Shown: positions 1-64,000 of the stretch, one piece after another | Numbering within the stretch: the first letter of the stretch is position 1 | Layout: every line of letters begins with the position of its first letter | Assembly (NCBI GenBank): GCA_963841545.1 | Contig: CAWJDE010000007.1 | Span: 27,764-91,763 of the forward strand | Length of the DNA: 64,000 bases | Reading direction: 5' to 3' | DNA from: an uncultured Chloroflexia bacterium | GTDB taxonomy: Bacteria; Chloroflexota; Limnocylindria; Limnocylindrales; CSP1-4 | The notes under the pieces: generated by a model | What the model was told of the DNA's origin: nothing | The model's input: the letters and a program-made list of their open reading frames with translations, nothing else | Database searches by the model: none | Position numbers and translations under genes: made by a program

Positions 1-356
1 CAGCCGGTCGCTCGCAGGTGCCGCGCGAGGGCGCGCGTGTCGACCCCGGCGATGGCCGGGATCCCGTTCGAGCGGAGCAGCGTCGCCAGCTGGCGGGCGT
101 CGTCGAGGACGGCGGCCGTGGCGTGGGCGACCACCAGGCCCCGGAGCCACGGGCGCGCGGACTGGTCGTCGGCCTCGAGCCGGCCGTAGTTGCCGATCAG
201 CGGGTAGGTCATGACCACGACCTGACCCGCATACGACGGGTCGGTCGCGATCTCCTGGTAGCCGGTCTGCGAGGTGTTGACGACGAGGTCGCCCCCGGCA
301 GCGACCGGCGCGCCGAAGGCGATCCCCTCGAACACGGTCCCGTCCTCGAGCGCCAT
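1..356 (-). CDS. carA: carbamoyl-phosphate synthase small subunit, N-terminal part only; 3' end lies beyond the window start
   Basis: The minus-strand translation from the ATG near 356 reads MALEDGTVFEGIAFGAPVAAGGDLVVNTSQTGYQEIATDPSYAGQVVVMTYPLIGNYG...GIPAIAGVDTRALARHLR, which matches the conserved CarA N-terminus. It is absent from the ORF track because no stop codon falls inside the window. Confidence 0.6.
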   Translation of the reverse strand, partial: MALEDGTVFEGIAFGAPVAAGGDLVVNTSQTGYQEIATDPSYAGQVVVMTYPLIGNYGRLEADDQSARPWLRGLVVAHATAAVLDDARQLATLLRSNGIPAIAGVDTRALARHLRATG

Positions 357-684
357 CAGCGCGGGTCCCGCATCGCCGACGCGGGGGTCGACGATCGCGT
401 CCGCGCGGGGCAGCGGCGGATGGCGGACGGTCGGTGGGGCGATCACTGAGATCCCGGCGTGCCGCGGCGGTCGACGCCGCGGGCGGGCATGCGCATCAGC
501 ATCCAGCCTCCTACCCGGCCTCTCGGGACCGGTACGCCGGTCTCACTGGACCGGCCATCAGGGTGGCCTGAGGGTAGCACGCGAGCCACGCGCCCGACGC
601 GCTGCCGGCTGCCGCGGCGCGGGCCCCGCTGGGCCCAAGGCGCCCGCGAGCGATGGCTGCCGTCGCGCGTCGCCTCGCGGCGTC

Positions 685-2094
685 TCAGGCCGGATCCGGC
701 GACGCCTCGGGCGCGGGGGACCCGGTCGTGATGGACGGCAGCTCGACCCGGAACGCCGCGCCGCCGTCGGGTCGGTTGGCGACCCCGATCCGGCCGCCGT
801 GACGGTCGACGATCCATTTCGCGATCGCCAGGCCCAGCCCCGTCCCGCCGCTCGGCGCGCCCGGAGCCCGCCAGAAGCGGTCGAACACGTGCGGCATGTC
901 CTCCTCGCGCAGCCCGGGCCCTTCGTCGGTGACCTCGACCGAAGCGAGCGGGGTGCCCGCCCCGCGAACGGTGACCGCCACGTGACCGTCGCGCGGGCTG
1001 TGCCGGACCGCGTTGTCGACCAGGATCATGACCAGCTGGCGGAGCCGGGCGCTGTCTCCCGGGACGGTCGCCGGCTCGGGGTCGACGAGCACGCGCACCC
1101 CGCGGCTCCCGGCCGTCCGGCCGACCGCCGAGGCGGCGTCGAAGGCCACCTCGCCAAGGTCCACCGGTTCCCGGTCCATCGCGACGGCCCCGGAGTCGCT
1201 GCGCGCCAGCAGCAGCAGGTCATCGACCAGGGCGGTGAGGTGGGTCACCTCGGCATCGATGTCCTCGAGGGCCTCGCTCGACTCGGCCACCGGCCGGTCC
1301 TCGTGCCGGGCGATCAGCTCGAGCGACGAGCGGATGACCGTCAGCGGCGTGCGCAGCTCATGGCTCGCGTCGGCCGCGAACTCCCGCTGTCGCCGGAGCG
1401 CGGTTCGCTGCGCCTCGAGCGACTCGCGGATCGGGACCAGGGCGCGCCGCGCGTAGACGGTCCCGAAGCCCACCGCGACGAGCACCACCAGCACGCCGCC
1501 CACCAGCAGGACCGCAAGCACGGCGTTGAGGGTCGCCACCTCGGTCGAGCGGTCCTGGAGCGCCTGCAGGAAGTACGTGTTGCCGTCCTGGGCCAGCACC
1601 ATGCGCGTCATCACCCGCACGGGCAGGTCCGAGGGCGGCGACGCCGCGAGCTGGAGGGAGCCGGTCCGGACGTCGGTGCCGTCGGCCGCGTTCTGCGCCG
1701 CGGCCAGGCTCGCCTCCGCCGGCAGCCCGACGGGGATCGCGACCGGGCGCTCGGACTGGACCGGCTGCCCGGTCGCATCGAACAGGTAGAGGAGCGTGTT
1801 CCCGCTCCCCAGCACGTAGCCGAGGTCGGGCCGGCGAAACGGCGTGCCCGTGCCCTGGAGCAGGCGGACGGCTGGATCGATCCGGTCCTGGAGCTGCGCC
1901 GCCGACGCCGCGGCGAGCGTGTTGGCGACCGCCGCGTACAGGGCCGCGCCCAGCACCAGCAGCACGACCAGGGTGGACAGCCCGCTCCAGAGCACCAGGC
2001 GCCACCGGACGCGACGGATCAGTCGTGCCTGGTCGGCCAGGGCGGTCTGCTCGACGCCGTCCTCGCCCGTCTGCGGCTGCGCGCCGTCAGCCAT
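685..2094 (-). CDS. sensor histidine kinase (HisKA + HATPase_c)
   Basis: Two N-terminal TM helices, an H-box ASHELRTPLT and N/G-box motifs (DNAVRHSP, GTGLGLAIAK). It sits immediately downstream of the response regulator. Confidence 0.85.
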   Translation of the reverse strand: MADGAQPQTGEDGVEQTALADQARLIRRVRWRLVLWSGLSTLVVLLVLGAALYAAVANTLAAASAAQLQDRIDPAVRLLQGTGTPFRRPDLGYVLGSGNTLLYLFDATGQPVQSERPVAIPVGLPAEASLAAAQNAADGTDVRTGSLQLAASPPSDLPVRVMTRMVLAQDGNTYFLQALQDRSTEVATLNAVLAVLLVGGVLVVLVAVGFGTVYARRALVPIRESLEAQRTALRRQREFAADASHELRTPLTVIRSSLELIARHEDRPVAESSEALEDIDAEVTHLTALVDDLLLLARSDSGAVAMDREPVDLGEVAFDAASAVGRTAGSRGVRVLVDPEPATVPGDSARLRQLVMILVDNAVRHSPRDGHVAVTVRGAGTPLASVEVTDEGPGLREEDMPHVFDRFWRAPGAPSGGTGLGLAIAKWIVDRHGGRIGVANRPDGGAAFRVELPSITTGSPAPEASPDPA

Positions 2095-2144
2095 CAGCCT
2101 GCTCCCCGGCGCCGCCGGCCGGCCCGGCCGATCACCGCCACGGA

Positions 2145-2822
2145 TCAGCCACCGCCCATGCGATAGCCGACGCCCCGGACCGTCTCGATCTGAGCACCGG
2201 CATCGCCGAGCTTGGTCCGCAGGTAGTGGACGTAGGCGTCGACCGCATTGGGGGTGACCGCCACGCTGAACGGCCAGGCGTGGTCGAGCAGCTGGTCGCG
2301 GGTCAGCGTCTGGCCGGGGTGCCGCATGAGCGCCTCGAGGAGCGAGAACTCGCGCGGGCTGAGGTCGACGTTGGCGCCGTCGACGGTCACCCGCCGGGCC
2401 GCCTCGTCGAACGTGATCGCGCCGATCTCGAGGCGCGGCTCCGCGCGGCGAGGCCCGGGCTCGGCGCGGCGGGCCAGGGCTCGCAGCCGGGCCGCGACCT
2501 CCTGGTAGGCGAACGGCTTGACCACGTAGTCGTCGGCGCCGGCGTCGAGGCCGGTGACCCGGTCGGTGACCGTGTCCCGCGCGGTGAGCATCAGGATGCT
2601 GACGTCCACCCGGTCGCGCCGCAGACGCCGGGCGACGTCGAGCCCGGAGATGTCCGGCAGGCCGATGTCGAGGATCACGGCGTCGAGCCCATCGATCGCG
2701 CTCGCAAGCTCGATGCCGGTGCGTCCGTCGGGAGCCCGCTCGACGACATGGCGGTCCTCCTCGAGCAGGCGCGTCAGGGCTCGGGCGAGACGCTCGTCGT
2801 CCTCGACCAGGAGCAGGTGCAT
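2145..2822 (-). CDS. OmpR/PhoB-family two-component response regulator
   Basis: A receiver domain (LLVEDDERL...DAVILDIGLPDISG) followed by a winged-helix output domain (LSPREFSLLEALM...VRGVGYRM). Confidence 0.9.
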   Translation of the reverse strand: MHLLLVEDDERLARALTRLLEEDRHVVERAPDGRTGIELASAIDGLDAVILDIGLPDISGLDVARRLRRDRVDVSILMLTARDTVTDRVTGLDAGADDYVVKPFAYQEVAARLRALARRAEPGPRRAEPRLEIGAITFDEAARRVTVDGANVDLSPREFSLLEALMRHPGQTLTRDQLLDHAWPFSVAVTPNAVDAYVHYLRTKLGDAGAQIETVRGVGYRMGGG

Positions 2823-2842
2823 GGGTGGTCAGGCGACCTCGC

Positions 2843-3709
2843 TCACGGCACCACGGTCACGTCGCTCGCCGTTCCGAGGCTGGTGTTCCCGTTGCCATTG
2901 CCATTGCCATTTCCGTTGCCGTTGCCATTGCCATTGCCGTTGCCATTGGCCCGGAACCCGTTGCCGCTGAGCCGCAGGATGACGGTCTTGCCCGACGCGA
3001 CGTCGGCGGCCGACGCTTCGGCCTGCTGATGGTACGTGGTGCTCGAGTCCAGCCCGATCGTCACGGTGGCCCCGCTCGTGGTCGTGATGGTGACCGAGTC
3101 GGCCGTCGCCGACTGGACCGTGCCCTCGATCGTGAGGCCGCCGGCGAGGCCGCCACCGAAGGCGCCGCCGCCGCGGAAGCCACCGTTCGGGAACTCGCCG
3201 TTGCCGCCACCGTTGAGGTTGAAGCTGGCGCCCGGCCCGCCCTGCCCGTTGCCGAACCGGCCGGTGGCCGTGGCGGCCGCCGGTGCCGAGGCGCGGCCGA
3301 CCGCGAACGAGATGCCCGCCGCGGCGATGAGGATCGCGACGCCGAGGGCCACGTTGAGCAGCCGGGACGACCCGGACGAGGCACGCACGGCCACGGGACC
3401 GACCAGCGAGGGGCCGGGCTCGGGCGCAACCGGCTGGAACGCACCGGGCTCGGGGCCCGGATGGTAGACGGGTGCCGGCTGCGAGGGGGCGATTGGCTGC
3501 GAGGGGGCGATTGGCTGGTAGGTCGCGCCGGGCTGGAACCCGGGCGCAGCCTGGGGCGGGCCAGGCTGGTAGGTCGAGCCCGGTGCGGGCCGGTAGGTGG
3601 GACCCGGCTGCACCGGCGGGACTGCCGCCGGCGGCGTGGGCACCGGCTGCGTGGCGTCGCCGGCACCGCCGGGATCGTTGCTCGGAGGATTGGTCGGGGG
3701 TGTCGTCAT
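2843..3709 (-). CDS. hypothetical Pro-rich membrane/secreted protein with a C-terminal (Gly-Asn)10 tail
   Basis: A GGAGCAGGAG RBS precedes the ATG for MTTPPTNPPS. The protein has a Pro-rich N-terminus, one TM helix (LLNVALGVAILIAAAGISFAV), a Thr/Ser-rich beta-like domain, then GNGNGNGNGNGNGNGNGNGN. It lies between the RR and the ABC permease. Confidence 0.5.
   Translation of the reverse strand: MTTPPTNPPSNDPGGAGDATQPVPTPPAAVPPVQPGPTYRPAPGSTYQPGPPQAAPGFQPGATYQPIAPSQPIAPSQPAPVYHPGPEPGAFQPVAPEPGPSLVGPVAVRASSGSSRLLNVALGVAILIAAAGISFAVGRASAPAAATATGRFGNGQGGPGASFNLNGGGNGEFPNGGFRGGGAFGGGLAGGLTIEGTVQSATADSVTITTTSGATVTIGLDSSTTYHQQAEASAADVASGKTVILRLSGNGFRANGNGNGNGNGNGNGNGNGNGNTSLGTASDVTVVP
2878..2945. 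repeat. hexanucleotide (ccattg/ccgttg)n microsatellite encoding the (GN)10 tail
   Basis: About 10 contiguous 6-nt units inside the 2843..3709 CDS. Confidence 0.7.
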
Positions 3710-3806
3710 GGGTGGCTCCTGCTCCTGGCGCTTCGAGGCGGGATCGAGGGTTGGCTGATGGTCCTGGACGCCGGACGCCCTGGCGGCGCCGGGCGGATGA
3801 GCCGGG

Positions 3807-5015
3807 TCATTCGTAGCGGAGCGAGGCGATCGGATCAAGCCGGGCGGCCTGGCGGGCCGGCCAGACGCCGAACACGACGCCGACCAGCAGGCTGAACCCG
3901 ACGGCGACCAGCACGGTCAGCGGGCTGAACACGAACCCCCAGCCGGCGATGGCACCGATCGCCGCCGACGCCGCCACGCCGAGCACGATCCCGATCAGGC
4001 CCCCCAGCAGCGACAGCACGAGGGCCTCGACCAGGAACTGGAACAGGATGTCGCCATTGCGCGCGCCGACCGCCTTGCGGATGCCGATCTCACGGGTGCG
4101 CTCACGGACCGAGACCAGCATGATGTTCATGATCCCGATGCCGCCCACCACGAGCGAGATCGAGGCGATCCCCGCCAGCAGCAGGGTGAGGAACCCGGTC
4201 ACCGACGAGAACGTGTCGAGCAGCTGGGCCTGGCTCTGGATCGAGAAGTCGTCATTGGTGCCGTCGGTGCCGTGCCGCTGCTCGAGCGTGAACGTCATGA
4301 GCGCCTGGGTGGCATCGATCGCGTCGGCGCTCGCGACGCTGACGCCGATCGAGCGAACCGATTGGCCGCTCACGAAGTAGCGCTGCGCGGTCGAGATGGG
4401 GATCAGGATCTGGTCGTCCTGGCTGACCGGTCCCGACGAGCCCTTCGGCTGCAGGATCCCGACGACCCGGAACGGCAGCCCGCCGATCTGGATGTCGCTG
4501 CCGATCGACGACTGGTCGAGGCCCAGGTCGTCGGCCGTGGTGGCGCCCAGCACCGCGACCCGCAGGTGCTGGTCGACCGCAGCCTGGTTGAGGAACGAGC
4601 CGACCCACATCGTGTAGCTGCGAACCGCGGGGAACGCCGGCGTCGTGCCGACGATCGACGTCGTCGTGTTCTGGAGCCCGGCGATCACCGCTCGCTGCGT
4701 GTCCACCTCCGGCTCGACCGCTGCCACGCCGGTGAGCGTCGCAAGCGCCGTCGCGTCGTCGAGCGTCAGCGTGGTCGCGGAGCCGGCGGCGCCGCGCGTG
4801 AAGCCGTTGCGGGTGGCTCCGGGGGTGACCGTGAGGAGGTTGGTCCCGAGACCCTGGATGCGATCGGTGATGCCGCTGGTGGCGCCCTGCGCGACGGCGA
4901 CCAGGGCGACGATCGACCCCACCCCGATGATCACGCCGAGCATCGTGAGCACGGCGCGCAGCCGGCTCGTCCCGAGGCGCGAGATCGCCAGCCGCATGAG
5001 CTCGAGGGGGCTCAC
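3807..5015 (-). CDS. ABC transporter permease, FtsX/MacB-like
   Basis: An N-terminal TM helix, a large periplasmic domain and a C-terminal FtsX 4-TM bundle. It overlaps the ATPase gene by 4 nt. Confidence 0.85.
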   Translation of the reverse strand: MSPLELMRLAISRLGTSRLRAVLTMLGVIIGVGSIVALVAVAQGATSGITDRIQGLGTNLLTVTPGATRNGFTRGAAGSATTLTLDDATALATLTGVAAVEPEVDTQRAVIAGLQNTTTSIVGTTPAFPAVRSYTMWVGSFLNQAAVDQHLRVAVLGATTADDLGLDQSSIGSDIQIGGLPFRVVGILQPKGSSGPVSQDDQILIPISTAQRYFVSGQSVRSIGVSVASADAIDATQALMTFTLEQRHGTDGTNDDFSIQSQAQLLDTFSSVTGFLTLLLAGIASISLVVGGIGIMNIMLVSVRERTREIGIRKAVGARNGDILFQFLVEALVLSLLGGLIGIVLGVAASAAIGAIAGWGFVFSPLTVLVAVGFSLLVGVVFGVWPARQAARLDPIASLRYE

Positions 5016-5728
5016 TGGACGAGCAGCCCGTCGAGCACGTGAACCTGCCGTCGCGCATGCTCGGCCACGTCAGCGTCATGGGTGATGAGCACGACGGTCG
5101 TGCCGACGGCGTTGAGCTCGTGGAGCAGCTCGATGACCTCGGCGCCGGCGCGGCTGTCGAGGTTGCCGGTCGGCTCGTCCGCGAGGATCAGGGCCGGCTC
5201 TCCGACCAGCGCCCGAGCGATGGCGACCCGCTGCTGCTGCCCGCCGGAGAGCTCCGACGGCTCGTGGGTGGCCCGGTCCGCCAGCCCGAGCCGCTCCAGC
5301 ACTGCCATGGCCCGCTCGAGCCGCTCCTTGCGGCCCACGCCCTGGTAGAGCAGCGGGGTCGCCACGTTCTCGAGCGCGGACGTCCGGGGCAGCAGGTTGA
5401 ACGACTGGAACACGAACCCGATGGCCCGGCCGCGCACCCGCGCGAGATCGTCGTCGGTGAGCGCCTCGATCGGCGTTCCGCCCAGGTGGTAGGCGCCGCC
5501 GGTCGGCCGGTCGAGACAGCCGATGATGTTCATCAGCGTGGACTTGCCGCTTCCCGACGGCCCCACGATCGCGAGGAAGTCGCCCGGCCAGACGTCGAGG
5601 TCGACGCCGCGGAGCGCCGCGACCTCGAGCCGGCCGCTGCGGTAGATCCGGGTCACGCCGCGCAGGCTGATGACCGGGGTCGCGGCGGTGCCCCACGCCT
5701 GGAAGGCGCTCTCCACCTCGGCGCTCAT
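5012..5728 (-). CDS. ABC transporter ATP-binding protein (MacB-type ATPase)
   Basis: Walker [10 protein letters not shown], signature [15 protein letters not shown], Walker [12 protein letters not shown]. Confidence 0.9.
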
Positions 5729-7227
5729 GGCTGGACCGCCCGGAAGTTGCCGCCGCCGAAGCCGCCCCCACCGAAGCCACCCCCACCGAGGCCGCCCGTC
5801 GTGGTGGTCGAGCCCTGGCGCGTCGACGAGGTGCCCACCACGACGTCCGTCCCCTGCGAGATGCCGCCCTGGATCTCGGCCAGGGACGAGGTCACCAGCC
5901 CGACCTGCACGGCCACCAGCTGGGGGTTGCCAGAGCCGTCGAGGACGCGGACGCTGTAGTTGCCGGCGCTGCCGACGAGCGCGATCGAGGGCACGGCGAC
6001 GACGTCGCTCGCCGACGCGGTCGTGACGCTCACCTGGGCGCTCATCCCCGAGGCCGTCCCCGCGGGCGGCGTGGGCAGCGACACCACGATCGGATAGCTC
6101 ACCACGCCGCCACCGGTGCCGGCGCTCCCGATCGGGCTGATCTCCGTGACCTTGCCGGTGGCCGTCTGCGCGGTGGCCGTGATCGTGACGTCGGCATCCT
6201 GGCCGATCCGGAGCGACGGCAGGTCCGACTCGGCAATGCTGGCCGACACCTCGAACGCATCCGACTGCACCACGATCGCGGCCCCCGAGGGGGCGTCGAC
6301 GCCCTTGCTGATGTTGACCGAGACGACGACCCCATCGACCGGGCTCGCCAGCGACGCCGCATCGACCGTCGCCTGCGCCGTCACCACGGCCTGCTCCGCG
6401 GTCGCCACCGCGGCCTCGTCGGACGCGATCTGCGCGTCGGTGGCGCCCTGGATCTTGCTCTTGTAGGCCAGCTGGGCCGACTTCACCTGGTTCTGCGCGG
6501 ACTTGACCTGGTTGGCTGCCTGCGTGTTGGACTGGGCGATCTGGAGCCGCAGCGACGCCAGCGAGTTCTCGGCCTGCTGGATCGCGGCCTTGTCCTGGCT
6601 GATCTGGGTCGACGAGACCGGCGGGCTGGCGGCCCTGTCGGCGGACAGCTGGCGCTTGGCGGCGCTGACCGCGGCCTTCTGCTGCGACAGCTTGAGATTG
6701 TTCTGCCTGGTCGTCTGGGTCCGCGAGGTCCTGGCCTGGCTCAGCGACTGCTGCGCCTGGGTCACCGACAGCTTCGCCGCCGCCTTGTCCGTCGCGCTCA
6801 GCCCGCCCTTGTCGGTCGACAGCCTGGCCTTGGCGGAGTCGAGGTTCGCCTGGGCCACGGTGAGCGCGAGCTGGGCGTTGGAATCATCGGCGGTCGCCAG
6901 CACGTTGCCCGACGCGACGGCCTGCCCCGGGGTCACCGCCACCTCGGTCACGCGCCACGAGACGGTGCTGTTGCCGTTGCCCGAGCTGGCGCTCGACGAG
7001 CTCGAGGTCGCCAGCACCGGCTGCGAGCCGAAGGCGAGGTCGTAGGTGGCCACGGGACCGACCGTCCCCGTGGCGACGATCTGCTGGACGACGTTCGTGC
7101 GCGTCGCCGCGGCGGTCTGGTAACGCGTCGACGAGCTGGCCGAGCCACCGGGTGGGAACAGGGTGACGACGATCGCAGCGATGCCCACGATCACGAGCAG
7201 GAGCGTGCCAACCAGGCGGAGGCGCAT
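5725..7227 (-). CDS. HlyD/MacA-family periplasmic adaptor subunit
   Basis: I chose the MRLRLVGTLLLVIVG start, which gives a signal-anchor. The protein has a long Ala/Gln-rich coiled-coil, beta-barrel/lipoyl-like regions and a Gly-rich C-terminus. It overlaps the ATPase gene by 4 nt. Confidence 0.8.
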   Translation of the reverse strand: MRLRLVGTLLLVIVGIAAIVVTLFPPGGSASSSTRYQTAAATRTNVVQQIVATGTVGPVATYDLAFGSQPVLATSSSSSASSGNGNSTVSWRVTEVAVTPGQAVASGNVLATADDSNAQLALTVAQANLDSAKARLSTDKGGLSATDKAAAKLSVTQAQQSLSQARTSRTQTTRQNNLKLSQQKAAVSAAKRQLSADRAASPPVSSTQISQDKAAIQQAENSLASLRLQIAQSNTQAANQVKSAQNQVKSAQLAYKSKIQGATDAQIASDEAAVATAEQAVVTAQATVDAASLASPVDGVVVSVNISKGVDAPSGAAIVVQSDAFEVSASIAESDLPSLRIGQDADVTITATAQTATGKVTEISPIGSAGTGGGVVSYPIVVSLPTPPAGTASGMSAQVSVTTASASDVVAVPSIALVGSAGNYSVRVLDGSGNPQLVAVQVGLVTSSLAEIQGGISQGTDVVVGTSSTRQGSTTTTGGLGGGGFGGGGFGGGNFRAVQP

Positions 7228-7375
7228 GCAATTCCTTTCCGGTGGAAGCGCGGGGGTGCCGACTTGGGCACCAGGCAGGATCAACGATCCAGATGAAAGG
7301 TCCATGAGAGCGCGGGAACGGCACCGCGCGCATCGTGGGCGCGGTGCCGTCGTGGCTGCCGGGCGGCTTCGGCGG

Positions 7376-8563
7376 TCAGGTGCCCTGCCCGCCGGTCGCG
7401 CGGCTGATGAGCGAGGCGGCATCATTGATCGGGATCGCGAACCCGAGTCCCTGGGCGCTGCTCGCGACGGCCGTGTTGAGCCCGATCACCGCCCCCGAGG
7501 CATCGAGCAGCGGACCGCCGCTGTTGCCCGGGTTGATCGCCGCATCGGTCTGCATCAGGCCGGTCAGGTCGGTGGGCCGCCCGGTGGTCTCGTCGCGCAC
7601 GGTGATGTCGCGCCCGAGCCCGGACAGGATTCCCTTGGTGACCGTCTCGGTGTACGTCCCGAGCGGGCTGCCGATCGCGAGCACGGTCTGGCCGACCTGC
7701 GCCTGGTCGGAGTTGCCGATCCGGGCCGCGCTCAGCCCCGTCGCGTCGATCTTGATCAGGGCAAGGTCATTGGTGGTCGACTGCTCGATGATCCTGGCGG
7801 GGTACGTGTGGCCGTCGTACAGCTCCACGCTCAGCGTCTGGCTGCCCTCGACGACGTGGCGGTTGGTGAGGATGTAGCCGTCGCTCGAGACGATGATCCC
7901 GGAGCCCACGCCGGAGGTCGGCACTCCGAACGGCGAGAACCGGCTGGTGGCGATGCCGTCCGCGGTGATCGTCACCACCGACTGGCGGGCCGTCGCGACG
8001 ATCGACGTCAGGTCCGCCGTCTCGACGGTCGTCGTGGATCCGGTGCTCGTCGAGGTCGCCGACGCGGCGGGTGTGCGGGTGATGATCGTCGTCGTCGGCA
8101 CGACCTCCTGGACGATCGCAGCGGTCCCGGCCGAGGCAAGCACCGCGCTCAGCACCGAGGCGACCACGACCGGCCCGAGGCCGCGGCCGCGCGCGGGACG
8201 CGAGCTCGAGGGCGGCGAACCCGTCGGCGGCGAGCCGGCCGAGCCGGTGCCCGGCGGAGGCAGCGAGACGGTCGGGTCCGAGGCGACCGAGCCGGGACCC
8301 GACGGAGGCGGCGGCGACCATGCCGCCGCCGGACCCACCGGTGCGAAGGTCGTGCCCGGCGGGATCGTCCCACCCGGCACCGGCCAGGTGGGTGCCGCCG
8401 GGGGCTCGATCGCGGTGCCGGTATCGGTCAGCGGGTTCGGGTCGGATTGGGACGTGCCGCCGGCCCAGGGCTCGATGGGTTCGGGCTCGGGCGGGGCCGG
8501 GTAGAACGGCGAGGTCATCGGCTGGGGCTCCGTGGAGGACGAGGATCGATTGCGCCCAGTCAA
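7376..8563 (-). CDS. membrane-anchored trypsin-like serine protease (S1C/HtrA family, no PDZ domain)
   Basis: A Pro-rich N-terminus and a TM helix, a catalytic His in LTNRHVV, NDLALIKID and GNSGGPL. The ORF ends directly after the protease domain. Confidence 0.8.
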   Translation of the reverse strand: MTGRNRSSSSTEPQPMTSPFYPAPPEPEPIEPWAGGTSQSDPNPLTDTGTAIEPPAAPTWPVPGGTIPPGTTFAPVGPAAAWSPPPPSGPGSVASDPTVSLPPPGTGSAGSPPTGSPPSSSRPARGRGLGPVVVASVLSAVLASAGTAAIVQEVVPTTTIITRTPAASATSTSTGSTTTVETADLTSIVATARQSVVTITADGIATSRFSPFGVPTSGVGSGIIVSSDGYILTNRHVVEGSQTLSVELYDGHTYPARIIEQSTTNDLALIKIDATGLSAARIGNSDQAQVGQTVLAIGSPLGTYTETVTKGILSGLGRDITVRDETTGRPTDLTGLMQTDAAINPGNSGGPLLDASGAVIGLNTAVASSAQGLGFAIPINDAASLISRATGGQGT

Positions 8564-8596
8564 CCGCCGACGCCTGAGAGGGGCGTGAGAGGAGCA

Positions 8597-9420
8597 TCAG
8601 CCCGGCGTGCCGCCAGGGTCGACGGGCGGCGCCGGTTCGGCGGGAACGAGGAGCCGGTCGAGCATCGCCGTCCACACCAGCCGGTCCTCGTTCGTGATCC
8701 CCAGTGCGCCGTACCCGCGCTGGCGGCCCACCCAGGCGATCCCCGGCTCCCCCATCGCGAACCCCGCCGTCGCGAACGCGTCCGCCATCGTCAGCGTCGG
8801 CCCCACGACGGTCAGGCTTCGCAGGCCCGAGGCGGGATGGCCGGTGCGCGGATTGCGGATATGCTCGCCGCGCTCGTAGGTGGCAGAGGTGGCGACCGCG
8901 AGCCCCGACACCTCGAGCACGGCGGCCAGCGCGTTCGCGCGGCCGGGATGCCGGATCCCGATCCGCCAGCGCCGGCCCGGCTCGGGCTCGCCCACGGCGA
9001 CGAGGTCACCGCCGGCACCGATCTGGACGTTGCGGGCGCCGGCCAGCCGGAGCGATGCCAGCGCCTCGTCGATCGACCATCCCTTGACCACGCCGCTCGG
9101 ATCGAACCGCCCATCGGCCCGATGAGCGCCGGCATCGAAGAAGCCGTCCGTCCGCGCTCGCAGCGACGCCGCCAGCGACACGATGGCGCGCACGTCGCCG
9201 CTCGCATCCTCCGGCCGCAGCAAGCCGTCCGCCACGCGGCTCATCTCGCTCTCGGGCCGGTACAGGCTGAACCGGCGGTCGACATCGTGGAACCAGGCGA
9301 TCGCGGCCTCGAGCGCCGCCGGCGGGACCAACGGCGAGCGTACGTCGATCGACACCACGGTCCCCATCACCGGCTCCGCCCGGACCTGCCGGGCGGAGCC
9401 GGTGCGAGGCGCCGACATGC
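8597..9420 (-). CDS. ApbE-family FAD:protein FMN transferase
   Basis: The ATG lies inside the 846-aa track ORF, and the translation (MSAPRTGSARQVRAEPVMGTVVSIDV...DAFATAGFAMG) looks ApbE-like. Its ATG overlaps the stop of the upstream FMN-binding gene (ATGnnnTGA arrangement). Confidence 0.75.
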
Positions 9421-9422
9421 CC

Positions 9423-9983
9423 TCAGCTGCCGGCGCTGTCGAGGGCCGCCTGCAGCGATCGGGCGTAGCCGAGGCTGGTGTAGGTGGCCCCGGACACCCC
9501 GTCGATGTTCGCGCTCTGGACCTGGAGCGCCTGCCCGCGCAGGAGCGGCTCGACGAACCTGGAGATCTGGCCCGACCGGCCGCCGCTGGGCAGCTCGAGC
9601 GCGGCGATGTCGACGAGCTTGCTGCCGTCGAGCGTGACCTCGACCTGGACGGGCCCCCACCGCGTGTCGACCACCGGACCGTCGACGGTGTGCTGGCCCG
9701 TGGCACCATTCGAGCCGCCGCCGGCAGGGGTCGCCGCTGGGACGCCCGGCCCGCCGTTCGAGCCGCCGGTGCCGCCGTTCTGCGACGTCCCGCCGTTCGA
9801 CGTCCCGCCGTTGGAGGCTCCGCCGTTCGACGCCCCGCCGTTCGGGATTCCGCCCGCGCCGCCGGCGCTGACCGGGTTCGAGCCGCGGCCCACCGTGACC
9901 GTATCGGTGGGGACCTGGAAGTTGAGCAGGAGCGCCAGCCCGAGGGCGGTGAGCCCGAGGGCGAAGGCGCCGCGCTTGGGCAT
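9423..9983 (-). CDS. FMN-binding domain protein, secreted or membrane-anchored
   Basis: The start MPKRGAFALGLTALGLALL gives a signal/TM segment. A Gly/Asn/Ser-rich linker follows, then an FMN_bind-like C-terminus (GATYTSLGYARSLQAALD; the Thr/Ser is the expected flavinylation site). Confidence 0.7.
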   Translation of the reverse strand: MPKRGAFALGLTALGLALLLNFQVPTDTVTVGRGSNPVSAGGAGGIPNGGASNGGASNGGTSNGGTSQNGGTGGSNGGPGVPAATPAGGGSNGATGQHTVDGPVVDTRWGPVQVEVTLDGSKLVDIAALELPSGGRSGQISRFVEPLLRGQALQVQSANIDGVSGATYTSLGYARSLQAALDSAGS

Positions 9984-10176
9984 CCGGACGCTCTCCTGGT
10001 TTCGTCGATGGCTGCGCGTCGGGCACGGGAAGGCCCGCCGTGACGCCAGCATCGCCGCCGGCCCTGAGAGGCGAATGAGATTCGGGCGGGGGCGGGATGC
10101 CGACGCAGTGCCGGCCTCGGAAGTGCGCCGCCGCGGCGCTCCTTCCTGCCCCAGCATGGTTCAGCGGTCGAAGGCC

Positions 10177-11610
10177 TCAGTAGCTGAAGCGCTCGGCGTG
10201 CACCCGGTCGCCCGGCACGCCCAGCTCGCGGAGCGCGTGCTCCACCGTCTGCATGAACCCGACCGGACCGCACACGTACACGTCGTGGTCCGCGATCGAC
10301 GGCACCAGGCGCGAGATCGCCCGGTGGTCGAAGGGGGGTGCCGGCGGCTGGTCCGACCCGTGGTTGTGGCGGTGGCCGACGACGTACTCCACCCGGGCGC
10401 TGCGGTGCGCCGCCAGCGCCTCGAGCTCGTGGAGGAAGGTCAGGTCCGACGGATGGCTGACCCGGTAGACGAGGTTGAGCTCGCCCGGGCGGGCAGGCAA
10501 CGATTCGAGCAGCGCCCGGAGCGGGGCGATCCCGATCCCACCGGCGATCAGCGTGATCCCGCGTCGCGTCCGCCGGGCACCGGTCATGACGCCGTACGGA
10601 CCCTCGAGCAGGACGGGGGTCCCGACCGCCGTGTCGGCGATCCGCGCGCTGTCGTCGCCCATGGCCTTGACGGTGAACCGCAGCCAGCGCCCGTTGGGCG
10701 CCGACGAGATCGAATACGGGTGGGCGCGCCACCAGCGATCGCGCGCCAGGAAGCGGACGACGAAGAACTGGCCGGACCGGACGGCCAGCCGATCGAGGTC
10801 GCGGCCACCGACGTAGACCGATACCACGCCGGGTGCCTCGGGGACGATCGCCGTGACCCGGGGGCGGTGGCGAATGGTGGTCAGCAGTGGCTGGCCGAAC
10901 CGGAACACGAGCACCAGGGCGATGGTCGCGAGATAGAGCGAGATCCAGTAGATGGCCGCGAGCTGGTCGTGGATGAAGTCGGCGCCCACGAACAGCTGGT
11001 GCAGGAACGCGAGCGCGATGGCCAGGTACGCGTAGAGGTGGAGGTAGAACCAGGTCTCGTACGACAACCGCCGGCGCGCGGCGCGCAGCGAGGTCAACCC
11101 GACCAGCACGAACAGGCCGAAGCCGGCCGTCGCCCACAGCACGTACGGGAACGTCGTCAGCAGCGAGATCGCCTCACCGATGACGCTCTGGCCATCCCCC
11201 TGTGCGTAGCCGATGGTCGTGAGCAGCCCGTGCGCCCCGATCAGCCAGATCGTGGCGAACCCGAGCCAGCGGTGCGCCCAGGCGAGCCGATCCGTCCCGA
11301 ATGCCTCGTCGAGCCAGGGGCTGCGGCCCATCAGGACGAGCTGGATGAGGGCGAGATAGGTCCCCAGCAGGGCCGTCAGCTGGCCGGCGGCGGTGAACGC
11401 CCCACCGGGCGTCGAGAGCTGGTCCGGGCCACCGTGGCGGACCCACATGAGGACGATGAACCCGCCGTTGGCGATCAGCAGCGTCGTGACGTCGCGCGGT
11501 CGGACGCCCCACAGCCGTGGCAGCGGCACGCGGACGGGCCGGGCGGCATGGGCAGAGGCCATGGCCGGATGGTCGGGCGAACGCATGAGAGCCCGATGAG
11601 ACGGGCGCAC
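10177..11610 (-). CDS. ferric reductase-like transmembrane oxidoreductase (FRE/NOX family: 6-TM heme domain + FAD + NAD(P)H binding)
   Basis: Multiple TM helices with conserved His residues, an FAD motif HPYSISS, and NAD-binding motifs GGIGIAP and CGP at the C-terminus. Confidence 0.75.
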   Translation of the reverse strand: MRPSHRALMRSPDHPAMASAHAARPVRVPLPRLWGVRPRDVTTLLIANGGFIVLMWVRHGGPDQLSTPGGAFTAAGQLTALLGTYLALIQLVLMGRSPWLDEAFGTDRLAWAHRWLGFATIWLIGAHGLLTTIGYAQGDGQSVIGEAISLLTTFPYVLWATAGFGLFVLVGLTSLRAARRRLSYETWFYLHLYAYLAIALAFLHQLFVGADFIHDQLAAIYWISLYLATIALVLVFRFGQPLLTTIRHRPRVTAIVPEAPGVVSVYVGGRDLDRLAVRSGQFFVVRFLARDRWWRAHPYSISSAPNGRWLRFTVKAMGDDSARIADTAVGTPVLLEGPYGVMTGARRTRRGITLIAGGIGIAPLRALLESLPARPGELNLVYRVSHPSDLTFLHELEALAAHRSARVEYVVGHRHNHGSDQPPAPPFDHRAISRLVPSIADHDVYVCGPVGFMQTVEHALRELGVPGDRVHAERFSY

Positions 11611-11639
11611 CGTTGGTCCCGGCGTGCGGCCCCGGTCGG

Positions 11640-11795
11640 ACGTCAGCCCGGTCGCGGTGTCAGCCCGATCCTCAGCCGGTCCGGATGTCGGCCCGGGCCG
11701 CCGTAAGCCCGGTCGGGGCGTCAGCCCGATCCTTAGCCGGTCTGGGTGTCAGCCCGGTCCGGGGCGTCAGCCCGGTCCGGGGCGTCAGCCCGCCC
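11640..11795. repeat. degenerate tandem repeat array (gtcagccc-containing units of about 18-26 nt, at least 6 copies)
   Basis: The gtcagcccgatcct(c/t)agccggtc and gtcagcccggtccggggc units recur. The array is intergenic between the ferric-reductase start and the GT39 stop. Confidence 0.7.
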
Positions 11796-13764
11796 CCGCG
11801 CAGTCGTACAGCCCGCCGCCCAGCGAAGCATCGACCACCCGGGTGCACGACGTCGCGACCCAGTCGTTTCGCTGGCTCGCGACGGATCCCCGGCCGTCGC
11901 CCCCGAAGAAGCCTCCCGGCCCGGCGGCCCGGCCACCCAACAGCACGAACCTGAGCCGGCCATCGCGCACGTACGCGCGAAGCTGCGCGAGCGTGGGCGC
12001 CGGGTCGCCGCCCATGAACCCACCCATCGCCATCACCGGCGCCCCGGACGCGAGCTGGATCGGCCCCGCCTGGGCGGCGGACGAGACGGCGACGAGCCAG
12101 TCGGTGTCTCCGCGGTTCACGAGCAGGTAGTCCACCAGGGCCCGGGTGGTTCCGGCAGGGTCGCCGGCGAACCCCGCGAAGCCCCCGGGACCACCGACTC
12201 CACCGCCCGCGGCGTCCGACGGCCCTGCGGCAGGGTCGCCACCCGAGATCGCGCGGTCCACGGTCGCCACCGAGTACAGCGCGGGCCCGGTCAGCGCCGC
12301 GGCCAGCCCCACGACCAGCGCGCCGCCGGCGATCGACCGGCTCCGGGCGTCGCCATCGACGTGCGGCACGGCCAGCACCACGGCGGCGGCGAGCGCGAGG
12401 AACGCGGCTGCGAGCCCGATGCCGGGCGCGAAGGACGGCGTGCGTTCGAGCACCTGCCAGCCCCACCACGCGCTGGCCACCAGGATCCCTCCGATGGCCG
12501 CGCCGGCCCACGGGAGGCGGCGGCGCACGGCCCACAGCTCGGCGACGCCGGTCCCGGTGAGGGCGGCGGCCGCCGGCGCGATCGCGACGGCGTAGTAGGC
12601 ATGAACGATGCCGGTCATCAGCGACAGCACCGCCACGTGCACGATCAGCCAGGCCCCCCACAGCAGCAACCCGGCGCGCCGCGCGTCCATGCGCGCGGCT
12701 CGCGCCCTTGCCAGCAGGCCGGCGACGAGCCCGATGCCCGCCGCTGGCAGCAGCCAGCTGATCTCGCCGGCCCACGGCGTGCTGAACATGCGCAGCAGGC
12801 CCGGCGTTCCACCGAACGCGGCGCCTGCCCCGCCGGGCCCACCCGGCGTCCCGAAGGCACCCGGTCCGCCGAAGCCGCCGGATCCGCCGAGGCCCGGTCC
12901 CCCGCCCTGTCCGGCCAGGCCGCCGAAGATCCGGCCCAGGCCGTCATAACCGAGCACGAGATCGATCACCGAGTTGTCCGTGCTGCCGCCGATGTACGGG
13001 CGGGCGGATGCCGGCACCGCCTCCACCGCGACGACCCACCACAGCGAGGCGCCTGCCACCACGAGCCCCGCGTAGAGCAGCCGGACGAGCCGATGGGCAA
13101 CGTCGCCGCGAGCGGCGACCAGGTAGGTCAGCGCGAACGCGGGCAGCACGAGGTACGCCTGCAGGTACTTGGTCAGGAAGGCCAGCCCGACGAGGCAGCC
13201 CGCCAGCGTGATCCATCGCAGTCGATCGTCGTCGAGGGCACGCACCAGCGCCCAGGCGGCCCCGATCAGCAGCAGCGTCAGCAGGGCATCGGGGTTGTCG
13301 TAGCGGAACATGAGCGTCGCGACCGGGGTCAGGGCGAACGCCAGCCCCGCGATGAGCCCGGCCATGGCGCCCGATGTCCGGCGCACCGCGTCGTGCAGGA
13401 TGACGACCGACGCCACGCCTGCCAGCGCCTCCGGCAGCAGCACCGCGAGCGGGCTGAGGCCGAGCAGCCGGACCGAGATGCCCATCGCCCACAGGGCCAG
13501 CGGCGGCTTGTCGACGGTGATGAAGCCGGACGCATCGAGCGAGCCGAAGAACAGCGCGCTCCAGCTCTGGGACCCGGCCTGCGCGGCGGCCGAGTAGTAG
13601 GTGTTGGCGTACCCGCTGACGGTGAGGTTCCAGAGGTACAGGACGCCCGCCAGCACCGCGAGGGCGGCCGGCGCCGCGAGCGCGCGCCGGCGCGTCGCTC
13701 CACGCGCGACCGCGGTGGCGATCCCGCTCCCCCGGCGGCCGAACGCGTCCGCGGGCGCGGTCAT
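11785..13764 (-). CDS. glycosyltransferase family 39 (ArnT/PMT-like) integral membrane protein
   Basis: I chose the start MTAPADAFGRR. It has the GT39 N-terminal motif (YYSAAAQAGSQSWSALFFGSLDASGFITVDKPPLALW), more than 10 TM helices, and Gly-rich loops. Confidence 0.75.
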   Translation of the reverse strand: MTAPADAFGRRGSGIATAVARGATRRRALAAPAALAVLAGVLYLWNLTVSGYANTYYSAAAQAGSQSWSALFFGSLDASGFITVDKPPLALWAMGISVRLLGLSPLAVLLPEALAGVASVVILHDAVRRTSGAMAGLIAGLAFALTPVATLMFRYDNPDALLTLLLIGAAWALVRALDDDRLRWITLAGCLVGLAFLTKYLQAYLVLPAFALTYLVAARGDVAHRLVRLLYAGLVVAGASLWWVVAVEAVPASARPYIGGSTDNSVIDLVLGYDGLGRIFGGLAGQGGGPGLGGSGGFGGPGAFGTPGGPGGAGAAFGGTPGLLRMFSTPWAGEISWLLPAAGIGLVAGLLARARAARMDARRAGLLLWGAWLIVHVAVLSLMTGIVHAYYAVAIAPAAAALTGTGVAELWAVRRRLPWAGAAIGGILVASAWWGWQVLERTPSFAPGIGLAAAFLALAAAVVLAVPHVDGDARSRSIAGGALVVGLAAALTGPALYSVATVDRAISGGDPAAGPSDAAGGGVGGPGGFAGFAGDPAGTTRALVDYLLVNRGDTDWLVAVSSAAQAGPIQLASGAPVMAMGGFMGGDPAPTLAQLRAYVRDGRLRFVLLGGRAAGPGGFFGGDGRGSVASQRNDWVATSCTRVVDASLGGGLYDCAGAG

Positions 13765-13927
13765 CGACCCCGCGATCCGGTGGCCGGGAACGGAAGCGCG
13801 GCGCTCTCGGTGGGGAGGAGAGACCACCGGGAGCGCCGCGTCATGGACCATTCAAGCGACCGTGCCTGAGAGAATGCTGAGAAGATCGCGCCCGGCGACC
13901 GCCTCGCCGGCGTGCCCCCTGGCTCCA

Positions 13928-14035
13928 TCACCGGGACGTCGAGCAACAGGTGCCACAGCCCGCCGGCACCGCGAGCGCGACCAGGACGGCGATGGGCAGC
14001 AGACCCCTGCGGCGGGCCGGTGTCCGGGGCGTCAT
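13928..14035 (-). CDS. possible small (35 aa) signal/TM peptide with a C-terminal CGTCC motif
   Basis: A strong SD (CAGGAGTAGCC) sits 6 nt before the ATG. The peptide is MTPRTPARRRGLLPIAVLVALAVPAGCGTCCSTSR, about 200 nt downstream of the cytochrome c gene. Confidence 0.3.
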   Translation of the reverse strand: MTPRTPARRRGLLPIAVLVALAVPAGCGTCCSTSR

Positions 14036-14240
14036 GGCTACTCCTGGGCGCGGGTCCGGGCCGTCGCCGGGACAGGGGTGGTCGCAGCCGACCGCGGCTG
14101 CGCGACGACGCGGCGAATCGAACGCGAGGCGCGTGAGAGGGCGATGAGAGGGGCGCGGGGACGATCGCCGTGGCTGCATCGTCAGGTGCCGGGGACGCAT
14201 CGAGGAGCCGGGCCCCGATCGCCGGGGCCGGGCTCAGCCG

Positions 14241-15035
14241 TCAGGAGCCGGCAGTCGAGGCCGCCGGCGCGAGGGTCGGGGTCGCCGAGGCGCCGCCCGA
14301 GCCGGGCGACGCGCCGTCCGAGCCGGGCGTCGCCGACGCACCGCTCGAGCCCGGCGACGGCGACGCGCCGACCGCGTGGCACAGGACGCACGTCTCCTCG
14401 CCGCGCAGCGCGTGGTCGATCGGCAGGGCACCCACGTCGGCCGACTGGTGACAGCTGCGGCAGTTGAGCGTGCCCATGTCCGGGTGCGGGTTGACCGGCG
14501 GCGGCGACGGGTTCGGCTTGTGGCATAGCCAGCACTCGTCCTGGTTGCGTCCGACCATGCTCGTCGGCAGGTGGGCGACGCTCCCGTGGCAGTCCAGGCA
14601 CGGCTTGTTGAGCTCGGCGTGCGCCTGCGTGATCGCCGGTCCGTCCGGCGCCTCCTTGTGGCAGTTCAGGCACTCCGACTCCGCGATCCCGGCGTGTCCG
14701 GGCGCCGTGCGGCCGAGCTTCTCGTCCGTGTGGCAGGTGAGGCACGACGTCCAGCCCGCCAGCGGGTGACCGAGCGCCGGGATCGGCTTGAGCCCCGCCT
14801 CGCCGCCCTCGTAGTGGCACAGCAGGCAGCTGTTCGAGGTCGGGATGTGCGCGATCCCCATGAGCATCGTGTCGGGGGACGCCGATGCGGACGGCGTATC
14901 GCCGGTGGTGTCCGAGCTGGCGTGGAGCGGCAGCAGGTCGAGCCAGTTGGCCACCATCGTTCCGGCCAGCAGGGCCACCACGACCAGGTTGAGCACGATC
15001 AGCAGCCGCAGCGTGCGGTCGACTCGGGTCTTCAT
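14241..15035 (-). CDS. membrane-anchored heptaheme c-type cytochrome
   Basis: An N-terminal TM helix (LRLLIVLNLVVVALLAG) and seven CxxCH motifs (CLLCH, CLTCH, CLNCH, CLDCH, CWLCH, CRSCH, CVLCH) within about 200 aa, then a Ser/Gly/Ala/Pro-rich tail. Its ATG overlaps the stop of the protease gene (ATGA). Confidence 0.8.
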   Translation of the reverse strand: MKTRVDRTLRLLIVLNLVVVALLAGTMVANWLDLLPLHASSDTTGDTPSASASPDTMLMGIAHIPTSNSCLLCHYEGGEAGLKPIPALGHPLAGWTSCLTCHTDEKLGRTAPGHAGIAESECLNCHKEAPDGPAITQAHAELNKPCLDCHGSVAHLPTSMVGRNQDECWLCHKPNPSPPPVNPHPDMGTLNCRSCHQSADVGALPIDHALRGEETCVLCHAVGASPSPGSSGASATPGSDGASPGSGGASATPTLAPAASTAGS

Positions 15036-15565
15036 GCGACCGCCTCCGCGTGACTCGGGAAGGGACGGCTGACAGCGACCGCGACGGACGCGGCGCGCTC
15101 ATCGAGCGCGCGCAGCGCTCGGCAGGCGGCGTCGGTCGCGGCGGGGATCGCGGCCTCGACCTCCGGCGTGAGCGTCGTACCCGCGCCGAGATCGGCTGCC
15201 TGCACGCCGACCATCGCGAGCGCATCGGGCAGCCGGCCGGCGAGCCTCGCCAGCGCGACCAGGCTCTCGACCCCACCCCCCGCCCGGCGCGCGATCCGGT
15301 CACCGGGGATCATCGTGACCGTGCCCGGGGCCAGGCCGATGTCGACGGCATCGATCAGCAGCAGCGCGCGCGCGTCGACGAGGTGCTCGAGCACGGCCGG
15401 GCCGGTCGTCCCGCCGTCGACCAGCCGGACGTCGGCCGGGAGCGTGGCGGGATCGGTCGCCGCACGCGATCGAAGCTCGGCGATCAGGCGCGACCCAAGG
15501 CCGTCGTCCCGGTGCAGGACGCTGCCGACGCCGATCGCGACCACGGGACCGCGGCTGCGGCTCAT
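15032..15565 (-). CDS. hydrogenase maturation endopeptidase (HyaD/HupD family)
   Basis: The internal start MSRSRGPVVAIGVGSVLHRDDGLGSRL carries the GxGNxxxxDDGxG-type motif. It overlaps the cytochrome b stop by ATGA. Confidence 0.8.
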   Translation of the reverse strand: MSRSRGPVVAIGVGSVLHRDDGLGSRLIAELRSRAATDPATLPADVRLVDGGTTGPAVLEHLVDARALLLIDAVDIGLAPGTVTMIPGDRIARRAGGGVESLVALARLAGRLPDALAMVGVQAADLGAGTTLTPEVEAAIPAATDAACRALRALDERAASVAVAVSRPFPSHAEAVA

Positions 15566-16371
15566 TCGGCCCGCTCCAGCATCTCCGGGCCGCCGTCGCG
15601 CGACTCGACCAGCTCCTCGCGGGTCGGGAACTTGAAGCCGCTCACGATGCTCGAGATCAGCCCGTTCTTCTCCAGGTGGTCGACCAGGATGCAGCTGTAG
15701 ACGTGGAACAGCGCGATCGCCAGGATCGCCCACATGGCGAGGTGATGGATCAGGCGCAGCTGCTGCGCCCCGACGAGCTCGCGCAGCCAGCCGAACAGCG
15801 TGTGCCCGGGCTCGGCACCCATCAGGCCGTCCAGCGCGAACCCGGTGACCGTCTCGACCAGGAGCAGCGCGAACAGCGCGAGGTAGGCGGTGGCGGCGAG
15901 CTGGTTGTGCCCCAGCACCTTGGGGATCTCGCGGCGGACGAACCCGTAGAAGCCCGCCTGTCGGAACAGCTCCGTGGCCTGGAACCGGGTGGTCGGGATG
16001 AACGCCGACCAGCGCGCGAAGCGGTTGCCGGCCAGCAGCCAGTACGTTCGCACGATGCCCGAGAGCAGGAACACGAGCGCGGTCACGATGTGGATCAGCC
16101 GGACGGTCGACATCACGTTGCCGCCGGCGGGGATCAGGAACGGGTCGGCGATGTAGCCGCCGGTGAGGCTGAGCGTGACGATGCAAGCGGCGGTGACCCA
16201 GTGCGTGATCCGGACGGGCGCCTGCCACACGTAGAGCCGGACCCGCTCGTCGGGTCGCTCGATGGCGTGCGGCCCAGCAGCCTCGGGGGCGCCGTCGCCG
16301 GCCACCGCTTCCGGCACGCCGGGCCGGGTGGCGTCGACGAGCTCCGGGCGGACGTCAGCGGCTGCCGTCAT
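15562..16371 (-). CDS. Ni/Fe-hydrogenase b-type cytochrome subunit (HyaC/HupC-like)
   Basis: The start MTAAADV overlaps the large-subunit stop (ATGA). It has 4 TM helices with conserved His residues (ITHWV, HIVTAL, HHLAMW) and matches the CybH family. Confidence 0.85.
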   Translation of the reverse strand: MTAAADVRPELVDATRPGVPEAVAGDGAPEAAGPHAIERPDERVRLYVWQAPVRITHWVTAACIVTLSLTGGYIADPFLIPAGGNVMSTVRLIHIVTALVFLLSGIVRTYWLLAGNRFARWSAFIPTTRFQATELFRQAGFYGFVRREIPKVLGHNQLAATAYLALFALLLVETVTGFALDGLMGAEPGHTLFGWLRELVGAQQLRLIHHLAMWAILAIALFHVYSCILVDHLEKNGLISSIVSGFKFPTREELVESRDGGPEMLERAE

Positions 16372-18131
16372 GGGCGTGCCTCCAGGGCGTGGACGCGGAC
16401 GTCGACCCGGCCGGGCGCGGCCGTGCCGTAGGCGTGCGCCGCGCACGCGAGGCAGGGGTTCATGCTGTGGACCACGCGCAGCAGCTCGATCGGCTGCGCG
16501 GCATCGGTGACGGGCGTCTTCAGGAGCGCCGTCTCGAGCGGCCCGCGCACCCCCAGCGAGTCACGCGGCGACGCGTTCCACGTGCTCGCGTCGACCACCT
16601 GGTATCGGTCGATGACCCCGTCGCGGATGGCGATCCAGTGTCCGACGGCGCCGCGGGCGCCCTCGCCCAGGGACCACCCCTCGGCCTCTGCCGGCCACGT
16701 CGCAGGATCCCATGAGCCGATGTCGGCAACCGCGAGGTCGCCGGTGGACAGGTGCTGCCGGAGCTCCTGCAACCATCCGATCGCCCGGGTCGAGATGACC
16801 TGCGCCTCCGCCGCGCGCGCGATGGTCCGGCCGAGCGTGCTCGGCATGGCCTCGGGTCCCAGCGACAGCTGCCGGAGCAGCTCGGCCAGCGCGCGGCCGA
16901 TGTCCTGCTGGCCGTCGGCCCAGGCGACCATCACCCGCGCCAGGGGTCCGGTCTCCATCGGTTCGCCGTCATAGCGAGGCGCCTTGAGCCAGCTGTACCG
17001 CTCGGCGTTCTCGAGCGTGGTCAGCGGCAGCTCGAGGTCGAACGACGGGGTCGTCTGCCCGTCGGCCGGCCCCCGCGGTGCACCGCGCCGATCGTCGTCG
17101 TACCACGCGTGGGCCGAGGATTCCATGATGCCGTCAGGCTCGACCTGCTGCACCTGGAGGGCGCCGCTGGCGAGCCGGCCGCGGGATAGGAACCGTACCG
17201 GGTCGCCACCGTCGTCGAGCGGGTACTCTCCGGCGGCCAGGTACCCCGCGGCGCCGCCGCCGATGGCCGTCCATTCCGGGTACGACACGGTGAGCAGCCG
17301 CACGTCGGGAACGAACACCTCGCGCACGAACGTCTGGGCCTCGACCAGCAGGTCGTTGATCATGGTCAGACCGGCCTCGCCCAGCGGATCGGGCGAGTTG
17401 TGCTCGGGGACCTCGGGGTGGTCGCGATTGAGGCGGACGGCCGGTCCACCCCAGGGCGGCGCCAGGGCCATGCCGCCGACGAGATAGGTCTGCGGGTGGG
17501 GGTCCTTGCCGCCCAGGATGGCTTGGACGCGCATCAGTCGCGCCTGCCAGTCGAGCGCGTCGACGTAGTGCGCGTACAGGAGCAGGTTCTGCTCCGGTGA
17601 CAGGCGATAGGCGGCGTGCCCCCACCAGCCGGCCCCCATTCCGGTCCCGGGCGTGCCGAGGTTGGCCGCCAGCCGGGCCTGAATGTCGCCGAGGTACTGG
17701 CTGCTCGACTGCGGCCAGGCTCCGATCGCCCTGGCCAGCGACGACGTCGCAGCCGGGTCCGCGTCGAGCGCCGAGCGGGCATCGGCCCAGTCGGGCAGCT
17801 GGGCCTGGTAGAACGAGAGCACGTGGTCGCGCACGAGCTGGGTCGCCGCCAGCAGGTTGCGGACGAGCCGCGCGTTGGTGGGGACGGTGATCCCGATCGC
17901 TTGCTCGACGGCGCGGACCGAGGCCAGGGCGTGGACCCCGGAGCAGGTCCCGCAGATGCGCTCGGCGATCAGCCAGGCATCGCGCGGGTCGCGACCGCGC
18001 AGCACGGACTCGATCCCCCGGAACATCGTGCCCGAGCTCCACGCGTCCTCGACAACACCCCCGGCCACGTCTGCCTCGATGCGCAGCTGGCCGCCGACGC
18101 GCGACACCGGATCGACGACCAGGCGGCTCAC
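16368..18131 (-). CDS. [NiFe]-hydrogenase large subunit (group 1, membrane-bound uptake type)
   Basis: N-terminal Ni-binding motif RICGTCSGVH and C-terminal NPCLACAAH. It is 587 aa and sits between the small-subunit and cytochrome b genes. Confidence 0.95.
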   Translation of the reverse strand: MSRLVVDPVSRVGGQLRIEADVAGGVVEDAWSSGTMFRGIESVLRGRDPRDAWLIAERICGTCSGVHALASVRAVEQAIGITVPTNARLVRNLLAATQLVRDHVLSFYQAQLPDWADARSALDADPAATSSLARAIGAWPQSSSQYLGDIQARLAANLGTPGTGMGAGWWGHAAYRLSPEQNLLLYAHYVDALDWQARLMRVQAILGGKDPHPQTYLVGGMALAPPWGGPAVRLNRDHPEVPEHNSPDPLGEAGLTMINDLLVEAQTFVREVFVPDVRLLTVSYPEWTAIGGGAAGYLAAGEYPLDDGGDPVRFLSRGRLASGALQVQQVEPDGIMESSAHAWYDDDRRGAPRGPADGQTTPSFDLELPLTTLENAERYSWLKAPRYDGEPMETGPLARVMVAWADGQQDIGRALAELLRQLSLGPEAMPSTLGRTIARAAEAQVISTRAIGWLQELRQHLSTGDLAVADIGSWDPATWPAEAEGWSLGEGARGAVGHWIAIRDGVIDRYQVVDASTWNASPRDSLGVRGPLETALLKTPVTDAAQPIELLRVVHSMNPCLACAAHAYGTAAPGRVDVRVHALEARP

Positions 18132-19588
18132 GCTCGATCCTCCGCGGGTCCGCGATCCGCCTCGGGCGACGACTGGGGTCCGGTGGACGGCTCGGGCTCG
18201 ATCGGGGCCTCTCGCTCGCCCCGTGCCTCGGGCTCTGCCGAGAGGCCGGGCCCAACCGGCGGCTCGGGCTTGGCGGGAACCTCAGGCTCGGCCGATACCA
18301 CGCGCTCGGCGAGCGCCTCGGGCTCGACGTTCGGGATGGTCGCGCTTGCCGGCTCGGCGTTCGGGTTGGTCGCGCCTGCCGGTTCGACGTTCGGGATGGT
18401 CGCGCCTGCCGGTTCGGCGGGCAGGTCAGTCGTCACGGCCGCCGCGGTGGGCGCCGCGACCGGCTCCAACGGTGCCTTCGCCTTCGCTCGGCTCGTGCGC
18501 CCGGCACGCCGTCGACCCTGCACGGCGCGATACTTCTCGCGAGCCGTCATCCCGGCACCATGGAGGACCGCCGCCGCGCCCACCCCGCCGACGAGGAGCG
18601 TTCCCGCGGTGTCGGCGGTCAGCGAGGGCATGAACGGAACGGGCGATCCTAGGCGCCGGTACGCCGGCAGCATCGAGTCCCAGAAGCGCGGCGTCACGCA
18701 GCCCACGCAGCCCGCACCGGCCCGGACGTTCCAGCTCAGCGCGTCGCCGTAGCGGGCGGTCGGGCAGTTCGCCATCGTCTCGGGCCCCTTGCAGCCGAGC
18801 TTGTACAGGCACCAGCCCTTCTGGGCACCCGCGTCCCCCCACGCCGTCGCGAACTCGCCGAACTCGAAGTGCGGCCGGCGCTCGCACTGGTTGTGGATCA
18901 GGTTGCCGTAGGCGAACAGCGGCCGCCCGCCGAGGTCCGCCGGCGGCAGGTTGCCGGCCGCCAGGTAGTGGACGATGGTCGCCGACAGGTTGACGACGTT
19001 CATCGGACAGCCGGGCAGCGTCACCAGCCGGGCATCGCCGATCGCCTGCCGAACGCCGGTGGCCGAGGTCGGCCCGCCCGTCGCACCCGGCACACCGCCA
19101 TCGAAGGCACACGACCCGAGCGCGATCGTCGCCAGCGCGCCGTCGCACACCTCGCGGGCCACATCGGCCAGGGGTCGCCCGCCGACCAGGCAATAGGCGC
19201 CGCCGGCGGCGGTCGGAATCGCGCCCTCGACGATCGCGATGTACCCGTTCGGATAGCGCTCCATGGCGGTCGTGCGCGCGACATCCACCGGTGCACCCGC
19301 AACCGCCAGCAGCGACTGGTGATAGTCGACCGACAGGACGTCGAGGAGCAGCGTCGAGACCGATGGGTCCGCGCTGCGCAGCATCGCCTCGGTGTTCCCC
19401 CCGCAGGTCTGCCCGCGGAGCCAGATCACCGGGATGCGGGGCGCCGTCTCGACGGCCCTGGCAATCCGCGGCGCATACGCGGCCGGCAGCGCGAGCGCGG
19501 CAGCCATCGCCGCGGAGAACCGGAGGAACGATCGACGGGTCATGCCACGCTGGACCAGCGCGGCGTACAGCCCGTCGTCTCCCATCAC
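18128..19588 (-). CDS. [NiFe]-hydrogenase small subunit with a Tat signal and a repetitive C-terminal extension
   Basis: A twin-arginine motif (TRRSFLRF), FeS-cluster Cys ligands (GQTCGGN, GSCA, CPTARYG, CVGCVTP), and about 110 extra C-terminal residues containing 3 x AEPAGATIPNVEP. It overlaps the large-subunit start by 4 nt. Confidence 0.9.
   Translation of the reverse strand: MMGDDGLYAALVQRGMTRRSFLRFSAAMAAALALPAAYAPRIARAVETAPRIPVIWLRGQTCGGNTEAMLRSADPSVSTLLLDVLSVDYHQSLLAVAGAPVDVARTTAMERYPNGYIAIVEGAIPTAAGGAYCLVGGRPLADVAREVCDGALATIALGSCAFDGGVPGATGGPTSATGVRQAIGDARLVTLPGCPMNVVNLSATIVHYLAAGNLPPADLGGRPLFAYGNLIHNQCERRPHFEFGEFATAWGDAGAQKGWCLYKLGCKGPETMANCPTARYGDALSWNVRAGAGCVGCVTPRFWDSMLPAYRRLGSPVPFMPSLTADTAGTLLVGGVGAAAVLHGAGMTAREKYRAVQGRRRAGRTSRAKAKAPLEPVAAPTAAAVTTDLPAEPAGATIPNVEPAGATNPNAEPASATIPNVEPEALAERVVSAEPEVPAKPEPPVGPGLSAEPEARGEREAPIEPEPSTGPQSSPEADRGPAEDRA
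18320..18420. repeat. in-frame tandem repeat of about 39 nt, 3 copies, inside the small-subunit 3' end
   Basis: The unit ggctcgacgttcgggatggtcgcgc(c/t)tgccggttcg recurs three times and encodes the PNVEPAGAT repeats. Confidence 0.7.
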
Positions 19589-19967
19589 GTCTCACTCGTT
19601 CCTTCGTCGCGTCGGGGGAACGCTCTCCCGGCAATGGCCGCGACAGGACCTGGGGACGCCGGTAACATCATCCACCCCCCGATGCGGCAGGCCACGAGCC
19701 ACAGGTCGCCGTTGGACATGGCGAAGGGCACCGGCAGAGGGCCCGGATGGCGGCCGGGTGGCCTGCCGCTCGGCAGGTCCGGGGCGGTCCAGGCGGCTCG
19801 TGGCGGGAACGTCCGCACCACGGCGGGGACACCGAGGGGGCGTACCGGCGGGACGGGCGGGACCGGCGGGACCGCTGGCCCGCCGCTTGCGCCGAGCGAT
19901 CGGTGGCCGGCCCTGTCCGGCGCCCTGCCTGCCCTTCCCCGCCGCCTGCCGGCCCGCGTCCGGCGGG

Positions 19968-22613
19968 CTACCTCAGGATGGCGAAGGCGTCGAGATCCAC
20001 CCGCGGATGCGTGCCCGTGCCGACGACGACCAGGCGCACGGTCCGCCTGACCGCCGTCGACCAGGTGCGCTGCCAGACCACGCTCCTCGTGAGCGCCGAC
20101 GACGCGTGCAGGTTGATCGTCGCGACGCGCCTCCCGTTCACGTAGATCTTCACCTTGCCCCGTCTCGGGGCGCGGGTCGTCACCAGCGCGATGGAGCGCG
20201 CGGTCAAGGTCAGCGTCGCGGACGCGCCGCCAGCCCTCGCATGCCTGACCGACCCGCTCGAGTACCCGCTCGCGGAGCTTGTGCGCCAGGTGCCGACGTA
20301 GTGGATCGCGGGACGCGTCTGCTGACGCAGGTCCGGCCGCACCACGGGACCGAGCGTCCAGGCGGAGGTGTTGCCCGCCAGATCGACGGCGCGGACCTCG
20401 AAGCGGACGCTCCCCGAGGAGCCGACGTTGAGCGCGAGCGACGGCGTCGCGACCCCGAACGCGATCAGGGTCCAGGTGTCCCCGCCGTCGACCGATCGGG
20501 CGACCTCGTACCTCGCGATCCCGGCACCCCCGGTGTCGGCGCCCGACCAGGCAAGCCGGATCGGCAGCGAGGTCCCCGACAGCCGGGCTCCGGTCCGCAG
20601 GGTCGCCTTCGGGGCCGACGCCGTGGGGGCGGTCCGATCGATCGCGACAGCGCTCGTCGTCGCCGTCGAAGCCGGGCCCACGTTGCCCGATCCGTCCTGG
20701 ACCGAGAGCGGGGCGAGCGACAGGGCCACGGTCCCCTGCGAGCAGCCGGTGACGTTGATCGCGTAGCTGGTCGACGCGCCGGTGGGTGCGCCGATCACGC
20801 ATCCAGTGGCGGAACCCGACGTGCCGAGGTCCGAGGCGGTCAGGCCGGTGACGGATTCGCTGAAATGGATCGAGAACCGGACGGTGGCACCGCCGTAGGG
20901 CGTGGCGGTGGTCGGCGCGAAGGTTTCGACCGTGGGTGGAGTGAGGTCGGGTGGCGCGCTGCCGCTCGGCGATGGGGATGGGGATGGGGACGGGGACGGG
21001 GTGGGGGTCGGCGACGCGGTCGGCGTGGGGGTTGGCGTGGACGTCGGGGAGGCGGTCGGCGTGGGGGTCGGGGCTGCCGAGGCAGTCGGGGTCGGTGACA
21101 GCGTCGGTGAGGCAGTGGGCGTCGGCGTCGGTGAGGCAGTGGGCGTCGGCGTCGGCTCGGGCATCGAGGCGGCGGCGTTGACGGCAGCGCCCGCGTCGAC
21201 GATCCCGGCGCCGCAGCCCAGCGACTGGCAGCCGCTGCCGGAGCCGTCGCTGGCGAAGGCGCGCACGTTGTCGACGAGCAACGACCGGACGGTGGCAGGC
21301 GACAGGCCGGGGGCGATCGCGAACAGGAGCGCCGCGACCCCGGCCACGTGGGGCGCGGCCATGCTGGTCCCCGATCCCCAGCCATAGGTCTCGGTCGACG
21401 GGCTCGTCGTCCCGTTGTTCCAGGTCGAGAGGATCGAGACGCCCGGGGCCGCGATCGTCACGCCGGCGCCGTAGTTGCTGAACGACGCGCGCTTGCCGGC
21501 ATTGTCGGTCGCCGCGACCGAGACCACGCCGTCGCAGCCGGCCGGCGAGTAGCCCGCCTCGTCAGCATTGCTGTTGCCGGCAGCCACCACGACCACGGCG
21601 CCGCGGCTGGTCGCATCGTCGATCGCCGACTGCATCGTGCTCCCGCAGCTGCCCGGGCCGCCCAGCGACAGGTTGAGCACGCGTGCGGGGTGCGCGTTGG
21701 CGGGCACCCCGGGCACGGTGCCACCGGCCGCCCACCGGACGGCCGCGGCGATGTCGGAGTCGTAGCCGCCGCACTTGCCGAGGACGCGGACCGGCAGGAT
21801 CGAGGTCGACCACGCGATCCCGGCCACGCCGGCGCCGTTGTTGCCGGCGGCGCCGATCGTGCCGGCCACGTGCGTCCCGTGCCATGAGGAGCTCTCGGCC
21901 GGACAGCCCTGGAAGTAGCCACTGGCCGATTCCGCCGTGGTCACCCAGTCGCCGGGGTCCGCGGGGTTCGCGTCGCGCCCGTCGCCGTCGTTGGCGATCG
22001 CCGGATCGCTGATGAAGTCGTAGCCGGGCAGCACCCGCGCGGCAAGCTCGGAGTGGGTCGTGATCCCGGTGTCGATGACGGCGACGGTCACCGACGCGCT
22101 GCCGGTGGTGGTGTCCCAGGCAGCAGGCGCGTCGATCCCGTAGCTGCCGAACAGGTCCTGCTGGTAGCCAGCGTAGTAGGTGTCGTTCGGGGTGAGATCG
22201 GCGGACATCCGCAGGTCGGGGGCGACCTCGGCCACCCCGCCGACACCCGCGATGGCGTGCAGGTCAGCCAGCGCCAGCGCGCGAGTCCGCGCGACCGGCA
22301 GCCAGTACGCCGTCGCATCGTCGCCCAGCTCGGCTGCCTTCCGGAGACCCGGGAGGGCAGCCGCCAGACGTCCCGTTCGCTCGCTCCGCGCCACCCCGCC
22401 GCTGCCCTGGCGCCACTGGACCACGACCCGCTCGAGCGGGACGTTCCCCAGGTTCCGCGCATCGACCCGGCCCGGCCCCACGGCAGCCACATCGCCAACC
22501 GGCATGGGTGCGCCGGCGACCGCGAGGGCAAGCACCAGCAGGGCGGCACCGAGGACGCGTGAGCTCAGGGACAAGGGCGTGGGACTCCGCTGCGCGGCGA
22601 CGGCCGCCGTCAT
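19968..22613 (-). CDS. secreted S8-family (subtilisin-like) serine peptidase with a Pro/Thr-rich linker and C-terminal beta-rich domains
   Basis: A signal peptide, the catalytic motifs [12 protein letters not shown] and [11 protein letters not shown], a PTPTAS linker, and a C-terminal domain of about 350 aa. Confidence 0.85.
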
Positions 22614-23042
22614 GCCGACGATCGTGCCCCGCCGGTCACGGCCATGGTATGGCCTGGAAGTTGGGTCGGAGTCCTGGGCCGATCACCGCGGAACCCTGCG
22701 CACGATCGCGGATCGCCGCCTCGCGCCCTGGCCGCGGGCACGCTCGACGGACGCGGCTCAGGCGACCAGCGCCGGGATGGCCGCCGTCTCCTCGATCACG
22801 AGCGCGTGCACGCCGTTCAGCAGGGTCCGGAGTCGGCTCCGCTCGTGATTCGGGATGTCGATGTCGACGATCGTCATGTCGCCGTCACCGCTCACGGGCC
22901 GCTCGGTCGCGGTCATCTCCACCGACGCGCGGGCGAGGAACTCGAGCGCGGAGCCAGCGTGGACCGCCGACGCGAAGGCCACGGTCAGGTGCAGCAGCGC
23001 GAGCCCCGGATCCGGCGATCCCACGATGATGACGATCCTCCT

Positions 23043-23076
<34 letters not shown>

Positions 23077-23743
23077 CTCGCCGCGATCGGCGGCGGAGCC
23101 TCCGTGAGCTCGGGCAGTCCGATCCTGGAAGGGCGCCCCCATCACTGCCGCCAATGTCCACCCGGTACGGATCGGCGACAAGGTACCGGTCGGGCACCTC
23201 GTTCGTGGGGTTGCGTGCGCGCACCACCCGGCGTCGTCCACGCTCGGCGGGCGGCCGCCATGCCATCCGGCCCGTCCTGCTACCCCTCGAACAGGGGTCC
23301 CCGATCGCCTGCCGGGCGTGTGGACTTCGGAGCCGTGGCACGGGAGGCTGGCAGCGCCCAGGGTGGAGGCCGGAAGTCATCTCGGGGGTGCAAACCCAAT
23401 GTCCGTCGCCCCGATGGCCGTCATCGAGCAGCCACTCGTTCCGTTCCAGATCCGGGTCCGGATCCGGATGCGACCCGTCCGCGCCGCGCTGGCAGTCGCG
23501 CTGCTCGTCATGGGCGCCCTGCTGACCGCCCAGCCCCTCACGTACGTCGTCGCGTTCGCACGCTGACCGGTGGTTGCGCGCCCTGGCGCGCTGGGCCGCT
23601 CGTCGACGTCCGGACGTTGCGCTCGGTGGCCGGCACTCGAACGGGAGTGCCCTGCGTTCTGGCGCGAGTGACCGGCGTTCGAGCGGGAGTGACCGGCATC
23701 CGCGCCCGAGCGACGATCGTGTACGCGGGGCGATGGTGAGCCG

Positions 23744-23819
23744 GCAGGGATTCGAACCCTGAACCTAGTGATTAAGAGTCACTTGCTCTACCGTTGAGCT
23801 ACCGGCCCGGACCCGCGGA
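23744..23819 (-). tRNA. tRNA-Lys (anticodon CUU)
   Basis: The reverse complement folds as a cloverleaf: GGGCCGG acceptor stem, D-arm GCUCAACGGUAGAGC, anticodon arm AGUGA-CUCUUAA-UCACU (CUU), T-arm CAGGGUUCGAAUCCCUG, then 3' CCGGCUCACCA with the CCA encoded. Confidence 0.85.
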
Positions 23820-23910
23820 AGGATAGCGCACCGTGCGGAGCGCGGGCGACCGCCGCCCGGCTCCGCGTCGCGTCCGGCTCCGCGTCGCGCGGCCCCGATC
23901 TGCGTCGGGC

Positions 23911-25443
23911 TTACTGGTTGTCGATCTGGGCGCGCTGGAGGCGGCCGCTGTAGTCGACGTAGATCGCCTTCCACTCGGTGAACGTGTCGAGCGCCGCGTG
24001 ACCCGCCTCGCGGTGGCCGTTGCCGGTGTCCTTCCAGCCGCCGAACGGGAGATGCGTCTCGGCACCCGTGGTCCCGGCGTTGACGTAGACGATGCCGGCC
24101 TCGAAGTCGCGCATGGCGCGGAACGCGGTGTTCACGTCCCGGGTGTACACGGACGCTGACAGGCCGTAGCGGACCTGGTTGGCCGCGGTCATGGCCTCCT
24201 CGTAGCCGTCGGCGGGCACGACCGACAGCACCGGGCCGAAGATCTCGTCCTGGGCGATGGTCGCCATGGGCGCGACGCGGTGGAAGATCGTGGGCGCGAA
24301 GAAGTGGCCGTGATCGAGATCGGCGCCGCTCACCGGGTGGCTGCCGGTCGCGCGAGCGCCGCCCGTCACCAGCTCGCCCTCCCGCCGGCCGATCGCGACG
24401 TAGCGCTCCACCTTGTCGACGGCGGCGGCGTTGACGAGCGGTCCGACGTCGATCGTCTCGTCCAGGCCGCTGCCCAGGCGCAGTCCCCGGACCCGCGTCT
24501 CGAGGCGTCCCACCAGCTCGTCGGCGATCGGACGATCCGCGATCACCCGTGAGCAGGCGGTGCACCGCTGGCCGGTGGTCCCGAACGCCGACCACAGGAT
24601 CCCGTCGACCGCGAGGTCGAGATCCGCGTCGCGCAGCACCACGACCGCGTTCTTGCCGCCCAGCTCGAGACTGGCCCGTGCCAGCCGCCGACCCGTGCGC
24701 TGCGCGATCCGCCGGCCCGTGGCCGACGACCCGGTGAACGAGATCACGCCGACGTCGGGGTTGTCGACGATCGCGTCGCCGACCTCCGCACCGGAGCCCG
24801 TCACGAGGTTGACGACACCCGGCGGGAAGCCGGCCTCGTCCAGCAGCTCCACCAGCAGCGTCGCGCAATGCGGTGCGTCCGAGGCCGGCTTGAACACCAC
24901 CGCGTTGCCGGCGACGAGCGCGGGCATCAGCTTCCAGCACGGGATCGCGATCGGGAAGTTCCAGGGCGTGATGATCCCGGCGATCCCGATCGGCTGGCGG
25001 ATGCTCATGGCCCACTTGTCGGGCAGCTCCGAGGGGACCGTGTCGCCGAACATCCGGCGGCCCTCGCCGGCCATCAGGAACGCGATGTCGATCCCTTCCT
25101 GGACGTCGCCCCGGGCCTCGGCCAGGACCTTGCCCATCTCGCGCGTCATCGCCCGGGCGAGCCGCTCCTTGTGCTCCGCCATCAGGGCGCCGAAGCGATA
25201 CAGGAGCTCGCCACGCTTGGGGGCGGGCGTCGCCTGCCACGCGGGGAGCGCATGCTCCGCGGCGCGGATCGCCATCGCCACGTCGGGGGCCGAGCCGGCC
25301 TGGAAGCGGCCGACGACATCCCGCATGTCGGCGGGATTGACGCTCTCGAAGGTGGCCCCGGACACGCCGTCCACCCACCGGCCGGCGATGAACAGCTGAT
25401 ACGTGGTGGGCGGGCTGGTGGGCGCGCTGGTGGCGTCGGACAT
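23911..25443 (-). CDS. NAD(P)-dependent aldehyde dehydrogenase family protein
   Basis: ALDH motifs are present: ELGGKNAVVV, catalytic Cys in GQRCTA, and FTGS. Confidence 0.9.
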   Translation of the reverse strand: MSDATSAPTSPPTTYQLFIAGRWVDGVSGATFESVNPADMRDVVGRFQAGSAPDVAMAIRAAEHALPAWQATPAPKRGELLYRFGALMAEHKERLARAMTREMGKVLAEARGDVQEGIDIAFLMAGEGRRMFGDTVPSELPDKWAMSIRQPIGIAGIITPWNFPIAIPCWKLMPALVAGNAVVFKPASDAPHCATLLVELLDEAGFPPGVVNLVTGSGAEVGDAIVDNPDVGVISFTGSSATGRRIAQRTGRRLARASLELGGKNAVVVLRDADLDLAVDGILWSAFGTTGQRCTACSRVIADRPIADELVGRLETRVRGLRLGSGLDETIDVGPLVNAAAVDKVERYVAIGRREGELVTGGARATGSHPVSGADLDHGHFFAPTIFHRVAPMATIAQDEIFGPVLSVVPADGYEEAMTAANQVRYGLSASVYTRDVNTAFRAMRDFEAGIVYVNAGTTGAETHLPFGGWKDTGNGHREAGHAALDTFTEWKAIYVDYSGRLQRAQIDNQ

Positions 25444-25488
25444 GGGGTCCTCTTCTGGCTCGACGTGCAGGTAGGTCAGCGGGTCGCG

Positions 25489-26724
25489 TCAGACGCGCTC
25501 GAAGGCCATCGCGACGGACCCGCCACCGCCCAGGCACAGGGTCGCCAGCCCGTACCTGCCGCCCCGCCGCTCGAGCTCGTGGAGCAGCGTCGCCACGATC
25601 CGCGCCCCCGACGCGCCGATCGGGTGACCCAGCGCGATCGCCCCGCCGTTCACGTTGACCTTCGACCAGTCGAAACCGAGCTCGCGCCCATCGGCCAGGA
25701 CCTGCGCGGCGAACGCCTCGTTGATCTCGATGAGGTCGTAGGCATCGGGTTCGAGGCCGGTCCTCGCCGCCAGCCCGCGGACACCCTCGATCGGCGCCAG
25801 GAACAGCCACCTGGGTGCCACCTCCGCCTGCGCATAGCCGACGATCCGGGCCAGCGGCCGCAACCCGTACTGCTCCACCGCGCGCTCCGACGCCACGATG
25901 GTGGCCGCGGCCCCATCGGTGATGCCCGGCGCGTTGCCGGCCGTGACGGTCCCAACGGTCGCCGTGCCCCGGTCCTCGCCCGACGGCAGCTCGAACGCCG
26001 GCCGCAGGCGGGCGAGCGCCTCGGGCGTGGTGTCGCGTCGCGGGCTCTCGTCGACCGAGATCACCGTCTCGCGACCCTTGGCGTCGCGGATCGTGACGGG
26101 CGCCATCTCGGCGTCGAACCGGCCGGCGTCGATCGCCTCGACCGCCCGGCGATGGCTCTCCAGGGCGAACGCGTCCTGGTCCTCGCGGGTCACCCCGCTG
26201 TGGATGGCGACCCGCTCGGCATGGGTGCCCATGTGACAGTCCTCGACCGAGCACCAGAGCCCGTCGAGGACCGTCGAATCCTCGAGGACCCCGTTGCCCA
26301 GTCGATAGCCGAAGCGCGCCCTGCGGAGCAGGAACGGCGCCTGGTTCATGGACTCCATCCCCCCCGCCACGAACAGGTCGCCGTCGCCGGCCCGGATCGC
26401 GGCGGCGGCCAGCATGATCGCCTTGAGGCCGGATCCGCAGACACGGTTGATCGTGGTGGCCGGCGTCGTGTCGGCGAGACCGGCGAGCAGCAGGGCCTGG
26501 CGCGCGGGCGCCTGACCGGCCCCTGCCTGGAGCACCTGGCCCATGAACACCTCGTCGAAGCGGGCCTCGGGCGGCAGCCCGGCGCGCTCCACCGCTGCCC
26601 GGATCGCCACCCCGCCGAGCTCCACCGCAGGCACGTCCGCAAGCGCGCCGCCGAACCGCCCGATGGGGGTCCTCGCGGCGCTGACGAGGAACGCCTGGGG
26701 CGCCCGCGGAAGGACTTCCTGCAT
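25489..26724 (-). CDS. acetyl-CoA C-acetyltransferase (thiolase II)
   Basis: I chose the start MQEVLPRAPQAFLVSAARTPIGRF. Thiolase signatures are NRVCGSGLKAI, GHPIGASGAR and ATLCLGGG. Confidence 0.9.
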   Translation of the reverse strand: MQEVLPRAPQAFLVSAARTPIGRFGGALADVPAVELGGVAIRAAVERAGLPPEARFDEVFMGQVLQAGAGQAPARQALLLAGLADTTPATTINRVCGSGLKAIMLAAAAIRAGDGDLFVAGGMESMNQAPFLLRRARFGYRLGNGVLEDSTVLDGLWCSVEDCHMGTHAERVAIHSGVTREDQDAFALESHRRAVEAIDAGRFDAEMAPVTIRDAKGRETVISVDESPRRDTTPEALARLRPAFELPSGEDRGTATVGTVTAGNAPGITDGAAATIVASERAVEQYGLRPLARIVGYAQAEVAPRWLFLAPIEGVRGLAARTGLEPDAYDLIEINEAFAAQVLADGRELGFDWSKVNVNGGAIALGHPIGASGARIVATLLHELERRGGRYGLATLCLGGGGSVAMAFERV

Positions 26725-26822
26725 GGTCGCGAGGGTACACCCGGCTCCTTTCGGCACCCGTCCGGCGCCGGCTACGATCGTGCTCCTGCCGGGGCTCTGG
26801 AGCGAAAGGGAATGCACGTCGC

Positions 26823-27260
26823 GTGACTGCGCTTGACGCGGGTCCGAGCTTCGGGCCGCCCCCCGGACCCAACGGCCCGGGCAGCACGCCGAAGGTCGCG
26901 ACGGTGCTCGTCTGCGACGACGACGCCTCCGTCCGCGCCCTGCTGGTGCGGGTCCTCCATCGTGCGGGCTACCTGGCCGTCCCGGTCGCCACCGCCGGTG
27001 AGGCGATCGAGGTCCTGGAGACGACGTCCGTCGACGCCGTCATGGCGGACCATCGGATGCACGCCATGACCGGCATCGAGCTGCACGGCCGGATCGCGCA
27101 GCGGCATCCCGGCCTCGGGTCCCGCTTCCTGTTGATGACCGGCGATCCCGAGGAGGATTCGGTCATCGCGTTCGCCCGGCAGTGGCGGCTCCAGGTGCTG
27201 GCGAAGCCGTTCGACCTGCGTCAGATCGCGGTGATCCTGGGCGATCTGCTGGCGTCCTGA
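26823..27260 (+). CDS. stand-alone response regulator receiver-domain protein (CheY-like)
   Basis: A D-D-D acidic pocket (VLVCDDDASV...AVMADHRM) and a conserved Lys (AKPF). It is divergent from the thiolase gene. Confidence 0.7.
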   Translation: MTALDAGPSFGPPPGPNGPGSTPKVATVLVCDDDASVRALLVRVLHRAGYLAVPVATAGEAIEVLETTSVDAVMADHRMHAMTGIELHGRIAQRHPGLGSRFLLMTGDPEEDSVIAFARQWRLQVLAKPFDLRQIAVILGDLLAS

Positions 27261-27273
27261 CCGCCGTCCTGCC

Positions 27274-28143
27274 TCAGCCGCTCCGCGGCGGATAGGCGTG
27301 GAACCCGCGGCCCGTCTTCTGCCCGAGGTGTCCCTGGGCGACCAGGTCGAGCAGGACCTGCGGCGGCGCGAACTGCGGCTGCCCGAACCCGTCCTCGAGC
27401 ACGCGCATGATCCCGAGGCACACGTCCAACCCGATGAAGTCCGCGAGCTCGAGCGGACCCATCGGGTGGTTGAGCCCCACCTTCGCCCCGGTGTCGATGT
27501 CCTCGGCCGTGCCGAGCCCCTCCTGGTAGGCGCGCATCGCCTCGGCCAGGAACGGCATCAGGATCCGGTTGACGATGAACCCGGGCCGGTCGGCCGACAC
27601 GATCACCTGCTTGCCCAGCTCGCCCGCGAGGTCACGGACCGCAGCCTCGGTGGCATCCGACGTCGCGGTCCCGCGGATCAGCTCGACCAGCGGCATGACC
27701 GGCACGGGGCTGAAGAAGTGCATCCCCACGAAACGCTCGCGCCGATCCTCGGCGACGGCGGCCGCGAGTCGATCGATCGAGATCGACGACGTGTTGGAGG
27801 CGAACACGGCGGGCCTCGGGGCGATCGGTTCGAGGTCGGCCCACAGGCGCGTCTTGACCTCGGCGTCCTCGAACACGGCCTCGATCACGAGGTCGGCGTT
27901 GGCGACCAGCTCCAGGTCATCGGTCACCTCCAGCCGTGCCAGCGTCGCGTCGCGGTCCTCCGGGGAGAGCCTGCCTCTGGCGACTGCGCGCTCGAGGTTG
28001 CCGGCGATCCGGTCGCGACCCGCCTGGGCGCGGGCCAGGCCGGGCTCGTACAGCGTCACGTGCTTGCCGATGGCTGCGTGGACCTGCGCGATGCCGTGGC
28101 CCATCAGCCCGGCGCCGGCCACGAACACCCGCTCGATCGTCAT
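27274..28143 (-). CDS. 3-hydroxybutyryl-CoA dehydrogenase (3-hydroxyacyl-CoA dehydrogenase family)
   Basis: A Rossmann motif (VAGAGLMGHGIA) and the 3HCDH signature NTSSISI...FFSPVPVMPLVE. Confidence 0.9.
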   Translation of the reverse strand: MTIERVFVAGAGLMGHGIAQVHAAIGKHVTLYEPGLARAQAGRDRIAGNLERAVARGRLSPEDRDATLARLEVTDDLELVANADLVIEAVFEDAEVKTRLWADLEPIAPRPAVFASNTSSISIDRLAAAVAEDRRERFVGMHFFSPVPVMPLVELIRGTATSDATEAAVRDLAGELGKQVIVSADRPGFIVNRILMPFLAEAMRAYQEGLGTAEDIDTGAKVGLNHPMGPLELADFIGLDVCLGIMRVLEDGFGQPQFAPPQVLLDLVAQGHLGQKTGRGFHAYPPRSG

Positions 28144-28236
28144 CGACGCAGCCTACGCCGTCGCGCCCGGCCCCGTCGGGATCGGCGCCGCGGGGATCGG
28201 GCCCGCGCCTCCCCGCTCGGGCGGCGGTCCGGCCGG

Positions 28237-29190
28237 TCAGCGGCCGCGCGAGCCACGCCCGGCGTCCTGGTCGAGCCGGGCCAGCAGCCGGTCCGCCGCC
28301 GCGTACGGGTCCAGCTCGTGGCGCGCCACGCCCTCGTAGACCTCACGCACCGAGGCGTCGCCCACGCGCTCCGCCAGCCGCTGGCGAACCCGCTCGGCGA
28401 CGACCTCCGCGATCTGGGCCGCGGCTCGCGAGACCCTGGCTGCGTGGACGGTCCGCCCATCGGCCCGGCGCTCGTCGAGCGCGGCGAGCAGCTCGCGGAT
28501 CCCCTCCCCGGTGACGGCGGTGGTGACGAGCACAGCGGGTCGCTTCGGGGCCGGGCGCGCCGGGTCCGTGCCGCTCCGCACGGCCGGGGTGAGCATCGCG
28601 CGCAGCTGGGACGCCGTGCGCTGCGCCCCGGGACGGTCGCCCTTGTTGACGACCACGATGTCGGCGACCTCGAGCAGGCCGGCCTTGATCGCCTGGACCT
28701 CGTCGCCCATCTCGGGTGCCTCGAGCACGACCGTCGTGTCCGCGGCAGCCGCCACCTCGACCTCGCTCTGGCCGGTACCCACCGTCTCGAGCAGGATGAC
28801 GTCGAACCCGGCCGCATCGAGCACGGCAGCGGCCGCGGTCGAGGTCGCGGCCAGGCCGCCCGCGTGGCCGCGCGACGCCATCGAGCGGATGAACACGCCG
28901 CCGTCGCCGGCGTAGGCCTGCATCCGGACGCGGTCGCCGAGCAGCGCGCCCCCGGTGATCGGGGACGACGGGTCCACGGCCACGACGGCCACGGACCGGC
29001 CGGCCGCTCGCAGCTCGGCGATGAGCGCGGCCGCGAGCGTGGACTTGCCCGCCCCGGGCGGTCCGGTGATGCCGACGAGATGCCCATGCCCGGCGGTCGG
29101 ATAGAGGCGGCGCAGCGCGTGCTCGGCGACGGGGGTGTGGTTCTCGACCGCCGTCAGCAGCCGCGCCAGCGACCGGCGGTCACCCGCCAT
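28237..29190 (-). CDS. meaB: MeaB/ArgK-family G-protein chaperone of B12-dependent acyl-CoA mutases
   Basis: A P-loop GITGPPGAGKST, with switch and dimerisation regions. I chose the start at MAGDRRSLARLL; an upstream GTG is possible. Confidence 0.8.
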   Translation of the reverse strand: MAGDRRSLARLLTAVENHTPVAEHALRRLYPTAGHGHLVGITGPPGAGKSTLAAALIAELRAAGRSVAVVAVDPSSPITGGALLGDRVRMQAYAGDGGVFIRSMASRGHAGGLAATSTAAAAVLDAAGFDVILLETVGTGQSEVEVAAAADTTVVLEAPEMGDEVQAIKAGLLEVADIVVVNKGDRPGAQRTASQLRAMLTPAVRSGTDPARPAPKRPAVLVTTAVTGEGIRELLAALDERRADGRTVHAARVSRAAAQIAEVVAERVRQRLAERVGDASVREVYEGVARHELDPYAAADRLLARLDQDAGRGSRGR

Positions 29191-29326
29191 CGCGGCGTCG
29201 GCGAGCGTCGCGGCGCGGACCGCCGCCGGGTCCCCGGCATCGGCATGCGCGCCTGGCGCCCGGACGCCGACGTCGTGCGAGCCACCGTCAGGGGCGCCGT
29301 CGGCCCGGGTGCCGGCCGCCACGCCC

Positions 29327-29731
29327 CTACTCGCGCGGTGTCGCGTTGGCGCGGATGAACTCGGCCACCTCGCCGATCGTCGTCCCGGGCCCGAACACCG
29401 CTGCCACCCCGGCCGCCTTGAGCGGCTCGACGTCATCGTCGGGGATGATCCCCCCGACGGTGACCAGGACGTCGTCGAGGCCCTGCTCGCGGAGCTGCGC
29501 GCAGACCCGTGGCACCAGCGTCATGTGCGCGCCCGACAGGATCGACAGGCCGACGACGTCGACATCCTCCTGGAGCGCCGCGGTGACGATCATCTCCGGC
29601 GTCTGGCGGAGCCCCGTGTAGACGACCTCGAACCCCTCGTCGCGCAGGCCGCGCGCCAGCACCTTGGCCCCGCGGTCGTGGCCGTCGAGGCCGGGCTTGG
29701 CGATCAGCACCTTGAGCGGTCGGTCGGTCAT
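29327..29731 (-). CDS. icmB: cobalamin-binding small subunit of an acyl-CoA mutase (IcmB/HcmB-like B12-binding domain)
   Basis: I chose the start [24 protein letters not shown]. The DxHxxG B12-binding motif and a Rossmann-like fold fit in about 135 aa. Confidence 0.8.
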
Positions 29732-29894
29732 GCCGCCGATTGTAGTGGCCCGGTCGGGTGCGACAGGGCTCGATGACCCGTCAGCCCGCATGCGCAGCCG
29801 GCCCACGGGTCCCGCCGCGCGACATCCTCCATGCAAGGGACGGATGGCGGGTCAGGCTGCCCTGCACGCCGATGCCGATTGCGCGCCGACGGGA

Positions 29895-30088
29895 CCGACC
29901 GCCGAAGGGGAGCGTCACCGACCGCCGAAGGGAGCGTCCGCGTTGCCGAGCTCCCGCGTTGCCGAGCGCCCGCCTTGCTCAGTGCCCGAGTTGCCGAGCG
30001 CCCGCCTTGCTCAGTGCCCGCCTTGCCGAGCGCCCGCGTCGCCGCGCCCGTGTCGCCGGGCCCGTGTCGCCGGGCGCCCGTGTCGCTG
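29895..30088. repeat. complex intergenic tandem-repeat region (several short units repeated 2-4 times)
   Basis: Four unit types recur: gaccgccgaaggg(g)agcgtc x2, gttgccgagcNcccgc x4, ccgccttgctcagtgcccg x2, cccgtgtcgccgggc x3. The region lies between the icmB start and the folE stop. Confidence 0.7.
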
Positions 30089-30322
30089 ACATTCATGCAA
30101 AGGACGGGTGGCCGTCGCCAGCTGCAGCAGCGTGGACGGCCGTCGCAGGCGATCCATGGCCGCGGGACGACCCGGTCACGCGTGCAACGATCGCCCCGGA
30201 TCCCGGCGGTCGCCCCGATTCGGGCCGGCAGGCCGGCCTCGCAATCGTCCTTTGACTGGATGACGGAATGGCTCGGTCGCGCGTCGAGCGTTCGAGCTGA
30301 CGAGGGGGGCGCGACCGATGGT

Positions 30323-31003
30323 TCAGGCGCCGGGCGCGGTCCGGCCGAGGTGGGCGAAGAACTCGGCGCGGGTCTTGTCGCTGCGCCGGAACAGGCCGAG
30401 CACGGCCGCGGTCGTCATCACCGTGCCCGGCTTGCGCACCCCGCGCATCGCGGCGCACAGGTGCGTGCCCTCGATCACCACGCCGACCCCACGCGGCTCG
30501 AGCCGCTCCATGAGGAACTCGGCGACCTGCTGCGTCATTCGCTCCTGGACCTGGAGCCGTCGCGCGTACATCTCGACAATTCGCGGGATCTTCGACAATC
30601 CGATCACCCGCCCGTCGGGCACGTAGGCCACGTGGGCGGCGCCGAAGAACGGCAGCAGGTGGTGCTCGCACAGGGAGTAGAACGGGATCTCCTTGACCAC
30701 CACCATCTCCGAGTAGTCGACCTCGAACACGGCCCGATTGATCAGGCGCTCGGGGTCGACGTGGTAGCCGGCGGTGAGCTCGAAGTACATCCGGTGCATC
30801 CGCTCGGGGGTCCCCGCGAGGCCGTCGCGCTGCGGGTCTTCCCCGATCTCGACCAGGATCTCGCGTACGGCCGCCTCGATCCGGCCGTTGGTGGCGCCCG
30901 CGAGCGGAGGAGCCGGCTCCTCGTCGCCCATCTCGTTCTCGATCTCCTCGACCAGGAGCCGGACGTGATCGGGGAGGTCGCGCGCGTGCGGGTGGTCGTC
31001 CAT
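30323..31003 (-). CDS. folE: GTP cyclohydrolase I
   Basis: I chose the start [10 protein letters not shown]. The FolE signature is present ([43 protein letters not shown]). Confidence 0.85.
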
Positions 31004-31084
31004 GGTCGACCGATGGTAGCGGGTGCGGCGATCAGCCGGCGGATCCGAGGATCGACGCGGTGACCTCGGCCGGTGCATAGCGCA

Positions 31085-32169
31085 TCAGGTTGTGGGCGGC
31101 CGAAGGGAACGTGACAACCCGGATGGCCGGGTGCCGTCTGGCTCGAGCGTGCCCCGCCGGGAGCGACCATTCGTCGGCAAGGGAACGCGCTCGTCGGCAA
31201 GGGCGCGCTCGTCGGCAAGGGAACGCTCATCGGCGAGGGAACGCTCATCGGCGAGGGCGCGCGCTCGGGCGACGCGGACCAGGGCTTCGAGCCGCTCCGC
31301 CCCGTCCCCACCGCCAAGCGCGACGAGCGCCGCGACCGGAACCTCGAGCACCGCCAGCACCTCCGCCGGCTCGTACGCGAACATGGTGCGGACCAGCGCC
31401 TCGACGACGAACGGCCGGACCGTCCGGACGACGCGGCCGGCGGCCGTCTCCACCACGGCCTCGCGGGCGGCCCGCTCCTGGTCCGAGTCCCAGCTGGCCG
31501 GGTCGAAGGCTCGGCGATCGGCGAGCCACGCGTCCATCGACTGCATCACCTGGGGAGGCTCGTCCAGGCCGCGCAGGAACTCGTCGACGTCGATCCCGGT
31601 CGTGGTCTCGAGCCGCTCCCAGCCACCGTCGACGAGGACCGTTGCGGCGCAGCGCGCCCCCAGGCGGGCGGCGGTCGCAGCCGCCACGATCCCCCCGAAC
31701 CCGTGACCCGCCACCACGACCGGCCGCTCGCCATCGTCGTCGATCAGGCCGGACGCCTCGGCCACTGCGATCGCGTCATCGGCCAGTGTGGCGAGGTCAT
31801 AGCCGGCAGGCGGCGAATTGGACAGGCCCTGGCCGCGAAGATCGGTGACGACCGTCCTCCGAAGCCGGCGAAGCCGGCGGGCGACCGGCGCCCACGACCA
31901 TGCGGGCTGCATCAGGCCCGGCACCAGCAGGATGCCCGGTGATCCGGTAGCCGGGCGTCCATTCCCCGGCGCAGCCGCGTCGGGCGGACCGCCCCAGTCG
32001 AGGAAGTGGAGCTTGACGTCGTCGGCGGTGATCACGAAGCCGTCCGGCTGCGCCAGAAGATCCGGCGCAGGAGCCCACCCCGGGTCGGGCGTCCAGGGTT
32101 CGAGACCGTGGGTGGGCAGCGCCGTGGGCTCGAAGCCGACGGGCGCGGGGCGGTCGGGAGGTTGCGCCA
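31085..32169 (-). CDS. alpha/beta-fold hydrolase with a C-terminal (L/A)ADER(S/A) repeat tail
   Basis: The start must lie at MAQPP (or MLAAM), because the longer track ORF would overlap the divergent metallopeptidase gene. A nucleophile elbow (GHGFGG) is present, and the C-terminus reads ALADERSLADERSLADERALADER. Confidence 0.6.
31170..31265. repeat. in-frame 15-nt tandem repeat (about 5 copies) encoding the LADER repeats
   Basis: The unit gctcgtcggcaaggg(a/c)(a/g)c recurs about five times, with variants. Confidence 0.6.
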
Positions 32170-32191
32170 TCGCGGCTAGCATACGGAGACC

Positions 32192-32611
32192 ATGGTCAAG
32201 CGCCGTCGAGGATCCCGGACCGCGCCGAGGTGGCAGCGTCCGGCTCGCCACGGCAGCTTCGACCGCCTCGTCGAGCGTGCAGTCGGCGGAATCCCGCCCC
32301 GGTTCCGCGCCGCCCTCGACGAGGTCGCCATCGTGATCGCGGACGAGCCCAGCCCCGAGCAGCTGCGCGAGAACGGCCTTGGTCCCGACGAGACCCTGTA
32401 TGGGCTGTACGAGGGAGTGCCGCTCAGCGAATGGGGCGCGGACTGGGTGCCCGAGCCAACCCGGATCCTCGTCTTCCGGCTGCCGCTGGAGGAGGACTTC
32501 CCCGATCCCGACGAGCTCGCCGACGAGGTCCGGATCACGATCCTCCACGAGCTGGCCCATCACCTGGGCATCGAGGACGAGGACCGCCTCACCGAGCTGG
32601 GCATCGACTAG
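32192..32611 (+). CDS. small HExxH metallopeptidase-family protein
   Basis: An HELAHHLG zinc-binding motif in a roughly 139-aa protein; this family is conserved across high-GC bacteria. Confidence 0.7.
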   Translation: MVKRRRGSRTAPRWQRPARHGSFDRLVERAVGGIPPRFRAALDEVAIVIADEPSPEQLRENGLGPDETLYGLYEGVPLSEWGADWVPEPTRILVFRLPLEEDFPDPDELADEVRITILHELAHHLGIEDEDRLTELGID

Positions 32612-32687
32612 CGTCGTGGCCGGCCGGGGCATGGACGGCGTGGCTGGCGCACTGCGCCGGGCCGAGGTCCACCCTGCGATCGGCGGG

Positions 32688-32806
32688 GCCGGCGCCCGGT
32701 TCAGGCGGCGCCCCGGTTCAGGCGGCGCCCCGGTTCAGGCGGCGCCCCGGTTCAGGCGGCGCCCCGGTTCAGGCGGCGCCCCGGTTCAGGCGGCGCCCGG
32801 GGGACG
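32688..32806. repeat. 18-nt tandem repeat (ccggttcaggcggcgccc), about 5.5 copies, intergenic
   Basis: Near-perfect head-to-tail copies lying between two convergent gene ends. Confidence 0.8.
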
Positions 32807-33853
32807 CGTGGACGCGCCGGCGATCAGGTCGCCGATCCGCTCGACCGAGACGTTGCCCCCGGACAGGATGGCGCACACGCGGTCCCCCTCCCGCAGCGGG
32901 ATGGTACCCATCAGCACCGCCGCCAGCGCGGCCGCGCCGGCCGGCTCGACGACCTGCTTGAGCCGCTCCGCGGCGAACCGCAGGCCGGCCAGGATCGCCC
33001 CGTCCTCGAGCAGGATCACGCCATCGAGATAGCGGCGGGCCACCTCGAACGCCAGCCGCCCGGCGATCGGCGCCCCGAGCCCGTCGGCGACGCTCGTCGG
33101 TGTGATGCGAACCGGCGCACCCGCGGCGAGGGCCCGGTGCAGCGCGTCCGACCCGACCGGCTCGACGCCGTAGACGCGCACCTTCGGCCGCGCCTCCTTG
33201 AGCGCGGTCGTCACCCCACCCATCAGGCCGCCGCCGCCGACGCCGATCACGACCACGTCGACGTCAGCCAGGTCCTCGAGGATCTCGAGCCCGCACGAGC
33301 CGTTGCCGAGCAGGACCTCCGGGTCGTCGTATGGGTGGACCAGCACGAGGTTCCGCTCGACCCGCACCTCTTCGAGCCTGAGGAGCGACTCGCCCACGTG
33401 GGCCCCGTGGAGCATGACGTCGGCGCCGTAGGCGAGACACGCCGCCACCTTGGACTCCACCGCGTCGCGGGGCATGACGACGGTCACCGGCACGCCTGCC
33501 TCGCGCCCCGCCCAGGCATACGCCTGGCCGGCGTTACCGGCCGAGATGGTGATCGCGCCGCGCTTGCGCTCCTCGGCCGTGAGCGACGCGATCCGGGCGA
33601 GCGCCGCCCTCGGCTTGAACGAGCCGGTCTTCTGGAGGTGCTCGGCCTTGAGGTACAGCCGCCCATCGGCCAGCCGGGCTCCCGTGGCTGCCTGCGCCAT
33701 GGACGCGGCGGACGCCGACGACAGCATCGGCGTGTGGTGGACCTTGCCGCGCAGGCGCGCGCGCATCTCGCGGATGCCGGCCAGCGTGATCGCCGTGTCG
33801 CTCACCCGACGAGTATGCCGCGCGGATGACCCCCATTCCTGGCCGGGAGCCAC
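32786..33853 (-). CDS. PLP-dependent threonine/serine dehydratase-family enzyme
   Basis: A PLP-binding Lys motif (SFKPRA) and a glycine-rich loop (GVGGGGLMGG). The start may be a GTG near 33808. Confidence 0.75.
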   Translation of the reverse strand: MAPGQEWGSSARHTRRVSDTAITLAGIREMRARLRGKVHHTPMLSSASAASMAQAATGARLADGRLYLKAEHLQKTGSFKPRAALARIASLTAEERKRGAITISAGNAGQAYAWAGREAGVPVTVVMPRDAVESKVAACLAYGADVMLHGAHVGESLLRLEEVRVERNLVLVHPYDDPEVLLGNGSCGLEILEDLADVDVVVIGVGGGGLMGGVTTALKEARPKVRVYGVEPVGSDALHRALAAGAPVRITPTSVADGLGAPIAGRLAFEVARRYLDGVILLEDGAILAGLRFAAERLKQVVEPAGAAALAAVLMGTIPLREGDRVCAILSGGNVSVERIGDLIAGASTRPPGAA

Positions 33854-33902
33854 CGCAGATTGCCACTTGCGTTATTGCGCAACTACTGACAAACTTGACG
33901 AC

Positions 33903-34199
33903 GTGATCGACACAGGGATCGGCCGCGATGCGGAACGGCAGCGCTCCGCCGTCGTGGCGCGTGCTCTCGGCGACCCCAAGCGGCTGTGCGTCCTTGAGGC
34001 GCTGGCCGGCGGCGAAGCGTCCGTGGGTGAGCTCGCGGCATGCGTCAGCTGCCAGGTGCCGAACATGAGCCAGCACCTCGCGGTGCTGCGCTCGGCTGGT
34101 CTCGTCACGACACGTCGTGACGGGAACACGGTGTACTACCGCCTCGCGGACCCCAAGGTCATCGAGGCCTACAAGCTTCTTCAAACCATCGCCCGCTGA
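33903..34199 (+). CDS. ArsR/SmtB-family metalloregulatory transcriptional repressor
   Basis: I chose a GTG start. The HTH region reads LGDPKRLCVLEALAGGEASVGELAACVSCQVPNMSQHLAVLRSAGLV, and Cys residues are in a position consistent with metal or redox sensing. Confidence 0.7.
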   Translation: MIDTGIGRDAERQRSAVVARALGDPKRLCVLEALAGGEASVGELAACVSCQVPNMSQHLAVLRSAGLVTTRRDGNTVYYRLADPKVIEAYKLLQTIAR

Positions 34200-34246
34200 A
34201 CGGGCCGTATCGGTCCCGCGGTTCGGCGGGAGAAAGGAGCCGCCAC

Positions 34247-34591
34247 GTGGCGGAGATCAAGGCAGCGACCGACGACACGTTCGAGACGCTCGTCCTCAAG
34301 AACGACAAGCCGGTGGTCGTCGACTTCTGGGCCACCTGGTGCGGGCCGTGCAAGATGGTCGCACCTGAGATGGAGAAGCTCGCCGCCAAGTACGACGGCG
34401 TGGTGGACGTGGTCAAGGTCGACGTCGATGCGAACCCCCGCCTGTCGCAGGCGTTCGGGATCATGAGCATCCCGACGATCGCGTTCTTCAAGCCCGGCGC
34501 ACAGCCGCAGGGTGTGATCGGCTTCCGGCCGCTCGACCAGCTCGAGCAGGCCTTCGGCCTCAACACGATCGCGGCGCCCAAGGTCTCCTGA
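34247..34591 (+). CDS. trxA: thioredoxin
   Basis: The active site is WCGPC (FWATWCGPCKM), and the protein is 114 aa. Confidence 0.9.
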   Translation: MAEIKAATDDTFETLVLKNDKPVVVDFWATWCGPCKMVAPEMEKLAAKYDGVVDVVKVDVDANPRLSQAFGIMSIPTIAFFKPGAQPQGVIGFRPLDQLEQAFGLNTIAAPKVS

Positions 34592-34612
34592 CCGTCGCTC
34601 GGCACGCCCCAC

Positions 34613-34648
34613 TGGACGACCCCGGCTGAGCCGGGGTCGTTTCGATTC
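34613..34648 (+). terminator. probable intrinsic terminator after trxA; bidirectional, since it also follows a convergent minus-strand gene
   Basis: A GC hairpin (gacgaccccggc-tgag-gccggggtcgt) followed by ttcgattc. Confidence 0.55.
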
Positions 34649-34678
34649 GGCGGCCGCTCGGGGTCGCCCGGCCGCCGG

Positions 34679-35125
34679 TCAGCCGCCCGCAGCGCGGCGA
34701 TGGGCGAGCCGGATCCAGGCCTCCGCGCGATCGAGGGCGAAGCGGTCGGTCACGGTCGGCGAGAACGCCAGCCAGCCGGCACCGCGCGCGGAGGGTTGCG
34801 TGTCCGGCGTGGCCAGCGCCGCCCGGGCCACGCGCGCGTCCAGCGCGACCTCCAGCAGGCCCGGACCCAGAACGGCGAACACCCGGCCCGCGAGCGAGAG
34901 GCGCTCCCCCGCCGGGTCAGGGTCGACGGCGACCCCGCCGATACCGCCGATCACGGCCAGCACGCGGTCCTCGAGGGACTCCCCCGTCCCTTCCCCCGCG
35001 ATCGCCGCCCCGCTCGCCGCCTCTGCCTCGTCAAGCGGCTCCGCGTCGAGCGCGTCGTCGTCCTTCGAGCCGTCCGGCGCGCCGTCGTCCGTCAAGCCGT
35101 CGAGATCGCCCGGGCCGGACGGCAC
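34679..35125 (-). CDS. hypothetical protein
   Basis: A C-terminal roughly 150-aa region in the frame that follows the stop of the upstream gene. The start is uncertain and no motif was recognised. Confidence 0.3.
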   Translation of the reverse strand: MPSGPGDLDGLTDDGAPDGSKDDDALDAEPLDEAEAASGAAIAGEGTGESLEDRVLAVIGGIGGVAVDPDPAGERLSLAGRVFAVLGPGLLEVALDARVARAALATPDTQPSARGAGWLAFSPTVTDRFALDRAEAWIRLAHRRAAGG

Positions 35126-35133
35126 GTGCCGGG

Positions 35134-35625
35134 TCACCGTCCCGCGGCCGCGAGGACCGCCCGCAGGTCGGGCAGGTGTTCTTCGTAGTGGGCAGTCATC
35201 TCCCCGAGGAACCACTCCTGGTGGCCCGCGTGCTTGATCCATCGCGTCTCGGGCACCACGGTCAGATAGCCGCGGAGCTCCCCGGCGGTCTCGACGAACC
35301 GCCGCCGGAGCTCCGCGATCGGGACCTCGCGGAAGCGGGCGACCGCCTCGTCGTTGATCCGATCGCCTGCGCCCGGTGACGCCTCCCACTCGGCGTCGAT
35401 CCGCGCGATCGTTGGACTCTGCTCGTTGATCGCCAGCTCCTTGGCGCCGGCCAGGGCATCCTCCTGGCACACGAGGATGTGCCCCATGAGGTCCCGACCG
35501 GACCAGCCGTGCGCGCCCTCGACCGGGTGCTCGAGCTCCTCGTCGGTCAGGTCGGCAAGGACCTCGTAGGCGCGGAAGGCATCGCGCTCGTCTTCGAGGA
35601 AGGAGAGGGCATCGAGGTACATGCT
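35134..35625 (-). CDS. DinB/YfiT-like four-helix-bundle family protein, putative
   Basis: I chose the start MYLDALSFLED. His-containing helix motifs (HGWSGRDLMGHI, HAGHQEW) are typical of DinB_2 and mycothiol-dependent isomerase N-terminal domains. Confidence 0.45.
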   Translation of the reverse strand, partial: SMYLDALSFLEDERDAFRAYEVLADLTDEELEHPVEGAHGWSGRDLMGHILVCQEDALAGAKELAINEQSPTIARIDAEWEASPGAGDRINDEAVARFREVPIAELRRRFVETAGELRGYLTVVPETRWIKHAGHQEWFLGEMTAHYEEHLPDLRAVLAAAGR

Positions 35626-35854
35626 GCCGGCATCGTAGCCGAGACCGTCCGTGCCGGACGGACTCGTGCGCGGACTGTTGGTTCCGAGGGCCGCTCGCTC
35701 GGAGGCCGCCCCCATCCGCCGGCCATCCTCAGGCCACCCTCCCGGCCACGCACGATCCACGTTCGCCACGGGTCAGCCCTCACCGCCAACCGCGATCCAG
35801 ATCGGAGAACAGCCGCTGCGTCCGCCCGTCCGGCCGCGCATGCGGACCGGCCAC

Positions 35855-36310
35855 CTACCCCCGGCGCCTGATGGTCGCCGGGGTCCTTTTCGCGCGCCTC
35901 CGGGTGGAGCCTGCCTGAACGCCGATCACCGCCAGCCACGGGTCGAGGAGGATCGCCCGGTCGGACTCGGACAGGGCGTCTCGCACCAGCAGGGCGGCTG
36001 CGGCGTCGAGGACCGTCGGCGCTGCGGCCTTGCGCACGTCGGCCAGCATGAGGTCCGCAAGGCCGCTGCCAGCCTCATCGCCCACGATCGCACCGAGCCT
36101 CGTTGCCCATGCCGCGACCTCATGGCGGAGGCGATCCAGGCTGCGGCCGCCGTCCTGCGCCGCCGCCGCATCTTCGATGGCCCGCCACGCGGCACGCCGA
36201 TCGGAACGGTCCGTGGTCTGTGCGCCGGCAAGCGCCAGCAGCTCGCCGCGGTCGAGAAACGGCAGTCTCGCGAGCAGGTCCGCCACGGCTGCCATGCCGG
36301 TCTCGGCCAT
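35855..36310 (-). CDS. hypothetical protein
   Basis: The ORF MAETGMAAVADLLARLPFLD has acceptable codon usage and lies downstream of icmA. No motif was recognised. Confidence 0.35.
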   Translation of the reverse strand: MAETGMAAVADLLARLPFLDRGELLALAGAQTTDRSDRRAAWRAIEDAAAAQDGGRSLDRLRHEVAAWATRLGAIVGDEAGSGLADLMLADVRKAAAPTVLDAAAALLVRDALSESDRAILLDPWLAVIGVQAGSTRRRAKRTPATIRRRG

Positions 36311-36436
36311 GTCGCCACCCCAGCTCAAGATCGGCGCACGCCGATCTCCGCCGATCGTCGCCAGACGCTGATGTCCGGTCAAGGGCCGCGTGGCCGCCCG
36401 ACCTCGCGCGGCGCGAGGCGGTTCGTCCACAGGCTC

Positions 36437-38224
36437 TCAGACGGCGACGGGCTCGCGGTACTCCCCGAAGACCTCGCGCAGGACCTGGCACTGCTCGCCC
36501 AGGGTCGCGTAGGCGGCAGCGCAGCGCAGGAAGTGGGGCATCAGGTTGACCTCGCTCGACCCCGGGCGCGACGCCGCCGCGCGCAGCCCGGCCAACGCGG
36601 CACTGACGGCCTCCGCGTCGCGCTCGGCCCGGACGCGCTCCAGCCGGGCAAGGTGCCGCTCCAGGGATCCTTCGGGCACCTCGAGCACGGGCACCCGGAT
36701 CGGCTCGCCCTGGACGTACCGGTTGACCCCGACGATGCCGCGCTCCTGGGCCTCGAACTCGCGCTGGAACCGGTACGCGGCGTCGGCGATCTCGCGCTGC
36801 GGGTAGCCGTCGGCGATGGCCGCCACCATCCCACCCCGTCGATCGATCTCGTCGAGATACCGCCAGACCTCGCGCTCGACCCAATTCGTCAGCGACTCCA
36901 CGAACCATGAGCCGCCCAGCGGATCGACGGTCGAGGCAACACCCGTCTCCTCGAACAGCACCTGCTGCTGGCGCAGCGCGAGCAGCGCGGCCTCGGCCGT
37001 CGGCACCGCCAGCGCCTCGTCGTAGGCATCGGTGTGCAGGCTCTGCGTCCCGCCGAGGATCGCGGCCAGGGCCTGCGATGCGACCCGGGTGAGGTTGTTG
37101 AGCGGCTGCTGCGGGGTGAGGGACACGCCGGCGGTCTGCGAGTGGAACCGCATCCAGCCCGAGCGCTCGTTCTCGGCCCGGTAGCGCTCGCTCATGAGCT
37201 TCCACCAGATCCGTCGCGAGGCGCGGAACTTGGCGATCTCCTCGAAGAAGTCGGAATGGCTGTTGAAGAAGAACGACAGCCGCGGCGCGAACTCGTCGAC
37301 CCGCAGGCCGCGCGCCATGGTCGCCTCGACGTACGCCATCCCGTCGGCGATGGTGAACGCAAGCTCCTGGACCGCAGTCGAGCCCGCCTCCCGGATGTGG
37401 TAGCCGCTGATCGAGACGGTGTTCCACCTCGGCAGCTCGCGCGTCCCGAACTCGATCGTGTCGACGACCAGGCGCATCGACGGCTCGGGCGGGAACAGGA
37501 ACTCCTTCTGGGCGACGTACTCCTTGAGGATGTCGTTCTGGGTGGTGCCCTCGAGCGCGGCGCGGGGCACGCCCGCCTTCTCGGCCGCCGCGATGTACAT
37601 CGCCCAGATCGGCGCGGCCGGTGCGTTGATCGTCATCGAGGTGCTCACCCGGTCGAGCGGCAGGCCCGCCAGCAGCACCTCCATGTCGGCCAGGCTGCTG
37701 ACCGCGACCCCGCACGTTCCGAACTCGCCCTCGGCCTCGGGATCGTCGGTGTCGTAGCCGTACAGGGTGGGCATGTCGTAGGCGACCGAGAGCCCGGTCT
37801 GGCCCGCGTCGAGCAGCTGGCGGAAGCGGGCGTTCGTGTCCTCCGCGCTGCCGAAGCCCGCGAACATGCGCATCGTCCACGGCCGCGAGCGGTATCCCGT
37901 GGGATGGACCCCACGGGTGAACGGCGGCTCACCAGGCAGGCCGATGTCGCGCGGGCCGTCGAACGCCGCGTACCGCCCGACACCATCGCGCAGCGGCTCG
38001 CCGTGGTGGTCCACCGCGGTCGGCCCACCCGGACCGGACGGCCCGCCGCCGGGTCCCTCGACGGGCGCTTCGAGATCCCACGGGCCATACACACCGTCGA
38101 TGGGGAGGTCGCCCAGGGTGCTGAACCGGTCTCTCCGCTCCGGCAGGCGATCGAGCGACGGCGTCAGGCGCTCGACGCGCCAGGCCCGGCGGCGCTCGGA
38201 CCAGGCGTCGGGACGATCGCTCAT
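36437..38224 (-). CDS. icmA: B12-dependent acyl-CoA mutase large (catalytic TIM-barrel) subunit, isobutyryl-CoA-mutase-like
   Basis: It starts at MSDRPDAW inside the 893-aa track ORF and has the MCM N-terminal-domain signature ([40 protein letters not shown]). It lacks the fused B12 domain. It has Phe where MCM has Tyr89, and Gln (VAQKEF) where MCM has Arg207. Confidence 0.85.
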
Positions 38225-38257
38225 GGCCCCGGACTGTAGCACCGGGCCGGCCCCCGG

Positions 38258-38325
38258 ACCGGGCGACGGACTTCGGGCGACGGACTCGGGCGACGGACTC
38301 GGGCGACGGACTCCGGGCGGGAACA
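38258..38325. repeat. 15-nt tandem repeat (gggcgacggactcgg), about 4 copies, in a divergent promoter region
   Basis: It lies between the icmA start (minus strand) and the merB-like start (plus strand). Confidence 0.75.
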
Positions 38326-38377
38326 GCGCCGACGACACCGCCGACGACCCGCTTGCCACCGCCGCTACAGTCGGTGG

Positions 38378-39043
38378 ATGGCGCTCGACCTCGAGGCGCT
38401 CCGCGTCGCGGTCTATCGCTCGCTCGCGGCCACCGCCCGTGCGCCCGAGCGGGCCCAGCTCCTCGCGGAGCTGGACGCGACGGACGCAGAGGTGGTCGCC
38501 GGCCTGCGTGCGCTCCACGACGCGCATCAGCTGGTGCTCGATGACAGGGGCGACATCGTGCTGGCCCATCCGTTCGCGACCGTCGATCTCGGGTTCTCGG
38601 TCAAGGGCCGGCACACCCTGTGGTGGGGCGGCTGCGTCTGGGATTCGTTCGCGATCCCGCATCTCGTGCCGTCCGAGCCCGAGGTCCTGGTTGCCACGAC
38701 CTGCCCCGCGTGCGACCGCCCGCACGCCTGGGTCGTCGGACGCGACGGGCCACCGACGGGCGACCAGGTCGCCCATTTCCTGGTCCCGGTCCGGTCGATG
38801 TGGGACGACATCCTCCGAACCTGTGGCAACCAGCGCGTCTTCTGCAGCGTGATCTGCATCGACGCGTGGCTCGCCCGTGAGCGCCTGCAGCGTGGCTCGA
38901 TCGCGGACCTCGTCACGGTCTGGCAGCTCGCGAGCCACTGGTACGACGGCCGGCTCGAGCGCGGCTACCGGCGCCGGGAGCCGGACGAGGCGGCCGGCTA
39001 CTTCCGTCAGGCGGGGCTGCGCGGGCCGTTCTGGGGCTCGTAG
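38378..39043 (+). CDS. MerB-like organomercurial (alkylmercury) lyase-family protein
   Basis: CxxD (GGCVWD) and a downstream Cys (VFCSVIC) are spaced like MerB Cys96/Asp99/Cys159. An N-terminal helical domain is present. Confidence 0.65.
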
Positions 39044-39071
39044 GCGCCCGGTGGCGAACCGGACCGTGGGC

Positions 39072-39728
39072 TCAGAGCGACCCGAAGGTGTCCAGCGCCT
39101 TGAGCACGTTCGCGTCACCCAGGTCCGACGCGAGCAGGACCATCACTCGCCCCGGCTCCGACGCCGGCCAGGCGACGATGGTCTGCCCGGTGCCGTCGCT
39201 CTGGAGCACGTCCAGCCGCGAGCCGGGCCGTCCGGCGACGGTGAGCTCCGAGGTGGCGATCTTCTCCACCTTGCTGTTGCCCGACGCACCTGCCTGGTAG
39301 AAGTCGATCATCGCGCCCGGCGTGAGCCCGTCCGCCTCGAACACCGCGACCGTCAGCGCCGTGCCCCCCGCCAGCTCCCAGGTGGCGCCGGCGAAGTGGA
39401 CGCTCGAGATCCCCAGGCCCGCCAGGGCACCCAGCGCGCCCTCGGTGCAGCTCCGGCCCGAGTCGACGTTGTCCGGGGGCTGCCCTTCGTACTGGGTGGG
39501 TAACCGGGCTTCGAGATCCGGATAGGCGCCGGGCTGGCGTCCATCGGTGGTGCACGGCGAGGTGGGGTCGAAGCTGACCACGGGGATCGACGAGCCGCAG
39601 GCCGCGACGACGACGGCGATGAGCGCGGTACGGACGAGGCGCGGGGAACGGCGGATCACGTGGTTGAGCGTACCGGTGACCGGCCGGTCGCGAGCCGCCG
39701 AGCCTGCCGAGACGCACGATCCCGCCAC
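39072..39728 (-). CDS. putative lipoprotein / secreted hypothetical protein
   Basis: A signal peptide with a lipobox-like [12 protein letters not shown]. The start is uncertain. Confidence 0.5.
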
Positions 39729-40203
39729 GCCCCACGCACGATTGCGGAGGATTCCCTATCCCGGCGATGGTCGCAGCCGGGCGCGATCCGATGGTCCCGG
39801 CGGTGCAGCGGCGCGCCTGACGATCGCCCACGGCCGAACCGGGACCCGAAGGCCATTGAGATCTGCGCGCCGCCCTCGTACGTTGTAGACCGCGTTAGCA
39901 ACGCACCGACCCCGCGACGCACCGGGGGAAAACCTGGGGCGTCGGCCACGGATCATCGGGCCGGACGACCCGGCCGTCGAGGACGCTCGGCGGCACGGGG
40001 GTTCCGGGTCCGGGATCACGAGTCGAGTGATAGCGTAAGCAGCCGGCAGGCCCGGTCGCGGGGCGGGTGCACTCATCGGACCTTCATCGCGCCTCCGGTG
40101 GTTTCACCGGGGGCGCTTTCATGCCCGCCGGGCGCTCGCCGTCCGCGTGACCCGCGTCGCGTTCATGGGGCCTGGCGTCTTCCGGCCAGGCGAGCGCCGG
40201 CGA

Positions 40204-40965
40204 TCAGTGGAACGGGTTCGACTGCCAGCCCGGGCGTGGCGGCCGGTGCTGCCGGCGGATCCCGCGGCGGTCGAGCTCTCCGCGGATCACCCGCGCGGCC
40301 ATCGCGAGCGCCGGGTCGCGGGTGATGGTTCCGGCCAGCCAGTCGATGTACGACGGCTCGAAGGCAGCGATCTCGCCCAGCGTGTGACCGTGGAACTTGC
40401 CGAACTCCATCTCGACGTCGAGGGCATCATCGAGGTCGGGGGCGACGGGCGGAACGTGCCCGGCGAGGATGTCGCGCTCCAGGGGTCCCGAAGGCTGGGA
40501 GGCCCGCAGCTCGGGTGCCCTCCGGGACATCCGTCGTGGCGGCTGGCCCGTCAGGGGGAGGCGCAGGCCCGGCGGCGTGATGGTCTGGTTCCGCGGGCGC
40601 ACCGTGCCGGTCAGGTCGAGACGCCCGGTGACCGGTCGAGTGGGACGCTCGGGGGGCGGCCAGCCGCGTGGCGTCTCGTGCGTCCCCGATCCCGTGCCGC
40701 CGGCCGTCCGGGCCCGGCCGGAGCGGGTCGCCCGACCGGTGGTCCCGTTGTGGTGCCCCTCGATCGTCTTGCCGGCCCGCGTCAACGCCGCGTACGCGGC
40801 GTTGATCTCGGCCATCCGCCGCGTCGCCCGGCGAACCGCTTCCGGGTCGTCGCCGGTCAGGTCGGGGTGGTGCTGGCGAGCGAGGGCGCGCCAGGCGGCC
40901 TTGATGTCGTCGGGGCTGGTGCCTTGCTCGATCCCGAGCACGCCGTACGGGTCCTTTGCGGGCAT
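40204..40965 (-). CDS. J-domain (DnaJ-like) protein with an uncharacterised C-terminal domain
   Basis: I chose the start MPAKDPYGVLGIE. The J domain carries the HPD motif (ARQHHPDL). Confidence 0.75.
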   Translation of the reverse strand: MPAKDPYGVLGIEQGTSPDDIKAAWRALARQHHPDLTGDDPEAVRRATRRMAEINAAYAALTRAGKTIEGHHNGTTGRATRSGRARTAGGTGSGTHETPRGWPPPERPTRPVTGRLDLTGTVRPRNQTITPPGLRLPLTGQPPRRMSRRAPELRASQPSGPLERDILAGHVPPVAPDLDDALDVEMEFGKFHGHTLGEIAAFEPSYIDWLAGTITRDPALAMAARVIRGELDRRGIRRQHRPPRPGWQSNPFH

Positions 40966-41063
40966 CCCTCGAGTGTACCGGCCCCGGCACCGGCGACCCC
41001 GGACGGGGATGACCCGGACCGGCCGCGCTTGACAGCACGGGCGAGGCGCGCTCCCCTTGACGC

Positions 41064-42356
41064 ATGTCACGTCTCGACCGAGCCCGCCGGGCCGGCCTGG
41101 TGGCCGCCCTGACGACGCTCCCGTTCGCCCTCGCCTACCGGTTCGCCATCGTGTACCGGGTGCGCGCCGGGTACCCGCACCGCCATCCGCCCGTCTGGAC
41201 GCCGGCCGACCTCGGCCTGCCGTTCGAGGAGATCGAGGTGCCGACCGACGACGGGATCACCCTCCCGGGCTGGTTCATCCGGTCGATCTGGGGCCAGGCG
41301 CGCGCACCGGGCGTGGTGCTCGTCCACGGCTGGGAGTCGGCCCGGGACCGGACGCTCCCCCACGCGATGGTGCTGCACGCCGCCGGGTTCCACGTGCTGA
41401 CGCTCGACGTCAGGGGCCACGGCGCGAACCCGCCCGAGTCGCTGCCGCTGTCGGTCGGCGAGTACGCGGCCGACGCGCGGGCCGGCGTTCGGGCGCTCCG
41501 CCGGCGGCCGGAGGTCACGACGATCGGGCTGCTGGGGCACTCGATGGGCGGCGCCGGCGTGCTCGTCGCGGCGGCGGGCGATCCGGACGTGTCCGCCGTG
41601 GTGGCCGTCGCCGCGCCGGCCGACCCCTATCGCCTCACGCGCCAGACCTTCCGGCTCGCACGGCTCCCGATCCCCGGCCCGATCGCCTGGCCGCTGGCCT
41701 GGCTCACGACCCGCGTCTACCTCAGGCCACGCAACCACACCGTGTCATCGGTCAGCGCGACCCGCGCGGTGCGCGAGATCGATGTCCCGGTCATGCTCGC
41801 CCACGGCACCGAGGATGCCGTGGTGCCCGTCGGGCATCTCGACCGCCTGGCTGCGGTTCGCCGCGAGGCCCGGCCCGACGCCGTGACCGAGACCCTGGTC
41901 GTGCGCGGCGGTCACCACTCGTGGCTCTACGAGGACCCCGAATATCGGGCGGCGATCGCCCGCTTCCTGGCGGCCTCGCTGGGCGGACCCGGGACCCCCG
42001 AGGAGGCGGCGGCCCTGGCGGCGCCGGTCGACGCCACGCGCCTGCCCGAGCCCGAGCGGCTTTCGGCGATCGACCGCGAGCCGGGCGGCATCCGATCGCT
42101 GGCGTCGATGCTGCGCCGTCGCCTGGCCAGCGAGCCCGGGCCCGGGTCGGGGCCGCCAGGCCGCGAACCCACGGAGCCGGATCCCGGTGATGCCTCGGGC
42201 AGGTCCGGAGCGTCGCACGTGCCGGATCTGCCGGGCATGTCGCGCGTGCCCGATGTACCGGGCAGGTCGCGCGTGCCGGATCTGCCGCGCGTGCCCGAGA
42301 TGCCGGGCGTGCCCGAGATGCCGGGCGTGCCCGAGATGCCGGGAGTGCCGCGATGA
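41064..42356 (+). CDS. alpha/beta hydrolase-fold protein with an N-terminal TM segment and a C-terminal PEMPGV repeat tail
   Basis: A nucleophile elbow GHSMGG, an HGWES region, and a C-terminus that ends in 3 x PEMPGV. Confidence 0.8.
   Translation: MSRLDRARRAGLVAALTTLPFALAYRFAIVYRVRAGYPHRHPPVWTPADLGLPFEEIEVPTDDGITLPGWFIRSIWGQARAPGVVLVHGWESARDRTLPHAMVLHAAGFHVLTLDVRGHGANPPESLPLSVGEYAADARAGVRALRRRPEVTTIGLLGHSMGGAGVLVAAAGDPDVSAVVAVAAPADPYRLTRQTFRLARLPIPGPIAWPLAWLTTRVYLRPRNHTVSSVSATRAVREIDVPVMLAHGTEDAVVPVGHLDRLAAVRREARPDAVTETLVVRGGHHSWLYEDPEYRAAIARFLAASLGGPGTPEEAAALAAPVDATRLPEPERLSAIDREPGGIRSLASMLRRRLASEPGPGSGPPGREPTEPDPGDASGRSGASHVPDLPGMSRVPDVPGRSRVPDLPRVPEMPGVPEMPGVPEMPGVPR
42215..42352. repeat. 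in-frame tandem repeats (18-nt gtgcccgagatgccgggc x3 plus about 33-nt related units) at the 3' end of the hydrolase gene
   Basis: Direct repeats read from the sequence. Confidence 0.65.
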
Positions 42357-42883
42357 ACGTCCGCGACGCCGTCCACGCCAAGCGCGCGATCCGAGCCTTC
42401 GATCCGCGTCCCTTGCCCGAGGACGTGCTCGAGGCGATCCTGGATGCGGGACGGCGCGCCCACAGCGCCAAGAACCGCCAGCGCTGGGTGTTCATCGTGG
42501 TCCGCGACCGGGAGCGACTGCGCGCGCTGTCCACGCTCGGCCCATGGGCCGGGCACCTGGCCGGTGCGGCCGTCGCGGTGGCGCTGGTCACCCCGGACCC
42601 GCATGCGCCCGACGCGAAGCTGTCGATCACCTGGGACCTGGGCGGTGCCGCAGCCCAGATGATGCTGGTCGCCTGGGAGCTGGGTGTGGGCAGCTGCCCG
42701 GCCACCGTGTACGAGCCGGAGCGGGCGCGGGAGCTGCTGGGCTACCCGGCCGACCGCCATTGCGAGTTCATGCTCTCGTTCGGGTACCCCGCCGACCCCG
42801 CCGACCTCACGGCAGCCAACAAGCCCGGTGGACGCCGGCCACTCGCGGAGCTCGTGCGCCAGGAGCGCTGGCAGGGCGACTGA
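42353..42883 (+). CDS. nitroreductase-family protein
   Basis: The nitroreductase fold signature (RAIRAFDPRPLPEDVLEAILDAGRRAHSAKNRQRWVFIVV) is present. It overlaps the previous stop by ATGA. Confidence 0.85.
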   Translation: MNVRDAVHAKRAIRAFDPRPLPEDVLEAILDAGRRAHSAKNRQRWVFIVVRDRERLRALSTLGPWAGHLAGAAVAVALVTPDPHAPDAKLSITWDLGGAAAQMMLVAWELGVGSCPATVYEPERARELLGYPADRHCEFMLSFGYPADPADLTAANKPGGRRPLAELVRQERWQGD

Positions 42884-42961
42884 CCGGGAGGCGCGGACGG
42901 ATCGATCGCCCGCGCCGGGCAGGGCGATCGCGCAGACCGGCGACGTGCGCCGGCAGCCTGC

Positions 42962-44542
42962 CTACATCAGCTTGTAGCGCGGCCCTTCGCCGCCCTCGGG
43001 CGGCACCCAGCTGATGACCCCGGTCGGGCACTTGACCGTGCACGTCATGCAGTGGAGGCAGTTCGAGGGCGAGAGCACGATCTGCGAACCGTTCCAGCGA
43101 TACACGTCGCCCGGGCAGAAGTGCGTGCAGGCGTTGTCGTAATCGGCCTCGCAGGTCGCGCACGCCGCCGGGTCGGTGATCGTGATGTGCGGCGGCTCGT
43201 CCTCGCGGTGGAGCGCGCCCGTGAGCGACACGAACGTCGCGCCGTCCATCCGGCCCGGATCGGGCCGGTTGAGCCTGGCTCCCTTCTTCGTCGCCGGGCC
43301 GTCACGGTGCATGCCCAGCCGGCCGGGGATGAACGACTGGACCAGCGACAGTGGCGTGCCGGCGAACAGCCCGTACCGGAACACCTGTCGGTAGTTGCGC
43401 GCATGGCGCAGCTCGGGCAGCACGCCCCGGGTCTCGAGCCGGTCGCGGTAGCCGGTGAGCGAACCCACGCTCCCGTCGGCGCCCAGCGACTCGACCGCCG
43501 TGTCGGCCGCCGCCATGCCGGACAGGATCGCGTAGTGGATGCCCTTGATCTTCTCCATGTTCACGAGCCCGGCGCCGTCACCGACCAGCATCGCGCCCGG
43601 CGCCGTGAGCTCGGGCATCGCGTACCAGCCGCCTTCCGGGATCGTCTTGGCACCGGTCGCGACGGTGACGCCGCCCTTGAGGAGCCGGCTGATGTAGGGA
43701 TGCGCCCGGAACGTCTCGAACTCTCGCTGCGGATCGAGGTCGCCGTACTTCCAGTCGAGCCCGAGGATCAGGCCGACCGCGACCGTCTGCTCACCCAGCG
43801 AGTACAGGAAGCCGCCGCCGAAGACGCTGGGCCGGTTCGGGTAGCCAAGCGTGTGCATCACCCGGTTGTTGCCGAACGGGCTCGCCTCGGGGAACTGGAC
43901 GACGGCCTTGATGCCCAGCGAGTGGACCTGTGGGTTGGCGCCGCCCCCGAAGCGCTGGGCGAGCTGGGTCGAGATGACCCCGTGCGAGCCGTCGGCCACG
44001 ATCGTGATCGGCGCCCGGATCTCCTCGGCCGGGATGTGGTTGCCCTTCGGCGTCCCCCCGGCGGCGAGGCCCACCTCGGCCAGCCGGACGCCGCGCACGA
44101 CGCCGTCCTCGACGATCAGGTCGCGGGCCGAGAACCCGTGATAGATCTCGGCGCCGGCCTTGGTCGCCTGCTCGGCCAGGAACGCGACCAGGCGCGTGAT
44201 GGCGATCACGTAGTCGCCCGTGTGGTGCATCCGGGCGGGCACGATGCGAGCCGGGATCCGGTGCGCGGACGTCGCGCGCAGGAACAGCATGTCGTCGCGC
44301 TCGACCGGCACGAGGTGCTGGGTGAACGGATGGTGGATCCCCTTCCAGTCCGGGACCAGCTCGTCGAGGCAGCCCGCCTCGAAGGCGGCCCCCGAGAGCG
44401 CGTGGTTGCCCGGTGCCGGGGCCTTGTCGATGACCACCACGGACAGCTCGCGGCCGGCCTGGGCCGCCTGCTGCCTGACCCGGATGGCCGCGGCGAGGCC
44501 GGCGGGACCCGCGCCGACGATCAGGACGTCGATGCGCTCCAC
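42962..44542 (-). CDS. electron-transfer flavoprotein:quinone oxidoreductase (ETF-QO), with a C-terminal 4Fe-4S ferredoxin-like domain
   Basis: A GTG start 1 nt after the stop of the upstream etf gene, an FAD GxGxxG motif (IVGAGPAGLAAA), and a C-terminal Cys cluster (CATCEADYDNACTHFCPGD...CLHCMTCTVKCP). Confidence 0.85.
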   Translation of the reverse strand: MERIDVLIVGAGPAGLAAAIRVRQQAAQAGRELSVVVIDKAPAPGNHALSGAAFEAGCLDELVPDWKGIHHPFTQHLVPVERDDMLFLRATSAHRIPARIVPARMHHTGDYVIAITRLVAFLAEQATKAGAEIYHGFSARDLIVEDGVVRGVRLAEVGLAAGGTPKGNHIPAEEIRAPITIVADGSHGVISTQLAQRFGGGANPQVHSLGIKAVVQFPEASPFGNNRVMHTLGYPNRPSVFGGGFLYSLGEQTVAVGLILGLDWKYGDLDPQREFETFRAHPYISRLLKGGVTVATGAKTIPEGGWYAMPELTAPGAMLVGDGAGLVNMEKIKGIHYAILSGMAAADTAVESLGADGSVGSLTGYRDRLETRGVLPELRHARNYRQVFRYGLFAGTPLSLVQSFIPGRLGMHRDGPATKKGARLNRPDPGRMDGATFVSLTGALHREDEPPHITITDPAACATCEADYDNACTHFCPGDVYRWNGSQIVLSPSNCLHCMTCTVKCPTGVISWVPPEGGEGPRYKLM

Positions 44543-44543
44543 G

Positions 44544-46435
44544 TCATGCCTCCTGCGTCGCGCGGACGAGCTCGGGCACGACCGTCTCGAGGTCGCCCAC
44601 GACGCCGAAGTCCGCGTAGTTGAAGATCCGCGCCCGCGGGTCCTTGTTGATCGCCACCACCGTGTCCGACATCTGCATCCCGGACACGTGCTGGACGGCA
44701 CCCGAGATGCCGACCGCGATGTACAGCTTGGGCGCGACCGTCTGGCCGGTCTGGCCCACCTGGTAGTCGTGGGTCGTGTAGCCGTCCTCGACCGCGTGCC
44801 GGGACGCGGCGACCTTGGCCTCGTCGCCGAGCACGTGCTCGAGCCCGTCGGCGAGCGGCTGCAGGAACCGCTCGAACTCCACCCTGGAGCGGATGCCATG
44901 GCCGCCCGCGACGATGATCTTGGCGTCCCGGATGCTGACCTTGGATACGAACGACTCGACCGGCGTGATCTCGACGCCCAGGTCGTGGGCCTCGAGCTCC
45001 GGCACGACCCGGACGACGTCGCCCGTGCGCGCGTCGTCGCGTCGCGGAACCTTGAACACGCCGGGCCGGACGGTCGCCATCTGGGTCGGCAAATCCTTGG
45101 TCATGATCGTGGCCATGATGTTGCCGCCGAGAGCCGGACGGGTCTGCTTGAGGATCCCGGTCAGCTCCTGGCCGCCCTTGGCATGGTCGCCGATCTCGAG
45201 CTTGGTGCAGTCGGCGGTCAGCCCCGAATCGCAGGCGTAGGCGACGCGCGGTGCGAGCTCGCGGCCCATCGGCGTCGCCCCGAACAGCATCACCTGCGGC
45301 CGTCGCTCGCGGACGAGATCGGCGATCGCCTTCTTCCACGGGATGGGCGAGAACTCCGCCAGCATCGGGTGCTCGAGCGAGTACACGACGTCGGCCCCGT
45401 GGGCGATCAGCTCGGCGGGCAGCTCGCCCCCCTCGGCGCCCGTCAGGACCACACCCACCCGCTCACCCAGGAACGCGGCCAGCTCGCGCGTCTTGCCCAG
45501 CAGCTCGAGCGAGACCGACTTCAGCCCGTCGCCCTCGCGCTCGGCCAGCACCCAGAGCTCGCCGCGAAAGGTCGGCTCGCGGCCGTCGAGCACGTAGGCG
45601 CCCTCCTCGTGGGCCGCGGGCCCGCCGCCGGCGAGGCGGTACTTGGCCTGGACGCGGCGCAGGAGGTCGGCGACGTCGGGGATCATCTCGCACGTCTTCG
45701 CGCGGTCCTCGGCCGGCGAGAAGATCCGGTAGACCTGCGTCCGGCTGCCCTTGATGCCGACCCGGTCGGGCGCCGCGCCCACGTCGGCGGCCGACCACGT
45801 CCGGATCTCCGCGTCGCGCGCCGCGCGCGCCGCGTGGAACCCGCGGTACAGGGTGTCGGTGCACGAGGTGACCGTCACCAGGACGGGGAACCGTCGCGGG
45901 ACGATGTCCTCGGTGCCCTGGGCGCCGATGCGGCGGAAGGTCAGCTCGGGATCGGTCCGCACGCCCTGCGCGTACGCGATCTGCTCGATGCCCAGGTCCT
46001 CGGCGATCTGCGGGGGCACCTGTGCGGTGTCGCCGTCGACCGACTGCATGCCGGTCACGATCAGGTAGTCGTGGCTGCCGTCGAACAGCTCGGTCTCGAT
46101 GCGCCGGATCGCCATGGCCAGCGAGTACGCCGTCGCGACCGTATCCGCGCCGCCCATGGTCCGGTCGGTCAGCAGGATCGCCTCACCTGGCGCCCGCGAC
46201 AGGCAGTCCACCAGCACATCGCGGGCCTGCGGGGGGCCCATGGTCAGGTAGATCGTCTTCGCGTCCGGATCACCGGCGGTGATCCGGCGAGCAAAGCTCA
46301 GCGCGTGCAGATCGAGCGGGTTGAGGACGCTCTCGAGCATGGCGCGACGGAGCGTGCCCTTGTCGCGGTCCCAGGCATCCTCGGGGATGTTCGAGACGTC
46401 CGGGACCTGCTTGACGAGAACGATGCAGTGCATAT
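44544..46435 (-). CDS. fused electron-transfer flavoprotein beta-alpha (EtfB-EtfA in one polypeptide)
   Basis: It starts at [12 protein letters not shown], typical of an EtfB N-terminus, and continues without a stop into an EtfA-like C-terminal half with FAD-binding motifs ([19 protein letters not shown]). The fused protein is about 630 aa. Confidence 0.85.
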
Positions 46436-46730
46436 GGCACCCGGTGCAGGGGGCGGCCCGCGTGACGGGCCTGTCAACAGCGCGCGGCGTTGGTCGCGAT
46501 CGTGCGGTCGCCCCGACTATCGTCCCCGGTCGGGTCATCCTGGCATAGGGAGGACGGACGGTGATCCGGCCTGCCGATGGCCCCTCGAACCCTGCCGAGC
46601 GACCCGTGTCCACGGGACCCTCGGCGCCGGGCCACCGGGACCGTGACCCTCGCCGCCGTGGCGGCAGGGGTGGCCGGCTCGGCGGGCCGCGGGCCGGCGG
46701 CGCTCCCGGCGCCCCAGCTGCCACGGGCCG

Positions 46731-48005
46731 CTAGCTCGACGGGCCCTCGTAATCGAGGTCGTCCGCCTCCACGTCGAGCGTTGCCAGCGGATCGTGACCC
46801 GTGACCGCGGCGTCGGGCAGCTCCGGCGCCGGCGCGCCTTCGGCGACGTAGGAGTCGATCGCCGCGCCGAGGCCGACGTCATGACCCGCCTGCTCGGACA
46901 GCAGCCACTTGTGCTCGAGGACGTCGCAGTAGGCCTGGACGAGGTCCCGGTCGGGACCCACCTGGCGGGCGATCCGCGCCTGCGTCGGGCGGTAGACCTC
47001 CCGCAGCCATCGGTCCGCGGCCTCCTCGGGACCGATCGGGCGACCCTCGGCATACTCGAGCCAGGCAGCGTACTCGCCCAGGTCATTGAGCAGGATCCGG
47101 GCCTGCCCTTCGAGCGTCCGCAACCGGGTCCGGCGCTCGAGCTCGTTGGCGTGGTAGCGGCGGGTGGTCACCGCGGTGTGGAGCCGGACCGACCCGAAGG
47201 GCGCGACCGGGTCGACCTCGAGGTCGACCGAGAAGCCGAGCTCGTTGAGGCGCCGCAGCCGGGCGCGGATCTCGAGCCGGTCGCCGGGGATGATGTCGGG
47301 CTGGCAGAACAGCTCGGTCCAGACCGCCTCGTACCGGGTCCGGACGGACTCGGCGGCGTCGATCGCCAGCTCCGTCTCATCGTCCCGGCCGAGGTAGGCG
47401 GCGAGGTCGGCCAGGCCGAACGCGACGTTCTCGACCAGGATGTCGAGGTCGTACCCGCGCTGGCCGTCCGACAGCGCCTCGTGCACCTCGCTCGTCTCGG
47501 CGTCCACGAGGTAGGCCTGGATCCGGTCGCCGTCGCGCCGGAACAGGGTGTTCGCGAGCGAGCAGTCACCCCAGTAGACGCCGGCTCGATGGAGATCGAC
47601 CAGGAGCAGCGCCATGGCGTCGAGCAGGCGGTCCCGGTAGGCGGGCCCGACGCGCAGCCGCATCAGCAGCCGTCGGTACTGCATCGAGTGGCGCAGGTAC
47701 TCGGTCATCAGGATCGCGTCGCCGCGATCGGGCCGCGCCGCGAGGCCCACGGCGCGCACGGCCGGAAGACCGGCATCCTCGAGGTGGCGGAGCACGCGGA
47801 ACTCGCGCTCGGCGGTGTCGTCGGGGAGCTCCTTGAGCGCGTACACGAGCCCGCCCGAGACGAGGAACCGGACCAGGTGCCGGGACGGCCCGACCGGCAG
47901 CTCGCGGAACCGGTGGCCGCCCGCATTCCACGACCCGAGCGGCTGCTCCCAGGGCAGGTCGAGCAGCCCTGCGACCTCGTCGCGCAGCACCAGCCGGGGG
48001 AACAT
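46731..48005 (-). CDS. DUF4032-like protein with a protein-kinase-like catalytic-loop signature
   Basis: I chose the start MFPRLVLRDE. It has an HRAGVYWGDCSLANTLF segment resembling an HxDxxxxN catalytic loop, and a long acidic C-terminus. Confidence 0.55.
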   Translation of the reverse strand: MFPRLVLRDEVAGLLDLPWEQPLGSWNAGGHRFRELPVGPSRHLVRFLVSGGLVYALKELPDDTAEREFRVLRHLEDAGLPAVRAVGLAARPDRGDAILMTEYLRHSMQYRRLLMRLRVGPAYRDRLLDAMALLLVDLHRAGVYWGDCSLANTLFRRDGDRIQAYLVDAETSEVHEALSDGQRGYDLDILVENVAFGLADLAAYLGRDDETELAIDAAESVRTRYEAVWTELFCQPDIIPGDRLEIRARLRRLNELGFSVDLEVDPVAPFGSVRLHTAVTTRRYHANELERRTRLRTLEGQARILLNDLGEYAAWLEYAEGRPIGPEEAADRWLREVYRPTQARIARQVGPDRDLVQAYCDVLEHKWLLSEQAGHDVGLGAAIDSYVAEGAPAPELPDAAVTGHDPLATLDVEADDLDYEGPSS

Positions 48006-48045
48006 CAACGCGGCCGCCGGGACATGCGGAGGGACGCCGTCGGGG

Positions 48046-48486
48046 TCAGGGTCGCTTGCGCAGGTAGGCGGTGATCCCGGCCTCGTAGCCCAGCGACTCG
48101 AACAGCTGTCGCGCCTCGGGGCGATGGTGGCCGGCGGTGACCTCGAGGAAGGCCACCCCCTCCTCGACCGCGACGCGCTCCACGTCGGCGAGCAGGAGGC
48201 GGGCGACCCCGCGCTCGCGCTCGCCCGGGTCGACGACGAGCGCGATGAGGCGGATGAACCGCTCGTCGGTCTCGAAGCGCGGGATGACGTGGAAGGCGAC
48301 GAACCCGACCACCGCGTCGGCCACCTCCGCGACCAGCACGCGGGACCCGGGCGACGAGAACCGTGCGATCCGGGCGGTGAGATCGCTCGCACCGGCCGGA
48401 TACCCCTCGTCGGTCAGCAGGGTGGCGAGCCGCTCGGCGTCGTCTGCGCCGGCCGGGCGGATCGTGACGGCAGCGACGTCGTTCAT
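48046..48486 (-). CDS. GNAT-family N-acetyltransferase
   Basis: Acetyl-CoA-binding motif A is present (LVVDPGERERGVARLLL). Confidence 0.8.
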   Translation of the reverse strand: MNDVAAVTIRPAGADDAERLATLLTDEGYPAGASDLTARIARFSSPGSRVLVAEVADAVVGFVAFHVIPRFETDERFIRLIALVVDPGERERGVARLLLADVERVAVEEGVAFLEVTAGHHRPEARQLFESLGYEAGITAYLRKRP

Positions 48487-49280
48487 GGGTTGATGGTACC
48501 GCCAGGGGTCGACCCGGATCCAAGCGACGGAGCATCGACGACGATGATCTGCGGGGCGGTGATCGCGTCCAGACCGGCCTCCCGGCCGGAGACGCGGACC
48601 GACGGTCCCAGCGGGCCGCGTCGGCGCGGGCTAACCGTCACACCGCGCGACCTGGCCGCCGCGACCCAGGCGTCGAGGCCCGCCGTCGCGCGCAGGTAGA
48701 TCGCGAACGGACCCTCCCCGTGACGGGCGAGCGAGGCCGCGACCGCCCCCTCGGTCGAGGGCTCGGCCAGCACCACGACCTCACCGGGCAGCCCGCTGCT
48801 CCCCAGGACCCGGGTCAGCGCGCCCAGGTGCGGGTCCGTCGGCGGCAGCCCGTGCGGGGCCTGATCGGTCCCGGGTTCCGCCGACCCGTCGCCGGCCGCC
48901 CGGGGCTGCGGCGGCATGAGCCACGCGGCAAGCTCCGAGGCCGCCCGATCCAGCTCGACCGTGGCCCACGCGATCCCCGCGAGCGCGAGCGGTCCGCCGG
49001 TGTCGGGCTCCCGTCCGGGCACGTTCGCGATCGGGTCCCGGCGATCCGGGATCCCGCCGGGGATCGGTTCGAGCACCAGGCGGCCGCCCGCCTGCGGCCG
49101 GTCACCGGGCCCTTCCGGATGCCACGGCACGAGCTCCAGGTCGGCGTCGCCGAGCCGGATCGCGAACCCGGCAGGCGGCCCCGCGAGCCGGGACGGCGTC
49201 AGGTCCAGGCGCCGGCCGAGGTCGGCGGCCAGCGTCCCCGGATCGGCTGCCTGCCAGGTCAGCCGGGCCCAGCGTGTCAC
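48483..49280 (-). CDS. hypothetical protein
   Basis: A 265-aa ORF that overlaps the downstream GNAT start by 4 nt and the upstream GNAT stop. No motif was recognised. Confidence 0.4.
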   Translation of the reverse strand: MTRWARLTWQAADPGTLAADLGRRLDLTPSRLAGPPAGFAIRLGDADLELVPWHPEGPGDRPQAGGRLVLEPIPGGIPDRRDPIANVPGREPDTGGPLALAGIAWATVELDRAASELAAWLMPPQPRAAGDGSAEPGTDQAPHGLPPTDPHLGALTRVLGSSGLPGEVVVLAEPSTEGAVAASLARHGEGPFAIYLRATAGLDAWVAAARSRGVTVSPRRRGPLGPSVRVSGREAGLDAITAPQIIVVDAPSLGSGSTPGGTINP

Positions 49281-50107
49281 TCGAGCAGCATGTCCGGCGA
49301 CTCGCCGACCGACGCGAACCCCAGCCGGCCGTACAGCCGCTGCGCACCCTCGTTGCCGCTGAACACGCCGAGGTACGTGAGCCGCCGGTCATCACCCGCG
49401 TCGGCCGCGACCGCGTGCCGGGTCACCAGGGATCCGAGGCCGCGGCCGCGGAACGCGGGCCGGGTACCGATCGACGAGAGGTAGGTGAGCCCGTCGAAGG
49501 TGGTTGCCTTGGCCACGGCGGCCGGCTCGTCGTCGATGCGGGCGATCACGAGGGTCACGCGTGGGTCGTCGAGCGTCCGGTCGAGGTCGCCGGCCAGCTC
49601 GGCCTCGCGACCCGGCGCCGCACCGAACAATTCGGCCAGCACCCGGGCCACCTCGACCGTATCGCCCGGGCAGGCGTCGGCGGCGCGCCGGATCGCTGTC
49701 AGGGTCAGGCCGCCGACGAGCTCGGAGGTCCGCACGGGCGGACACGACTCCGGCCGGTCGAGCACCATGACGTGGCCCCCGCCGATGTCGCAGAAGCCGT
49801 TGCGCACCAGGCGCGCCACGAGGTCCGGGGGCCGGGAGTGGTCGGGTGACGGCCACAGGTGCGGCTGCCGGCCGTGCATCGTGAACAGCGCGATCGCCTC
49901 GGTCAGGCGATGGTCGAAGGCCGTCGCGTCGAGCGGCCAGCGGATGCTCGCCATCCGGTTCCAGAACGGATCGGAATCGCGTTCGTCGAGCAGCACGAGC
50001 GAGTCGCCGAGGTCACGGACGTCGCGATGCGGGATGGCGTGGGCGAACGTCTCGTGCCGCTCCAGCGCGCGGATCGTCGTGTCATCGACACGGATCGAGC
50101 GGATCAC
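49277..50107 (-). CDS. GNAT-family acetyltransferase, two-lobed
   Basis: The C-terminal half carries the R/Q-x-x-G-x-G/A motif (FRGRGLGSLV). Confidence 0.7.
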   Translation of the reverse strand: MIRSIRVDDTTIRALERHETFAHAIPHRDVRDLGDSLVLLDERDSDPFWNRMASIRWPLDATAFDHRLTEAIALFTMHGRQPHLWPSPDHSRPPDLVARLVRNGFCDIGGGHVMVLDRPESCPPVRTSELVGGLTLTAIRRAADACPGDTVEVARVLAELFGAAPGREAELAGDLDRTLDDPRVTLVIARIDDEPAAVAKATTFDGLTYLSSIGTRPAFRGRGLGSLVTRHAVAADAGDDRRLTYLGVFSGNEGAQRLYGRLGFASVGESPDMLLE

Positions 50108-50232
50108 GAGCCCACGATATCGAGCCCGGCCAGCATGACCCGGCTGGCGAGACCGCGAGCGAGCCGCCGGACGGACACGAGCGCGGCGGGATGGCGGTGG
50201 GATGGCGGCGGGGCGGCGGTCAGGGGCGGCGG

Positions 50233-51243
50233 TCAGGGGCGGCGGGCCACCATCGCCGTCGCTCCGGACGGCAGCTCCACCAGCTCCGGCGGGGGCAGGC
50301 CGGCGGCCGCGAACCAGCCGAGCGCCTCCCCACGGGTCACCAGCCGCGTTCCCTGGAGCATCTCGTCGAGCTGGATGCCGGCAACCAGCTCTGCGAGGCG
50401 GGTGCGCAGGTCCTCGGGGTCGCTGGGCACGTACCAGTCGAGCACGATCAGCCAGCCCCCGGGGCGCACGGCGGCCCAGGCCGAGCGGAGCGCGGCGACC
50501 GCCTCGGGCAGCAGGTGGAGCGCGTGCTGGAAGTAGGCGAGGTCCATCTCGCCCGCGTGGCCGACGGCCGTGACGTCGCCGCGCTCGATGGCGATCCGAT
50601 CCGACAGCCCGGCGGTCGTGACGTTCGCGCGCGCGCGTTCGAAGGAGTCGGGCTCGAACTCAACGCCGATTAGCGTCGTCCCCGGGAAGCGGCGCGCCAT
50701 CGCGATCAGCCAGCGGCCGCCGCCGCAGTGGACGTCGAGGATCCGCGTCCCCGGGCGGAGGTCCACGACCAGCTGGGGCAGCGCCGCCAGGACCTCCTGG
50801 AAGAACACCCCGATGTCCTGGATCGTGAGCCGCTCGATGGCGACCCGGTAGCGGTCCGGCCGGCGGGTGAGGGCGTGCCCGGTCCGCATGACCTCCAGGA
50901 GATCGCCGAAGTCCATGCTCCCGATGGCCGCATGCAGGTATTGACCACCGAGGTACTCGGCCCGATCGGCGTCGAGCAGGATCGCGGCGACCTCGTCGAG
51001 CGCCGCGACGCGGTCGCCGGTCAGCTCCACGAGGTCGTGGGCATCCGCGCCCCATGCCCAGCGGGCCACGAGATCCGGCCTCGCTCCGGCGCGCTGGGCC
51101 AGCTCGTCGATCGTGAGCCCTGCGTCTCCCGCGTCGCGGAGCAGGGCCAGCAGGCCGAGCTCGAGCCCGGCATAGACGTACCAGGTGCGATAGAAGCCGC
51201 CGAGGCTGATCACGAGGTCGTCGAACCGCTCGTCGAGCCGCAT
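50233..51243 (-). CDS. class I SAM-dependent methyltransferase with an N-terminal winged-helix/dimerisation domain (O-methyltransferase-like)
   Basis: I chose the start MRLDERFDD. The SAM motif I is ILDVHCGGG. Confidence 0.75.
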   Translation of the reverse strand: MRLDERFDDLVISLGGFYRTWYVYAGLELGLLALLRDAGDAGLTIDELAQRAGARPDLVARWAWGADAHDLVELTGDRVAALDEVAAILLDADRAEYLGGQYLHAAIGSMDFGDLLEVMRTGHALTRRPDRYRVAIERLTIQDIGVFFQEVLAALPQLVVDLRPGTRILDVHCGGGRWLIAMARRFPGTTLIGVEFEPDSFERARANVTTAGLSDRIAIERGDVTAVGHAGEMDLAYFQHALHLLPEAVAALRSAWAAVRPGGWLIVLDWYVPSDPEDLRTRLAELVAGIQLDEMLQGTRLVTRGEALGWFAAAGLPPPELVELPSGATAMVARRP

Positions 51244-51400
51244 GGCCGGATTGTGACATGCGATCCACGAGCACCGGGGTGTCGCTGTTGCCTCGTATCG
51301 GCGATGGCCGGCGTCCTCCGGGTGCGGCACGATGGGACGCGACGACGGTCCCGCACCGGGCCATGCAACCGGTCGGGCCAACGCCGTGTTTCAGGGATTG

Positions 51401-51979
51401 ATGGACGACACGCCGCTGCTCGACGATCTCGCCCGCGATCTCGACGGGTCGTTCGAGGTCCTGGTTCGCTCGCACGTCGATCGTTGCTACGCGATCGCGC
51501 TGCGGGTCCTGGGCAACTCGCACGACGCGGAGGAGGTCGCCCAGGACGCCCTGATCCGCGCCTACCGCGCCATGGCCGGATATCCGCCCGCCCGGATCCG
51601 GGACCTGCGACTCCGGCCCTGGCTGGCCACGATCGTGGTCAACCTGTGCCGCAACCGCACCCGGCGCCGGGTGCCCGCGGCCACCTCGCTGGAACCCCTC
51701 GTCGAGCGCGGCCGCGAGCCCGCCGCCGGTGATGCCACCGACCCGGCGGGCGCCGCCGTCCGCGCGGCCGGACGGGACCAGCTTGCCGCCCTCCTGACCG
51801 GCCTCCCGGATCGCTACCGGATCCCCGTCATCCTCCGCCACGTCGATGACCTCTCGTACGCCGAGCTGGCCGAGGTGCTGGGCCGGCCCGAGGGGACCGT
51901 CAAGGCACAGGTGTCCCGTGGGCTCGCCCTGCTCCGGGCGGCCGCCGCCGGCACCGAGCTCGAGGAGCTGATCGCATGA
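51401..51979 (+). CDS. ECF-type RNA polymerase sigma-70 family factor
   Basis: Region 2 (HDAEEVAQDALIRAYRA) and region 4 (LSYAELAEVLGRPEGTVKAQVSRG). The track ORF opens at 51332, but I chose the M at 51401. Confidence 0.75.
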   Translation: MDDTPLLDDLARDLDGSFEVLVRSHVDRCYAIALRVLGNSHDAEEVAQDALIRAYRAMAGYPPARIRDLRLRPWLATIVVNLCRNRTRRRVPAATSLEPLVERGREPAAGDATDPAGAAVRAAGRDQLAALLTGLPDRYRIPVILRHVDDLSYAELAEVLGRPEGTVKAQVSRGLALLRAAAAGTELEELIA

Positions 51980-52797
51980 CCCGAACCGCACTCCCCCTCC
52001 CGGCCGACGATGCGCCGGGCAGGCTCGCTTCGCTCGCGGCGCACGCACCGGCCCACGTGGCCGAGGACGTGCTCGTGGAGCTCGGGCTGGCCGACCGCAT
52101 GGCGCCCATCGAGTCCCCGCTGGGAACCCTGTGGGTCGCGTGGAACGGCCGCGGCGTCGCCGAGGTCGAGCAGGCCGCCGACGGCGCGGCGGCGGCTGCC
52201 CGGCACCAGGCCCGAACCGGCAGGCGGACGACGACCGCGCAGGCACTCCCCCATGCGCTGGCCGATGCCATCGCGCGGCGCCTCGCCGGGGAGCGGCGGG
52301 TGCGCATCCCGCTCGACCTGCGCGGCCGCACCGAGTTCGAGGTCGCGGTCTGGACCAAGGCGCTCGAGATCCCCCATGGCGAGGTCCGACCGTACGGGTG
52401 GGTCGCCGCGGAGATCGGCCGCCCGAAGGCCGTCCGTGCCGTCGGGACCGCGCTCGGGCACAACCCGATCCCGCTCATCGTCCCGTGCCACCGCGTCGTG
52501 CGCAGCGATGGCATGCTCGGGCAGTACAGCCTCGGTGGCCCGCACAACAAGCGCGCGATCCTCGCCGCGGAGGGGCTCGATCCGGAGGGGCTCGAGGCGG
52601 CGGCCCACCGCGGCGAGCGGCTGGCCGGCTCACGAACCACCCGGATCGTCTGCTGGCCGACCTGCCGCCACGCCCGCCGGGTGCAGGATCGCTACCGGGT
52701 GTCGTTCCGCTCTCTGGGCGATGCCCGCCGGGCGGGCTACCGACCGTGCAAGATCTGCCGCCCCGCAGCCCTCGGCGCGACGGACATCGGCGCCTGA
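51976..52797 (+). CDS. methylated-DNA-protein-cysteine methyltransferase (MGMT/Ogt) fused to a C-terminal Ada-type zinc-binding domain
   Basis: An active-site PCHRVV, and a C-terminal CWPTC...YRPCKICRP that resembles the Ada N-terminal Cys4 Zn site. It overlaps the sigma-factor stop by ATGA. Confidence 0.8.
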   Translation: MTRTALPLPADDAPGRLASLAAHAPAHVAEDVLVELGLADRMAPIESPLGTLWVAWNGRGVAEVEQAADGAAAAARHQARTGRRTTTAQALPHALADAIARRLAGERRVRIPLDLRGRTEFEVAVWTKALEIPHGEVRPYGWVAAEIGRPKAVRAVGTALGHNPIPLIVPCHRVVRSDGMLGQYSLGGPHNKRAILAAEGLDPEGLEAAAHRGERLAGSRTTRIVCWPTCRHARRVQDRYRVSFRSLGDARRAGYRPCKICRPAALGATDIGA

Positions 52798-52943
52798 CGG
52801 CGCTGACGCCGCGGCGTCAGCTGCCGGGTCGCCGGGAAACATGAACCGCCCCCGTCGGTCCGGGCCCCGATGGGGTCCGATCTCCGGCGGGAGCGGTCAA
52901 CCTGGATCGAGTCTGGCGCGGCCTTGGCTAGGCGCGGCCTTGG

Positions 52944-53660
52944 CTAGGCGCGCCGGTGGCGCCGGCGGCGTGCGGGCGTCGTGATCGCGAGGCATGCGCC
53001 GCCGATCAGGAGCAGCACGAGGCCGTAGCCGCTGCCGGGGTTGTCCTGGCTGCCGCCGCTGATGCCATCCGTGGGCGGCGGGGTCAGGCGGGGCGTGCCG
53101 GTCGCGGCCTCGACGCTGCCGCTCGGCGTGGGCGTGGGGGTGGGCGTGACCTCCGGGGTCGGGGTGGGCGTGACCTCAGGGGTGGGCGTGGGCGTCGGCT
53201 CCGGGGTCGGGGTGGGCGTGACCTCAGGGGTCGGCGTGGGCGTCGGCTCCGGGGTCGGGGTGGGCGTGGGCGCCGCGCAGGCGTCAAGCGTCAGGTTGAA
53301 CGTCTTGGACCATCCGTGGGAGCCGGTCGGGTCGTCCCACGCCGTCACGACCACCGTCGCCGTGTGCGCGGCCGTGTCCGGGAGGACGGACCACGACCTC
53401 GAGAACGTGGAGCCGAAGGAGAACGGCGAGCCGGCCACAGCCGTGCCGTCGATCGCGACGGCGACCGAGTTGTGGTGCGAGCTGTCGTAGTAGGTCAGAT
53501 GGACGGTGAGTCCCGTGTCGCAGGTGAGCGTCGCCTGGGGCGTGTGCCCGAGCGCCGTGCCCGCGAACAGGAACAAGGTGACGAGTGCGGCCGTGACGGC
53601 GGCCAACGACTTCCCCGGCCGATGGCGGACCCCGCGGCCGAGATCAAATCCCCGAGACAT
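52944..53660 (-). CDS. secreted surface protein with a (PTPTPEx) repeat linker and a C-terminal TM anchor plus Arg-rich tail
   Basis: A signal peptide, a roughly 110-aa folded domain, repeats [20 protein letters not shown]..., then a hydrophobic stretch and RRRRHRRA. Confidence 0.6.
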
Positions 53661-53897
53661 GTCTCTCGCGCCTCCGTGAGCGATACCTGGTGGGCCTACA
53701 AGCGAGGTAGGGCGGGATGCACCGGCAGTGCCTGGTTGCCATCAGTGCCATCCGATCGTACTGACGGGTCCCCCCCGCGGGTACTGGTCACAACCGGACA
53801 AGAACGCATCGGACGGCATTCGAGCGCCGTGGGAATCGCGGTGCCGGTGCACGCGAACACCGCCGGGGGCAGTACGAAGGTCACCCGAGGTTCGGGG

Positions 53898-56021
53898 TCA
53901 GCCCGCGGCGGCCTCCGCCAGCACCGTTCGGGCGACCCGGCGCGCCCAGATCATCGTCGTGATCATGGGGTTCACGCCCAACGCCGTCGGGAACAGCGAG
54001 GCGTCGCCGACGTAGAGGTCGCGGACGGTCCGGTCCGAGCCACGCCGGGCCTGCGGCGTCCGGACCCTGCCCCACGGATCGCACGGATGCGCGGTCGGAT
54101 CCCCTCCGGCCCGGACCGAGCCCATCTGGTGGGCCGACACCACGGTGCCTCGGTTGGGCGCGAAGTCGAACTGGCCGAGGCGGGCCTCGAACGCCGCGAA
54201 CGCGGCGGCATCTCCGTCCCCGCCCGTCGCTCGCAGCCACGCGGACGGCGTCCCGACGGCCAGGAGCTCGCGCGATCCGCCGGCCCAGGCGATCCGGGCA
54301 CACGCGGCGAGCGCGCGCTGCAGCGTCCGCCGGTCCGCCGCCGAGACCGCGTAGTCGATCCGCGGGCGACCGGCCCGCGACAACCGCACCCGGCCGGATC
54401 CCTCATCGGCGACGATCCCGATCAGGGGCGCCACCCGCCGGACGCCGCCCATGAGGCGCGCGAACCCCTCGCGACCCTCCCAGTCGAACACGAGCGCGAT
54501 CAGCCCGGGCGTGCCGGGCGCGGACTCGACGATGAACCCGCCCTCCCGGCCGGCGGGCGTCGCCGGCGACTCGAGACCCGTGAGCACCCCCATCGCCTGG
54601 GCGGTCCCGTGCCACATCAGGACGTCGTCGTCGAGGAACGCGGCAAGCACCGTCACCGGGTGGAGCCGCAGGTGGCGGCCGGTGGCCCGGTGGTCGAGCC
54701 CCGACCGAAGCAGCACCACCGGCGACCGGAGGGCTCCGGCGGCGACGACCACCTGGCGAGCGTGAACGACCAGGCGGCGGGGCACGCCGCCGAGCGTCAC
54801 CGTTGCGTCCACCCCGGTCGCCCGGCCGCCCTCGATCCGAACCCGGTCCACCGGCGCGTCGGCGACGATGCGCGCGCCATGGCGCCAGGCGTCGGCGAGG
54901 TGCACCCGGAGCCCCGACTGCTTGGCGCCCCGCCGGCAGCCGAACCCGCATCGTCCGCAGTCTCCGCAGCCGACCCCGTTCCGGCGCGTCTCCGCCGCCT
55001 CCAGCCCGAGCGACGCTGCGCCCCGCCGGATCAGCTCGTCCTTGGGCGGGACGTCGGGTGCCGGTCCGACCGCCAGCTCGGCCTCGATCGCCGCCCGGTC
55101 CGTGTCGACCTGCGGCCCGTCGAACCCCTCGACGCCGTGATCGATCGCCCATCGCCGGCGCACCGGCGCCGGCGGCGCGATGCAGGTCATCCAGTTCACC
55201 GTCGTGCCGCCGCCGACCGCGCCGCCCGCGAGGGTCATGATCGACGCGTCCCAGGACACGTTGAAGCCGTGGTTGAGGTACAGCCGGTCGAAGGCGGCCA
55301 GCTCGTCGGTGGGCATCGCCGGCTCGGCCACGAAGGGCCCGGCCTCGAGCACCACCACGTCGCGCCCGGCGCGTGCGAGCTCGGCAGCGATCACGCCCCC
55401 GCCGGCCCCCGACCCGACCACGACGACGTCCGTCTCGAGCACGATCGTGTCGCCGGCGGTCGCGCCGGCCGTGCCCGTCGCGGCACCGGCGTCGGGCCGG
55501 GTCGCCGGCTGGCCGACGGCGAACGCGTGGATGGGGGTCGGATCGGTGGCGACCGGCTCGGGTCGATGACGGTAGCCCGTCGCCGCGAGCTGCGGGTTCT
55601 CGCCCCGCTCGCCCGGATCCGCGTAGGCGAGGAAGGCGAGCAGTCGCTTGAGGCCCTGGTAGGCCGTGCGGCGCAGCGGCACCGCGGACCTGGCCCATCG
55701 CCGCAGGTAGCGCTCGCGGCCGGCCTGGTCGAGGTCCGAGAAGCGCACCGGCCGGCCGCAGAGCAGCAGGTTCGCGAGCCGTGACTCGAACACCCGGAGC
55801 ACCAGCCGGAGCTGGGCGACCTGGGCCGGGTCGGCCGCGAGGTCGAGGGAAGCGGCGGTCAGCCGCGCACGGCGCTCATGGTCGCCATCGATCAGGGTCT
55901 CGGACAGGCGAGCCAGCGTGGCGAGGGCCCCGGGCGACCAGCCCGCCGGCTCGGGCGTGGGCGGGCCCGCCGGGGCGGCGGGGTCCACGGCCGGCAGGAC
56001 GATGGCGTCGTCGTGGGTCAC
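53898..56021 (-). CDS. GMC-family FAD-dependent oxidoreductase (fatty-alcohol or sterol oxidase-like)
   Basis: I chose a GTG start inside the 1111-aa track ORF. It has an FAD GxGxxG motif (VVVGSGAGGGVIAAELA) and a GMC C-terminal signature (HQMGSVRAG...VGDASLFPTALGVNP). Confidence 0.8.
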   Translation of the reverse strand: MTHDDAIVLPAVDPAAPAGPPTPEPAGWSPGALATLARLSETLIDGDHERRARLTAASLDLAADPAQVAQLRLVLRVFESRLANLLLCGRPVRFSDLDQAGRERYLRRWARSAVPLRRTAYQGLKRLLAFLAYADPGERGENPQLAATGYRHRPEPVATDPTPIHAFAVGQPATRPDAGAATGTAGATAGDTIVLETDVVVVGSGAGGGVIAAELARAGRDVVVLEAGPFVAEPAMPTDELAAFDRLYLNHGFNVSWDASIMTLAGGAVGGGTTVNWMTCIAPPAPVRRRWAIDHGVEGFDGPQVDTDRAAIEAELAVGPAPDVPPKDELIRRGAASLGLEAAETRRNGVGCGDCGRCGFGCRRGAKQSGLRVHLADAWRHGARIVADAPVDRVRIEGGRATGVDATVTLGGVPRRLVVHARQVVVAAGALRSPVVLLRSGLDHRATGRHLRLHPVTVLAAFLDDDVLMWHGTAQAMGVLTGLESPATPAGREGGFIVESAPGTPGLIALVFDWEGREGFARLMGGVRRVAPLIGIVADEGSGRVRLSRAGRPRIDYAVSAADRRTLQRALAACARIAWAGGSRELLAVGTPSAWLRATGGDGDAAAFAAFEARLGQFDFAPNRGTVVSAHQMGSVRAGGDPTAHPCDPWGRVRTPQARRGSDRTVRDLYVGDASLFPTALGVNPMITTMIWARRVARTVLAEAAAG

Positions 56022-56119
56022 CGCGGGCGGGCCGGTGGGGAGGCGGGCGCGGGCAACCCCCTGATGGTGTCGGCGGGGCGTCGGGCGGCCATCGCCCGGG
56101 ATGATACGGCCCGCTCCGG

Positions 56120-57370
56120 TCAGGCCGGGCGCTCGAACCCCTGCGCCGGCCACGGCTCGCAGCGGAGCGGGCGGTCCGCGCGGTAGCCGAGCGCGTAGTC
56201 GGCCTGGATCAGGGTGTGCAGCTGGCTGGTCCCCTCGTAGATCACGGCCGCCTTCGCATTGCGCAGGTAGCGCTCGACCGGGAACTCGTTGGAGTAGCCG
56301 TTCGCGCCGTGGATCTGGATCGCGTCCAGCGCCGCCTGCACCGAGTGCTCCGTCGCGTGCCACTTGGCCAGCGAGGTCTCGCGCGTGTTGCGCAGGCCGC
56401 GGTTCTTGAGCGCCCCCGCCTGGAACACGAGCAGGCGCCCGATCTCGATGCCCTTCGCCATGTTGGCGATCATCTGCTTGACCAGCTGGTGGCGGCCGAT
56501 CTCCTCGCCGAACGTCTCGCGCTCGTGCGCGTACCTGACCGAGGCGTCCAGGCAGGCCTGGGCGAGCCCGACGGCGCCGGCGGCGACCGTGTAGCGACCC
56601 TGGTCGATCGCGCTCATCGCGATCAGGAAGCCCTCGCCCTCCTCGCCGATCCGGTGCTCGACCGGGACCCGCACGTCCTCGAGGTCGATCAGACCCGTGT
56701 TGCCCGCGCGGATGCCCATCTTGCCGTGGAGGGTGCCCGTGGTCAGGCCGGGCATCCCGCGCTCGAGCACGAAGGCCGTGACGCCGCGGTGCCGCTTCGC
56801 CCGGTCCACCGTCGCGAACACCAGGAACTGGTCGGCGAGATCGGCCAGGCTGATCCAGATCTTGTGGCCGTTGAGGACGTAGCTGTCGCCGTCGCGGCGT
56901 GCCGTCGTCGCGAGGTTGCCCGCGTCCGTGCCCACCCCGGGCTCGGTCAGCGCGAACGTCGCCAGCCGCTCGCCCTTCGCCTGCGGGACGAGCCATCGCC
57001 GCCGCTGCTCCTCGGTCCCCCATTGCAGCAGGGTCAGGCTGTTGAGCCCGACATGGACGCTCTGGACGACGCGGAACGAGGTGTCGGCACGTTCCAGCTC
57101 CTCGCACAGCAGGGCGAAGCTGATGTAGTCCATCCCGCCCCCGCCGTAGGCCTCCGGGATCGGCGCGCCGAGGAGGCCCTGCTCCCCCATCCGGTCGAAC
57201 AGCTCGCGATGGACCTCGCCGCGCTCGTCCCACTCGCGAATGTTGGGCAGGATCTCTGCCTCGGCGAACGCGCGCGCGGCGTCGCGAACGAGGCGCTGCT
57301 CGTCGTTCAGGGCGAAGTCGATCACGGCGCTTCCGGTGGCCTCGGGCTTGGGGGCGTGGTCGGAGGCCAT
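56120..57370 (-). CDS. acyl-CoA dehydrogenase
   Basis: ACAD N-terminal, middle and C-terminal domains, with a catalytic Glu near YEGTSQ. Confidence 0.9.
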   Translation of the reverse strand: MASDHAPKPEATGSAVIDFALNDEQRLVRDAARAFAEAEILPNIREWDERGEVHRELFDRMGEQGLLGAPIPEAYGGGGMDYISFALLCEELERADTSFRVVQSVHVGLNSLTLLQWGTEEQRRRWLVPQAKGERLATFALTEPGVGTDAGNLATTARRDGDSYVLNGHKIWISLADLADQFLVFATVDRAKRHRGVTAFVLERGMPGLTTGTLHGKMGIRAGNTGLIDLEDVRVPVEHRIGEEGEGFLIAMSAIDQGRYTVAAGAVGLAQACLDASVRYAHERETFGEEIGRHQLVKQMIANMAKGIEIGRLLVFQAGALKNRGLRNTRETSLAKWHATEHSVQAALDAIQIHGANGYSNEFPVERYLRNAKAAVIYEGTSQLHTLIQADYALGYRADRPLRCEPWPAQGFERPA

Positions 57371-57456
57371 CCTACCGCCGGCACGGCGTCGAGCCCGCCG
57401 CCAAGCTCGACGCGCCACCCTCCGGAGCACCGTCGGCGCTCCCTATACTCGGCGAC

Positions 57457-58761
57457 GTGGACACCTTCGACGCCGCTTCCGCACCGCTCGACCTGGCCGC
57501 CCTGGCGGAGCCCAACCTGTCGCCCGTGCTGGGCCGGTACATGGACCGCAGCTGGTCCCATGGCGTCGGGCACCGCCTGTTCGACACCGCCGGCCGCGAG
57601 TACCTCGACTTCGCCAACGGCATCGCCGTCACGGCGCTCGGTCATGCCCACCCGCGCGTCACGGCGGCGATCCATGCGCAGGTCGACCGCCTGATCGGAC
57701 CCGTCCACGCCATGGGCTTCGCGGAGTCGACCGTGACGCTCGGGCGGATGCTCGCCGGGACGTTCCCGGACCCCCTCGACACGGTGCTGTTCCTCAATTC
57801 GGGCTCGGAGGCCGTCGACGGCGCGATCAAGCTCGCGCGCCGCGTCACCGGGCGCCCGGGGATCGTCGCCTTTCGGGGGGCCTTCCACGGGCGGACGGTC
57901 GGTGCCACGAGCCTCACCAGCTCCAGCCTCAACTACCGGGTCGGGTACGAGCCGCTGCTGCCGGGGGTGTACTTCGCGCCCTTCCCTGCGGCCTACCCGG
58001 AGTTCGACGGCGATGAGGAGCGGGCCACGGCCGCGGCGCTCGGCGTCCTCAGGTCCCTGCTGACGACCATCGTGGCACCGTCCGACGTCGCGGCCGTGTT
58101 CATCGAGCCGGTCCAGGGCGAGGGCGGCTACTACCCGGCGCCCGCCGGCTTCCTGCGCGAGCTCCGCGCGCTGTGCGACGAGCACGGGATCCTGCTCGTC
58201 GCCGACGAGGTCCAGTCGGGCTACGGGCGGACCGGCGAGATGTGGGCGTTCGAGCACGCCGGGATCGTCCCCGACGTGGTGTGCGTGGCCAAGGCGATCG
58301 CGAACGGCCTGCCGCTGTCGGCGGTCGTCACCCGGCGCGAGCTCCAGGAACGGTGGGGCCGGGGCGCCCACGGCACGACGTACGGTGGCAATCCGGTCGC
58401 CTGCGCGGCCGGGATCGCCGTGCTGGAGACGATCCGGGACGAGCACCTGGTCACGAACGCGCGGGCACGTGGCGCCGAGCTGTCCGGTGGGCTGCGGGAG
58501 CTGATGGCCGACCACCCGGCCATCGGCGACGTCCGTGGACCGGGGCTCATGATCGGCGTGGAGTTCGTCACCGACCGCTCGACGCGCAAGCCCGACGGGG
58601 CGACGGCGGAAGCGGTGGCCGCGCGAGCGGCGGACGCGGGCCTGCTGCTGCTCCTGTGCGGGATCGACCACCAGGTGATCCGCTGGATCCCACCCCTGGA
58701 CGTGACCGTGTCCGAGGTGGAGGAGGCGCTCGGCCTGTTCGAGAATGCCCTCAGGGGCTGA
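57457..58761 (+). CDS. class III (omega-type) aminotransferase, GABA-aminotransferase family
   Basis: A PLP Lys in DVVCVAKAIANG and a GSEAVDGAIKLAR motif. Confidence 0.9.
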   Translation: MDTFDAASAPLDLAALAEPNLSPVLGRYMDRSWSHGVGHRLFDTAGREYLDFANGIAVTALGHAHPRVTAAIHAQVDRLIGPVHAMGFAESTVTLGRMLAGTFPDPLDTVLFLNSGSEAVDGAIKLARRVTGRPGIVAFRGAFHGRTVGATSLTSSSLNYRVGYEPLLPGVYFAPFPAAYPEFDGDEERATAAALGVLRSLLTTIVAPSDVAAVFIEPVQGEGGYYPAPAGFLRELRALCDEHGILLVADEVQSGYGRTGEMWAFEHAGIVPDVVCVAKAIANGLPLSAVVTRRELQERWGRGAHGTTYGGNPVACAAGIAVLETIRDEHLVTNARARGAELSGGLRELMADHPAIGDVRGPGLMIGVEFVTDRSTRKPDGATAEAVAARAADAGLLLLLCGIDHQVIRWIPPLDVTVSEVEEALGLFENALRG

Positions 58762-58770
58762 GCGCCATCC

Positions 58771-58795
58771 GGCCGGCAGGTGCCGGCCGGGCTCG
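58771..58795 (+). terminator. possible GC-rich hairpin between convergent genes
   Basis: A palindromic ccggccgg-caggtg-ccggccgg just after the aminotransferase stop. There is no U-tract. Confidence 0.3.
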
Positions 58796-58803
58796 CGACC
58801 GGT

Positions 58804-58998
58804 CTAGCGGTTGCGGGCCAGGAACTGCATCACGTCCTCGAGCCGAAAGCGCCGGTCCCCACGCTTGCACACCCGGTAGTACGGGAGCTCGCCGCGATCG
58901 CCGAGACGCTTCACGGTGTTCACGTGGAGGTGCAGCATCTCGGCCACCTCGCTCGCGGTGAGCATGGGTCCGAGCTCAGTGATTGCCATCGACGCCAT
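58804..58998 (-). CDS. small helix-turn-helix DNA-binding protein (excisionase/MerR-like HTH_17 family)
   Basis: I chose the start MASMAITELGPMLTASEVAEMLHLHVNTVKRL. It is about 64 aa. Confidence 0.55.
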   Translation of the reverse strand: MASMAITELGPMLTASEVAEMLHLHVNTVKRLGDRGELPYYRVCKRGDRRFRLEDVMQFLARNR

Positions 58999-59419
58999 CT
59001 GCAGATCGCCTCTTCGTGCCTGGAGCCGGGCGGGATTCCGTGGAGGGCACTGCGGTGCGGTCCGGCTCGTTGCTGGGAGGAGCATCCGGGTCGGAGGCGG
59101 TTTAGCCAAGCCGTACTCTCGGTTGGCCGGTGGTACCAGCCGTCACGCGGGAGTGCGCCGATGGGCTCGACGGCGGTCCGCAAGCTGCCGGAACCGGGTC
59201 CCCGGCCGCACGGATCGGGTGCCGGCAGGCCTGATCGGGGGCCGGCGTCGCGGAGCCACGCGTGGGGGCACAGCCAAGCGTCGTTCCCGCGATCGCCGGC
59301 CCCCGGGCATCGTCTCGTCACCGAAACCGGTGGCTCCTCGATGCGGTCATTGTGCGACGCCGTGCGCGCCCTGTACAGAGCTCGCGGGGTGGATCGAGGG
59401 GACCCCGGAGGGCAGGATG

Positions 59420-59480
59420 ACGGGCCTGCGGGCCAGGCCTGCGGGACGGGCCTGCGGGACGGGCCTGCGGGCCAGGCCAC
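59420..59480. repeat. 13-14-nt tandem repeat (gggcctgcggga/cc), about 4.5 copies, intergenic
   Basis: Direct repeats upstream of the HTH gene and downstream of hypA. Confidence 0.7.
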
Positions 59481-59525
59481 CGGGTCGCCGGGCCCGGTCG
59501 ACGGGCGTCCTGGCTGTGGGTGATC

Positions 59526-59870
59526 TCAGCCCCGCGCGCGCACCTCGACGAGCTCGAGCTCGGCGGTCCGCGGGAGGTCCGAGAGGGTGCTGCACGACGG
59601 GCAGATCGCCATCGTCGGTCCGACCACGTCGTCGTGGCCCAGCGCCCCGTCGAAGCCGCAGTCGCAGCGCAGCCGGATGTCGAACGGCTCGGTTTCCAGG
59701 GTGGATCCCGCGAGCGGGCCCGTGACCGTCAGCATCTCGAACGCCTGGCGCAGCACGGGCTCGGGGATCGTCGTCGCGTGGCGCACCCGGATCGCGGCCA
59801 CCGGCCGCCCCGCAGCGTGCTCCCCGGCCGCCTCGACCAGCCGCTCCACGAGCGACACCTCATGCATCGG
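59526..59870 (-). CDS. hypA: hydrogenase nickel-incorporation / maturation factor HypA
   Basis: I chose the start MHEVSLVERLVEA. The protein is about 114 aa with an N-terminal His2 and a Zn site (CDCG...CPSCS). Confidence 0.8.
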   Translation of the reverse strand, partial: PMHEVSLVERLVEAAGEHAAGRPVAAIRVRHATTIPEPVLRQAFEMLTVTGPLAGSTLETEPFDIRLRCDCGFDGALGHDDVVGPTMAICPSCSTLSDLPRTAELELVEVRARG

Positions 59871-60420
59871 GCGCCACCTCGTCGCCGGGCGCGGCCCGGC
59901 GGGCCACGGCCGGAGCTCGCTCGCCGGCCGCCGGCACGCGGCCGTGCGCCTCGACCAGCGCCGCCACCACATCGACCGCCCGAGGCACCACGGCCTCCGC
60001 CACCGGCGACAGCCCGTCCCCGAGCTCGAGCGATGCGGCCCCGATGCTCACGACCACCACCTGGGGCGAGCGACCCCACAGCTCGCGGGTCAGCGCGATC
60101 AGGCCTTCAGGCCCGATGTGATGGGTCCAAGCCGACGCGGACCGCAGGCTCGCGTCGAGCGTCCGGACGCGGACCTCGCCCGGCTCGACGTCGACGGCGG
60201 CATCGACCAGGACGACGAGCGACGCTCCGCTTGCATCGATCGCCAGCTCGGGCGTCAGCTGGTGCTCGGCGCGGACGTCGACGCCCGCGAGCCGCGGGTC
60301 CCGGGCGAGGCGCCGCGCGACCGCCCAGCCGACGCCGTCGTCGGTGCACAGCGAGTTGCCGTACCCGACGACCAGGACGCCGCCCGGTCGCGCCTCCACC
60401 CCGGCCGGCGGGTCGATCAT
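59860..60420 (-). CDS. hoxW: hydrogenase maturation endopeptidase (HoxW/HycI-like)
   Basis: The internal start MIDPPAGVEARPGGVLVVGYGNSLCTDDGVG overlaps the hoxH stop by ATGA. Confidence 0.75.
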   Translation of the reverse strand: MIDPPAGVEARPGGVLVVGYGNSLCTDDGVGWAVARRLARDPRLAGVDVRAEHQLTPELAIDASGASLVVLVDAAVDVEPGEVRVRTLDASLRSASAWTHHIGPEGLIALTRELWGRSPQVVVVSIGAASLELGDGLSPVAEAVVPRAVDVVAALVEAHGRVPAAGERAPAVARRAAPGDEVAPDA

Positions 60421-61838
60421 CGGACGAGCGTGTCCAGGACCGCGCCGCCGGGTGCCAGCAGCTCGATCCGGAGCGCCATCTGGCCCAGCGCATGGGTCGA
60501 GCACGACAGGCACGGGTCGTAGCACCGGATCACGGCCTCGACGCGGTTGAGCATCGACTCCTCGAGCCGGTCGGCCTTGACGTTGTGGCGCGCGACCTGG
60601 AGCACCGCGCGGTTCATCGCCATGTTGTTGTGCCCGGTGGCGATCACCAGGTTGACCCACTGGACGATCCCGTCGTCGTCGACCCGGTAGTGGTGCATCA
60701 GCGTGCCCCGCGGAGCCTCGGACACACCGATCCCCTCGTTGCGGTTGATGCCGGCCTCGGACCGGACGTGCCTGGACAGGATGTCCGGGCCGCGCAGCAG
60801 CTGGTCCACCTTCTCGATCGCGTGCAGGGTGTCGATCAGCCGGGCGTAGTGGTAGTGGAACGACGAGCCGGCCACGCGGCCCACCCGCCAGCGGAACTTC
60901 TCGAGCTCCTCGTCCGCGCGCGGGGTGCCGGTCCGCTCGGCCACGTTGAGCCGGGCCAGCGGCCCCACCCGGTAGATGCCGTCGGGGTAGCCCATCGGCT
61001 TCCAGTAGGTCGACTTGAGGTACGACCAGGGCTCCACGGCCTCGCCGATGTAGTCGTTGAACAGCTTGGGGTCGATCTTGTCCCCCAGGTGCTGCCCATC
61101 GGCGTCCACGACGCGGATCCAGCCGCCGTAGTGGTCGACGTTCCCCTGGCGATCGACGAGGCCCATGAACGCGGACCGGAAGTTGCCGAAGGTGGCGGCT
61201 TCCTCCTCCCAGCGCAGCATGTCGGTCTTGTACCAGGCGATCGCCCGCTCGACCGCCGCGATCGCGCCGGGCACGCCCGCCAGGATCCGGTCGCGGATCT
61301 CGGCCGTCAGCTGGAACGCCACGCCGCCGGGGACGATCCCCTCGGGATGGATGCGCTTGCCGCCCAGCCACTCGATGATCTGCTGGCCCCACTTGCGGAG
61401 CTCGATGCCGTCCCGGGCGAGCTGCGGGTTCTGCCGGGCGACGCCCAGGATGTTGCGCACCGCCGGATCGGCGTCGAACCCGAACAGCAGGTCGGGCGAG
61501 GAGAGGTGGAAGAACGAGAGCGCGTTCGACTGCACGATCTGGCCGAGGTTGATGATCCGGCGCAGGTCGGCGCCCGTGGGCGTCGGCTCCACGGCCATGA
61601 TGTCGTCCACGGCCTTGGCCGAGGCCACCAGGTGGCTGACCGGGCAGATCCCGCAGATGCGGGCCATGAGGGCCGGCATCTCGTGGACGGGGCGGCCCTG
61701 GGTGATCCGCTCGAAGCCGCGGAACTGGGTGACGTGGAAGCGCGCGTCGACGACCTCGCCGCGGTCGTCGAGCTGGATCGTGATCTTGGAATGGCCTTCG
61801 ATCCGGGTGATCGGGTCGATGACGATCGTCTGGCTCAT
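60417..61838 (-). CDS. hoxH: NAD-coupled bidirectional [NiFe]-hydrogenase large subunit (group 3, HoxH-type)
   Basis: The start is MSQTIVIDPITRIEGH, the N-terminal motif is RICGICP and the C-terminal motif is DPCLSCSTH. It is about 473 aa, the size typical of group 3. Confidence 0.9.
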   Translation of the reverse strand: MSQTIVIDPITRIEGHSKITIQLDDRGEVVDARFHVTQFRGFERITQGRPVHEMPALMARICGICPVSHLVASAKAVDDIMAVEPTPTGADLRRIINLGQIVQSNALSFFHLSSPDLLFGFDADPAVRNILGVARQNPQLARDGIELRKWGQQIIEWLGGKRIHPEGIVPGGVAFQLTAEIRDRILAGVPGAIAAVERAIAWYKTDMLRWEEEAATFGNFRSAFMGLVDRQGNVDHYGGWIRVVDADGQHLGDKIDPKLFNDYIGEAVEPWSYLKSTYWKPMGYPDGIYRVGPLARLNVAERTGTPRADEELEKFRWRVGRVAGSSFHYHYARLIDTLHAIEKVDQLLRGPDILSRHVRSEAGINRNEGIGVSEAPRGTLMHHYRVDDDGIVQWVNLVIATGHNNMAMNRAVLQVARHNVKADRLEESMLNRVEAVIRCYDPCLSCSTHALGQMALRIELLAPGGAVLDTLVR

Positions 61839-61852
61839 GGCGGCACCTTCTG

Positions 61853-62425
61853 TCAGCGTCCGAACCGGGCGCCGGTCGTCCGGGGGACGCGGCCGGACAG
61901 CAGGTCGTCGAGCAGGGTGTAGATGAGGTCCGCGTGCGGCGGACAGCCGGGCAGGAACACGTCCACGGGCACCACCCTGTGGACGGGCCGCGCGGTCGGA
62001 AGCAACGCCGGCACCAGCTGGTCGGGCGTCCCCGGGTTGAGCGTGACGTTCTCGCGGTAGGCCCGGTCGAGGAGCGGCGCGACCCCGATCGGATTGCGCA
62101 TCCCGGGCACGTTCGAGGTCACCGCGCAGTCGCCGAACGCCACGATGGTCTTCGTCCGCTCGCGGACCAGGCGGATCCTGTGGAGGTCGTCCTCGCTGGA
62201 CACGGCGCCCTCGACCAGGCACACGTCGACGTTCTCGGGGTACTCCTTGACGTCGACCAGCGGGCTGTACACGAGGTCCGCGCGCTCGAAGATGTCGAGC
62301 AGCCGCTCGTCGAGGTCGAGGAGCGACATGTGGCAGCCGGAGCAGCCGTCCAGCCAGACGGTGGCGACCCGCGGCCTGGCCGCTGCCCGGGCTCCGTCGT
62401 CGGTCGTGGCGTCGGGATCGCTCAC
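61853..62425 (-). CDS. hoxY: bidirectional hydrogenase small subunit (HoxY)
   Basis: A GTG start preceded by GGAGGAG, a proximal-cluster motif LDGCSGCHMS, and GDCA...GCPP. It overlaps the hoxU stop by GTGA. Confidence 0.85.
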   Translation of the reverse strand: MSDPDATTDDGARAAARPRVATVWLDGCSGCHMSLLDLDERLLDIFERADLVYSPLVDVKEYPENVDVCLVEGAVSSEDDLHRIRLVRERTKTIVAFGDCAVTSNVPGMRNPIGVAPLLDRAYRENVTLNPGTPDQLVPALLPTARPVHRVVPVDVFLPGCPPHADLIYTLLDDLLSGRVPRTTGARFGR

Positions 62426-63138
62426 AGCCCACGCTCCTCCTGGACCGTCCGCAGCCAGGGCAGGAACGGACGCCGGTCCTTGCTGCCGGCCGCCACCGGG
62501 CGGCCCTTCTCGAACAACGCGCCGGTCGGGCACACCTGGACGCACTTGCCGCAGCTGGTGCACGTCGGCGACTCGCCCCAGGGGATGCCCATGTCGGTCT
62601 GGACACGGGTCTCGAGGCCGCGGTGCATGACGTCCCAGGTGTGGGCGCCCTCGATCTCGTCGCAGACGCGCACGCAGCGGAGGCACAGGATGCACCGGTT
62701 GTGGTCGATCGCGTACAGCTTGTGGCTGGCGTCGATGCCCACCGCGGGGTTGATCCGCGGCAGGTCGAAGTGGGTGATGCCCAGATCGGCCGCCAGGTCC
62801 TGGAGCTCGCAATGGTTGTTGGCCACGCACACGGCGCACACGTGGTTGCGCTCGAGGAAGATCATCTCGGTCACGCTGCGCCGGTACTCGGCGAGGGCGT
62901 CGGAGTGGGCGGTCACCTGCATGCCCTCGGCGATCTGCGTGACGCAGGCGGCCGCGAGCTTGGGCGAGCCCGTGATCTCGACCACGCACAGGCGGCAGGC
63001 GCCCCGGTCGTGGATCCCCGGCAGGTGGCACAGGCCGGGGATGTCGATCCCGTTCTCCTCGGCCACCTCCATGATGGTCTGCCCCTCGGAGCCGGCGACG
63101 TCCTTGCCGTCGATCGTCAGGGTGTGGACGGTGGTCAT
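62422..63138 (-). CDS. hoxU: diaphorase FeS subunit HoxU (NuoG N-terminal-like, 2Fe-2S + 4Fe-4S)
   Basis: I chose the start [14 protein letters not shown]. The Cys clusters are [28 protein letters not shown] and [11 protein letters not shown]...[12 protein letters not shown]. Confidence 0.85.
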
Positions 63139-64000
63139 GCCATCACCTCCACCGGCTCGATGACGCAGACGCCGGCGGGGCACACCCGGTCCTCGATATG
63201 GGCCAGGTACTCGTCACGGAAGTAGCGCAGCGTGCTGAAGATCGGGTTGGGCGCGCCCTGGCCGAGACCGCACAGCGACATCCGCTGGACGACCCCCGCC
63301 AGGCCTTCGAGCTGGGCAAGGTCCGCGAGCGTCGCCCGGCCGCGGGTGATCAGGTCGAGGAGCATCCACATCTGGGTCGTGCCCACCCGGCACGGCACGC
63401 ACTTGCCGCACGACTCCTCGCGGCAGAAGTCCATGAAGTACTTGGCGACGTCGACCATGCACGAGGTGTCGTCCATGACGATCATGCCGCCCGATCCCAT
63501 GAACGAGCCGAGCTCGATCAGCGCCTCGTACGTGACCGGGGTGTCCAGGTGCTCGGCGGGGATGCAGCCGCCCGACGGACCACCGGTCTGGACCGCCTTG
63601 AACGGCCGCCCATCGATGATCCCACCGCCGATGTCGAAGATGATCTCGCGCAGGGTCGTGCCCATCGGCACCTCGACCAGGCCGGTGTTGACGACGCGGC
63701 CGGCCAGCGCGAACACCTTGGTCCCGCGACTCCTGCCCTCGGCGATCGCGGTGTACCAGTCGGCGCCCTTGCGCAGGATGGTCGGAACGCTGGCGAAGGT
63801 CTCGACGTTGTTGATCAGGGTCGGGCAGTCGAACAGGCCCTGGACCGCCGGGTACGGCGGGCGCGGGCGGGGCGTTCCCCGCTTGCCCTCGACCGACGCG
63901 ATCAGCGCCGTCTCCTCGCCGCACACGAAGGCGCCGGCGCCGAGCCGCACCTGGACGTCGAAGCTGAACGAGGTGTCGGCGATCCCTGCGCCCAGCCAGC
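63135..64000 (-). CDS. hoxF: diaphorase flavoprotein subunit HoxF (NuoF-like), C-terminal part only; 5' end lies beyond the window
   Basis: NuoF motifs are present: [22 protein letters not shown], and a 4Fe-4[11 protein letters not shown]. The reading frame is open to the window edge. Confidence 0.85.

Follow-up and report, generated by a model that had tools for sequence, protein, structure and literature searches.

A putative membrane-tethered heptahaem cytochrome c encoded at the end of a group 1-type [NiFe]-hydrogenase operon in Limnocylindria

Introduction

H2 oxidation is a major energy source of soil bacteria, among which Ellin6529/Limnocylindria rank with the most abundant uncultured classes. 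In known respiratory hydrogenases, the electron acceptor is either a cytochrome b in the membrane or a multihaem cytochrome in solution. E. coli Hyd-1 (HyaABCD), Cupriavidus MBH (HoxKGZ) and the Allochromatium hydrogenase (groups 1d/1e and allies) share a TAT-exported, C-terminally anchored small subunit, a TIGR02125 cytochrome b, and genes for small subunit, large subunit, cytochrome b and protease in that order. The main partner of Desulfovibrio periplasmic hydrogenases is the multihaem cytochrome Tp1-c3 (PMC4215793), a soluble four-haem protein that feeds Qrc/Tmc/Hmc and serves hydrogenases without a cytochrome b. Multihaem cytochromes also belong to the cytochrome c/FeS (DsrO/NrfC-like)/NrfD (DsrP-like) modules represented by NrfBCD, DsrJOP, Qrc and Hmc/Nhc/Ohc, and in NapC/NrfH/CymA a single N-terminal helix holds a multihaem c domain on the outer membrane face. 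For Ellin6529/'Eulabeiota', a group 1l [NiFe] hydrogenase with a role in aerobic H2 uptake has been reported (bioRxiv 10.1101/2020.08.06.239558 and 10.1101/2021.08.23.457424); it has five small transmembrane genes between those for the small and large subunits, a Rieske-type partner and affinity to group 1h.

Here we describe an operon from the same lineage that resembles Hyd-1 and its allies in its first four genes and differs from them in a fifth, apparently translationally coupled gene for a heptahaem cytochrome c. In the searchable literature, we found no description of a cytochrome-b-hydrogenase operon ending in such a gene.

Results

Operon layout

The window analyzed here is the whole 64-kb stretch of DNA (64,000 nucleotides) that contains the operon. 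Five open reading frames, all on the minus strand and running from 19588 to 14241, encode a small subunit, a large subunit, a cytochrome b, a maturation protease and a 264-aa cytochrome c.

19589..19967, minus strand: non-coding gap of ~380 nt, presumed promoter region (ORF map and GC3 frame plot)
18128..19588, minus strand: [NiFe]-hydrogenase small subunit, 486 aa (Oxidored_q6, NiFe_hyd_SSU_C, TIGR00391)
16368..18131, minus strand: [NiFe]-hydrogenase large subunit, 587 aa (PF00374 NiFeSe_Hases, E = 1e-164)
15562..16371, minus strand: hydrogenase b-type cytochrome membrane subunit, 269 aa from ATG (TIGR02125, PF01292)
15032..15565, minus strand: HyaD/HybD-type maturation endopeptidase, 177 aa (HycI, PF01750, TIGR00072)
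14241..15035, minus strand: predicted membrane-tethered heptahaem cytochrome c, 264 aa (seven CxxCH, Pfam Cytochrome_C7)
14205..14235, minus strand: GC-rich hairpin, possible operon end, 6 nt past the cytochrome stop (12-bp stem, minimum-free-energy fold)

Read directly in the sequence, all four junctions are 4-nt overlaps: GTGA between the small and large subunits, and ATGA between large subunit and cytochrome b, cytochrome b and protease, and protease and cytochrome c, each with a GGAGG-like Shine-Dalgarno sequence 8–12 nt upstream. Together with the family assignments, these overlaps indicate that the five genes are a single unit, predicted to be translationally coupled. The open reading frames, profile matches and junctions agree with the first-pass annotation of this DNA on which genes are present, on their order and on the 4-nt coupling. 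Because scans for a sigma-70 consensus match at the promoter and for a T-tailed terminator at the operon end returned neither, co-transcription is deduced solely from the overlaps. The promoter is placed upstream of the small subunit solely because of the gap between its start and an S8 subtilase gene (22613..19968). The hairpin beyond the cytochrome stop does not stand out from shuffled sequence (z = -0.77) and so constitutes weak evidence for an operon end; ~390 nt without a confident gene follow it. Unlike Hyd-1, MBH and the Allochromatium enzyme, the operon lacks hyaE/F, and no hyp genes lie nearby.

The hydrogenase core

The small subunit carries the TAT motif RRSFLRF (Pfam TAT_signal 22.1 bits, cutoff 22.7) and matches TIGR00391 at 356 bits (cutoff 179.5). 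It has three FeS-cluster regions, of which the medial and distal ligands align with those of PDB 1h2a_S. In the same alignment the motif of the proximal cluster reads C-G-G-N in place of C-x-x-C, with three of four cysteines kept and Asn at the fourth position, which is N, D, E or S and never Cys in all 39 orthologues scored. Supernumerary proximal-cluster cysteines are absent from the small subunit and all orthologues surveyed. The C-terminus comprises a Gly/Ala-rich membrane helix, a basic stretch and a Pro/Ala/Glu-rich tail of ~130 aa. The C-G-G-N(D/E) motif, the lack of extra cysteines and this long tail set the small subunit apart from those of Hyd-1, MBH and the Allochromatium enzyme, and C-G-G-N rules out the six-cysteine [4Fe-3S] cluster (C-T-C-C plus one further Cys) of O2-tolerant group 1d enzymes.

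The large subunit contains the NiFe-binding motifs RICGTCSGVH and NPCLACAAH, which fit the group 1 patterns RxCGxCxxxH (N-terminal) and xPCxxCxxH (C-terminal). Past the second motif come 21 residues, the C-terminal extension expected to be cleaved off in maturation. The residue before PC, usually D, is N in this protein, and the clade has A, D or N there. Matches to 3myr, 3uqy and 3rgw lie at 400–470 bits; by phmmer bit score against PDB chains, the best solved relatives are 3myr_B (1e, 469 bits) and E. coli Hyd-1 (1d, 457 bits), followed by Cupriavidus (1d, 407 bits), 1b (~399 bits), 1c (~384 bits) and 1h/2a (171 bits or less). The cytochrome b reaches 137.4 bits with the TIGR02125 equivalog model (cutoff 121.5) and is 65–88% identical across orthologous loci, and the protease reaches 97.6 bits with TIGR00072 (cutoff 47.45). 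As in group 1, a dedicated b-type cytochrome and a HyaD/HybD-type endopeptidase are thus both encoded in the operon. Judged by its sequence, the four-gene core is best explained as a group 1 [NiFe] uptake hydrogenase that is TAT-exported and membrane-bound. With a complete route through cytochrome b in place, the enzyme would not need a second one in order to function.

The enzyme would share with the group 1l hydrogenase the general role of aerobic H2 uptake, besides the host lineage; membership in group 1l is excluded. The small- and large-subunit genes overlap by 4 nt, the operon has a TAT signal and a cytochrome b, and structures of groups 1h and 2a give weak matches only (E = 1e-29 to 1e-49), the 1h structure 5aa5 aligning with just residues 471–566 of the large subunit (E = 2e-29).

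The heptahaem cytochrome c

The fifth gene encodes a protein in which CxxCH motifs begin at residues 70, 98, 122, 146, 168, 192 and 216, at spacings of 28, 24, 24, 22, 24 and 24 residues. All 14 cysteines sit in these motifs, for which the chance expectation in a protein of this length is ~0.0006, and no other open reading frame in the 64-kb window has two or more.

14934..15011, minus strand: signal-anchor transmembrane helix, residues 9–34 (pLDDT above 90)
14370..14858, minus strand: haem domain, residues 60–222, seven modules of ~24 residues, His-x7-13-CxxCH (motif spacing)
14244..14369, minus strand: variable Pro/Ser/Ala/Gly-rich C-terminal tail, ~40 residues (21/27-nt tandem repeats)

Exactly seven non-motif histidines (H63, H90, H114, H139, H155, H184 and H208) are invariant in 26 orthologues. 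Since these accompany seven CxxCH motifs, the protein probably binds seven bis-His haems at ~24 residues per haem, and would then probably be of low potential. PF14522 Cytochrome_C7 matches at 40 bits (cutoff 24.8), PF09699 and PF14537 also score above their cutoffs, and Cytochrom_c3_2 matches as well; by its motifs and profiles the protein qualifies as a predicted class III (c3/c7-type) multihaem cytochrome. No solved c3 gives a significant sequence match. The structure model, built without haems, has a pLDDT of 72 (moderate), and fold searches with it found no match.

Identity with other multihaem families was considered and rejected for NapC/NrfH quinol dehydrogenases (TIGR03153 22.2 bits, cutoff 134.2; seven haems; no reductase nearby), DmsE/MtrA decahaem proteins (TIGR03508 27.5, cutoff 192) and the ACIII ActA pentahaem subunit (ActA-like 8k9e_A, E = 0.29–0.44). 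The first of these results also answers the objection, raised with the first-pass annotation, that the motifs might belong to a quinol dehydrogenase of a neighboring nitrite reductase: no nitrite or nitrate reductase is encoded anywhere in the 64-kb window.

The N-terminal helix (about residues 5–34) is preceded by or opens with K2, R4, R7 and R10, which fits an N-in/C-out topology. Its positions conserved at 90% or more (9, 10, 12, 13, 16, 19, 20, 23, 24, 27, 28 and 31) lie on one face, with a helical moment of 0.60 versus 0.20 at random, a value reached in 0 of 5,000 permutations; this one-sided conservation suggests that the helix may pack against a specific partner helix. Helix and haem 1 are ~35 residues apart, a distance that includes a variable, low-complexity linker of ~20 residues. 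Because this variable stretch parts the helix from haem 1, it argues for a putative tethered wire rather than a quinol site at the membrane surface. Mean column conservation is 0.84 in the haem domain, 0.47 in the linker and 0.26 in the tail. The motifs, the helix and the purifying selection described below confirm the earlier description of an N-terminally anchored heptahaem cytochrome and show the gene to be intact; the seven motifs once placed in about 200 residues in fact span ~150, with the ~40-residue tail following.

Linkage to the hydrogenase across genomes

The cytochrome c is encoded in 89 GTDB species-representative genomes. Large-subunit and cytochrome b matches lie directly upstream of it, in the same order, in 73 or 74 of the 80 loci fetched. 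In the remainder the upstream DNA is cut short, except at L082, a 51% identical paralogue outside any hydrogenase context. Starting instead from the large subunit, all six sufficiently long metagenome contigs of the clade (6/6) carry the cytochrome c. An outgroup operon, L101 (45% large-subunit identity), has the small subunit, large subunit, cytochrome b and protease and no cytochrome c.

Most loci scored have the ATGA start with an AGGGGC/GGAGGC Shine-Dalgarno sequence, and all but two have seven CxxCH motifs. Hydrogenase-linked loci keep the position and overlapping start down to 54–60% cytochrome c identity, and their flanking genes differ widely. Ten loci holding both cytochrome genes have no protease match between them, and the cytochrome c therefore tracks the structural genes rather than the protease. 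Estimates of dN/dS, reliable as relative values only, since the extreme GC3 of this genome may bias dS, were 0.15–0.29 for the cytochrome c, 0.17–0.21 for cytochrome b, 0.23–0.38 for the large subunit and ~0.6 for the protease. The cytochrome c is under purifying selection and about as constrained as cytochrome b, which disposes of the concern that it might be a frameshifted pseudogene. Its linkage to the hydrogenase is tight and specific: the cytochrome c is hydrogenase-dedicated, and the association first noted in this genome extends to more than 70 species by comparative locus search. Nothing observed corresponds to any of the outcomes that the first-pass annotation named as refuting it. 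Neither the 64-kb window nor the fetched loci yielded an acceptor gene conserved beside the operon.

Close relatives with a taxon label are all Chloroflexota, mostly Candidatus Limnocylindrales, and the nearest belong to the Chloroflexota class Limnocylindria (Ellin6529), not to actinobacteria. The first-pass annotation had regarded the arrangement as unusual for a high-GC Gram-positive-type genome; that framing does not hold for these relatives, and part of the claimed surprise disappears because multihaem cytochromes are common in Chloroflexota (bioRxiv 10.1101/2021.08.23.457424).

Distant homologues

In all six cases examined, distant octahaem paralogues are encoded by the last gene of clusters ordered c7-like cytochrome, DsrO/NrfC-like FeS protein and NrfD/DsrP-like protein, and in all six the paralogue gene begins where the NrfD gene ends or overlaps it there. 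No hydrogenase is encoded in these clusters, and their proteins fall below NCBIfam equivalog cutoffs, bar a marginal DsrO match (202, cutoff 200). The haem module also recurs in more giant forms among the distant relatives, multihaem proteins that contain as many as 31 repeats of it. The family's partner is a quinone-interacting membrane subunit in both the hydrogenase and the NrfD contexts. Because the paralogues end cytochrome c/FeS/NrfD clusters, the family resembles a tethered haem wire that attaches to membrane modules interacting with quinones.

Discussion

On balance, we lean towards the view that this is a group 1 hydrogenase of Limnocylindria with an extra dedicated redox partner, the heptahaem cytochrome c, serving as a second extracytoplasmic exit for electrons. 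An uncleaved N-terminal helix and flexible linker would hold the cytochrome c at the outer face of the cytoplasmic membrane. H2 would be oxidized at the NiFe site and its electrons carried along the small subunit's three FeS clusters, from which a classical branch would lead through cytochrome b to menaquinone. A second branch would lead into the haem wire, either straight from the distal cluster or by way of the outer cytochrome b haem, and run along the outer membrane face to a quinone-independent acceptor. This acceptor could be a further tethered cytochrome or an NrfD-type complex; a periplasm-like reductase or oxidase and an acceptor outside the cell are also candidates. We infer association of the cytochrome c with cytochrome b or the small-subunit membrane helices, along with the direction of electron flow and the acceptor. 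The branched or extracytoplasmic route put forward in the first-pass annotation is likewise a matter of inference, which the paralogue context makes more plausible.

The proposed partnership resembles that of the Desulfovibrio [NiFe] hydrogenase and Tp1-c3, in that a group 1 enzyme would transfer electrons to an extracytoplasmic bis-His cytochrome of the c3/c7 class (PMC4215793). It differs in that the Limnocylindria cytochrome has seven haems, is predicted to be membrane-tethered, and is encoded in the operon alongside a cytochrome b. NrfD-type modules, in which the nearest paralogues are likewise terminal, differ in their membrane partner, here the hydrogenase cytochrome b, and in the eight haems of those paralogues.

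An operon that hard-wires both kinds of partner and is kept across a class suggests an undescribed way of distributing H2 electrons at a monoderm cell surface. More speculatively, and we think doubtfully, a hybrid hydrogenase might split its electrons at the membrane surface between menaquinone, via cytochrome b, and a wire exchanging electrons with octahaem NrfD wires or extracellular acceptors or donors, possibly as an O2-tolerance strategy. If true, this would be quinone-independent, H2-powered extracytoplasmic electron transfer in a monoderm. Should the wire merely duplicate the cytochrome b route, the gain would be a modest one of annotation, a named partner for a family annotated as hypothetical. 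Either way, the protein defines a compact seven-haem module of ~24 residues per haem, whose paralogues cap complexes of the NrfD type and form giant multihaem proteins, and which offers a concrete target for structural and electrochemical work.

Other roles for the cytochrome c deserve consideration. It seems unlikely that the haems form an electron reservoir for oxygen protection, from which electrons would flow back to reduce NiFe-bound O2 or to detoxify reactive oxygen at the membrane surface, a stand-in for the proximal cluster that classical O2-tolerant enzymes have as a six-cysteine [4Fe-3S] centre. Such a role would suit a small subunit devoid of both supernumerary cysteines and a fourth proximal Cys ligand (39/39), as well as the aerobic-type metabolism encoded in the window (ETF, ETF-QO, acyl-CoA dehydrogenase and aldehyde dehydrogenase) and the description of Limnocylindria as at least facultative aerobes (bioRxiv 10.1101/2021.08.23.457424); Huc-type enzymes are thought to reduce bound O2 with electrons from neighboring units (PMC10017518). 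However, the outgroup L101 has C-x-x-D and no cytochrome c, so the proximal motif and the cytochrome are not coupled traits, and the octahaem paralogues in hydrogenase-free NrfD clusters point to a generic wire role. We consider it quite unlikely that the protein is a CymA/NapC/NrfH-type cytochrome that takes electrons from menaquinol, alone or through cytochrome b, to a periplasm-like reductase, with H2 one source among many. The N-terminal helix with its multihaem domain resembles NapC/NrfH/CymA, weak sub-threshold matches to NrfH and DmsE-type decahaem models exist, and the family is coupled to quinone-interacting subunits in both contexts, but the NrfH score is far below its cutoff (22 versus 134 bits), there are seven haems rather than four, a flexible, variable low-complexity linker precedes haem 1, and the orthologue alignment offers a conserved second-histidine candidate for every haem. 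No partner reductase is encoded in the window or conserved in the loci. Bis-His multihaem proteins usually lie below menaquinol in potential, and electron transfer from menaquinol to such haems would be uphill.

Very unlikely, in our estimate, is that H2 drives electron transfer out of the cell, or that electrons are taken up to make H2, over a wire that would extend with its Pro/Ser/Ala tail across the monoderm envelope as far as minerals, humic substances or partner cells. The absence of outer-membrane biosynthesis genes from the lineage (bioRxiv 10.1101/2021.08.23.457424) is compatible with this, as are the compact wire (~24 residues per haem) with its extended, variable tail and the giant relatives with up to 31 module repeats. 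Also in its favor, genes for extracytoplasmic electron transfer of the flavin type (ferric-reductase-like, FMN_bind, ApbE) form a cluster 2.6 kb downstream, but this cluster is present in a minority of loci (15/80), and the operon has no other outer cytochromes linked to it. Seven haems would span roughly 6–7 nm at most, a reach that may fall short of crossing the cell wall. Least probable of all, we think, is a genomic hitch-hiker, that is, a general carrier whose position was inherited within one class and which has no specific functional tie to the hydrogenase. Its carriers do all belong to one class, so that their occurrences are not independent events, and one paralogue (L082) sits elsewhere. 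Against this stand the retention of position and overlapping start down to 54–60% identity while the flanks vary, the loci in which the protease gene can be absent without displacing the cytochrome c, and a selective constraint on the cytochrome c equal to that on cytochrome b.

A coupled hydrogenase operon ends in a multihaem cytochrome gene

The G+C content of the window is 70-77% throughout, and an ORF listing combined with a GC3 frame plot resolved a run of five adjacent genes on the minus strand, from 19588 to 14241. Profile searches assigned their products as follows.

Genes of the operon
Minus strand: small subunit; TIGR00391 at 356 bits, Oxidored_q6, NiFe_hyd_SSU_C, twin-arginine motif RRSFLRF
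Minus strand: large subunit; PF00374, E = 1e-164
Minus strand: hydrogenase b-type cytochrome; TIGR02125 at 137 bits against a cutoff of 121.5
Minus strand: maturation protease; HyaD/HybD-type by profile search
Minus strand: cytochrome c, 264 residues; Pfam Cytochrome_C7, Paired_CXXCH_1 and Cytochrom_c3_2, each above cutoff

Read directly in the sequence, the junction between the small and large subunits is GTGA, and those between the large subunit and cytochrome b, cytochrome b and the protease, and the protease and cytochrome c are each ATGA; a GGAGG-like element lies upstream of all four. Profiles and junctions together bear out the first-pass annotation at the gene level, which had described five genes in this order, translationally coupled, the last encoding seven CxxCH motifs. 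A promoter and terminator scan of the operon returned no match, and a hairpin following the cytochrome stop codon was no better than those in shuffled sequence.

By sequence, the hydrogenase is classed as a group 1, cytochrome-b-linked uptake enzyme. Among solved structures, its large subunit scores highest against the Allochromatium membrane-bound hydrogenase (3myr, 469 bits), followed by E. coli Hyd-1 (457 bits). Group 1d was ruled out because the six-cysteine proximal cluster is absent. Gene layout and weak kinship to group 1h likewise rule out group 1l, which the literature ties to the Limnocylindria lineage and which has transmembrane genes between the subunits and kinship to group 1h (bioRxiv 10.1101/2020.08.06.239558). 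The system is best described as an otherwise classical membrane-bound hydrogenase to which a dedicated, membrane-tethered heptahaem cytochrome has been added. Our literature search found no hydrogenase operon in any lineage that has both cytochrome b and a dedicated cytochrome c of the multihaem type; most subscription journals fell outside this search, and absence is not proven by it.

The cytochrome gene travels with the hydrogenase genes across Limnocylindria

Database searches with the cytochrome returned 484 relatives. The best 120 of these are 64-85% identical to it, and all the taxon-named entries among them are Chloroflexota or Candidatus Limnocylindrales. When GTDB was scanned with a single genome for each species, 89 proved to be carriers, labelled virtually without exception Chloroflexota, Chloroflexia or Limnocylindrales (two short contigs were binned elsewhere), and a homologue search with the large subunit gave matches from the same clade only. 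From the taxon labels of cytochrome relatives and carriers, the host belongs to the class Limnocylindria (Ellin6529, 'Edaphomicrobia', 'Eulabeiota'). These labels rule out an actinobacterial origin, and the earlier framing of the genome as high-GC Gram-positive-type was mistaken. Members of Limnocylindria are thought to be monoderm and mostly aerobic, and multihaem cytochromes occur frequently across the Chloroflexi supergroup as a whole (bioRxiv 10.1101/2021.08.23.457424).

Linkage was assessed from the cytochrome outward by tblastn of the window's proteins against 80 fetched loci. The large subunit was matched in 73 and cytochrome b in 74, always immediately 5' of the cytochrome gene and in unchanged order. 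In loci without hydrogenase matches, the contig ends immediately ahead of the cytochrome gene; the sole exception is L082, a locus carrying the most divergent relative (8004-8765; seven CxxCH, 51% identity) among unrelated genes. No other locus of the 80 has a seven-CxxCH relative away from hydrogenase genes, and the ORFs upstream of the one in L082 had no Pfam match. Ten loci that hold both cytochrome genes gave no protease match between them (L038, L053, L064, L065, L067, L069, L070, L071, L076 and L083); the cytochrome thus goes with the structural genes and not with the protease, and the endopeptidase of these operons must be encoded elsewhere or be dispensable. Flanking genes vary widely among loci and include those for aldehyde dehydrogenase, subtilase, a PMT_2 glycosyltransferase, phosphoribosyltransferase, YceI and transporters.

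In the reverse test, starting at the large subunit, the cytochrome was present in all six clade metagenome contigs that reach far enough. An outgroup operon (L101; 45% large-subunit identity) has the small subunit, large subunit, cytochrome b and protease, followed by no cytochrome. Most scored loci have an A after the cytochrome start codon, fitting the ATGA overlap, and AGGGGC or GGAGGC before it; all except two encode seven CxxCH motifs. Nei-Gojobori dN/dS against five orthologues, of which the ranking is informative and the absolute values are uncertain at the GC3 of this genome, was 0.15-0.29 for cytochrome c, 0.17-0.21 for cytochrome b, 0.23-0.38 for the large subunit and about 0.6 for the protease. 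Judged by these ratios, the fifth gene is not a pseudogene, and its constraint equals that of a core subunit. On this comparative evidence, the pairing of heptahaem cytochrome and hydrogenase is real and conserved across the class.

The cytochrome is predicted to be a compact, tethered haem wire

CxxCH motifs begin at residues 70, 98, 122, 146, 168, 192 and 216 of the cytochrome and account for all 14 of its cysteines; about 6e-4 would be expected by chance, versus the seven observed, and every other ORF in the window has at most one. Seven non-motif histidines (H63, H90, H114, H139, H155, H184 and H208) are invariant in 26 orthologues, each located 7-13 residues ahead of a CxxCH, and would provide the number needed for seven bis-His haems. 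The haem domain (residues 60-222) comprises seven similar modules, with only ~24 residues per haem. Profile and ligation pattern place the protein in the c3/c7 class. Profile and PDB searches showed it to be a member of none of the Tp1-c3, NapC/NrfH, DmsE/MtrA and ActA families, and PDB sequence and profile searches with it gave motif-level matches only (E 0.008 or weaker).

At the N terminus, K2, R4, R7 and R10 followed by a hydrophobic helix predict an N-in, C-out signal anchor, and a conserved signal-peptidase site after the helix is absent. Mean column conservation is 0.76 in the membrane helix, 0.47 in the linker of ~20 residues, 0.84 in the haem domain and 0.26 in the Pro/Ser/Ala/Gly tail. 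Helix positions conserved at 90% or more share one face (helical moment 0.60, versus 0.20 at random; reached in 0 of 5000 permutations). From this one-sidedness we infer that the helix packs specifically against another, the simplest candidates being cytochrome b and the small-subunit anchor.

The hydrogenase subunits carry unusual motifs

The proximal FeS motif of the small subunit (C62-N65; 19394-19405, minus strand) reads C-G-G-N, versus C-x-x-C in other group 1 enzymes. Across 39 orthologous loci, its fourth position is N in 26, E in seven, D in five, S in one and Cys in none; the outgroup operon without the cytochrome has C-A-G-D. Such a motif implies an atypical proximal cluster, ligated by three Cys and Asn/Asp/Glu or of the [3Fe-4S] type, with possible effects on potential and O2 behaviour. 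Beyond its membrane helix and a basic segment, the small subunit extends into a presumably cytoplasmic, Pro/Ala/Glu-rich tail of ~130 residues (18128-18560, minus strand), which contains 3.5 copies of a 30-nt (10-aa) tandem repeat (18313-18416) and varies in length among orthologues. The C-terminal NiFe motif of the large subunit is NPCLACAAH (residues 558-566; 16434-16460, minus strand); the usual Asp of DPC is Ala, Asp or Asn across the clade.

Relatives of the cytochrome accompany a second membrane module

When 1.84 billion cluster representatives were searched with a profile, 660 relatives were recovered, 222 of them at E <= 1e-10. The hydrogenase-linked Limnocylindria proteins fall essentially into one 50% cluster, and the next relatives are of two kinds. 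One has the same plan of helix, Pro/Ser linker and haem modules in 250-310 residues, with an eighth, C-terminal CxxCH. The other consists of giant proteins of 2000-3600 residues with up to 31 module copies; P0241, P0246 and P0264, for example, are predicted at 2700-3600 residues with 24-31 tandem modules of ~24 residues per haem. An apparent 841-aa 'fusion' (P0243) was discarded as an out-of-frame gene call.

In all six cases looked up on long contigs (L084-L089; e.g., L085 4775-8942), the octahaem gene ends a four-gene cluster encoding, in order, a c7-like cytochrome (~200 aa), an FeS protein (~320 aa) resembling DsrO, NrfC and TtrB, an NrfD-family membrane protein (~500 aa) resembling DsrP, and the octahaem cytochrome, whose gene begins where the NrfD gene ends or overlaps its end. 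Some of the paralogues come from entries labelled Limnocylindrales. Hydrogen-related genes lie near two of the six clusters (HypA in L084, a HoxH-type group 3 hydrogenase in L085), and ResB/CcsA-type cytochrome c biogenesis genes near that of L087. The cluster apparently encodes an uncharacterised NrfD-type complex. In the hydrogenase operon and the NrfD clusters alike, members of the family are translationally coupled to a membrane module that interacts with quinones, and the two contexts yield a clear hypothesis: we take the family to be a tethered haem wire joining such modules to partners at the outer face.

A second route for hydrogen-derived electrons

By homology to characterised enzymes, the TAT-exported heterodimer would oxidise H2 on the outer side of the membrane, three FeS clusters would carry the electrons onward, and cytochrome b could hand them to menaquinone. 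We propose that the conserved helix holds the heptahaem wire beside this complex, where either the distal cluster or the outer haem b may supply it with electrons, which it would pass to another extracytoplasmic partner, bypassing the quinone pool. No gene for a suitable acceptor is conserved beside the operon, and reductase, oxidase and hyp genes are absent from the 64-kb window. In the E. coli Hyd-1 crystal, two small/large-subunit dimers share one cytochrome b, an arrangement that would leave one distal cluster free for a second acceptor. Precedents for hydrogenase-driven reduction of multihaem cytochromes include Tp1-c3, reduced by periplasmic hydrogenases in Desulfovibrio (PMC4215793), and the native hydrogenase of Ignicoccus (PMC4429474). 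On balance we lean towards the cytochrome being a dedicated electron-transfer partner that provides a second, extracytoplasmic route; the branched or extracytoplasmic route suggested in the first-pass annotation is plausible and now better grounded.

Other roles can be envisaged for a protein of this kind. That it serves as an electron reservoir for oxygen protection seems unlikely to us. Slightly less likely is a quinol-linked, CymA/NrfH-like role, with which the family's coupling to quinone-interacting modules would agree. Profile scores and the gene content of the window rule out the specific idea of a NapC/NrfH protein with a nitrite reductase. True extracellular electron transfer we regard as improbable. 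A passenger gene is the least likely reading, given the recurrent linkage and the constraint on the cytochrome.

Neighbouring genes

Features outside the operon
8597-11610, minus strand: ferric-reductase-like transmembrane protein with FAD- and NAD-binding domains, FMN_bind protein and ApbE flavin transferase, consecutive, downstream of the operon
13928-14035, minus strand: 35-codon ORF with an AGGAG Shine-Dalgarno, in the gap after the operon
42962-46724, minus strand: 726-residue ORF with two matched Pfam ETF stretches and an ETF_alpha FAD-binding domain

Taken together, the three genes at 8597-11610 look like a flavin-based module for extracytoplasmic electron transfer. Among the 80 related loci, 15 have the ferric-reductase-like gene and 13 the FMN_bind gene, in each case on the downstream side of the cytochrome gene. 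The 35-codon ORF could be fortuitous; its product would be a lipoprotein-like signal (LAVPAGC) with nine residues only (CGTCCSTSR) after it. Domain content suggests that the 726-residue ORF fuses the beta and alpha subunits of an electron-transfer flavoprotein; an ETF-quinone oxidoreductase gene adjoins it, and genes for acyl-CoA dehydrogenase, thiolase, 3-hydroxyacyl-CoA dehydrogenase and methylmalonyl-CoA mutase occur elsewhere in the window. The combined set points to aerobic respiration of fatty acids or organic acids.

Follow-up and report, generated by a model that had tools for sequence, protein, structure and literature searches.

The window, as we call the whole 64-kb stretch of DNA analysed here, stems from an uncultured Chloroflexota bacterium and has a GC content of ~73%. 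Its closest relatives are Limnocylindria MAGs with 86-91% identity, and an actinomycete origin is ruled out. Owing to the high GC content spurious ORFs are numerous, hence gene calling relied on third-position GC and codon usage, and the calls were then confirmed by profile searches. All genes listed in an earlier note on this DNA (aldehyde dehydrogenase, thiolase, hbd, MeaB and both mutase subunits) are real at their coordinates, and so is the split acyl-CoA mutase it had described. The features are as follows.

23911-25443, minus strand: NAD(P)-dependent aldehyde dehydrogenase (Pfam Aldedh, E 1e-165)
25489-26757, minus strand, likely ATG start at 26724: thiolase (acetyl-CoA C-acyltransferase; Thiolase_N and Thiolase_C)
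26823-27260, plus strand: receiver-only response regulator (PF00072, E 2e-15)
27274-28143, minus strand: hbd-like 3-hydroxybutyryl/3-hydroxyacyl-CoA dehydrogenase (3HCDH_N and 3HCDH)
28237-29322, minus strand: MeaB-type G-protein chaperone (PF03308, E 4e-84; TIGR00750)
29327-29731, minus strand: icmB-like small B12-binding subunit, 134 aa (PF02310; TIGR00640; DGHDRG)
36437-38224, minus strand: icmA-like large (catalytic) subunit, putatively of ICM type, 595 aa (PF01642, E 5e-208; TIGR00641)

The large subunit matches PF01642 and TIGR00641 only (700 bits for the latter, cut-off 304). The matches span residues 95-593 of 595 and leave no B12 domain. The small subunit scores 181 bits with TIGR00640 (cut-off 57), and its DGHDRG motif (DxHxxG) is invariant among the aligned small subunits, HcmB and PcmB included. 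MeaB reaches 316 bits with TIGR00750 (cut-off 241) and shows the GTPase motifs GPPGAGKS (P-loop) and NKGD. It is encoded by the ORF ending at 28237; the mechanically listed ORF 28140-29087 is a wrong-frame reading. These three are the sole mutase, B12-domain and MeaB genes across the 64 kb. As meaB starts 4 nt past the icmB stop, both are probably translationally coupled. The final gene of this unit is hbd, for which the top NCBIfam models are 3-hydroxybutyryl-CoA dehydrogenases with scores slightly under the cut-offs.

On the opposite strand, the response regulator gene splits hbd from the thiolase gene. The genes thus form two co-directional units, icmB-meaB-hbd and thiolase-aldehyde dehydrogenase, and not the single acyl-CoA block that had been proposed, even though all its members are present. 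The regulator gene is also found in the related loci L002, L031, L048, L049 and L065 and is absent from L003, L046 and L054. The thiolase is well supported by TIGR01930 (443 bits, cut-off 240). The co-directional aldehyde dehydrogenase stays under all NCBIfam equivalog cut-offs, and methylmalonate-semialdehyde dehydrogenase was ruled out as its identity (329 bits, cut-off 448). For this reason, and since it belongs to another transcription unit, there is little to tie it to the mutase that it had been paired with.

The large subunit gene is 6.7 kb away from the small subunit gene; folE and genes for a hydrolase, a PLP dehydratase, thioredoxin and DinB, all unrelated, lie in between. The large subunit gene had been considered separate and unlinked. 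Separate it is, but over 40 Limnocylindria MAGs keep icmA ... icmB-meaB-hbd in this order, and meaB is followed by hbd in ~17 loci of relatives. Elsewhere the arrangement varies. The three genes are immediate neighbours in L072 (icmA-icmB-meaB) and in Deinococcus (meaB-icmB-icmA), icmA lies ~0.7 kb from icmB-meaB in L073, and the icmA genes of Ktedonobacteria have no small subunit gene inside 10 kb.

Two sites determine the specificity of these mutases, with Tyr/Arg being the mark of methylmalonyl-CoA mutases (MCMs), as stated in PMC7238569, which cites Jost et al. 2015. HMMER alignments to PDB structures identified Phe121, Ala148 and Gln239 as the diagnostic residues of the window protein. 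Phe121 (WTMRMFAGF) occupies the column of Tyr89 in P. shermanii MutB, Gln239 (EYVAQKEF) that of MutB Arg207 and Ala148 that of HcmA Asp117. In the Tyr89 column 1REQ reads Y and its Y89F mutant 5REQ reads F. Of 80 related Chloroflexota loci, 78 are readable at all three columns, and the F/A/Q signature of the window protein is invariant across them. We take Phe/Gln at the Tyr89/Arg207 positions to be the mark of ICM and IcmF. The same columns read I/D/Q in HcmA of M. petroleiphilum and Xanthobacter, L/L/N in Xaut_5043 and Y/A/R in large subunits from an MCM context. Three Streptomyces proteins of 566 aa (P0277, P0287 and P0367) share F/A/Q with the window protein; some sources name them 'isobutyryl-CoA mutase large subunit'.

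In an NJ bootstrap tree the window protein falls inside a Chloroflexota F/Q clade (80% support) and outside the clade of Y/A/R split MCMs (83%). The deep nodes are supported by less than 30%, so the window protein may or may not be an orthologue of the characterised Streptomyces IcmA, and the F/Q signature may have more than one origin. Pocket residues and phylogeny were the checks that the earlier note had suggested, and they point to an answer to the substrate question. It is an unsurprising one: by its active-site residues the enzyme is best read as an ordinary two-subunit mutase of ICM type.

For IcmA/IcmB of Streptomyces (S. cinnamonensis), PMC7238569 cites the characterisation by Zerbe-Burkhardt, Ratnatilleke, Vrijbloed and Robinson. 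The window resembles this system by a large subunit of ~570-600 aa without B12 domain, a DxHxxG small subunit of ~135 aa and F/A/Q at the three diagnostic positions. Overall identity to Streptomyces IcmA is 48% (54% in the barrel). Presumably the two subunit genes are non-adjacent in Streptomyces as well. In contrast to Streptomyces, the icmB unit of the window includes meaB and hbd, its host belongs to the Chloroflexota and is uncultured, and the large subunit has an N-terminal insertion of 30-70 aa unique to Limnocylindria. Moreover the diagnostic Phe is preceded by Met (WTMRMFAGF) and not by Gln as in Streptomyces IcmA (WTIRQFAGF), HcmA and the MCMs. The window enzyme resembles IcmF (PDB 4XC6), which presumably carries the Phe/Gln signature, in its predicted reaction and in having a MeaB-like G-protein as partner. 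IcmF however combines small subunit, G-protein and large subunit in one polypeptide of ~1,100 aa, as opposed to three genes in the window, and is distant in sequence (268 bits, compared with 546 for HcmA).

Every database source annotates this type of protein as methylmalonyl-CoA mutase, the homologues being named 'methylmalonyl-CoA mutase N-terminal domain/subunit'. Split MCMs from Bacillota, Chloroflexota and Streptomyces plasmids do have the same two-gene architecture and, with 52-58%, the top identity to the window protein among the compared non-F/Q references. Contrary to what the earlier note had assumed, a separate small subunit alone does not point to isobutyryl-, 2-hydroxyisobutyryl- or pivalyl-CoA as substrate: split Y/A/R large subunits exist in Brevibacillus, where the gene adjoins methylmalonyl-CoA epimerase and carboxyltransferase genes, and as paralogues in L072 and L073. 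Nevertheless, a true split MCM is hardly credible here. Those enzymes keep the carboxylate-binding Tyr89 and Arg207, for which the window protein and all its readable orthologues have Phe and Gln instead, and the clade of the split MCMs excludes the window protein. Split MCM genes also adjoin epimerase and carboxyltransferase genes, as in the true MCM contexts L087 and L073, whereas neither is found near the window mutase genes. In L072 and L073 the two types, Y/A/R and F/A/Q, coexist as paralogues, implying that they function differently. The previous view that this is not a canonical MCM thus holds.

A 2-hydroxyisobutyryl-CoA mutase of HCM/RCM type would generate 3-hydroxybutyryl-CoA to be used by the adjacent Hbd and thiolase, and the position of both genes downstream of icmB-meaB fits such an enzyme as well as an ICM. 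HcmAB (Aquincola/Methylibium) likewise combines a split architecture with a MeaB-family chaperone and, in M. petroleiphilum, an hbd gene close to hcmA. HcmA (4R3U) is moreover the top-scoring solved structure (546 bits, MCMs ~460). It heads the PDB list because, to our knowledge, no structure of unfused IcmA exists. Its identity to the window protein is just 50% and not above that of the MCMs. Where HcmA has its defining residues Ile90 and Asp117, the window protein has Phe and Ala. Missing as well is the RCM pattern at these positions, which we take to be Ile/Val (comparison sequence P0134). Published HCM/RCM clusters include both the hcl ligase and a GntR regulator (PMC7176365), and both are found at L081 and L082, but neither the AMP-binding 2-HIBA-CoA ligase nor GntR is among the scanned window genes. 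We thus regard this option, raised in the earlier note, as very improbable.

Somewhat less remote, but still quite improbable, are C5 branched acyl-CoAs (pivalyl- or isovaleryl-CoA) or another non-carboxylated acyl-CoA as main physiological substrates instead of isobutyryl-CoA. Pivalyl-CoA and isovaleryl-CoA are also converted by F/Q enzymes, IcmF being an example (PMC10481361). The clade of the window protein is separate from Streptomyces IcmA, with the Met in front of the diagnostic Phe and the lineage-specific insertion, and many signature combinations across the mutase family are uncharacterised. On the other hand the downstream Hbd and thiolase are C4 enzymes, and the leucine pathway genes MCC and HMG-CoA lyase are absent from the window. 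The reference for pivalyl-CoA is Xaut_5043 with its partner Xaut_5044, which we take to be PcmAB of Xanthobacter autotrophicus; the assignment is said to go back to Kitanishi et al. 2015. PcmAB is also split and has an adjacent MeaB-like gene, but the pocket of the large subunit is quite unlike (L/L/N), the neighbouring motifs are strongly divergent and identity is 40%. A pivalyl-CoA mutase proper, as considered before, is not supported by the F/A/Q residues.

Unlikely, yet worth more consideration, is a case foreseen in the earlier note, in which IcmB-MeaB is not dedicated to IcmA and also or instead serves a large subunit of MCM type whose gene is located outside the window. L073 and L072 combine, within one locus, MCM-type and ICM-type large subunits with a single small subunit and a single MeaB, and the Ktedonobacteria icmA genes without a nearby small subunit point in the same direction. 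Against this, over 40 Limnocylindria genomes carry icmA along with icmB-meaB, and the window contains no second large subunit. Top matches for the Y/A/R paralogue are from Anaerolineae and Bacillota, with no Limnocylindria paralogue demonstrated.

Taken together, icmA and icmB probably encode the large and small subunit of an AdoCbl-dependent mutase interconverting isobutyryl-CoA and n-butyryl-CoA, with the MeaB G-protein as chaperone for cofactor loading and protection. What the genes are, which signature the active site carries and that the gene order is conserved are observations, while the substrate, the pairing of the subunits and the role and direction of the pathway are what we infer. 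The unit icmB-meaB-hbd and the thiolase just beyond would tie the mutase to a short straight-chain route, which it would feed or drain, leading from butyryl-CoA via crotonyl-CoA, 3-hydroxybutyryl-CoA and acetoacetyl-CoA to two acetyl-CoA. The first oxidation could be performed by the ACAD (56120-57370), fused ETF (44544-46433) and ETF-QO (42962-44542) of the same window. Genes for enoyl-CoA hydratase and branched-chain keto-acid dehydrogenase are not present within the 64 kb. The likely role of the mutase would be to channel isobutyryl-CoA derived from valine or isobutyrate into acetyl-CoA, while in the reverse direction the route may also provide branched starter units.

All genes which the earlier note had assigned to a split, B12-dependent acyl-CoA mutase and its neighbours are present on the minus strand at the coordinates listed here. 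Genes were called by third-position GC combined with a codon-usage score and confirmed with Pfam and NCBIfam. The G+C content is ~73% across the whole window, so that false frames abound in a mechanical ORF list.

23911-25443, minus strand: aldehyde dehydrogenase (ALDH)
25489 to ~26724/26757, minus strand: thiolase
26823-27260, plus strand: receiver-only response regulator, between hbd and thiolase
27274-28143, minus strand: 3-hydroxybutyryl/acyl-CoA dehydrogenase (hbd)
28237-29322, minus strand: G-protein chaperone MeaB (meaB)
29327-29731, minus strand: small B12-binding subunit, 134 aa with DGHDRG motif (icmB)
36437-38224, minus strand: large subunit, 595 aa, matching the mutase barrel only (icmA)

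The acyl-CoA genes had been described as one block. The genes themselves hold up, but a single uninterrupted block does not: the plus-strand response regulator, pointing towards hbd with 13 nt between the two genes, separates icmB-meaB-hbd from thiolase and ALDH. MeaB starts 4 nt past the icmB stop and is thus probably translationally coupled to it. Since neither a promoter nor a terminator matching a consensus turned up between 23.5 and 30.5 kb, operon boundaries follow from orientation and spacing alone. No cobalamin riboswitch was detected in the window using Rfam; the sole Rfam/ARAGORN match is a tRNA-Lys (CTT) at 23734-23808 (minus strand) directly downstream of the aldehyde dehydrogenase. 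The latter scores under all NCBIfam equivalog cut-offs and is no methylmalonate-semialdehyde dehydrogenase. Further mutase, B12-domain or MeaB genes were not found in the window, and an exact-sequence look-up of IcmA returned no database record. A longer icmA frame (36437-38569) was rejected because a MerB-like gene (alkylmercury lyase, PF03243; 38378-39043, plus strand) fills that space on the opposite strand. This gene is located between icmA and a conserved upstream ORF, divergent from icmA. Among the related loci only L058 and L066 carry it at the equivalent place; most relatives have ~80 nt there.

Elsewhere in the window two [NiFe]-hydrogenase clusters are found on the minus strand. In the first (14241-19588) the small and the large subunit are accompanied by cytochrome b, a multihaem cytochrome c and a maturation protease. 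The other cluster (59526-63998), which has both hydrogenase subunits and HypA alongside NuoF-like and NuoG/Fer2-like proteins, resembles the bidirectional NAD-linked type. A subtilisin-family protease of 881 aa (19968-22613, minus strand) has its top match, under cut-off, in the mycosin model of type VII secretion.

The large subunit has its closest homologues (83-91% identity) in MAGs labelled Chloroflexi, Candidatus Limnocylindrales or Limnocylindria, which assigns the window to an uncultured high-GC Chloroflexota bacterium and not to an actinomycete. Of 80 loci fetched, more than 40 keep the complete gene order, which reads hydrolase - DnaJ - small ORF - icmA - DinB - ORF - thioredoxin - PLP dehydratase - hydrolase - folE - icmB - meaB - hbd - (response regulator) - thiolase - ALDH. 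Based on this conservation, the distance of 6.7 kb between icmA and icmB has been stably maintained through vertical inheritance. The response regulator is carried between hbd and thiolase by L002, L031, L048, L049 and L065 and is absent from L003, L046 and L054, where hbd is directly followed by thiolase. Two more distant arrangements are tighter: icmA-icmB-meaB lie side by side in the Chloroflexota locus L072, as do meaB-icmB-icmA on a Deinococcus plasmid. In L073 icmA is located ~0.7 kb upstream of icmB-meaB, and Ktedonobacteria have icmA alone.

Limnocylindria IcmA proteins have gained 30-70 aa near the N-terminus as a lineage-specific insertion (residues ~52-90 of the window protein, with equivalents in L001-L058). 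Its leader is variable and rich in Gly, Pro and Ala, whereas its core is conserved (21 residues, not shown). It is missing in Streptomyces IcmA, in 2-hydroxyisobutyryl-CoA mutase (HcmA), in methylmalonyl-CoA mutases (MCMs) and in other Chloroflexota, and also in some Limnocylindria (L049, L050, L055, L059-L062).

The earlier note had left the substrate as a choice between isobutyryl-, 2-hydroxyisobutyryl- and pivalyl-CoA (ICM, HCM and PCM). Phe/Gln at two pocket positions is the mark of ICM and of IcmF. Diagnostic columns were set by HMMER alignments to solved structures. The Tyr89 column of P. shermanii MutB (occupied by Y in 1REQ and by F in 5REQ, the Y89F mutant) corresponds to Phe121 of the window IcmA (WTMRMFAGF), the Asp117 column of HcmA (GISTDFDM in 4R3U) to Ala148 (GLSVAYDM) and the Arg207 column of MutB to Gln239 (EYVAQKEF), giving the signature F/A/Q. 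Two specificity sites, with Tyr/Arg as the MCM mark, were defined by Jost et al. 2015, as cited in PMC7238569. Reference sequences were taken from annotated plasmids:

HcmA of Methylibium petroleiphilum and Xanthobacter (Xaut_5021), in the order GntR-hcmB-hcl-meaH-hcmA: I/D/Q
Xaut_5043/5044, split subunits with a MeaB-like gene, presumably a pivalyl-CoA mutase: L/L/N
Brevibacillus large subunit, adjoining methylmalonyl-CoA epimerase and carboxyltransferase: Y/A/R
Streptomyces plasmid mutases, whose two subunit genes adjoin each other (strain N50 without annotation): Y/A/R

The Streptomyces plasmid mutases, being of MCM type by their signature, were discarded as IcmA references. An approximate Streptomyces IcmA-like sequence was used as bait, for retrieval only. 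It retrieved real Streptomyces proteins of 566 aa with 91-96% identity to the bait, several of which are named 'isobutyryl-CoA mutase large subunit' by some sources. The Streptomyces IcmA proteins P0277, P0287 and P0367 all show F/A/Q, and so do the homologues of Deinococcus and Natrinema and every one of the 78 related Chloroflexota loci in which the columns could be read. Hence inspection of the pocket residues, as proposed in the earlier note, resolves the choice to the ICM type. The HCM and PCM options fall away, as F/A/Q stands against I/D/Q in HcmA and L/L/N in Xaut_5043/5044. Moreover, hcm/rcm genes are accompanied by genes for a 2-HIBA-CoA ligase and a GntR regulator according to PMC7176365, and neither gene is found in the whole window. 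The meaning ascribed to the signature positions derives from PDB alignments, secondary citations (PMC7238569, PMC7176365) and general knowledge.

The three columns vary widely in the family as a whole. Besides Y/A/R, F/A/Q and I/D/Q, dozens of further combinations occur among the 150 best family representatives (P0121-P0270), some of them repeatedly (VVR, VVV and I/V-x) and many a single time. Owing to this diversity in uncharacterised relatives, the substrate range of the family appears wider than the named enzymes, which points to many uncharacterised acyl-CoA mutase specificities.

A neighbour-joining tree of the barrel region (100 bootstraps) places the Limnocylindria large subunits in a clade of their own (100%), nested in a Chloroflexota F/Q clade (80%) which Deinococcus joins at 64%. 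The split Y/A/R MCMs form a separate clade with 83% support that does not include the window protein. Firm clustering inside canonical MCMs is thus not seen, and together with Phe/Gln in place of Tyr/Arg this bears out a mutase of the split, non-MCM kind. Deeper nodes have support below 30%, and by barrel identity the window IcmA is roughly equidistant from each reference group: 54% to Streptomyces IcmA (48% overall), 52-58% to split MCMs and 50% to HcmA. Orthology with Streptomyces IcmA is thus at most tentative, and Phe/Gln at these sites may have evolved on more than one occasion. HcmA is the best PDB match and IcmF is far more distant (268 bits), but HcmA ranks first only because no structure of an unfused IcmA exists.

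Shared use of one small subunit is suggested by two of the distant loci. In L073 an MCM-type (Y/A/R) and an ICM-type (F/A/Q) large subunit are encoded in one co-directional cluster (3323-13744) along with a carboxylase, a biotin carrier, methylmalonyl-CoA epimerase and the corrinoid adenosyltransferase CobO, but with just one gene each for a small B12 subunit and MeaB; L072 has a similar cluster (4128-12499). Apparently the two catalytic subunits share one small subunit and one chaperone, so a single B12-binding module may serve both. Extended to Chloroflexota, such a module could serve F/Q and Y/R large subunits alike, the Limnocylindria layout, with icmA 7-10 kb from icmB-meaB, would be its remnant and the F/Q clade, marked by its N-terminal insertion, an independent ICM-like origin from split MCMs. 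We consider this combined scenario improbable. Homologues of the MCM-type paralogue of L073 come from Anaerolineae and Bacillota only, among the matches listed. Separately, a CDS of a Brevibacillus laterosporus plasmid (L087, 7637-8479) annotated 'mce methylmalonyl-CoA epimerase' is 57% identical in its start region to the small B12-binding subunit of the window. It looks like a small subunit-epimerase fusion hidden by the product name.

Taken together, the window mutase is most likely of ICM type, judged from its sequence. Gene identities, signature and synteny are demonstrated. Beyond these, we infer that IcmA pairs with IcmB to an AdoCbl-dependent enzyme interconverting isobutyryl-CoA and n-butyryl-CoA, whereby MeaB would gate cofactor loading. 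Hbd, encoded with icmB-meaB, and the neighbouring thiolase would catalyse the final two steps from butyryl-CoA to acetyl-CoA. The first oxidation could be performed by an acyl-CoA dehydrogenase (56120-57370), a fused ETF beta-alpha protein of 629 aa (44544-46433, minus strand) and the ETF-QO-like oxidoreductase (42962-44542, minus strand) directly downstream of it. A crotonase was not found in the window. Valine or isobutyrate carbon would thereby enter acetyl-CoA, or, in the reverse direction, acetyl-CoA would yield branched starter units.

Split ICMs whose subunit genes are unlinked and which have a MeaB-type chaperone became known between the late 1990s and 2010. Chemistry and architecture are nothing new; this is a known kind of enzyme in an uncultured lineage, useful for annotation and unsurprising to the specialist. 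Our literature search found no paper connecting ICM with Chloroflexota. For this large, well-conserved Chloroflexota protein family the finding amounts to an annotation correction, as more than 100 close homologues labelled 'methylmalonyl-CoA mutase' are probable isobutyryl-CoA mutases, and it predicts a link from branched-chain (valine/isobutyrate) to straight-chain C4 metabolism in uncultured soil and freshwater Limnocylindria.

Follow-up and report, generated by a model that had tools for sequence, protein, structure and literature searches.

A stand-alone MerB-superfamily protein from an uncultured Chloroflexota bacterium: a chromosomal orphan with a conserved catalytic triad and a putative second cysteine site

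To our knowledge, MerB is the sole enzyme dedicated to the cleavage of mercury–carbon bonds. Pfam-based annotation gives the name alkylmercury lyase to proteins of the kind studied here, and whether or not they really demethylate methylmercury shapes how the abundance of "merB" in metagenomes is read. The evolutionary origin of MerB and the selective pressure behind it have been called unclear (PMC10114901). A 64 kb stretch of a Limnocylindrales contig (hereafter, the window) raises the question in a concrete form, as it encodes a MerB-like protein that appeared in an initial annotation as a lyase standing apart from any mer genes. Is this protein a member of the MerB superfamily, is its catalytic site intact, and on what would it act?

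The gene lies on the forward strand of the window at positions 38378..39043, stop codon included, and the proposed open reading frame was present there with an ATG start and 221 codons for amino acids. Its GC contents at the three codon positions (GC1/2/3 = 0.75/0.50/0.91) were of the coding type in surroundings of 73% GC, and comparison with two syntenic orthologs (loci L002 and L003) gave dN/dS values of 0.19–0.31. The GC3 of 0.91 and these dN/dS values indicated that the gene is real, native and under purifying selection. An 893-residue open reading frame covering it on the opposite strand was rejected as an artefact of high GC; the acyl-CoA mutase gene inside that frame begins only at 38224. 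A word-indexed search identified more than 3,200 homologs of the protein at E <= 1e-3. Among the best 120, one entry was identical to it, and the others were nearly all 217–248 residues long and 60–91% identical. Within species-representative genomes, 541 stretches encoding the subfamily were confirmed. The protein and its relatives carry the public names "Alkylmercury lyase", "organomercurial lyase" and "hypothetical protein", and the best explanation of the available data places the protein in the cytosol.

Analyses of the sequence and of a predicted model indicated membership of the MerB superfamily. The Pfam model MerB (PF03243, Alkylmercury lyase) matched residues 73–189 over profile positions 8–125 of 126, with 54.1 bits against a gathering cutoff of 27 (E 2e-14), and none of the curated NCBIfam models, that for MerB included, matched at E <= 1. 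A single-sequence phmmer search of the PDB at E <= 10 did not find MerB; a family profile was needed for the match and recovered MerB2 (5C17; E 6e-4), the catalytic columns falling in register. When the predicted model was searched with Foldseek, the top 11 matches were all MerB or MerB2, with E values down to 6e-10, and the next match had an E value of 0.4. The predicted fold is that of MerB, comprising an N-terminal helical/winged-helix domain and a NosL/MerB-like core.

To place the catalytic residues, the protein was aligned by MAFFT with five authentic or annotated MerBs, in a larger alignment, and through an HMM to 5C17, R830b and MerB1. The references, all taken from annotated plasmid records, were the R830b merB, 100% identical to an R831b-type probe; Bacillus merB1 and merB3, which are clustered with merR, merE, merT, merP and merA; a Mycolicibacterium merB beside a MerR-like regulator and a merA-like open reading frame; and a Gordonia gene annotated as merB. 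Identity to the authentic MerBs was 17–23% in the MAFFT alignment. The MAFFT and HMM alignments agreed in equating C86, D89 and C149 with MerB Cys96, Asp99 and Cys159, and these residues were invariant in 31 family members and also across the five references. Together with C109, the equivalent of Cys117, they make up the MerB signature of Pitts and Summers and of Christakis et al., and all four were invariant in the family alignment.

The first two residues of the triad form the motif C86-V-W-D89 (38633..38644, forward strand), aligned by HMM to 5C17 as Cys96-x-x-Asp99 and predicted to lie at the N-terminus of helix 87–96 in the first treble clef. They fall within the sequence GGCVWD (residues 84–89), in which Gly84-Gly85 is a family-specific two-residue insertion directly before the catalytic Cys (WWGGC vs YAW-C in MerB). 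The third, C149 (38822..38824, forward strand), lies in RTCGNQR, is invariant, and was aligned by HMM to the catalytic Cys of MerB2, R830b and MerB1; Gly150 occupies the position of MerB Cys160. The initial annotation had read the triad as GGCVWD...VFCSVIC. The first half of this reading stood, whereas the second did not, as C156 and C160 of VFCSVIC align with Ala166 and Thr170 and the actual equivalent of Cys159 is C149. With that correction, the triad is intact. The alignment with R831b-type MerB that had been suggested as a check left the catalytic Asp and Cys in place, and neither their loss nor a different fold, the two outcomes named as counting against the assignment, was found. D89 was invariant in the tight clade around the window protein and variable in remote relatives, a pattern consistent with the retention of a proton-donor role.

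The protein has exactly six cysteines, five of which were invariant in the family alignment and one of which, C160, was conserved in at least 90% of members. C112, C156 and C160 are additional to the cysteines of R831b-type MerB, which has Thr, Ala and Thr at these positions. The secondary-structure locations of the cysteines were taken from the predicted model. In it, C109-P-A-C112 (38702..38713, forward strand), an invariant knuckle whose C109 is the counterpart of MerB Cys117, sits in the turn between strands 102–108 and 115–121, and C156-S-V-I-C160 (38843..38857, forward strand), the family-specific second pair of a putative TRASH-type Cys4 site, sits at the N-terminus of helix 158–168. 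The MerB core has been described as a fusion of two treble-clef zinc fingers of the TRASH type that no longer hold zinc, with the old ligand positions of the first clef turned into the active site (Kaur and Subramanian; PMC4999995), and a supplementary table of that work gives the MerB treble clefs as residues 72–106 and 114–177 (TC2). Mapped through the alignment, TC2 corresponds to roughly residues 106–167 here, with C109/C112 in the knuckle and C156/C160 in the terminal helix. The four cysteines would then be at the positions where treble-clef ligands belong, and both features of the TRASH type, a C-x2-C at a beta-hairpin knuckle and a C-x3-C at a helix N-terminus, were present.

Co-variation among relatives was in keeping with a joint role for these residues. 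An exhaustive representative search yielded 1,860 cluster representatives at E <= 1e-3, and co-variation was scored among the more distant full-length relatives. A Cys or His was found at position 160 in 11 of the 15 remote relatives with a CxxC knuckle and in 1 of the 17 without one (Fisher p = 1.3e-4). Such exchange between Cys and His is characteristic of residues that coordinate a metal. Bacillus MerB3 has CxxC...C-x3-H at the same columns as C109-C112...C156-C160, and since it reportedly degrades arylmercurials (Chien 2010, as cited in PMC8261052), the extra cysteine site is compatible with lyase activity. Compared with TRASH treble clefs and NosL, the second clef of the window protein carries the full C-x2-C...C-x3-C set, but residues 99–173 matched only PF03243 and none of the Pfam TRASH, YHS and NosL models even at E <= 10. 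The 43 residues between the two ligand pairs are also outside the TRASH consensus, in which the linker is said to be 19–22 residues. We consider it most likely that C109-x2-C112 and C156-x3-C160 bind a structural zinc ion.

Other family-specific residues surround the site. Residues 186–221 (38933..39040, forward strand) form a basic (pI 9.7), aromatic C-terminal extension of 36 residues with the invariant positions W188, Y189, G191, R192, G196, R199, R200, L214, G216, F218 and W219; it was absent from all five MerB references and kept in relatives of 24–35% identity. H64, H133, W142 and D144 were also invariant in the family. Together, the GG insertion, these four residues and the C-terminal extension suggest a modified pocket or a partner.

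The closest relatives, at about 70% identity and with the same synteny, were from metagenome-assembled genomes (MAGs) labelled Candidatus Limnocylindrales or Chloroflexota, and those at 58–67% identity were from Chloroflexota and many Actinomycetota, including Actinomadura, Amycolatopsis, Streptomyces, Nocardioides, Thermomonospora, Agromyces and Microbacterium. The subfamily is concentrated in these two phyla, with many members in environmental MAGs, some of which have two copies (loci L004 and L021; L018 and L023; L065 and L072). Further out, at 24–31% identity, a sub-branch of the wider "WY...FW" family (P0196, P0212, P0222, P0226, P0229, P0262, P0263 and P0269) has Cys in place of the catalytic Asp and no C109/C112 knuckle. 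The resulting three-Cys site (C-x2-C plus C149) looks, from its sequence, better suited to binding a metal than to protonolysis.

The claimed absence of merA, merR and merT context was confirmed, as tblastn with MerA, MerR, MerT, MerP, MerD and MerE at E <= 1e-3 identified nothing in the 64 kb window. There was no mer operon in 80 related loci from named genomes, with flanks of up to 10 kb on each side, the only mer-like matches being three generic proteins of the MerR family and, 7 kb from the gene, one weak MerA-like sequence of 27% identity. The description as a stand-alone MerB homolog without mer context holds and generalises to the related loci. No family members were found on true or mobile plasmids; the only plasmid relatives were distant (about 28% identity), on Ralstonia megaplasmids whose annotated context gave no functional clue. 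Because it was never mer-linked in the 80 loci and never on mobile plasmids, the gene is atypical as a resistance determinant. A separate observation concerns the Mycolicibacterium aubagnense plasmid (L083), where the stretch 4300..6000, from the MerR-like regulator to merB, encodes a MerA-like flavoprotein in two frames (364 and 178 aa); this stretch is absent from the PLSDB gene table and is probably a frameshifted or pseudogenised merA.

Comparison with known systems placed the protein among orphan homologs. Relative to R831b/R830b MerB (PDB 3F0O, 3F0P; UniProt P77072), to which it is about 20–23% identical, it is missing the first ~20 residues and has no Cys160 equivalent, and it has the GG insertion, C112/C156/C160 and the 36-residue C-terminal extension as extra features; its gene is chromosomal and without a mer operon, whereas R831b/R830b MerB is transposon- or plasmid-borne. 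Pairwise identity to Bacillus MerB2 and MerB3 was 14–23%. MerB2 (5C17) has Ser for Asp99 and no equivalents of C112 and C156; MerB3, from a TnMERI1-type mer cluster, has no C-terminal extension and a Cys-rich insertion of its own. Both are encoded inside a mer cluster with merA, merR, merT and merP, and the window gene is not.

One such group is that of the "MerB-only" homologs of Christakis, Barkay and Boyd 2021 (PMC8261052), which have the same signature, no MerA nearby, and the genera Amycolatopsis and Streptomyces in common with the present subfamily. According to Christakis et al. 2021 (PMC8261052), merA was absent from 906 of 1,795 merB-carrying genomes, including those of Streptomyces, Amycolatopsis, Mycobacterium and Nocardia; orphan MerB homologs are therefore not unusual. 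It also describes the activities of organisms encoding MerB alone as unreported (PMC8261052). By the published signature the window protein would count as a MerB homolog, and it belongs to a large, catalogued group of chromosomal orphans. We found no description of a Cys4 pattern, a GG insertion or a C-terminal extension in the text of Christakis et al. 2021 (PMC8261052) that we consulted or in the other texts available, although the Cys4 set may already be noted in Kaur and Subramanian 2014. A precedent for a divergent branch with another role is SaoL (NF040728; Haft and Gwadz 2022 preprint), a MerB-like selenoprotein of the SAO locus with <15% identity to MerB. Like the window protein, it is a divergent branch of PF03243 with conserved triad positions. 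In SaoL a Cys-Sec dipeptide occupies the position of Cys159, and the protein is limited to anaerobes and has a conserved nine-gene neighbourhood, whereas the window protein has C149-G150, no in-frame UGA/Sec, no NCBIfam match and no conserved neighbourhood. An identity with SaoL was rejected on the lack of the Cys-Sec motif and of an SAO neighbourhood.

We interpret the protein as a cytosolic member of the MerB superfamily, from a distinct chromosomal subfamily widespread in Chloroflexota and Actinomycetota, that most likely acts in the manner of MerB, a reading that is drawn from homology and to which we assign a probability of about 0.5. By this mechanism, an organometal compound (R-Hg+ being the most plausible) would be bound through its metal by the thiolates of Cys86 and Cys149, after which Asp89 would protonate the carbon, R-H would be released, and the metal ion would be held by Cys86, Asp89 and Cys149. 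Without MerA, clearance of the metal would have to fall to cellular thiols or to proteins of the thioredoxin type, and the Cys4 zinc site would stabilise the second treble clef. We infer the catalytic activity, the substrate, the binding of zinc and what becomes of the metal. Weighing against the lyase reading are the low identity to authentic MerBs, the lack of a match to the curated NCBIfam models and to any PDB MerB by phmmer, the missing mer linkage and the family-specific residues. A cell that produces Hg(II) and has no MerA is expected to suffer harm (PMC8261052); natural organomercury concentrations are very low, and those of methylmercury do not suffice to account for the selection of MerB (PMC10114901). 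Points against mercury as the physiological substrate are the housekeeping-like distribution, the lack of a nearby MerA, the low natural organomercury and the family-specific residues around the site. No relevant regulon or stress data on actinobacterial alkylmercury lyases turned up in a search of the literature.

These considerations bear on a reading that we regard as possible and hold only tentatively, in which the same fold and site serve a target other than mercury, either through cleavage of another carbon–metal(loid) bond (organotin, organolead or a natural organometallic metabolite) or through NosL-like metal binding and hand-off. NosL is a Cu(I) chaperone and a structural relative of MerB. 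That the family is chromosomal and distributed like housekeeping genes, unlinked to mer in the 80 loci and absent from mobile plasmids, fits such a role, as does the shortfall of natural methylmercury as a selective agent (PMC10114901). In the wider branch marked by "WY...FW", position 89 is D, C, E, S, G or N and C86, C149 and H133 are conserved, which is more like a set of metal ligands than an acid catalyst. The MerB D99S variant binds Cu(II) and MerB accommodates other metals, as stated in the Haft and Gwadz preprint and in PMC8261052, and SaoL offers a precedent, having been proposed to act in organometallic metabolism and not in classical mercury resistance (Haft and Gwadz 2022 preprint). 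Against this, the full triad including Asp89 is invariant in the clade of the window protein and would be needless in a pure binding protein, the gene has no conserved neighbour that could be a transporter, a chaperone target or a metalloenzyme partner, and the present data indicate no alternative substrate.

The surroundings of the gene in the window are those of acyl-CoA metabolism and not of a resistance island. As had been noted, the gene is divergent from the large subunit of a split, MCM-type acyl-CoA mutase (36437..38224, reverse strand; TIGR00641, 700 bits), which has no fused B12 domain; its start at 38224 (MSDRPDAW...) is the residue at which tblastn alignments to the L002 and L003 orthologs begin. 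The adjacent lipoprotein would be the product of a convergent, lineage-specific open reading frame downstream (39072..39728, reverse strand), which carries a lipobox-like VVAAC and is conserved only in L001–L003. Further downstream are genes for a DnaJ-domain protein, an alpha/beta hydrolase and a nitroreductase. The 288-residue protein encoded at 40204..41070 (reverse strand) has an N-terminal DnaJ (J) domain and a C-terminal ExoX-like_C motif (PF20600), an unusual pairing. Reverse-strand genes at 27274..29836 and 42962..46724 encode a 3-hydroxyacyl-CoA dehydrogenase, MeaB, a separate B12-binding mutase small subunit, ETF-QO and ETF, with the ETF alpha/beta region reading as one 726-residue frame.

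Upstream, the ArsR/SmtB regulator and the thioredoxin reported at about 4 kb, non-adjacent, were both found, in the C-terminal part of a frame ending at 34199 and at 34247..34591, respectively, both on the forward strand. A 191-residue frame directly downstream of the mutase (35855..36430, reverse strand) had no Pfam or NCBIfam match and no relative in the 80 related loci. A 263-residue frame (34679..35470, reverse strand), also without a Pfam or NCBIfam match, overlaps a DinB-family frame (35134..35769) and may not be a real gene. The idea that ArsR/thioredoxin and DinB form a dispersed metal/thiol module was rejected, as the mutase and an unannotated frame intervene, and the window DinB was unrelated (E 12) to the DinB of the Mycolicibacterium mer locus. 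Between the divergent starts of the mutase gene and the MerB-like gene, the intergenic region (38225..38377) contains a 13-bp unit (CGGACTCGGGCGA) repeated 4.9 times with 92% matches at 38255..38319 and a weaker 12-bp unit (ACACCGCCGACG) repeated 2.6 times at 38323..38352, as detected by TRF. Together the repeats make up a window-specific insertion of ~113 bp; the syntenic L002 and L003 lack it and have only ~45–50 nt between the two start codons. No consensus promoter or terminator matches were found in the intergenic region, and for these reasons the 13-bp repeat was dismissed as a regulatory element.

Across the 81 loci (the window and its 80 relatives), all-against-all clustering of neighbours found no conserved operon partner, and the immediate neighbours nearly all differed. 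The top neighbour cluster was an antisense shadow frame overlapping the MerB-like gene itself. Neighbours that recurred within genera, which by sequence reading look like a YihY-like membrane protein, a LuxR-type regulator, an SDR, an MTHFR-like protein, a polyprenyl synthase and an epoxide hydrolase-like protein, were mutually unrelated and were dismissed as genus-level synteny. A mutase large subunit was near the MerB-like gene in 8 of the 81 loci, from two unrelated lineages with different architectures: divergent in the window, L002 and L003; co-directional and directly downstream in four Actinomycetota loci (L026, L027, L044 and L062, of which three bear the label Nocardioidaceae); and at a distance of 3.5 kb in L078. 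In the Actinomycetota mutase loci, the gene for the YihY-like membrane protein ends 5 nt before the MerB-like start. We treat the recurrence of the mutase as a weak signal, which could be due to chance or to a functional link.

This recurrence, and the presence in the window of MeaB and the B12-binding subunit, favour the notion that the protein acts on cobalt–carbon bonds or services the B12-dependent acyl-CoA mutase, for example in cobalamin dealkylation or repair, and cobalt is listed among the metals of metal–carbon bonds in the discussion of SaoL (Haft and Gwadz preprint). We consider it very improbable: only 8 of the 81 loci have the mutase nearby and the neighbours of most members are unrelated, MeaB and the B12-binding subunit are 8–10 kb from the large subunit and the MerB-like gene, a Cys/Asp/Cys site for a soft two-coordinate metal has no obvious fit to corrin-bound cobalt, and there is no precedent.

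The N-terminal domain raised the question of a regulator. Residues 1–70 (38378..38587, forward strand) were modelled as a winged-helix-like domain of three helices plus a hairpin that resembles, in weak structural matches, the wHTH domains of MntR, DtxR, LexA and ArsR, and a metal-sensing transcription factor with a C-terminal metal-binding domain would have this layout. The domain is acidic (pI 4.73; 6 K+R vs 12 D+E), with a net negative putative recognition helix, and DNA binding is therefore unlikely; as canonical MerB, an enzyme, aligns over the same region and no divergent target gene is conserved, we rejected the regulator on the charge of the domain and give it next to no credence.

For this window, then, the preferred reading of a MerB-superfamily lyase amounts mainly to a corrected and better-characterised annotation, an ordinary case for a specialist within a large family. 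The Cys4 site has a wider bearing, for if it is a retained zinc finger, the family bears on the proposed evolutionary route from TRASH to MerB. We speculate, as an unlikely extension, that the subfamily is an ancestral-like, non-mer lineage of the MerB fold that kept its zinc-binding TRASH clef intact and has a housekeeping role with organometals or thiophilic metals, possibly tied to B12-dependent mutases in some lineages. If this speculation is correct, the family would be a missing link between non-catalytic zinc fingers and the organomercurial lyase, and many of the "merB" counts in soil metagenomes would not represent methylmercury demethylases.

Follow-up and report, generated by a model that had tools for sequence, protein, structure and literature searches.

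Organization of the Hox Locus

Does the group of hox genes at positions 59526–64000 of the window (the whole 64,000-nucleotide stretch of DNA analyzed here) encode a complete soluble [NiFe] hydrogenase, and with which electron carriers would such an enzyme work? The host is a Limnocylindria-class Chloroflexota bacterium, a member of an uncultured soil and freshwater class. A preliminary description had reported in this region a complete hoxF-U-Y-H-W module followed by hypA. All six genes were found by domain matches, on the minus strand and in the order hoxF, hoxU, hoxY, hoxH, hoxW, hypA, with intact reading frames, a strong coding-type GC3, and a minus-strand coding pattern in the codon-position GC profile across the entire region. 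An 800-aa plus-strand open reading frame (59520..61922) was rejected as a spurious antisense ORF.

The module present in the window is not complete, however, because hoxF is cut by the window end and hoxE lies outside. Only the 3' part of hoxF (63135..64000) is included, corresponding to codons 265–551 of 551 (the C-terminal 287 codons, 52%). We therefore took the remainder of the operon from a public contig that is 99.77% identical to positions 50404–64000 and carries the full hoxF (551 aa) and, upstream of it, hoxE (163 aa). The hoxF fragment in the window is identical to residues 265–551 of this full HoxF, and hoxE overlaps the hoxF start codon on the contig. An operon of seven genes, hoxE-hoxF-hoxU-hoxY-hoxH-hoxW-hypA, thus has its downstream two-thirds in this region, and, since the near-identical contig supplies the rest of hoxF together with hoxE, the enzyme is probably of the five-subunit HoxEFUYH type. 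Every junction had been described as a 4-nt ATGA or GTGA overlap, which was correct for three of the five: the ATG codons of hoxU and hoxW overlap the stop codons of hoxF and hoxH, respectively (ATGA), and the GTG start of hoxY overlaps the stop codon of hoxU (GTGA). The hoxY/hoxH junction is a 14-nt intergenic gap, and hoxW and hypA overlap by 8 nt (ATGCATGA).

Hydrogenase Core and Group Assignment

The 473-aa HoxH (60417..61838, minus strand) carries the precomputed Pfam HoxH domain (PF27537) and PF00374 (NiFeSe_Hases). Its L1 motif RICGICPVSH (residues 60–69; 61632–61661) and L2 motif DPCLSCSTH (residues 441–449; 60492–60518) comprise the Ni-Fe cysteine motifs, both of which occur in 82 of 82 relatives, and a C-terminal tail of 24 residues is available for proteolytic maturation. 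HoxY (190 aa; 61853..62425, minus strand) is a short small subunit that matched Oxidored_q6 only (E 5.5e-30); the Pfam scan found no NiFe_hyd_SSU_C domain, and C28, C31, C100, and C161 provide ligands for a single proximal [4Fe-4S] cluster. A Ni-Fe site in HoxH and one proximal [4Fe-4S] cluster in HoxY are shown at the level of the predicted proteins.

To the solved large subunits in the PDB ranking, HoxH aligned best with that of the Acetomicrobium mobile enzyme (7t2r_D, 511 bits) and that of the soluble hydrogenase (SH) of Hydrogenophilus thermoluteolus (5xf9_D, 425 bits), while group 3c (Mvh/Vhu-type) enzymes scored 337–379 bits and group 3a (Frh) and 3b (sulfhydrogenase) enzymes about 105–115 bits. 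The identities were 55% with Acaryochloris HoxH, 51% with A. mobile HydL, and 43% with Cupriavidus necator HoxH. Since a wide distance separates HoxH from the F420- and NADP-coupled groups, its predicted membership of group 3d holds. The preliminary description was borne out in identifying a second [NiFe] hydrogenase of group 3, soluble and linked to a diaphorase, with hoxW and hypA downstream.

Diaphorase Subunits

Within the window, hoxF matched Pfam Complex1_51K, SLBB, and NADH_4Fe-4S and encodes the motifs GAGAF (63927–63941) and GGPSG (63570–63584) as well as the CxxCxxC motif with which a [4Fe-4S] site begins (63390–63410). In the full protein from the near-identical contig, to which the residue numbers refer, bifurcating-type residues occupy all three diagnostic positions, namely GAFMDR (residue 207), GAGAF (284), and GGPSG (403). 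According to published work, these positions distinguish bifurcating enzymes from NADH-only ones (PMC7311640; PMC8880783); a point against applying this motif rule here is its derivation mainly from [FeFe] enzymes. An alignment revealed that GAFMDR, GAGAF, GGPSGG, and four N-terminal cysteines are common to this HoxF and cyanobacterial HoxF, whereas the NAD-only HoxF of C. necator has GTFKDR, GAGAY, and SGPSGE and is without two of the four cysteines. The motifs are kept in 62–64 of 64 relatives. The N-terminal [2Fe-2S] ligands C32, C37, C68, and C72, encoded on the near-identical contig outside the window, align to those of HydB, and the nine solved structures that match HoxF best are all B subunits of bifurcating-hydrogenase-type (Bfu) complexes. 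No C-terminal 2x[4Fe-4S] ferredoxin domain was found in HoxF: the alignment reaches residue 537 of the 597 in HydB, beyond which HoxF continues for just 8 more residues. An FMN/NAD(H) site, one [4Fe-4S] site, and an N-terminal [2Fe-2S] site can thus be assigned to HoxF from its predicted ligands.

HoxU (238 aa; 62422..63138, minus strand) scored 354.3 bits against the HoxU equivalog model NF005745 (cut-off 333) and matched Pfam Fer2_4, NADH-G_4Fe-4S_3, and Fer4_Nqo3. The positions of its Cys and His residues provide the ligands of one [2Fe-2S] and three [4Fe-4S] clusters, with a His among the ligands of one cluster, and HoxU is, as predicted from these features, the FeS relay subunit of the diaphorase. 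It scored 192 bits against the A. mobile protein, matching only residues 5–207 of the 692 of HydA, versus 120 bits against SH HoxU. HoxE, from the near-identical contig, reached 221.7 bits on the HoxE model NF005747, just under the cut-off of 224, compared with 135.9 bits on the best NuoE model; its cysteines (87, 90, 95, 131, and 135) align to HydC and are predicted to add a further [2Fe-2S] site. Each of the 72 related loci on contigs that extend to this position has the gene. Every predicted metal ligand of the complex is present.

Maturation Genes

HoxW (186 aa; 59860..60420, minus strand) is, judging by its score of 86 bits on the maturation protease model TIGR00072 (cut-off 47), a hydrogenase-specific C-terminal maturation endopeptidase; our local Pfam copy returned no match for it. 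The hoxW gene follows hoxH in 81 of 82 related loci, with a divergent product (43–75% identity). HypA (113 aa; 59526..59867, minus strand) scored 42 bits on Pfam HypA (PF01155, cut-off 29) and fell under both NCBIfam HypA cut-offs, and its MHE N-terminus and CxC...CxxC zinc site mark it as a predicted nickel-insertion metallochaperone. Its gene adjoins hoxW in only 34 of the 82 related loci. HoxW would remove the tail of HoxH after HypA-assisted nickel insertion. As had been stated earlier, hypB-F were not found among the approximately 46 window ORFs scanned with Pfam or the gene calls over 50.4–64 kb; likewise, no ferredoxin or pyruvate:ferredoxin oxidoreductase gene was found in the window.

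Comparison with Characterized Hydrogenases

The predicted structural subunits, five in number when HoxE is counted from the near-identical contig, correspond in kind and gene order to those of the cyanobacterial HoxEFUYH of Synechocystis sp. PCC 6803. As the sequence reference for cyanobacterial Hox we used that of Acaryochloris marina pREB4, whose HoxF is 56% identical to the protein here (C. necator HoxF, 35%). Of the “bidirectional hydrogenase complex protein” equivalog models, HoxU passes its own and HoxE falls short of its own by 2 bits, and the HoxU ligands match the 3x[4Fe-4S] + [2Fe-2S] set, including one His, described for Synechocystis (bioRxiv 10.64898/2026.06.25.734504). Cyanobacterial HoxF shares the N-terminal [2Fe-2S] site and the three flavin-site motifs, and the HoxF of Synechocystis is also without the C-terminal ferredoxin domain, although that enzyme is reported to bifurcate and confurcate all the same (bioRxiv 10.64898/2026.06.25.734504). 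In contrast to cyanobacteria, this very GC-rich Chloroflexota host does not photosynthesize, so that any ferredoxin would come from metabolism and not from photosystem I. The genes here also form a compact operon with translational coupling that includes hoxW and hypA, whereas unrelated genes lie between those of A. marina.

Among solved structures, the electron-bifurcating NiFe-HydABCSL of A. mobile (PDB 7T2R/7T30) was the best match for HoxH, HoxF (655 bits), and HoxU. Its HydC matched HoxE at 106 bits, with HydC/NfnC of other Bfu-type complexes scoring higher. Its flavin-site motifs agree with those here, as do the additional [2Fe-2S] clusters of subunits B and C; however, HoxU corresponds to only the first ~207 residues of HydA, and the long A subunit with its C-terminal cluster domain is missing, as is the C-terminal domain of HydB. 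That these two elements of the one bifurcating [NiFe] enzyme with a solved structure are absent counts against bifurcation.

The SH-type HoxFUYH(I) enzymes of C. necator H16 and H. thermoluteolus (PDB 5XF9) share group 3d, the FMN diaphorase, and the HoxYH core, and have a short HoxU and, downstream of hoxH, hoxW and hypA. They differ from the enzyme here in having no separate HoxE, a HoxF with a fused, cluster-less NuoE-like N-terminal domain, and a HoxI with adjacent hypB/hypF, neither of which occurs at this locus.

Alternative Interpretations

One alternative, which corresponds to the NAD-coupled reading of the preliminary description, is a bidirectional hydrogenase that uses NAD(H) only and would work like the SH enzymes, with no part for ferredoxin. 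This reading agrees with the convention that HydDB-style group 3d is called NAD-coupled, with the shortness of HoxU, and with a hoxW-hypA arrangement that resembles the C. necator hoxFUYHWI-hypA2B2F2 cluster. We nevertheless regard it as rather unlikely, since HoxH, HoxF, and HoxU are all closer to their cyanobacterial or A. mobile counterparts than to those of SH, HoxF differs from C. necator HoxF at the three diagnostic positions and keeps [2Fe-2S] ligands that are absent from SH, the near-identical contig encodes HoxE as a protein of its own with a predicted [2Fe-2S] site, and hoxW is followed by hypA, no HoxI (cyclic-nucleotide-binding) gene being found there. The C. necator HoxFUYHI type was rejected on the same features. 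The “NAD-coupled” label is probably too narrow, as HoxF agrees with bifurcating-type flavoproteins and with cyanobacterial HoxF in every diagnostic residue and with the C. necator protein in none.

Other explanations are far less probable. The strong similarity of full HoxF to the NuoF family (475 bits on TIGR01959) could suggest that E/F/U form a NuoEFG module of respiratory complex I that happens to adjoin a hydrogenase, a possibility raised in the preliminary description for the flavoprotein. It can be virtually dismissed: all NuoF and NuoE models scored below their cut-offs, HoxF has a Hox/HydB-type N-terminal [2Fe-2S] domain, HoxU has 238 aa against 600–800 aa for NuoG, no other nuo genes are adjacent, and translational coupling ties E/F/U to hoxY and hoxH, the unit being conserved in about 80 genomes. 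Hardly any weight attaches either to an F420- or NADP-coupled (group 3a/3b) enzyme mislabelled as Hox, to which one might ascribe the weak, sub-threshold NCBIfam matches that HoxH and HoxY gave with sulfhydrogenase and Frh models; the grouping with such enzymes, also considered earlier, is contradicted by the wide gap in HoxH scores and by partner subunits that are HoxE/F/U and not HyhBG or FrhB. A decaying, non-functional remnant would fit the absence of hypB-F nearby and the dispensability of hypA in many relatives, and is very improbable in view of the intact frames, the coding-type GC3, the full set of metal ligands, and a HoxH that is 83–95% identical across about 80 species-level genomes.

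Proposed Function

Taken together, the seven-gene operon probably encodes a cytoplasmic group-3d HoxEFUYH [NiFe] hydrogenase that would connect H2 to NAD(H), most likely together with ferredoxin. By analogy with its nearest characterized relatives, the enzyme would reversibly link H2/H+ to NAD(H). Because the flavoprotein has bifurcating-type residues and the complex two extra [2Fe-2S] clusters, ferredoxin would most likely be the second partner, needed alongside NAD(H). This requirement draws on homology and on one 2026 preprint, in which Synechocystis HoxEFUYH was reported to need NAD(H) and ferredoxin together and to bifurcate and confurcate (bioRxiv 10.64898/2026.06.25.734504). H2 uptake would then proceed by bifurcation and H2 production by confurcation of NADH and reduced ferredoxin, and the enzyme would probably act as a redox valve when oxygen is scarce.

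The chances appear evenly balanced that well over a hundred species-level Limnocylindria genomes encode such a minimal ferredoxin- and NAD-dependent bifurcating/confurcating [NiFe] hydrogenase without a tethered ferredoxin domain. If so, H2 production by confurcation or H2 uptake by bifurcation would be standard in a lineage that is widespread, non-photosynthetic, and presumed aerobic, and much of “group 3d” would have been mis-described as NAD-only.

Conservation and Genomic Context

About 80 related genomes conserve the operon, and the order hoxEFUYHW is unchanged wherever the contig of a related locus extends far enough to show it. It is an ordinary, well-conserved operon that offers little new, encoding one more cyanobacterial-type HoxEFUYH hydrogenase. 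A membrane-bound group-1 [NiFe] hydrogenase cluster, previously placed about 40 kb away as the uptake enzyme, indeed lies at 14241–19588, about 44 kb from the Hox genes. To call this combination metabolically notable was an overstatement, as group-1 and group-3d enzymes commonly occur in one organism. Moreover, an abundance of group 3d in the Chloroflexi supergroup has been noted before (bioRxiv 10.1101/2021.08.23.457424). The flavin-based trans-membrane module mentioned in the preliminary description was also located, at 8597–11529, where a ferric-reductase-like FAD/NAD membrane protein is encoded beside FMN_bind and ApbE genes.

Organization and Extent of the hox Operon

Long open reading frames are found in every frame of the window because of its G+C content of approximately 73%. 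Between 59.5 and 64.0 kb, the codon-position GC was high, low, and medium from left to right, indicating that the hox genes are located on the minus strand. Plus-strand open reading frames (e.g., 59520..61922, 800 aa) showed the wrong codon-position GC and translated into arginine/proline-rich nonsense, and were discarded as antisense artefacts. On the minus strand, we identified a partial hoxF (63135..64000; 287 codons) that runs off the window edge and encodes NuoF-type FMN, SLBB, and 4Fe-4S domains; hoxU (62422..63138; 238 aa), which matched the NCBIfam HoxU equivalog with 354 bits (cut-off, 333); hoxY (61853..62425; 190 aa), with a GTG start and an Oxidored_q6 domain; hoxH (60417..61838; 473 aa), with a NiFeSe_Hases domain; hoxW (59860..60420; 186 aa), for which the Pfam search gave no match and which was identified instead through NCBIfam as a TIGR00072 maturation protease (86 bits; cut-off, 47); and hypA (59526..59867; 113 aa), with 42 bits in Pfam HypA (cut-off, 29), though under both NCBIfam HypA cut-offs. 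The family searches supported each of these identities and the gene order given in the preliminary description. Its statement that all junctions are 4-nt overlaps held for F/U (ATGA), U/Y (GTGA), and H/W (ATGA), but not for Y/H, a 14-nt gap with an AGAAGG purine run, or for W/hypA, an 8-nt overlap (ATGCATGA).

The identical HoxH protein is present on two public metagenome contigs. L001, the 2.65-Mb ENA contig ERZ25039539 contig_9582, is 99.77% identical to positions 50404–64000 of the window, and the 287 HoxF residues encoded in the window match residues 265–551 of the HoxF encoded by the 551-codon gene of L001 without a difference. On this contig, hoxE, which encodes a 163-aa protein with a 2Fe-2S thioredoxin-like fold, lies upstream of hoxF and overlaps it by GTGA; the operon is therefore hoxE-F-U-Y-H-W-hypA. 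Judged from this alignment, the window carries about two-thirds of the operon; the Hox module had been described as complete, but hoxF is cut at the window edge and one structural gene, hoxE, lies wholly outside. Neither promoters nor terminators were detected in 58700–64000 or upstream of hoxE on L001, with a consensus that may not suit this phylum.

Assignment of the Hydrogenase Class

HoxH contains the motifs RICGICPVSH and DPCLSCSTH, and a tail of 24 residues comes after the latter. In comparisons with solved enzymes, HoxH scored 511 bits to the large subunit of the bifurcating NiFe-HydABCSL of Acetomicrobium mobile (51% identity to HydL), 425 bits to the NAD-reducing hydrogenase of H. thermoluteolus, 337–379 bits to Mvh/Vhu-type (group 3c) enzymes, and approximately 105–115 bits to F420-reducing (3a) and sulfhydrogenase (3b) enzymes. 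Its identity to the products of labelled plasmid-borne hoxH genes was 55% for Acaryochloris marina and 43% for C. necator, and in the precomputed public annotation, the identical protein is assigned to Pfam PF27537 (HoxH). HoxF scored below every NuoF cut-off, and the score of HoxE with the HoxE model was far above those with the NuoE models. On the basis of these HoxH comparisons and the HoxE/F/U partners, we assign the enzyme to group 3d, in agreement with the soluble group-3 Hox hydrogenase proposed in the preliminary description; the two possibilities raised against that proposal, an F420- or NADP-type HoxH and a Nuo paralogue in place of HoxF, were contradicted by the scores.

The identical HoxH has been publicly deposited as "NAD-reducing hydrogenase large subunit", a name that is correct in general terms. 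The occurrence of an uptake and a soluble hydrogenase in one organism is common, and to call the pairing metabolically notable was an overstatement. In the Chloroflexi supergroup, group 3d has also been reported to be one of the most abundant types of hydrogenase (bioRxiv 10.1101/2021.08.23.457424). With both the protein and group 3d in Chloroflexi already on record, the hox operon taken alone is of little importance, and the preliminary annotation is correct but ordinary, with errors in two details, completeness and junctions.

Flavoprotein Type and Electron Partner

HoxF was aligned with the labelled HoxF proteins of A. marina and of the NAD-reducing soluble hydrogenase (SH) of C. necator. 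The latter (pHG1) was the NAD-only reference, as H. thermoluteolus HoxF was outside the 60 best solved matches; a Rhodococcus ruber plasmid match considered as a soluble-hydrogenase reference was actually a formate dehydrogenase flavoprotein and was left out. HoxF of the window operon was 56% identical to A. marina HoxF and 35% identical to C. necator SH HoxF. It shared with A. marina the NADH-site motif GAFMDR (GTFKDR in C. necator SH), the FMN-site residue in GAGAF (GAGAY), the SLBB-region motif GGPSGG (SGPSGE), and all four N-terminal [2Fe-2S] cysteines (two of four in C. necator SH). The same three motif positions were proposed by Losey et al. to split bifurcating from NADH-only flavoproteins (PMC7311640), and in the bifurcating enzyme of A. 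mobile, Feng et al. located them in the FMN/NAD pocket (PMC8880783). Furthermore, among solved proteins, the nine closest to full-length HoxF were B subunits of bifurcating-hydrogenase-type (Bfu) complexes, the best HoxE relatives were C subunits of such complexes, and HoxU scored 192 bits to the N-terminal region of HydA from A. mobile versus 120 bits to SH HoxU. The useful point of this analysis is that the HoxF signature, as read from these alignments, sets the enzyme apart from the NAD-only type and beside the cyanobacterial and bifurcating one; metabolic models of Limnocylindria built from genomes should therefore allow for both ferredoxin and NAD(H) in the case of this enzyme.

The enzyme differs from that of A. 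mobile in its architecture. HoxF could be aligned with HydB up to residue 537 of the 597 in HydB and extends only 8 residues past this point, indicating that HoxF is without the C-terminal 2x[4Fe-4S] domain, while HoxU spans only approximately 207 of the 692 residues of HydA. The described architecture of Synechocystis HoxEFUYH, which is without both of these A. mobile features, is exactly as here (10.64898/2026.06.25.734504). According to this 2026 preprint, H2 production by the Synechocystis enzyme strictly requires NADH and reduced ferredoxin together, NAD+ and ferredoxin are both reduced on H2 uptake, and NADPH is inactive (10.64898/2026.06.25.734504). By homology, and on the signatures and this one preprint, the present enzyme may likewise couple to NAD(H) and ferredoxin; we regard this reading and plain coupling to NAD(H), as in the preliminary description, as about equally probable. 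The label "NAD-coupled" is probably too narrow, since the HoxF signatures match the cyanobacterial/bifurcating type and not NAD-only C. necator. We give an even chance to the view that the enzyme is a minimal [NiFe] hydrogenase of the confurcating/bifurcating kind, and that it typifies a widespread uncultured lineage.

Predicted Electron Path and Maturation

The cofactor sites were read from the ligand sets, from which the function of the electron path is predicted. HoxY has the ligands of a proximal [4Fe-4S] cluster (C28, C31, C100, and C161), and HoxU has ligand sets for one His-ligated [4Fe-4S], two more [4Fe-4S], and one [2Fe-2S] cluster. Electrons would flow from the Ni-Fe site of HoxH via the proximal cluster of HoxY to the HoxU clusters, and then via the [4Fe-4S] site of HoxF to FMN, with a putative side branch to the [2Fe-2S] sites of HoxE and the HoxF N-terminal domain.

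Nickel delivery by HypA and tail removal by HoxW are established steps of [NiFe] maturation; here, nickel would be supplied by HypA, with its MHE N-terminus, and HoxW would cut off the HoxH tail. The HypA zinc site has the form C-x-C ... C-x-x-C here and (RCDCG ... CPSC) in 31 of 33 related loci, the textbook form being CxxC...CxxC. In line with the preliminary description, hypB-F were not detected in the window, either among the approximately 46 ORFs scanned, with small ORFs covered only as far as they passed the GC3 filter, or in the gene calls covering 50.4–64 kb.

Conservation and Flanking Genes

Relatives are encoded in 214 stretches of the species-representative genomes scanned, with HoxH identities of 83–95% among the best 80 of the 214. 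The relatives are nearly all MAGs labelled Chloroflexota, uncultured Chloroflexia, or Candidatus Limnocylindrales, obtained from soil, peat, lake, and permafrost, and from these close relatives the host is assigned as a Limnocylindria (Ellin6529) bacterium. An actinobacterial host, which the G+C content of 73% had suggested, was rejected, as the close relatives all belong to Chloroflexota / Candidatus Limnocylindrales. The order hoxE-F-U-Y-H-W was held in every related locus as far as the contig extends, and the L1 and L2 motifs of HoxH were retained in all; hypA directly followed hoxW in only 34 of 82 loci, and HoxW was the most divergent protein (43–75% identity). The presence of close HoxH relatives in more than 200 stretches, nearly all from Limnocylindria-type Chloroflexota, can be set beside a 2021 survey in which the lineage (as "Eulabeiota") has relatively few hydrogenases per genome.

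Upstream of hoxE, L001 (1–6250) encodes an AMP-forming acetyl-CoA synthetase (acs), a GPR1/FUN34/YaaH acetate channel (satP), a deacetylase, and a Pat-like acetyltransferase. Only the closest relatives, 5 of 50 full-flank loci, have these acetate-handling genes beside hox, and a link of hox to acetate metabolism was therefore rejected for want of a stable association. Downstream of hypA on the same minus strand is a gene for a 64-aa HTH_17 (MerR/excisionase-like) protein (58804–58998), with 89–100% identity among the related loci listed. Of 50 full-flank loci, 18 have this gene downstream of hox, accompanied by genes for an aminotransferase and an acyl-CoA dehydrogenase. Neither a called gene nor an Rfam match falls in the 527-nt gap between it and hypA in the window (58999–59525).

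Other Genes in the Window

The membrane-bound uptake hydrogenase mentioned in the preliminary description was found as a group-1 cluster on the minus strand (14241–19588). It comprises a small subunit with a Tat signal (18128–19588), a large subunit (16368–18131) that, among solved enzymes, best matches those of A. vinosum and E. coli Hyd-1, a cytochrome b (15562–16371), a maturation protease of its own (15032–15544), and, directly downstream of the latter, a multihaem cytochrome c (Cytochrome_C7/paired CXXCH; 14241–15035), which may accept electrons from this hydrogenase in addition to cytochrome b. The small subunit (486 aa) has a tail of approximately 130 residues past the usual C-terminal membrane helix (18128–18560, minus), which is Pro-, Ala-, and Glu-rich with near-repeats (PAEPAGATIPNVEPAGATNPNAEPASATIPNVEPEA) and is unusually long for group-1 small subunits.

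The flavin-based trans-membrane module was likewise present, as a minus-strand row of genes for a membrane protein that is ferric-reductase-like and has FAD and NAD domains (10177–11529), a small FMN_bind protein (9423–9983), and an ApbE flavin transferase (8597–9370). This row adjoins a PMT_2/YkcB glycosyltransferase and resembles a set for extracytoplasmic flavinylated electron transfer. The only Rfam matches were one tRNA gene in the window, at 23737–23808 (minus), and one tRNA in L001. At 42962–46433 (minus), amid beta-oxidation and methylmalonyl-CoA mutase genes, the gene for a fused EtfB-EtfA electron-transfer flavoprotein (629 aa) immediately precedes that for an ETF:quinone oxidoreductase (526 aa).
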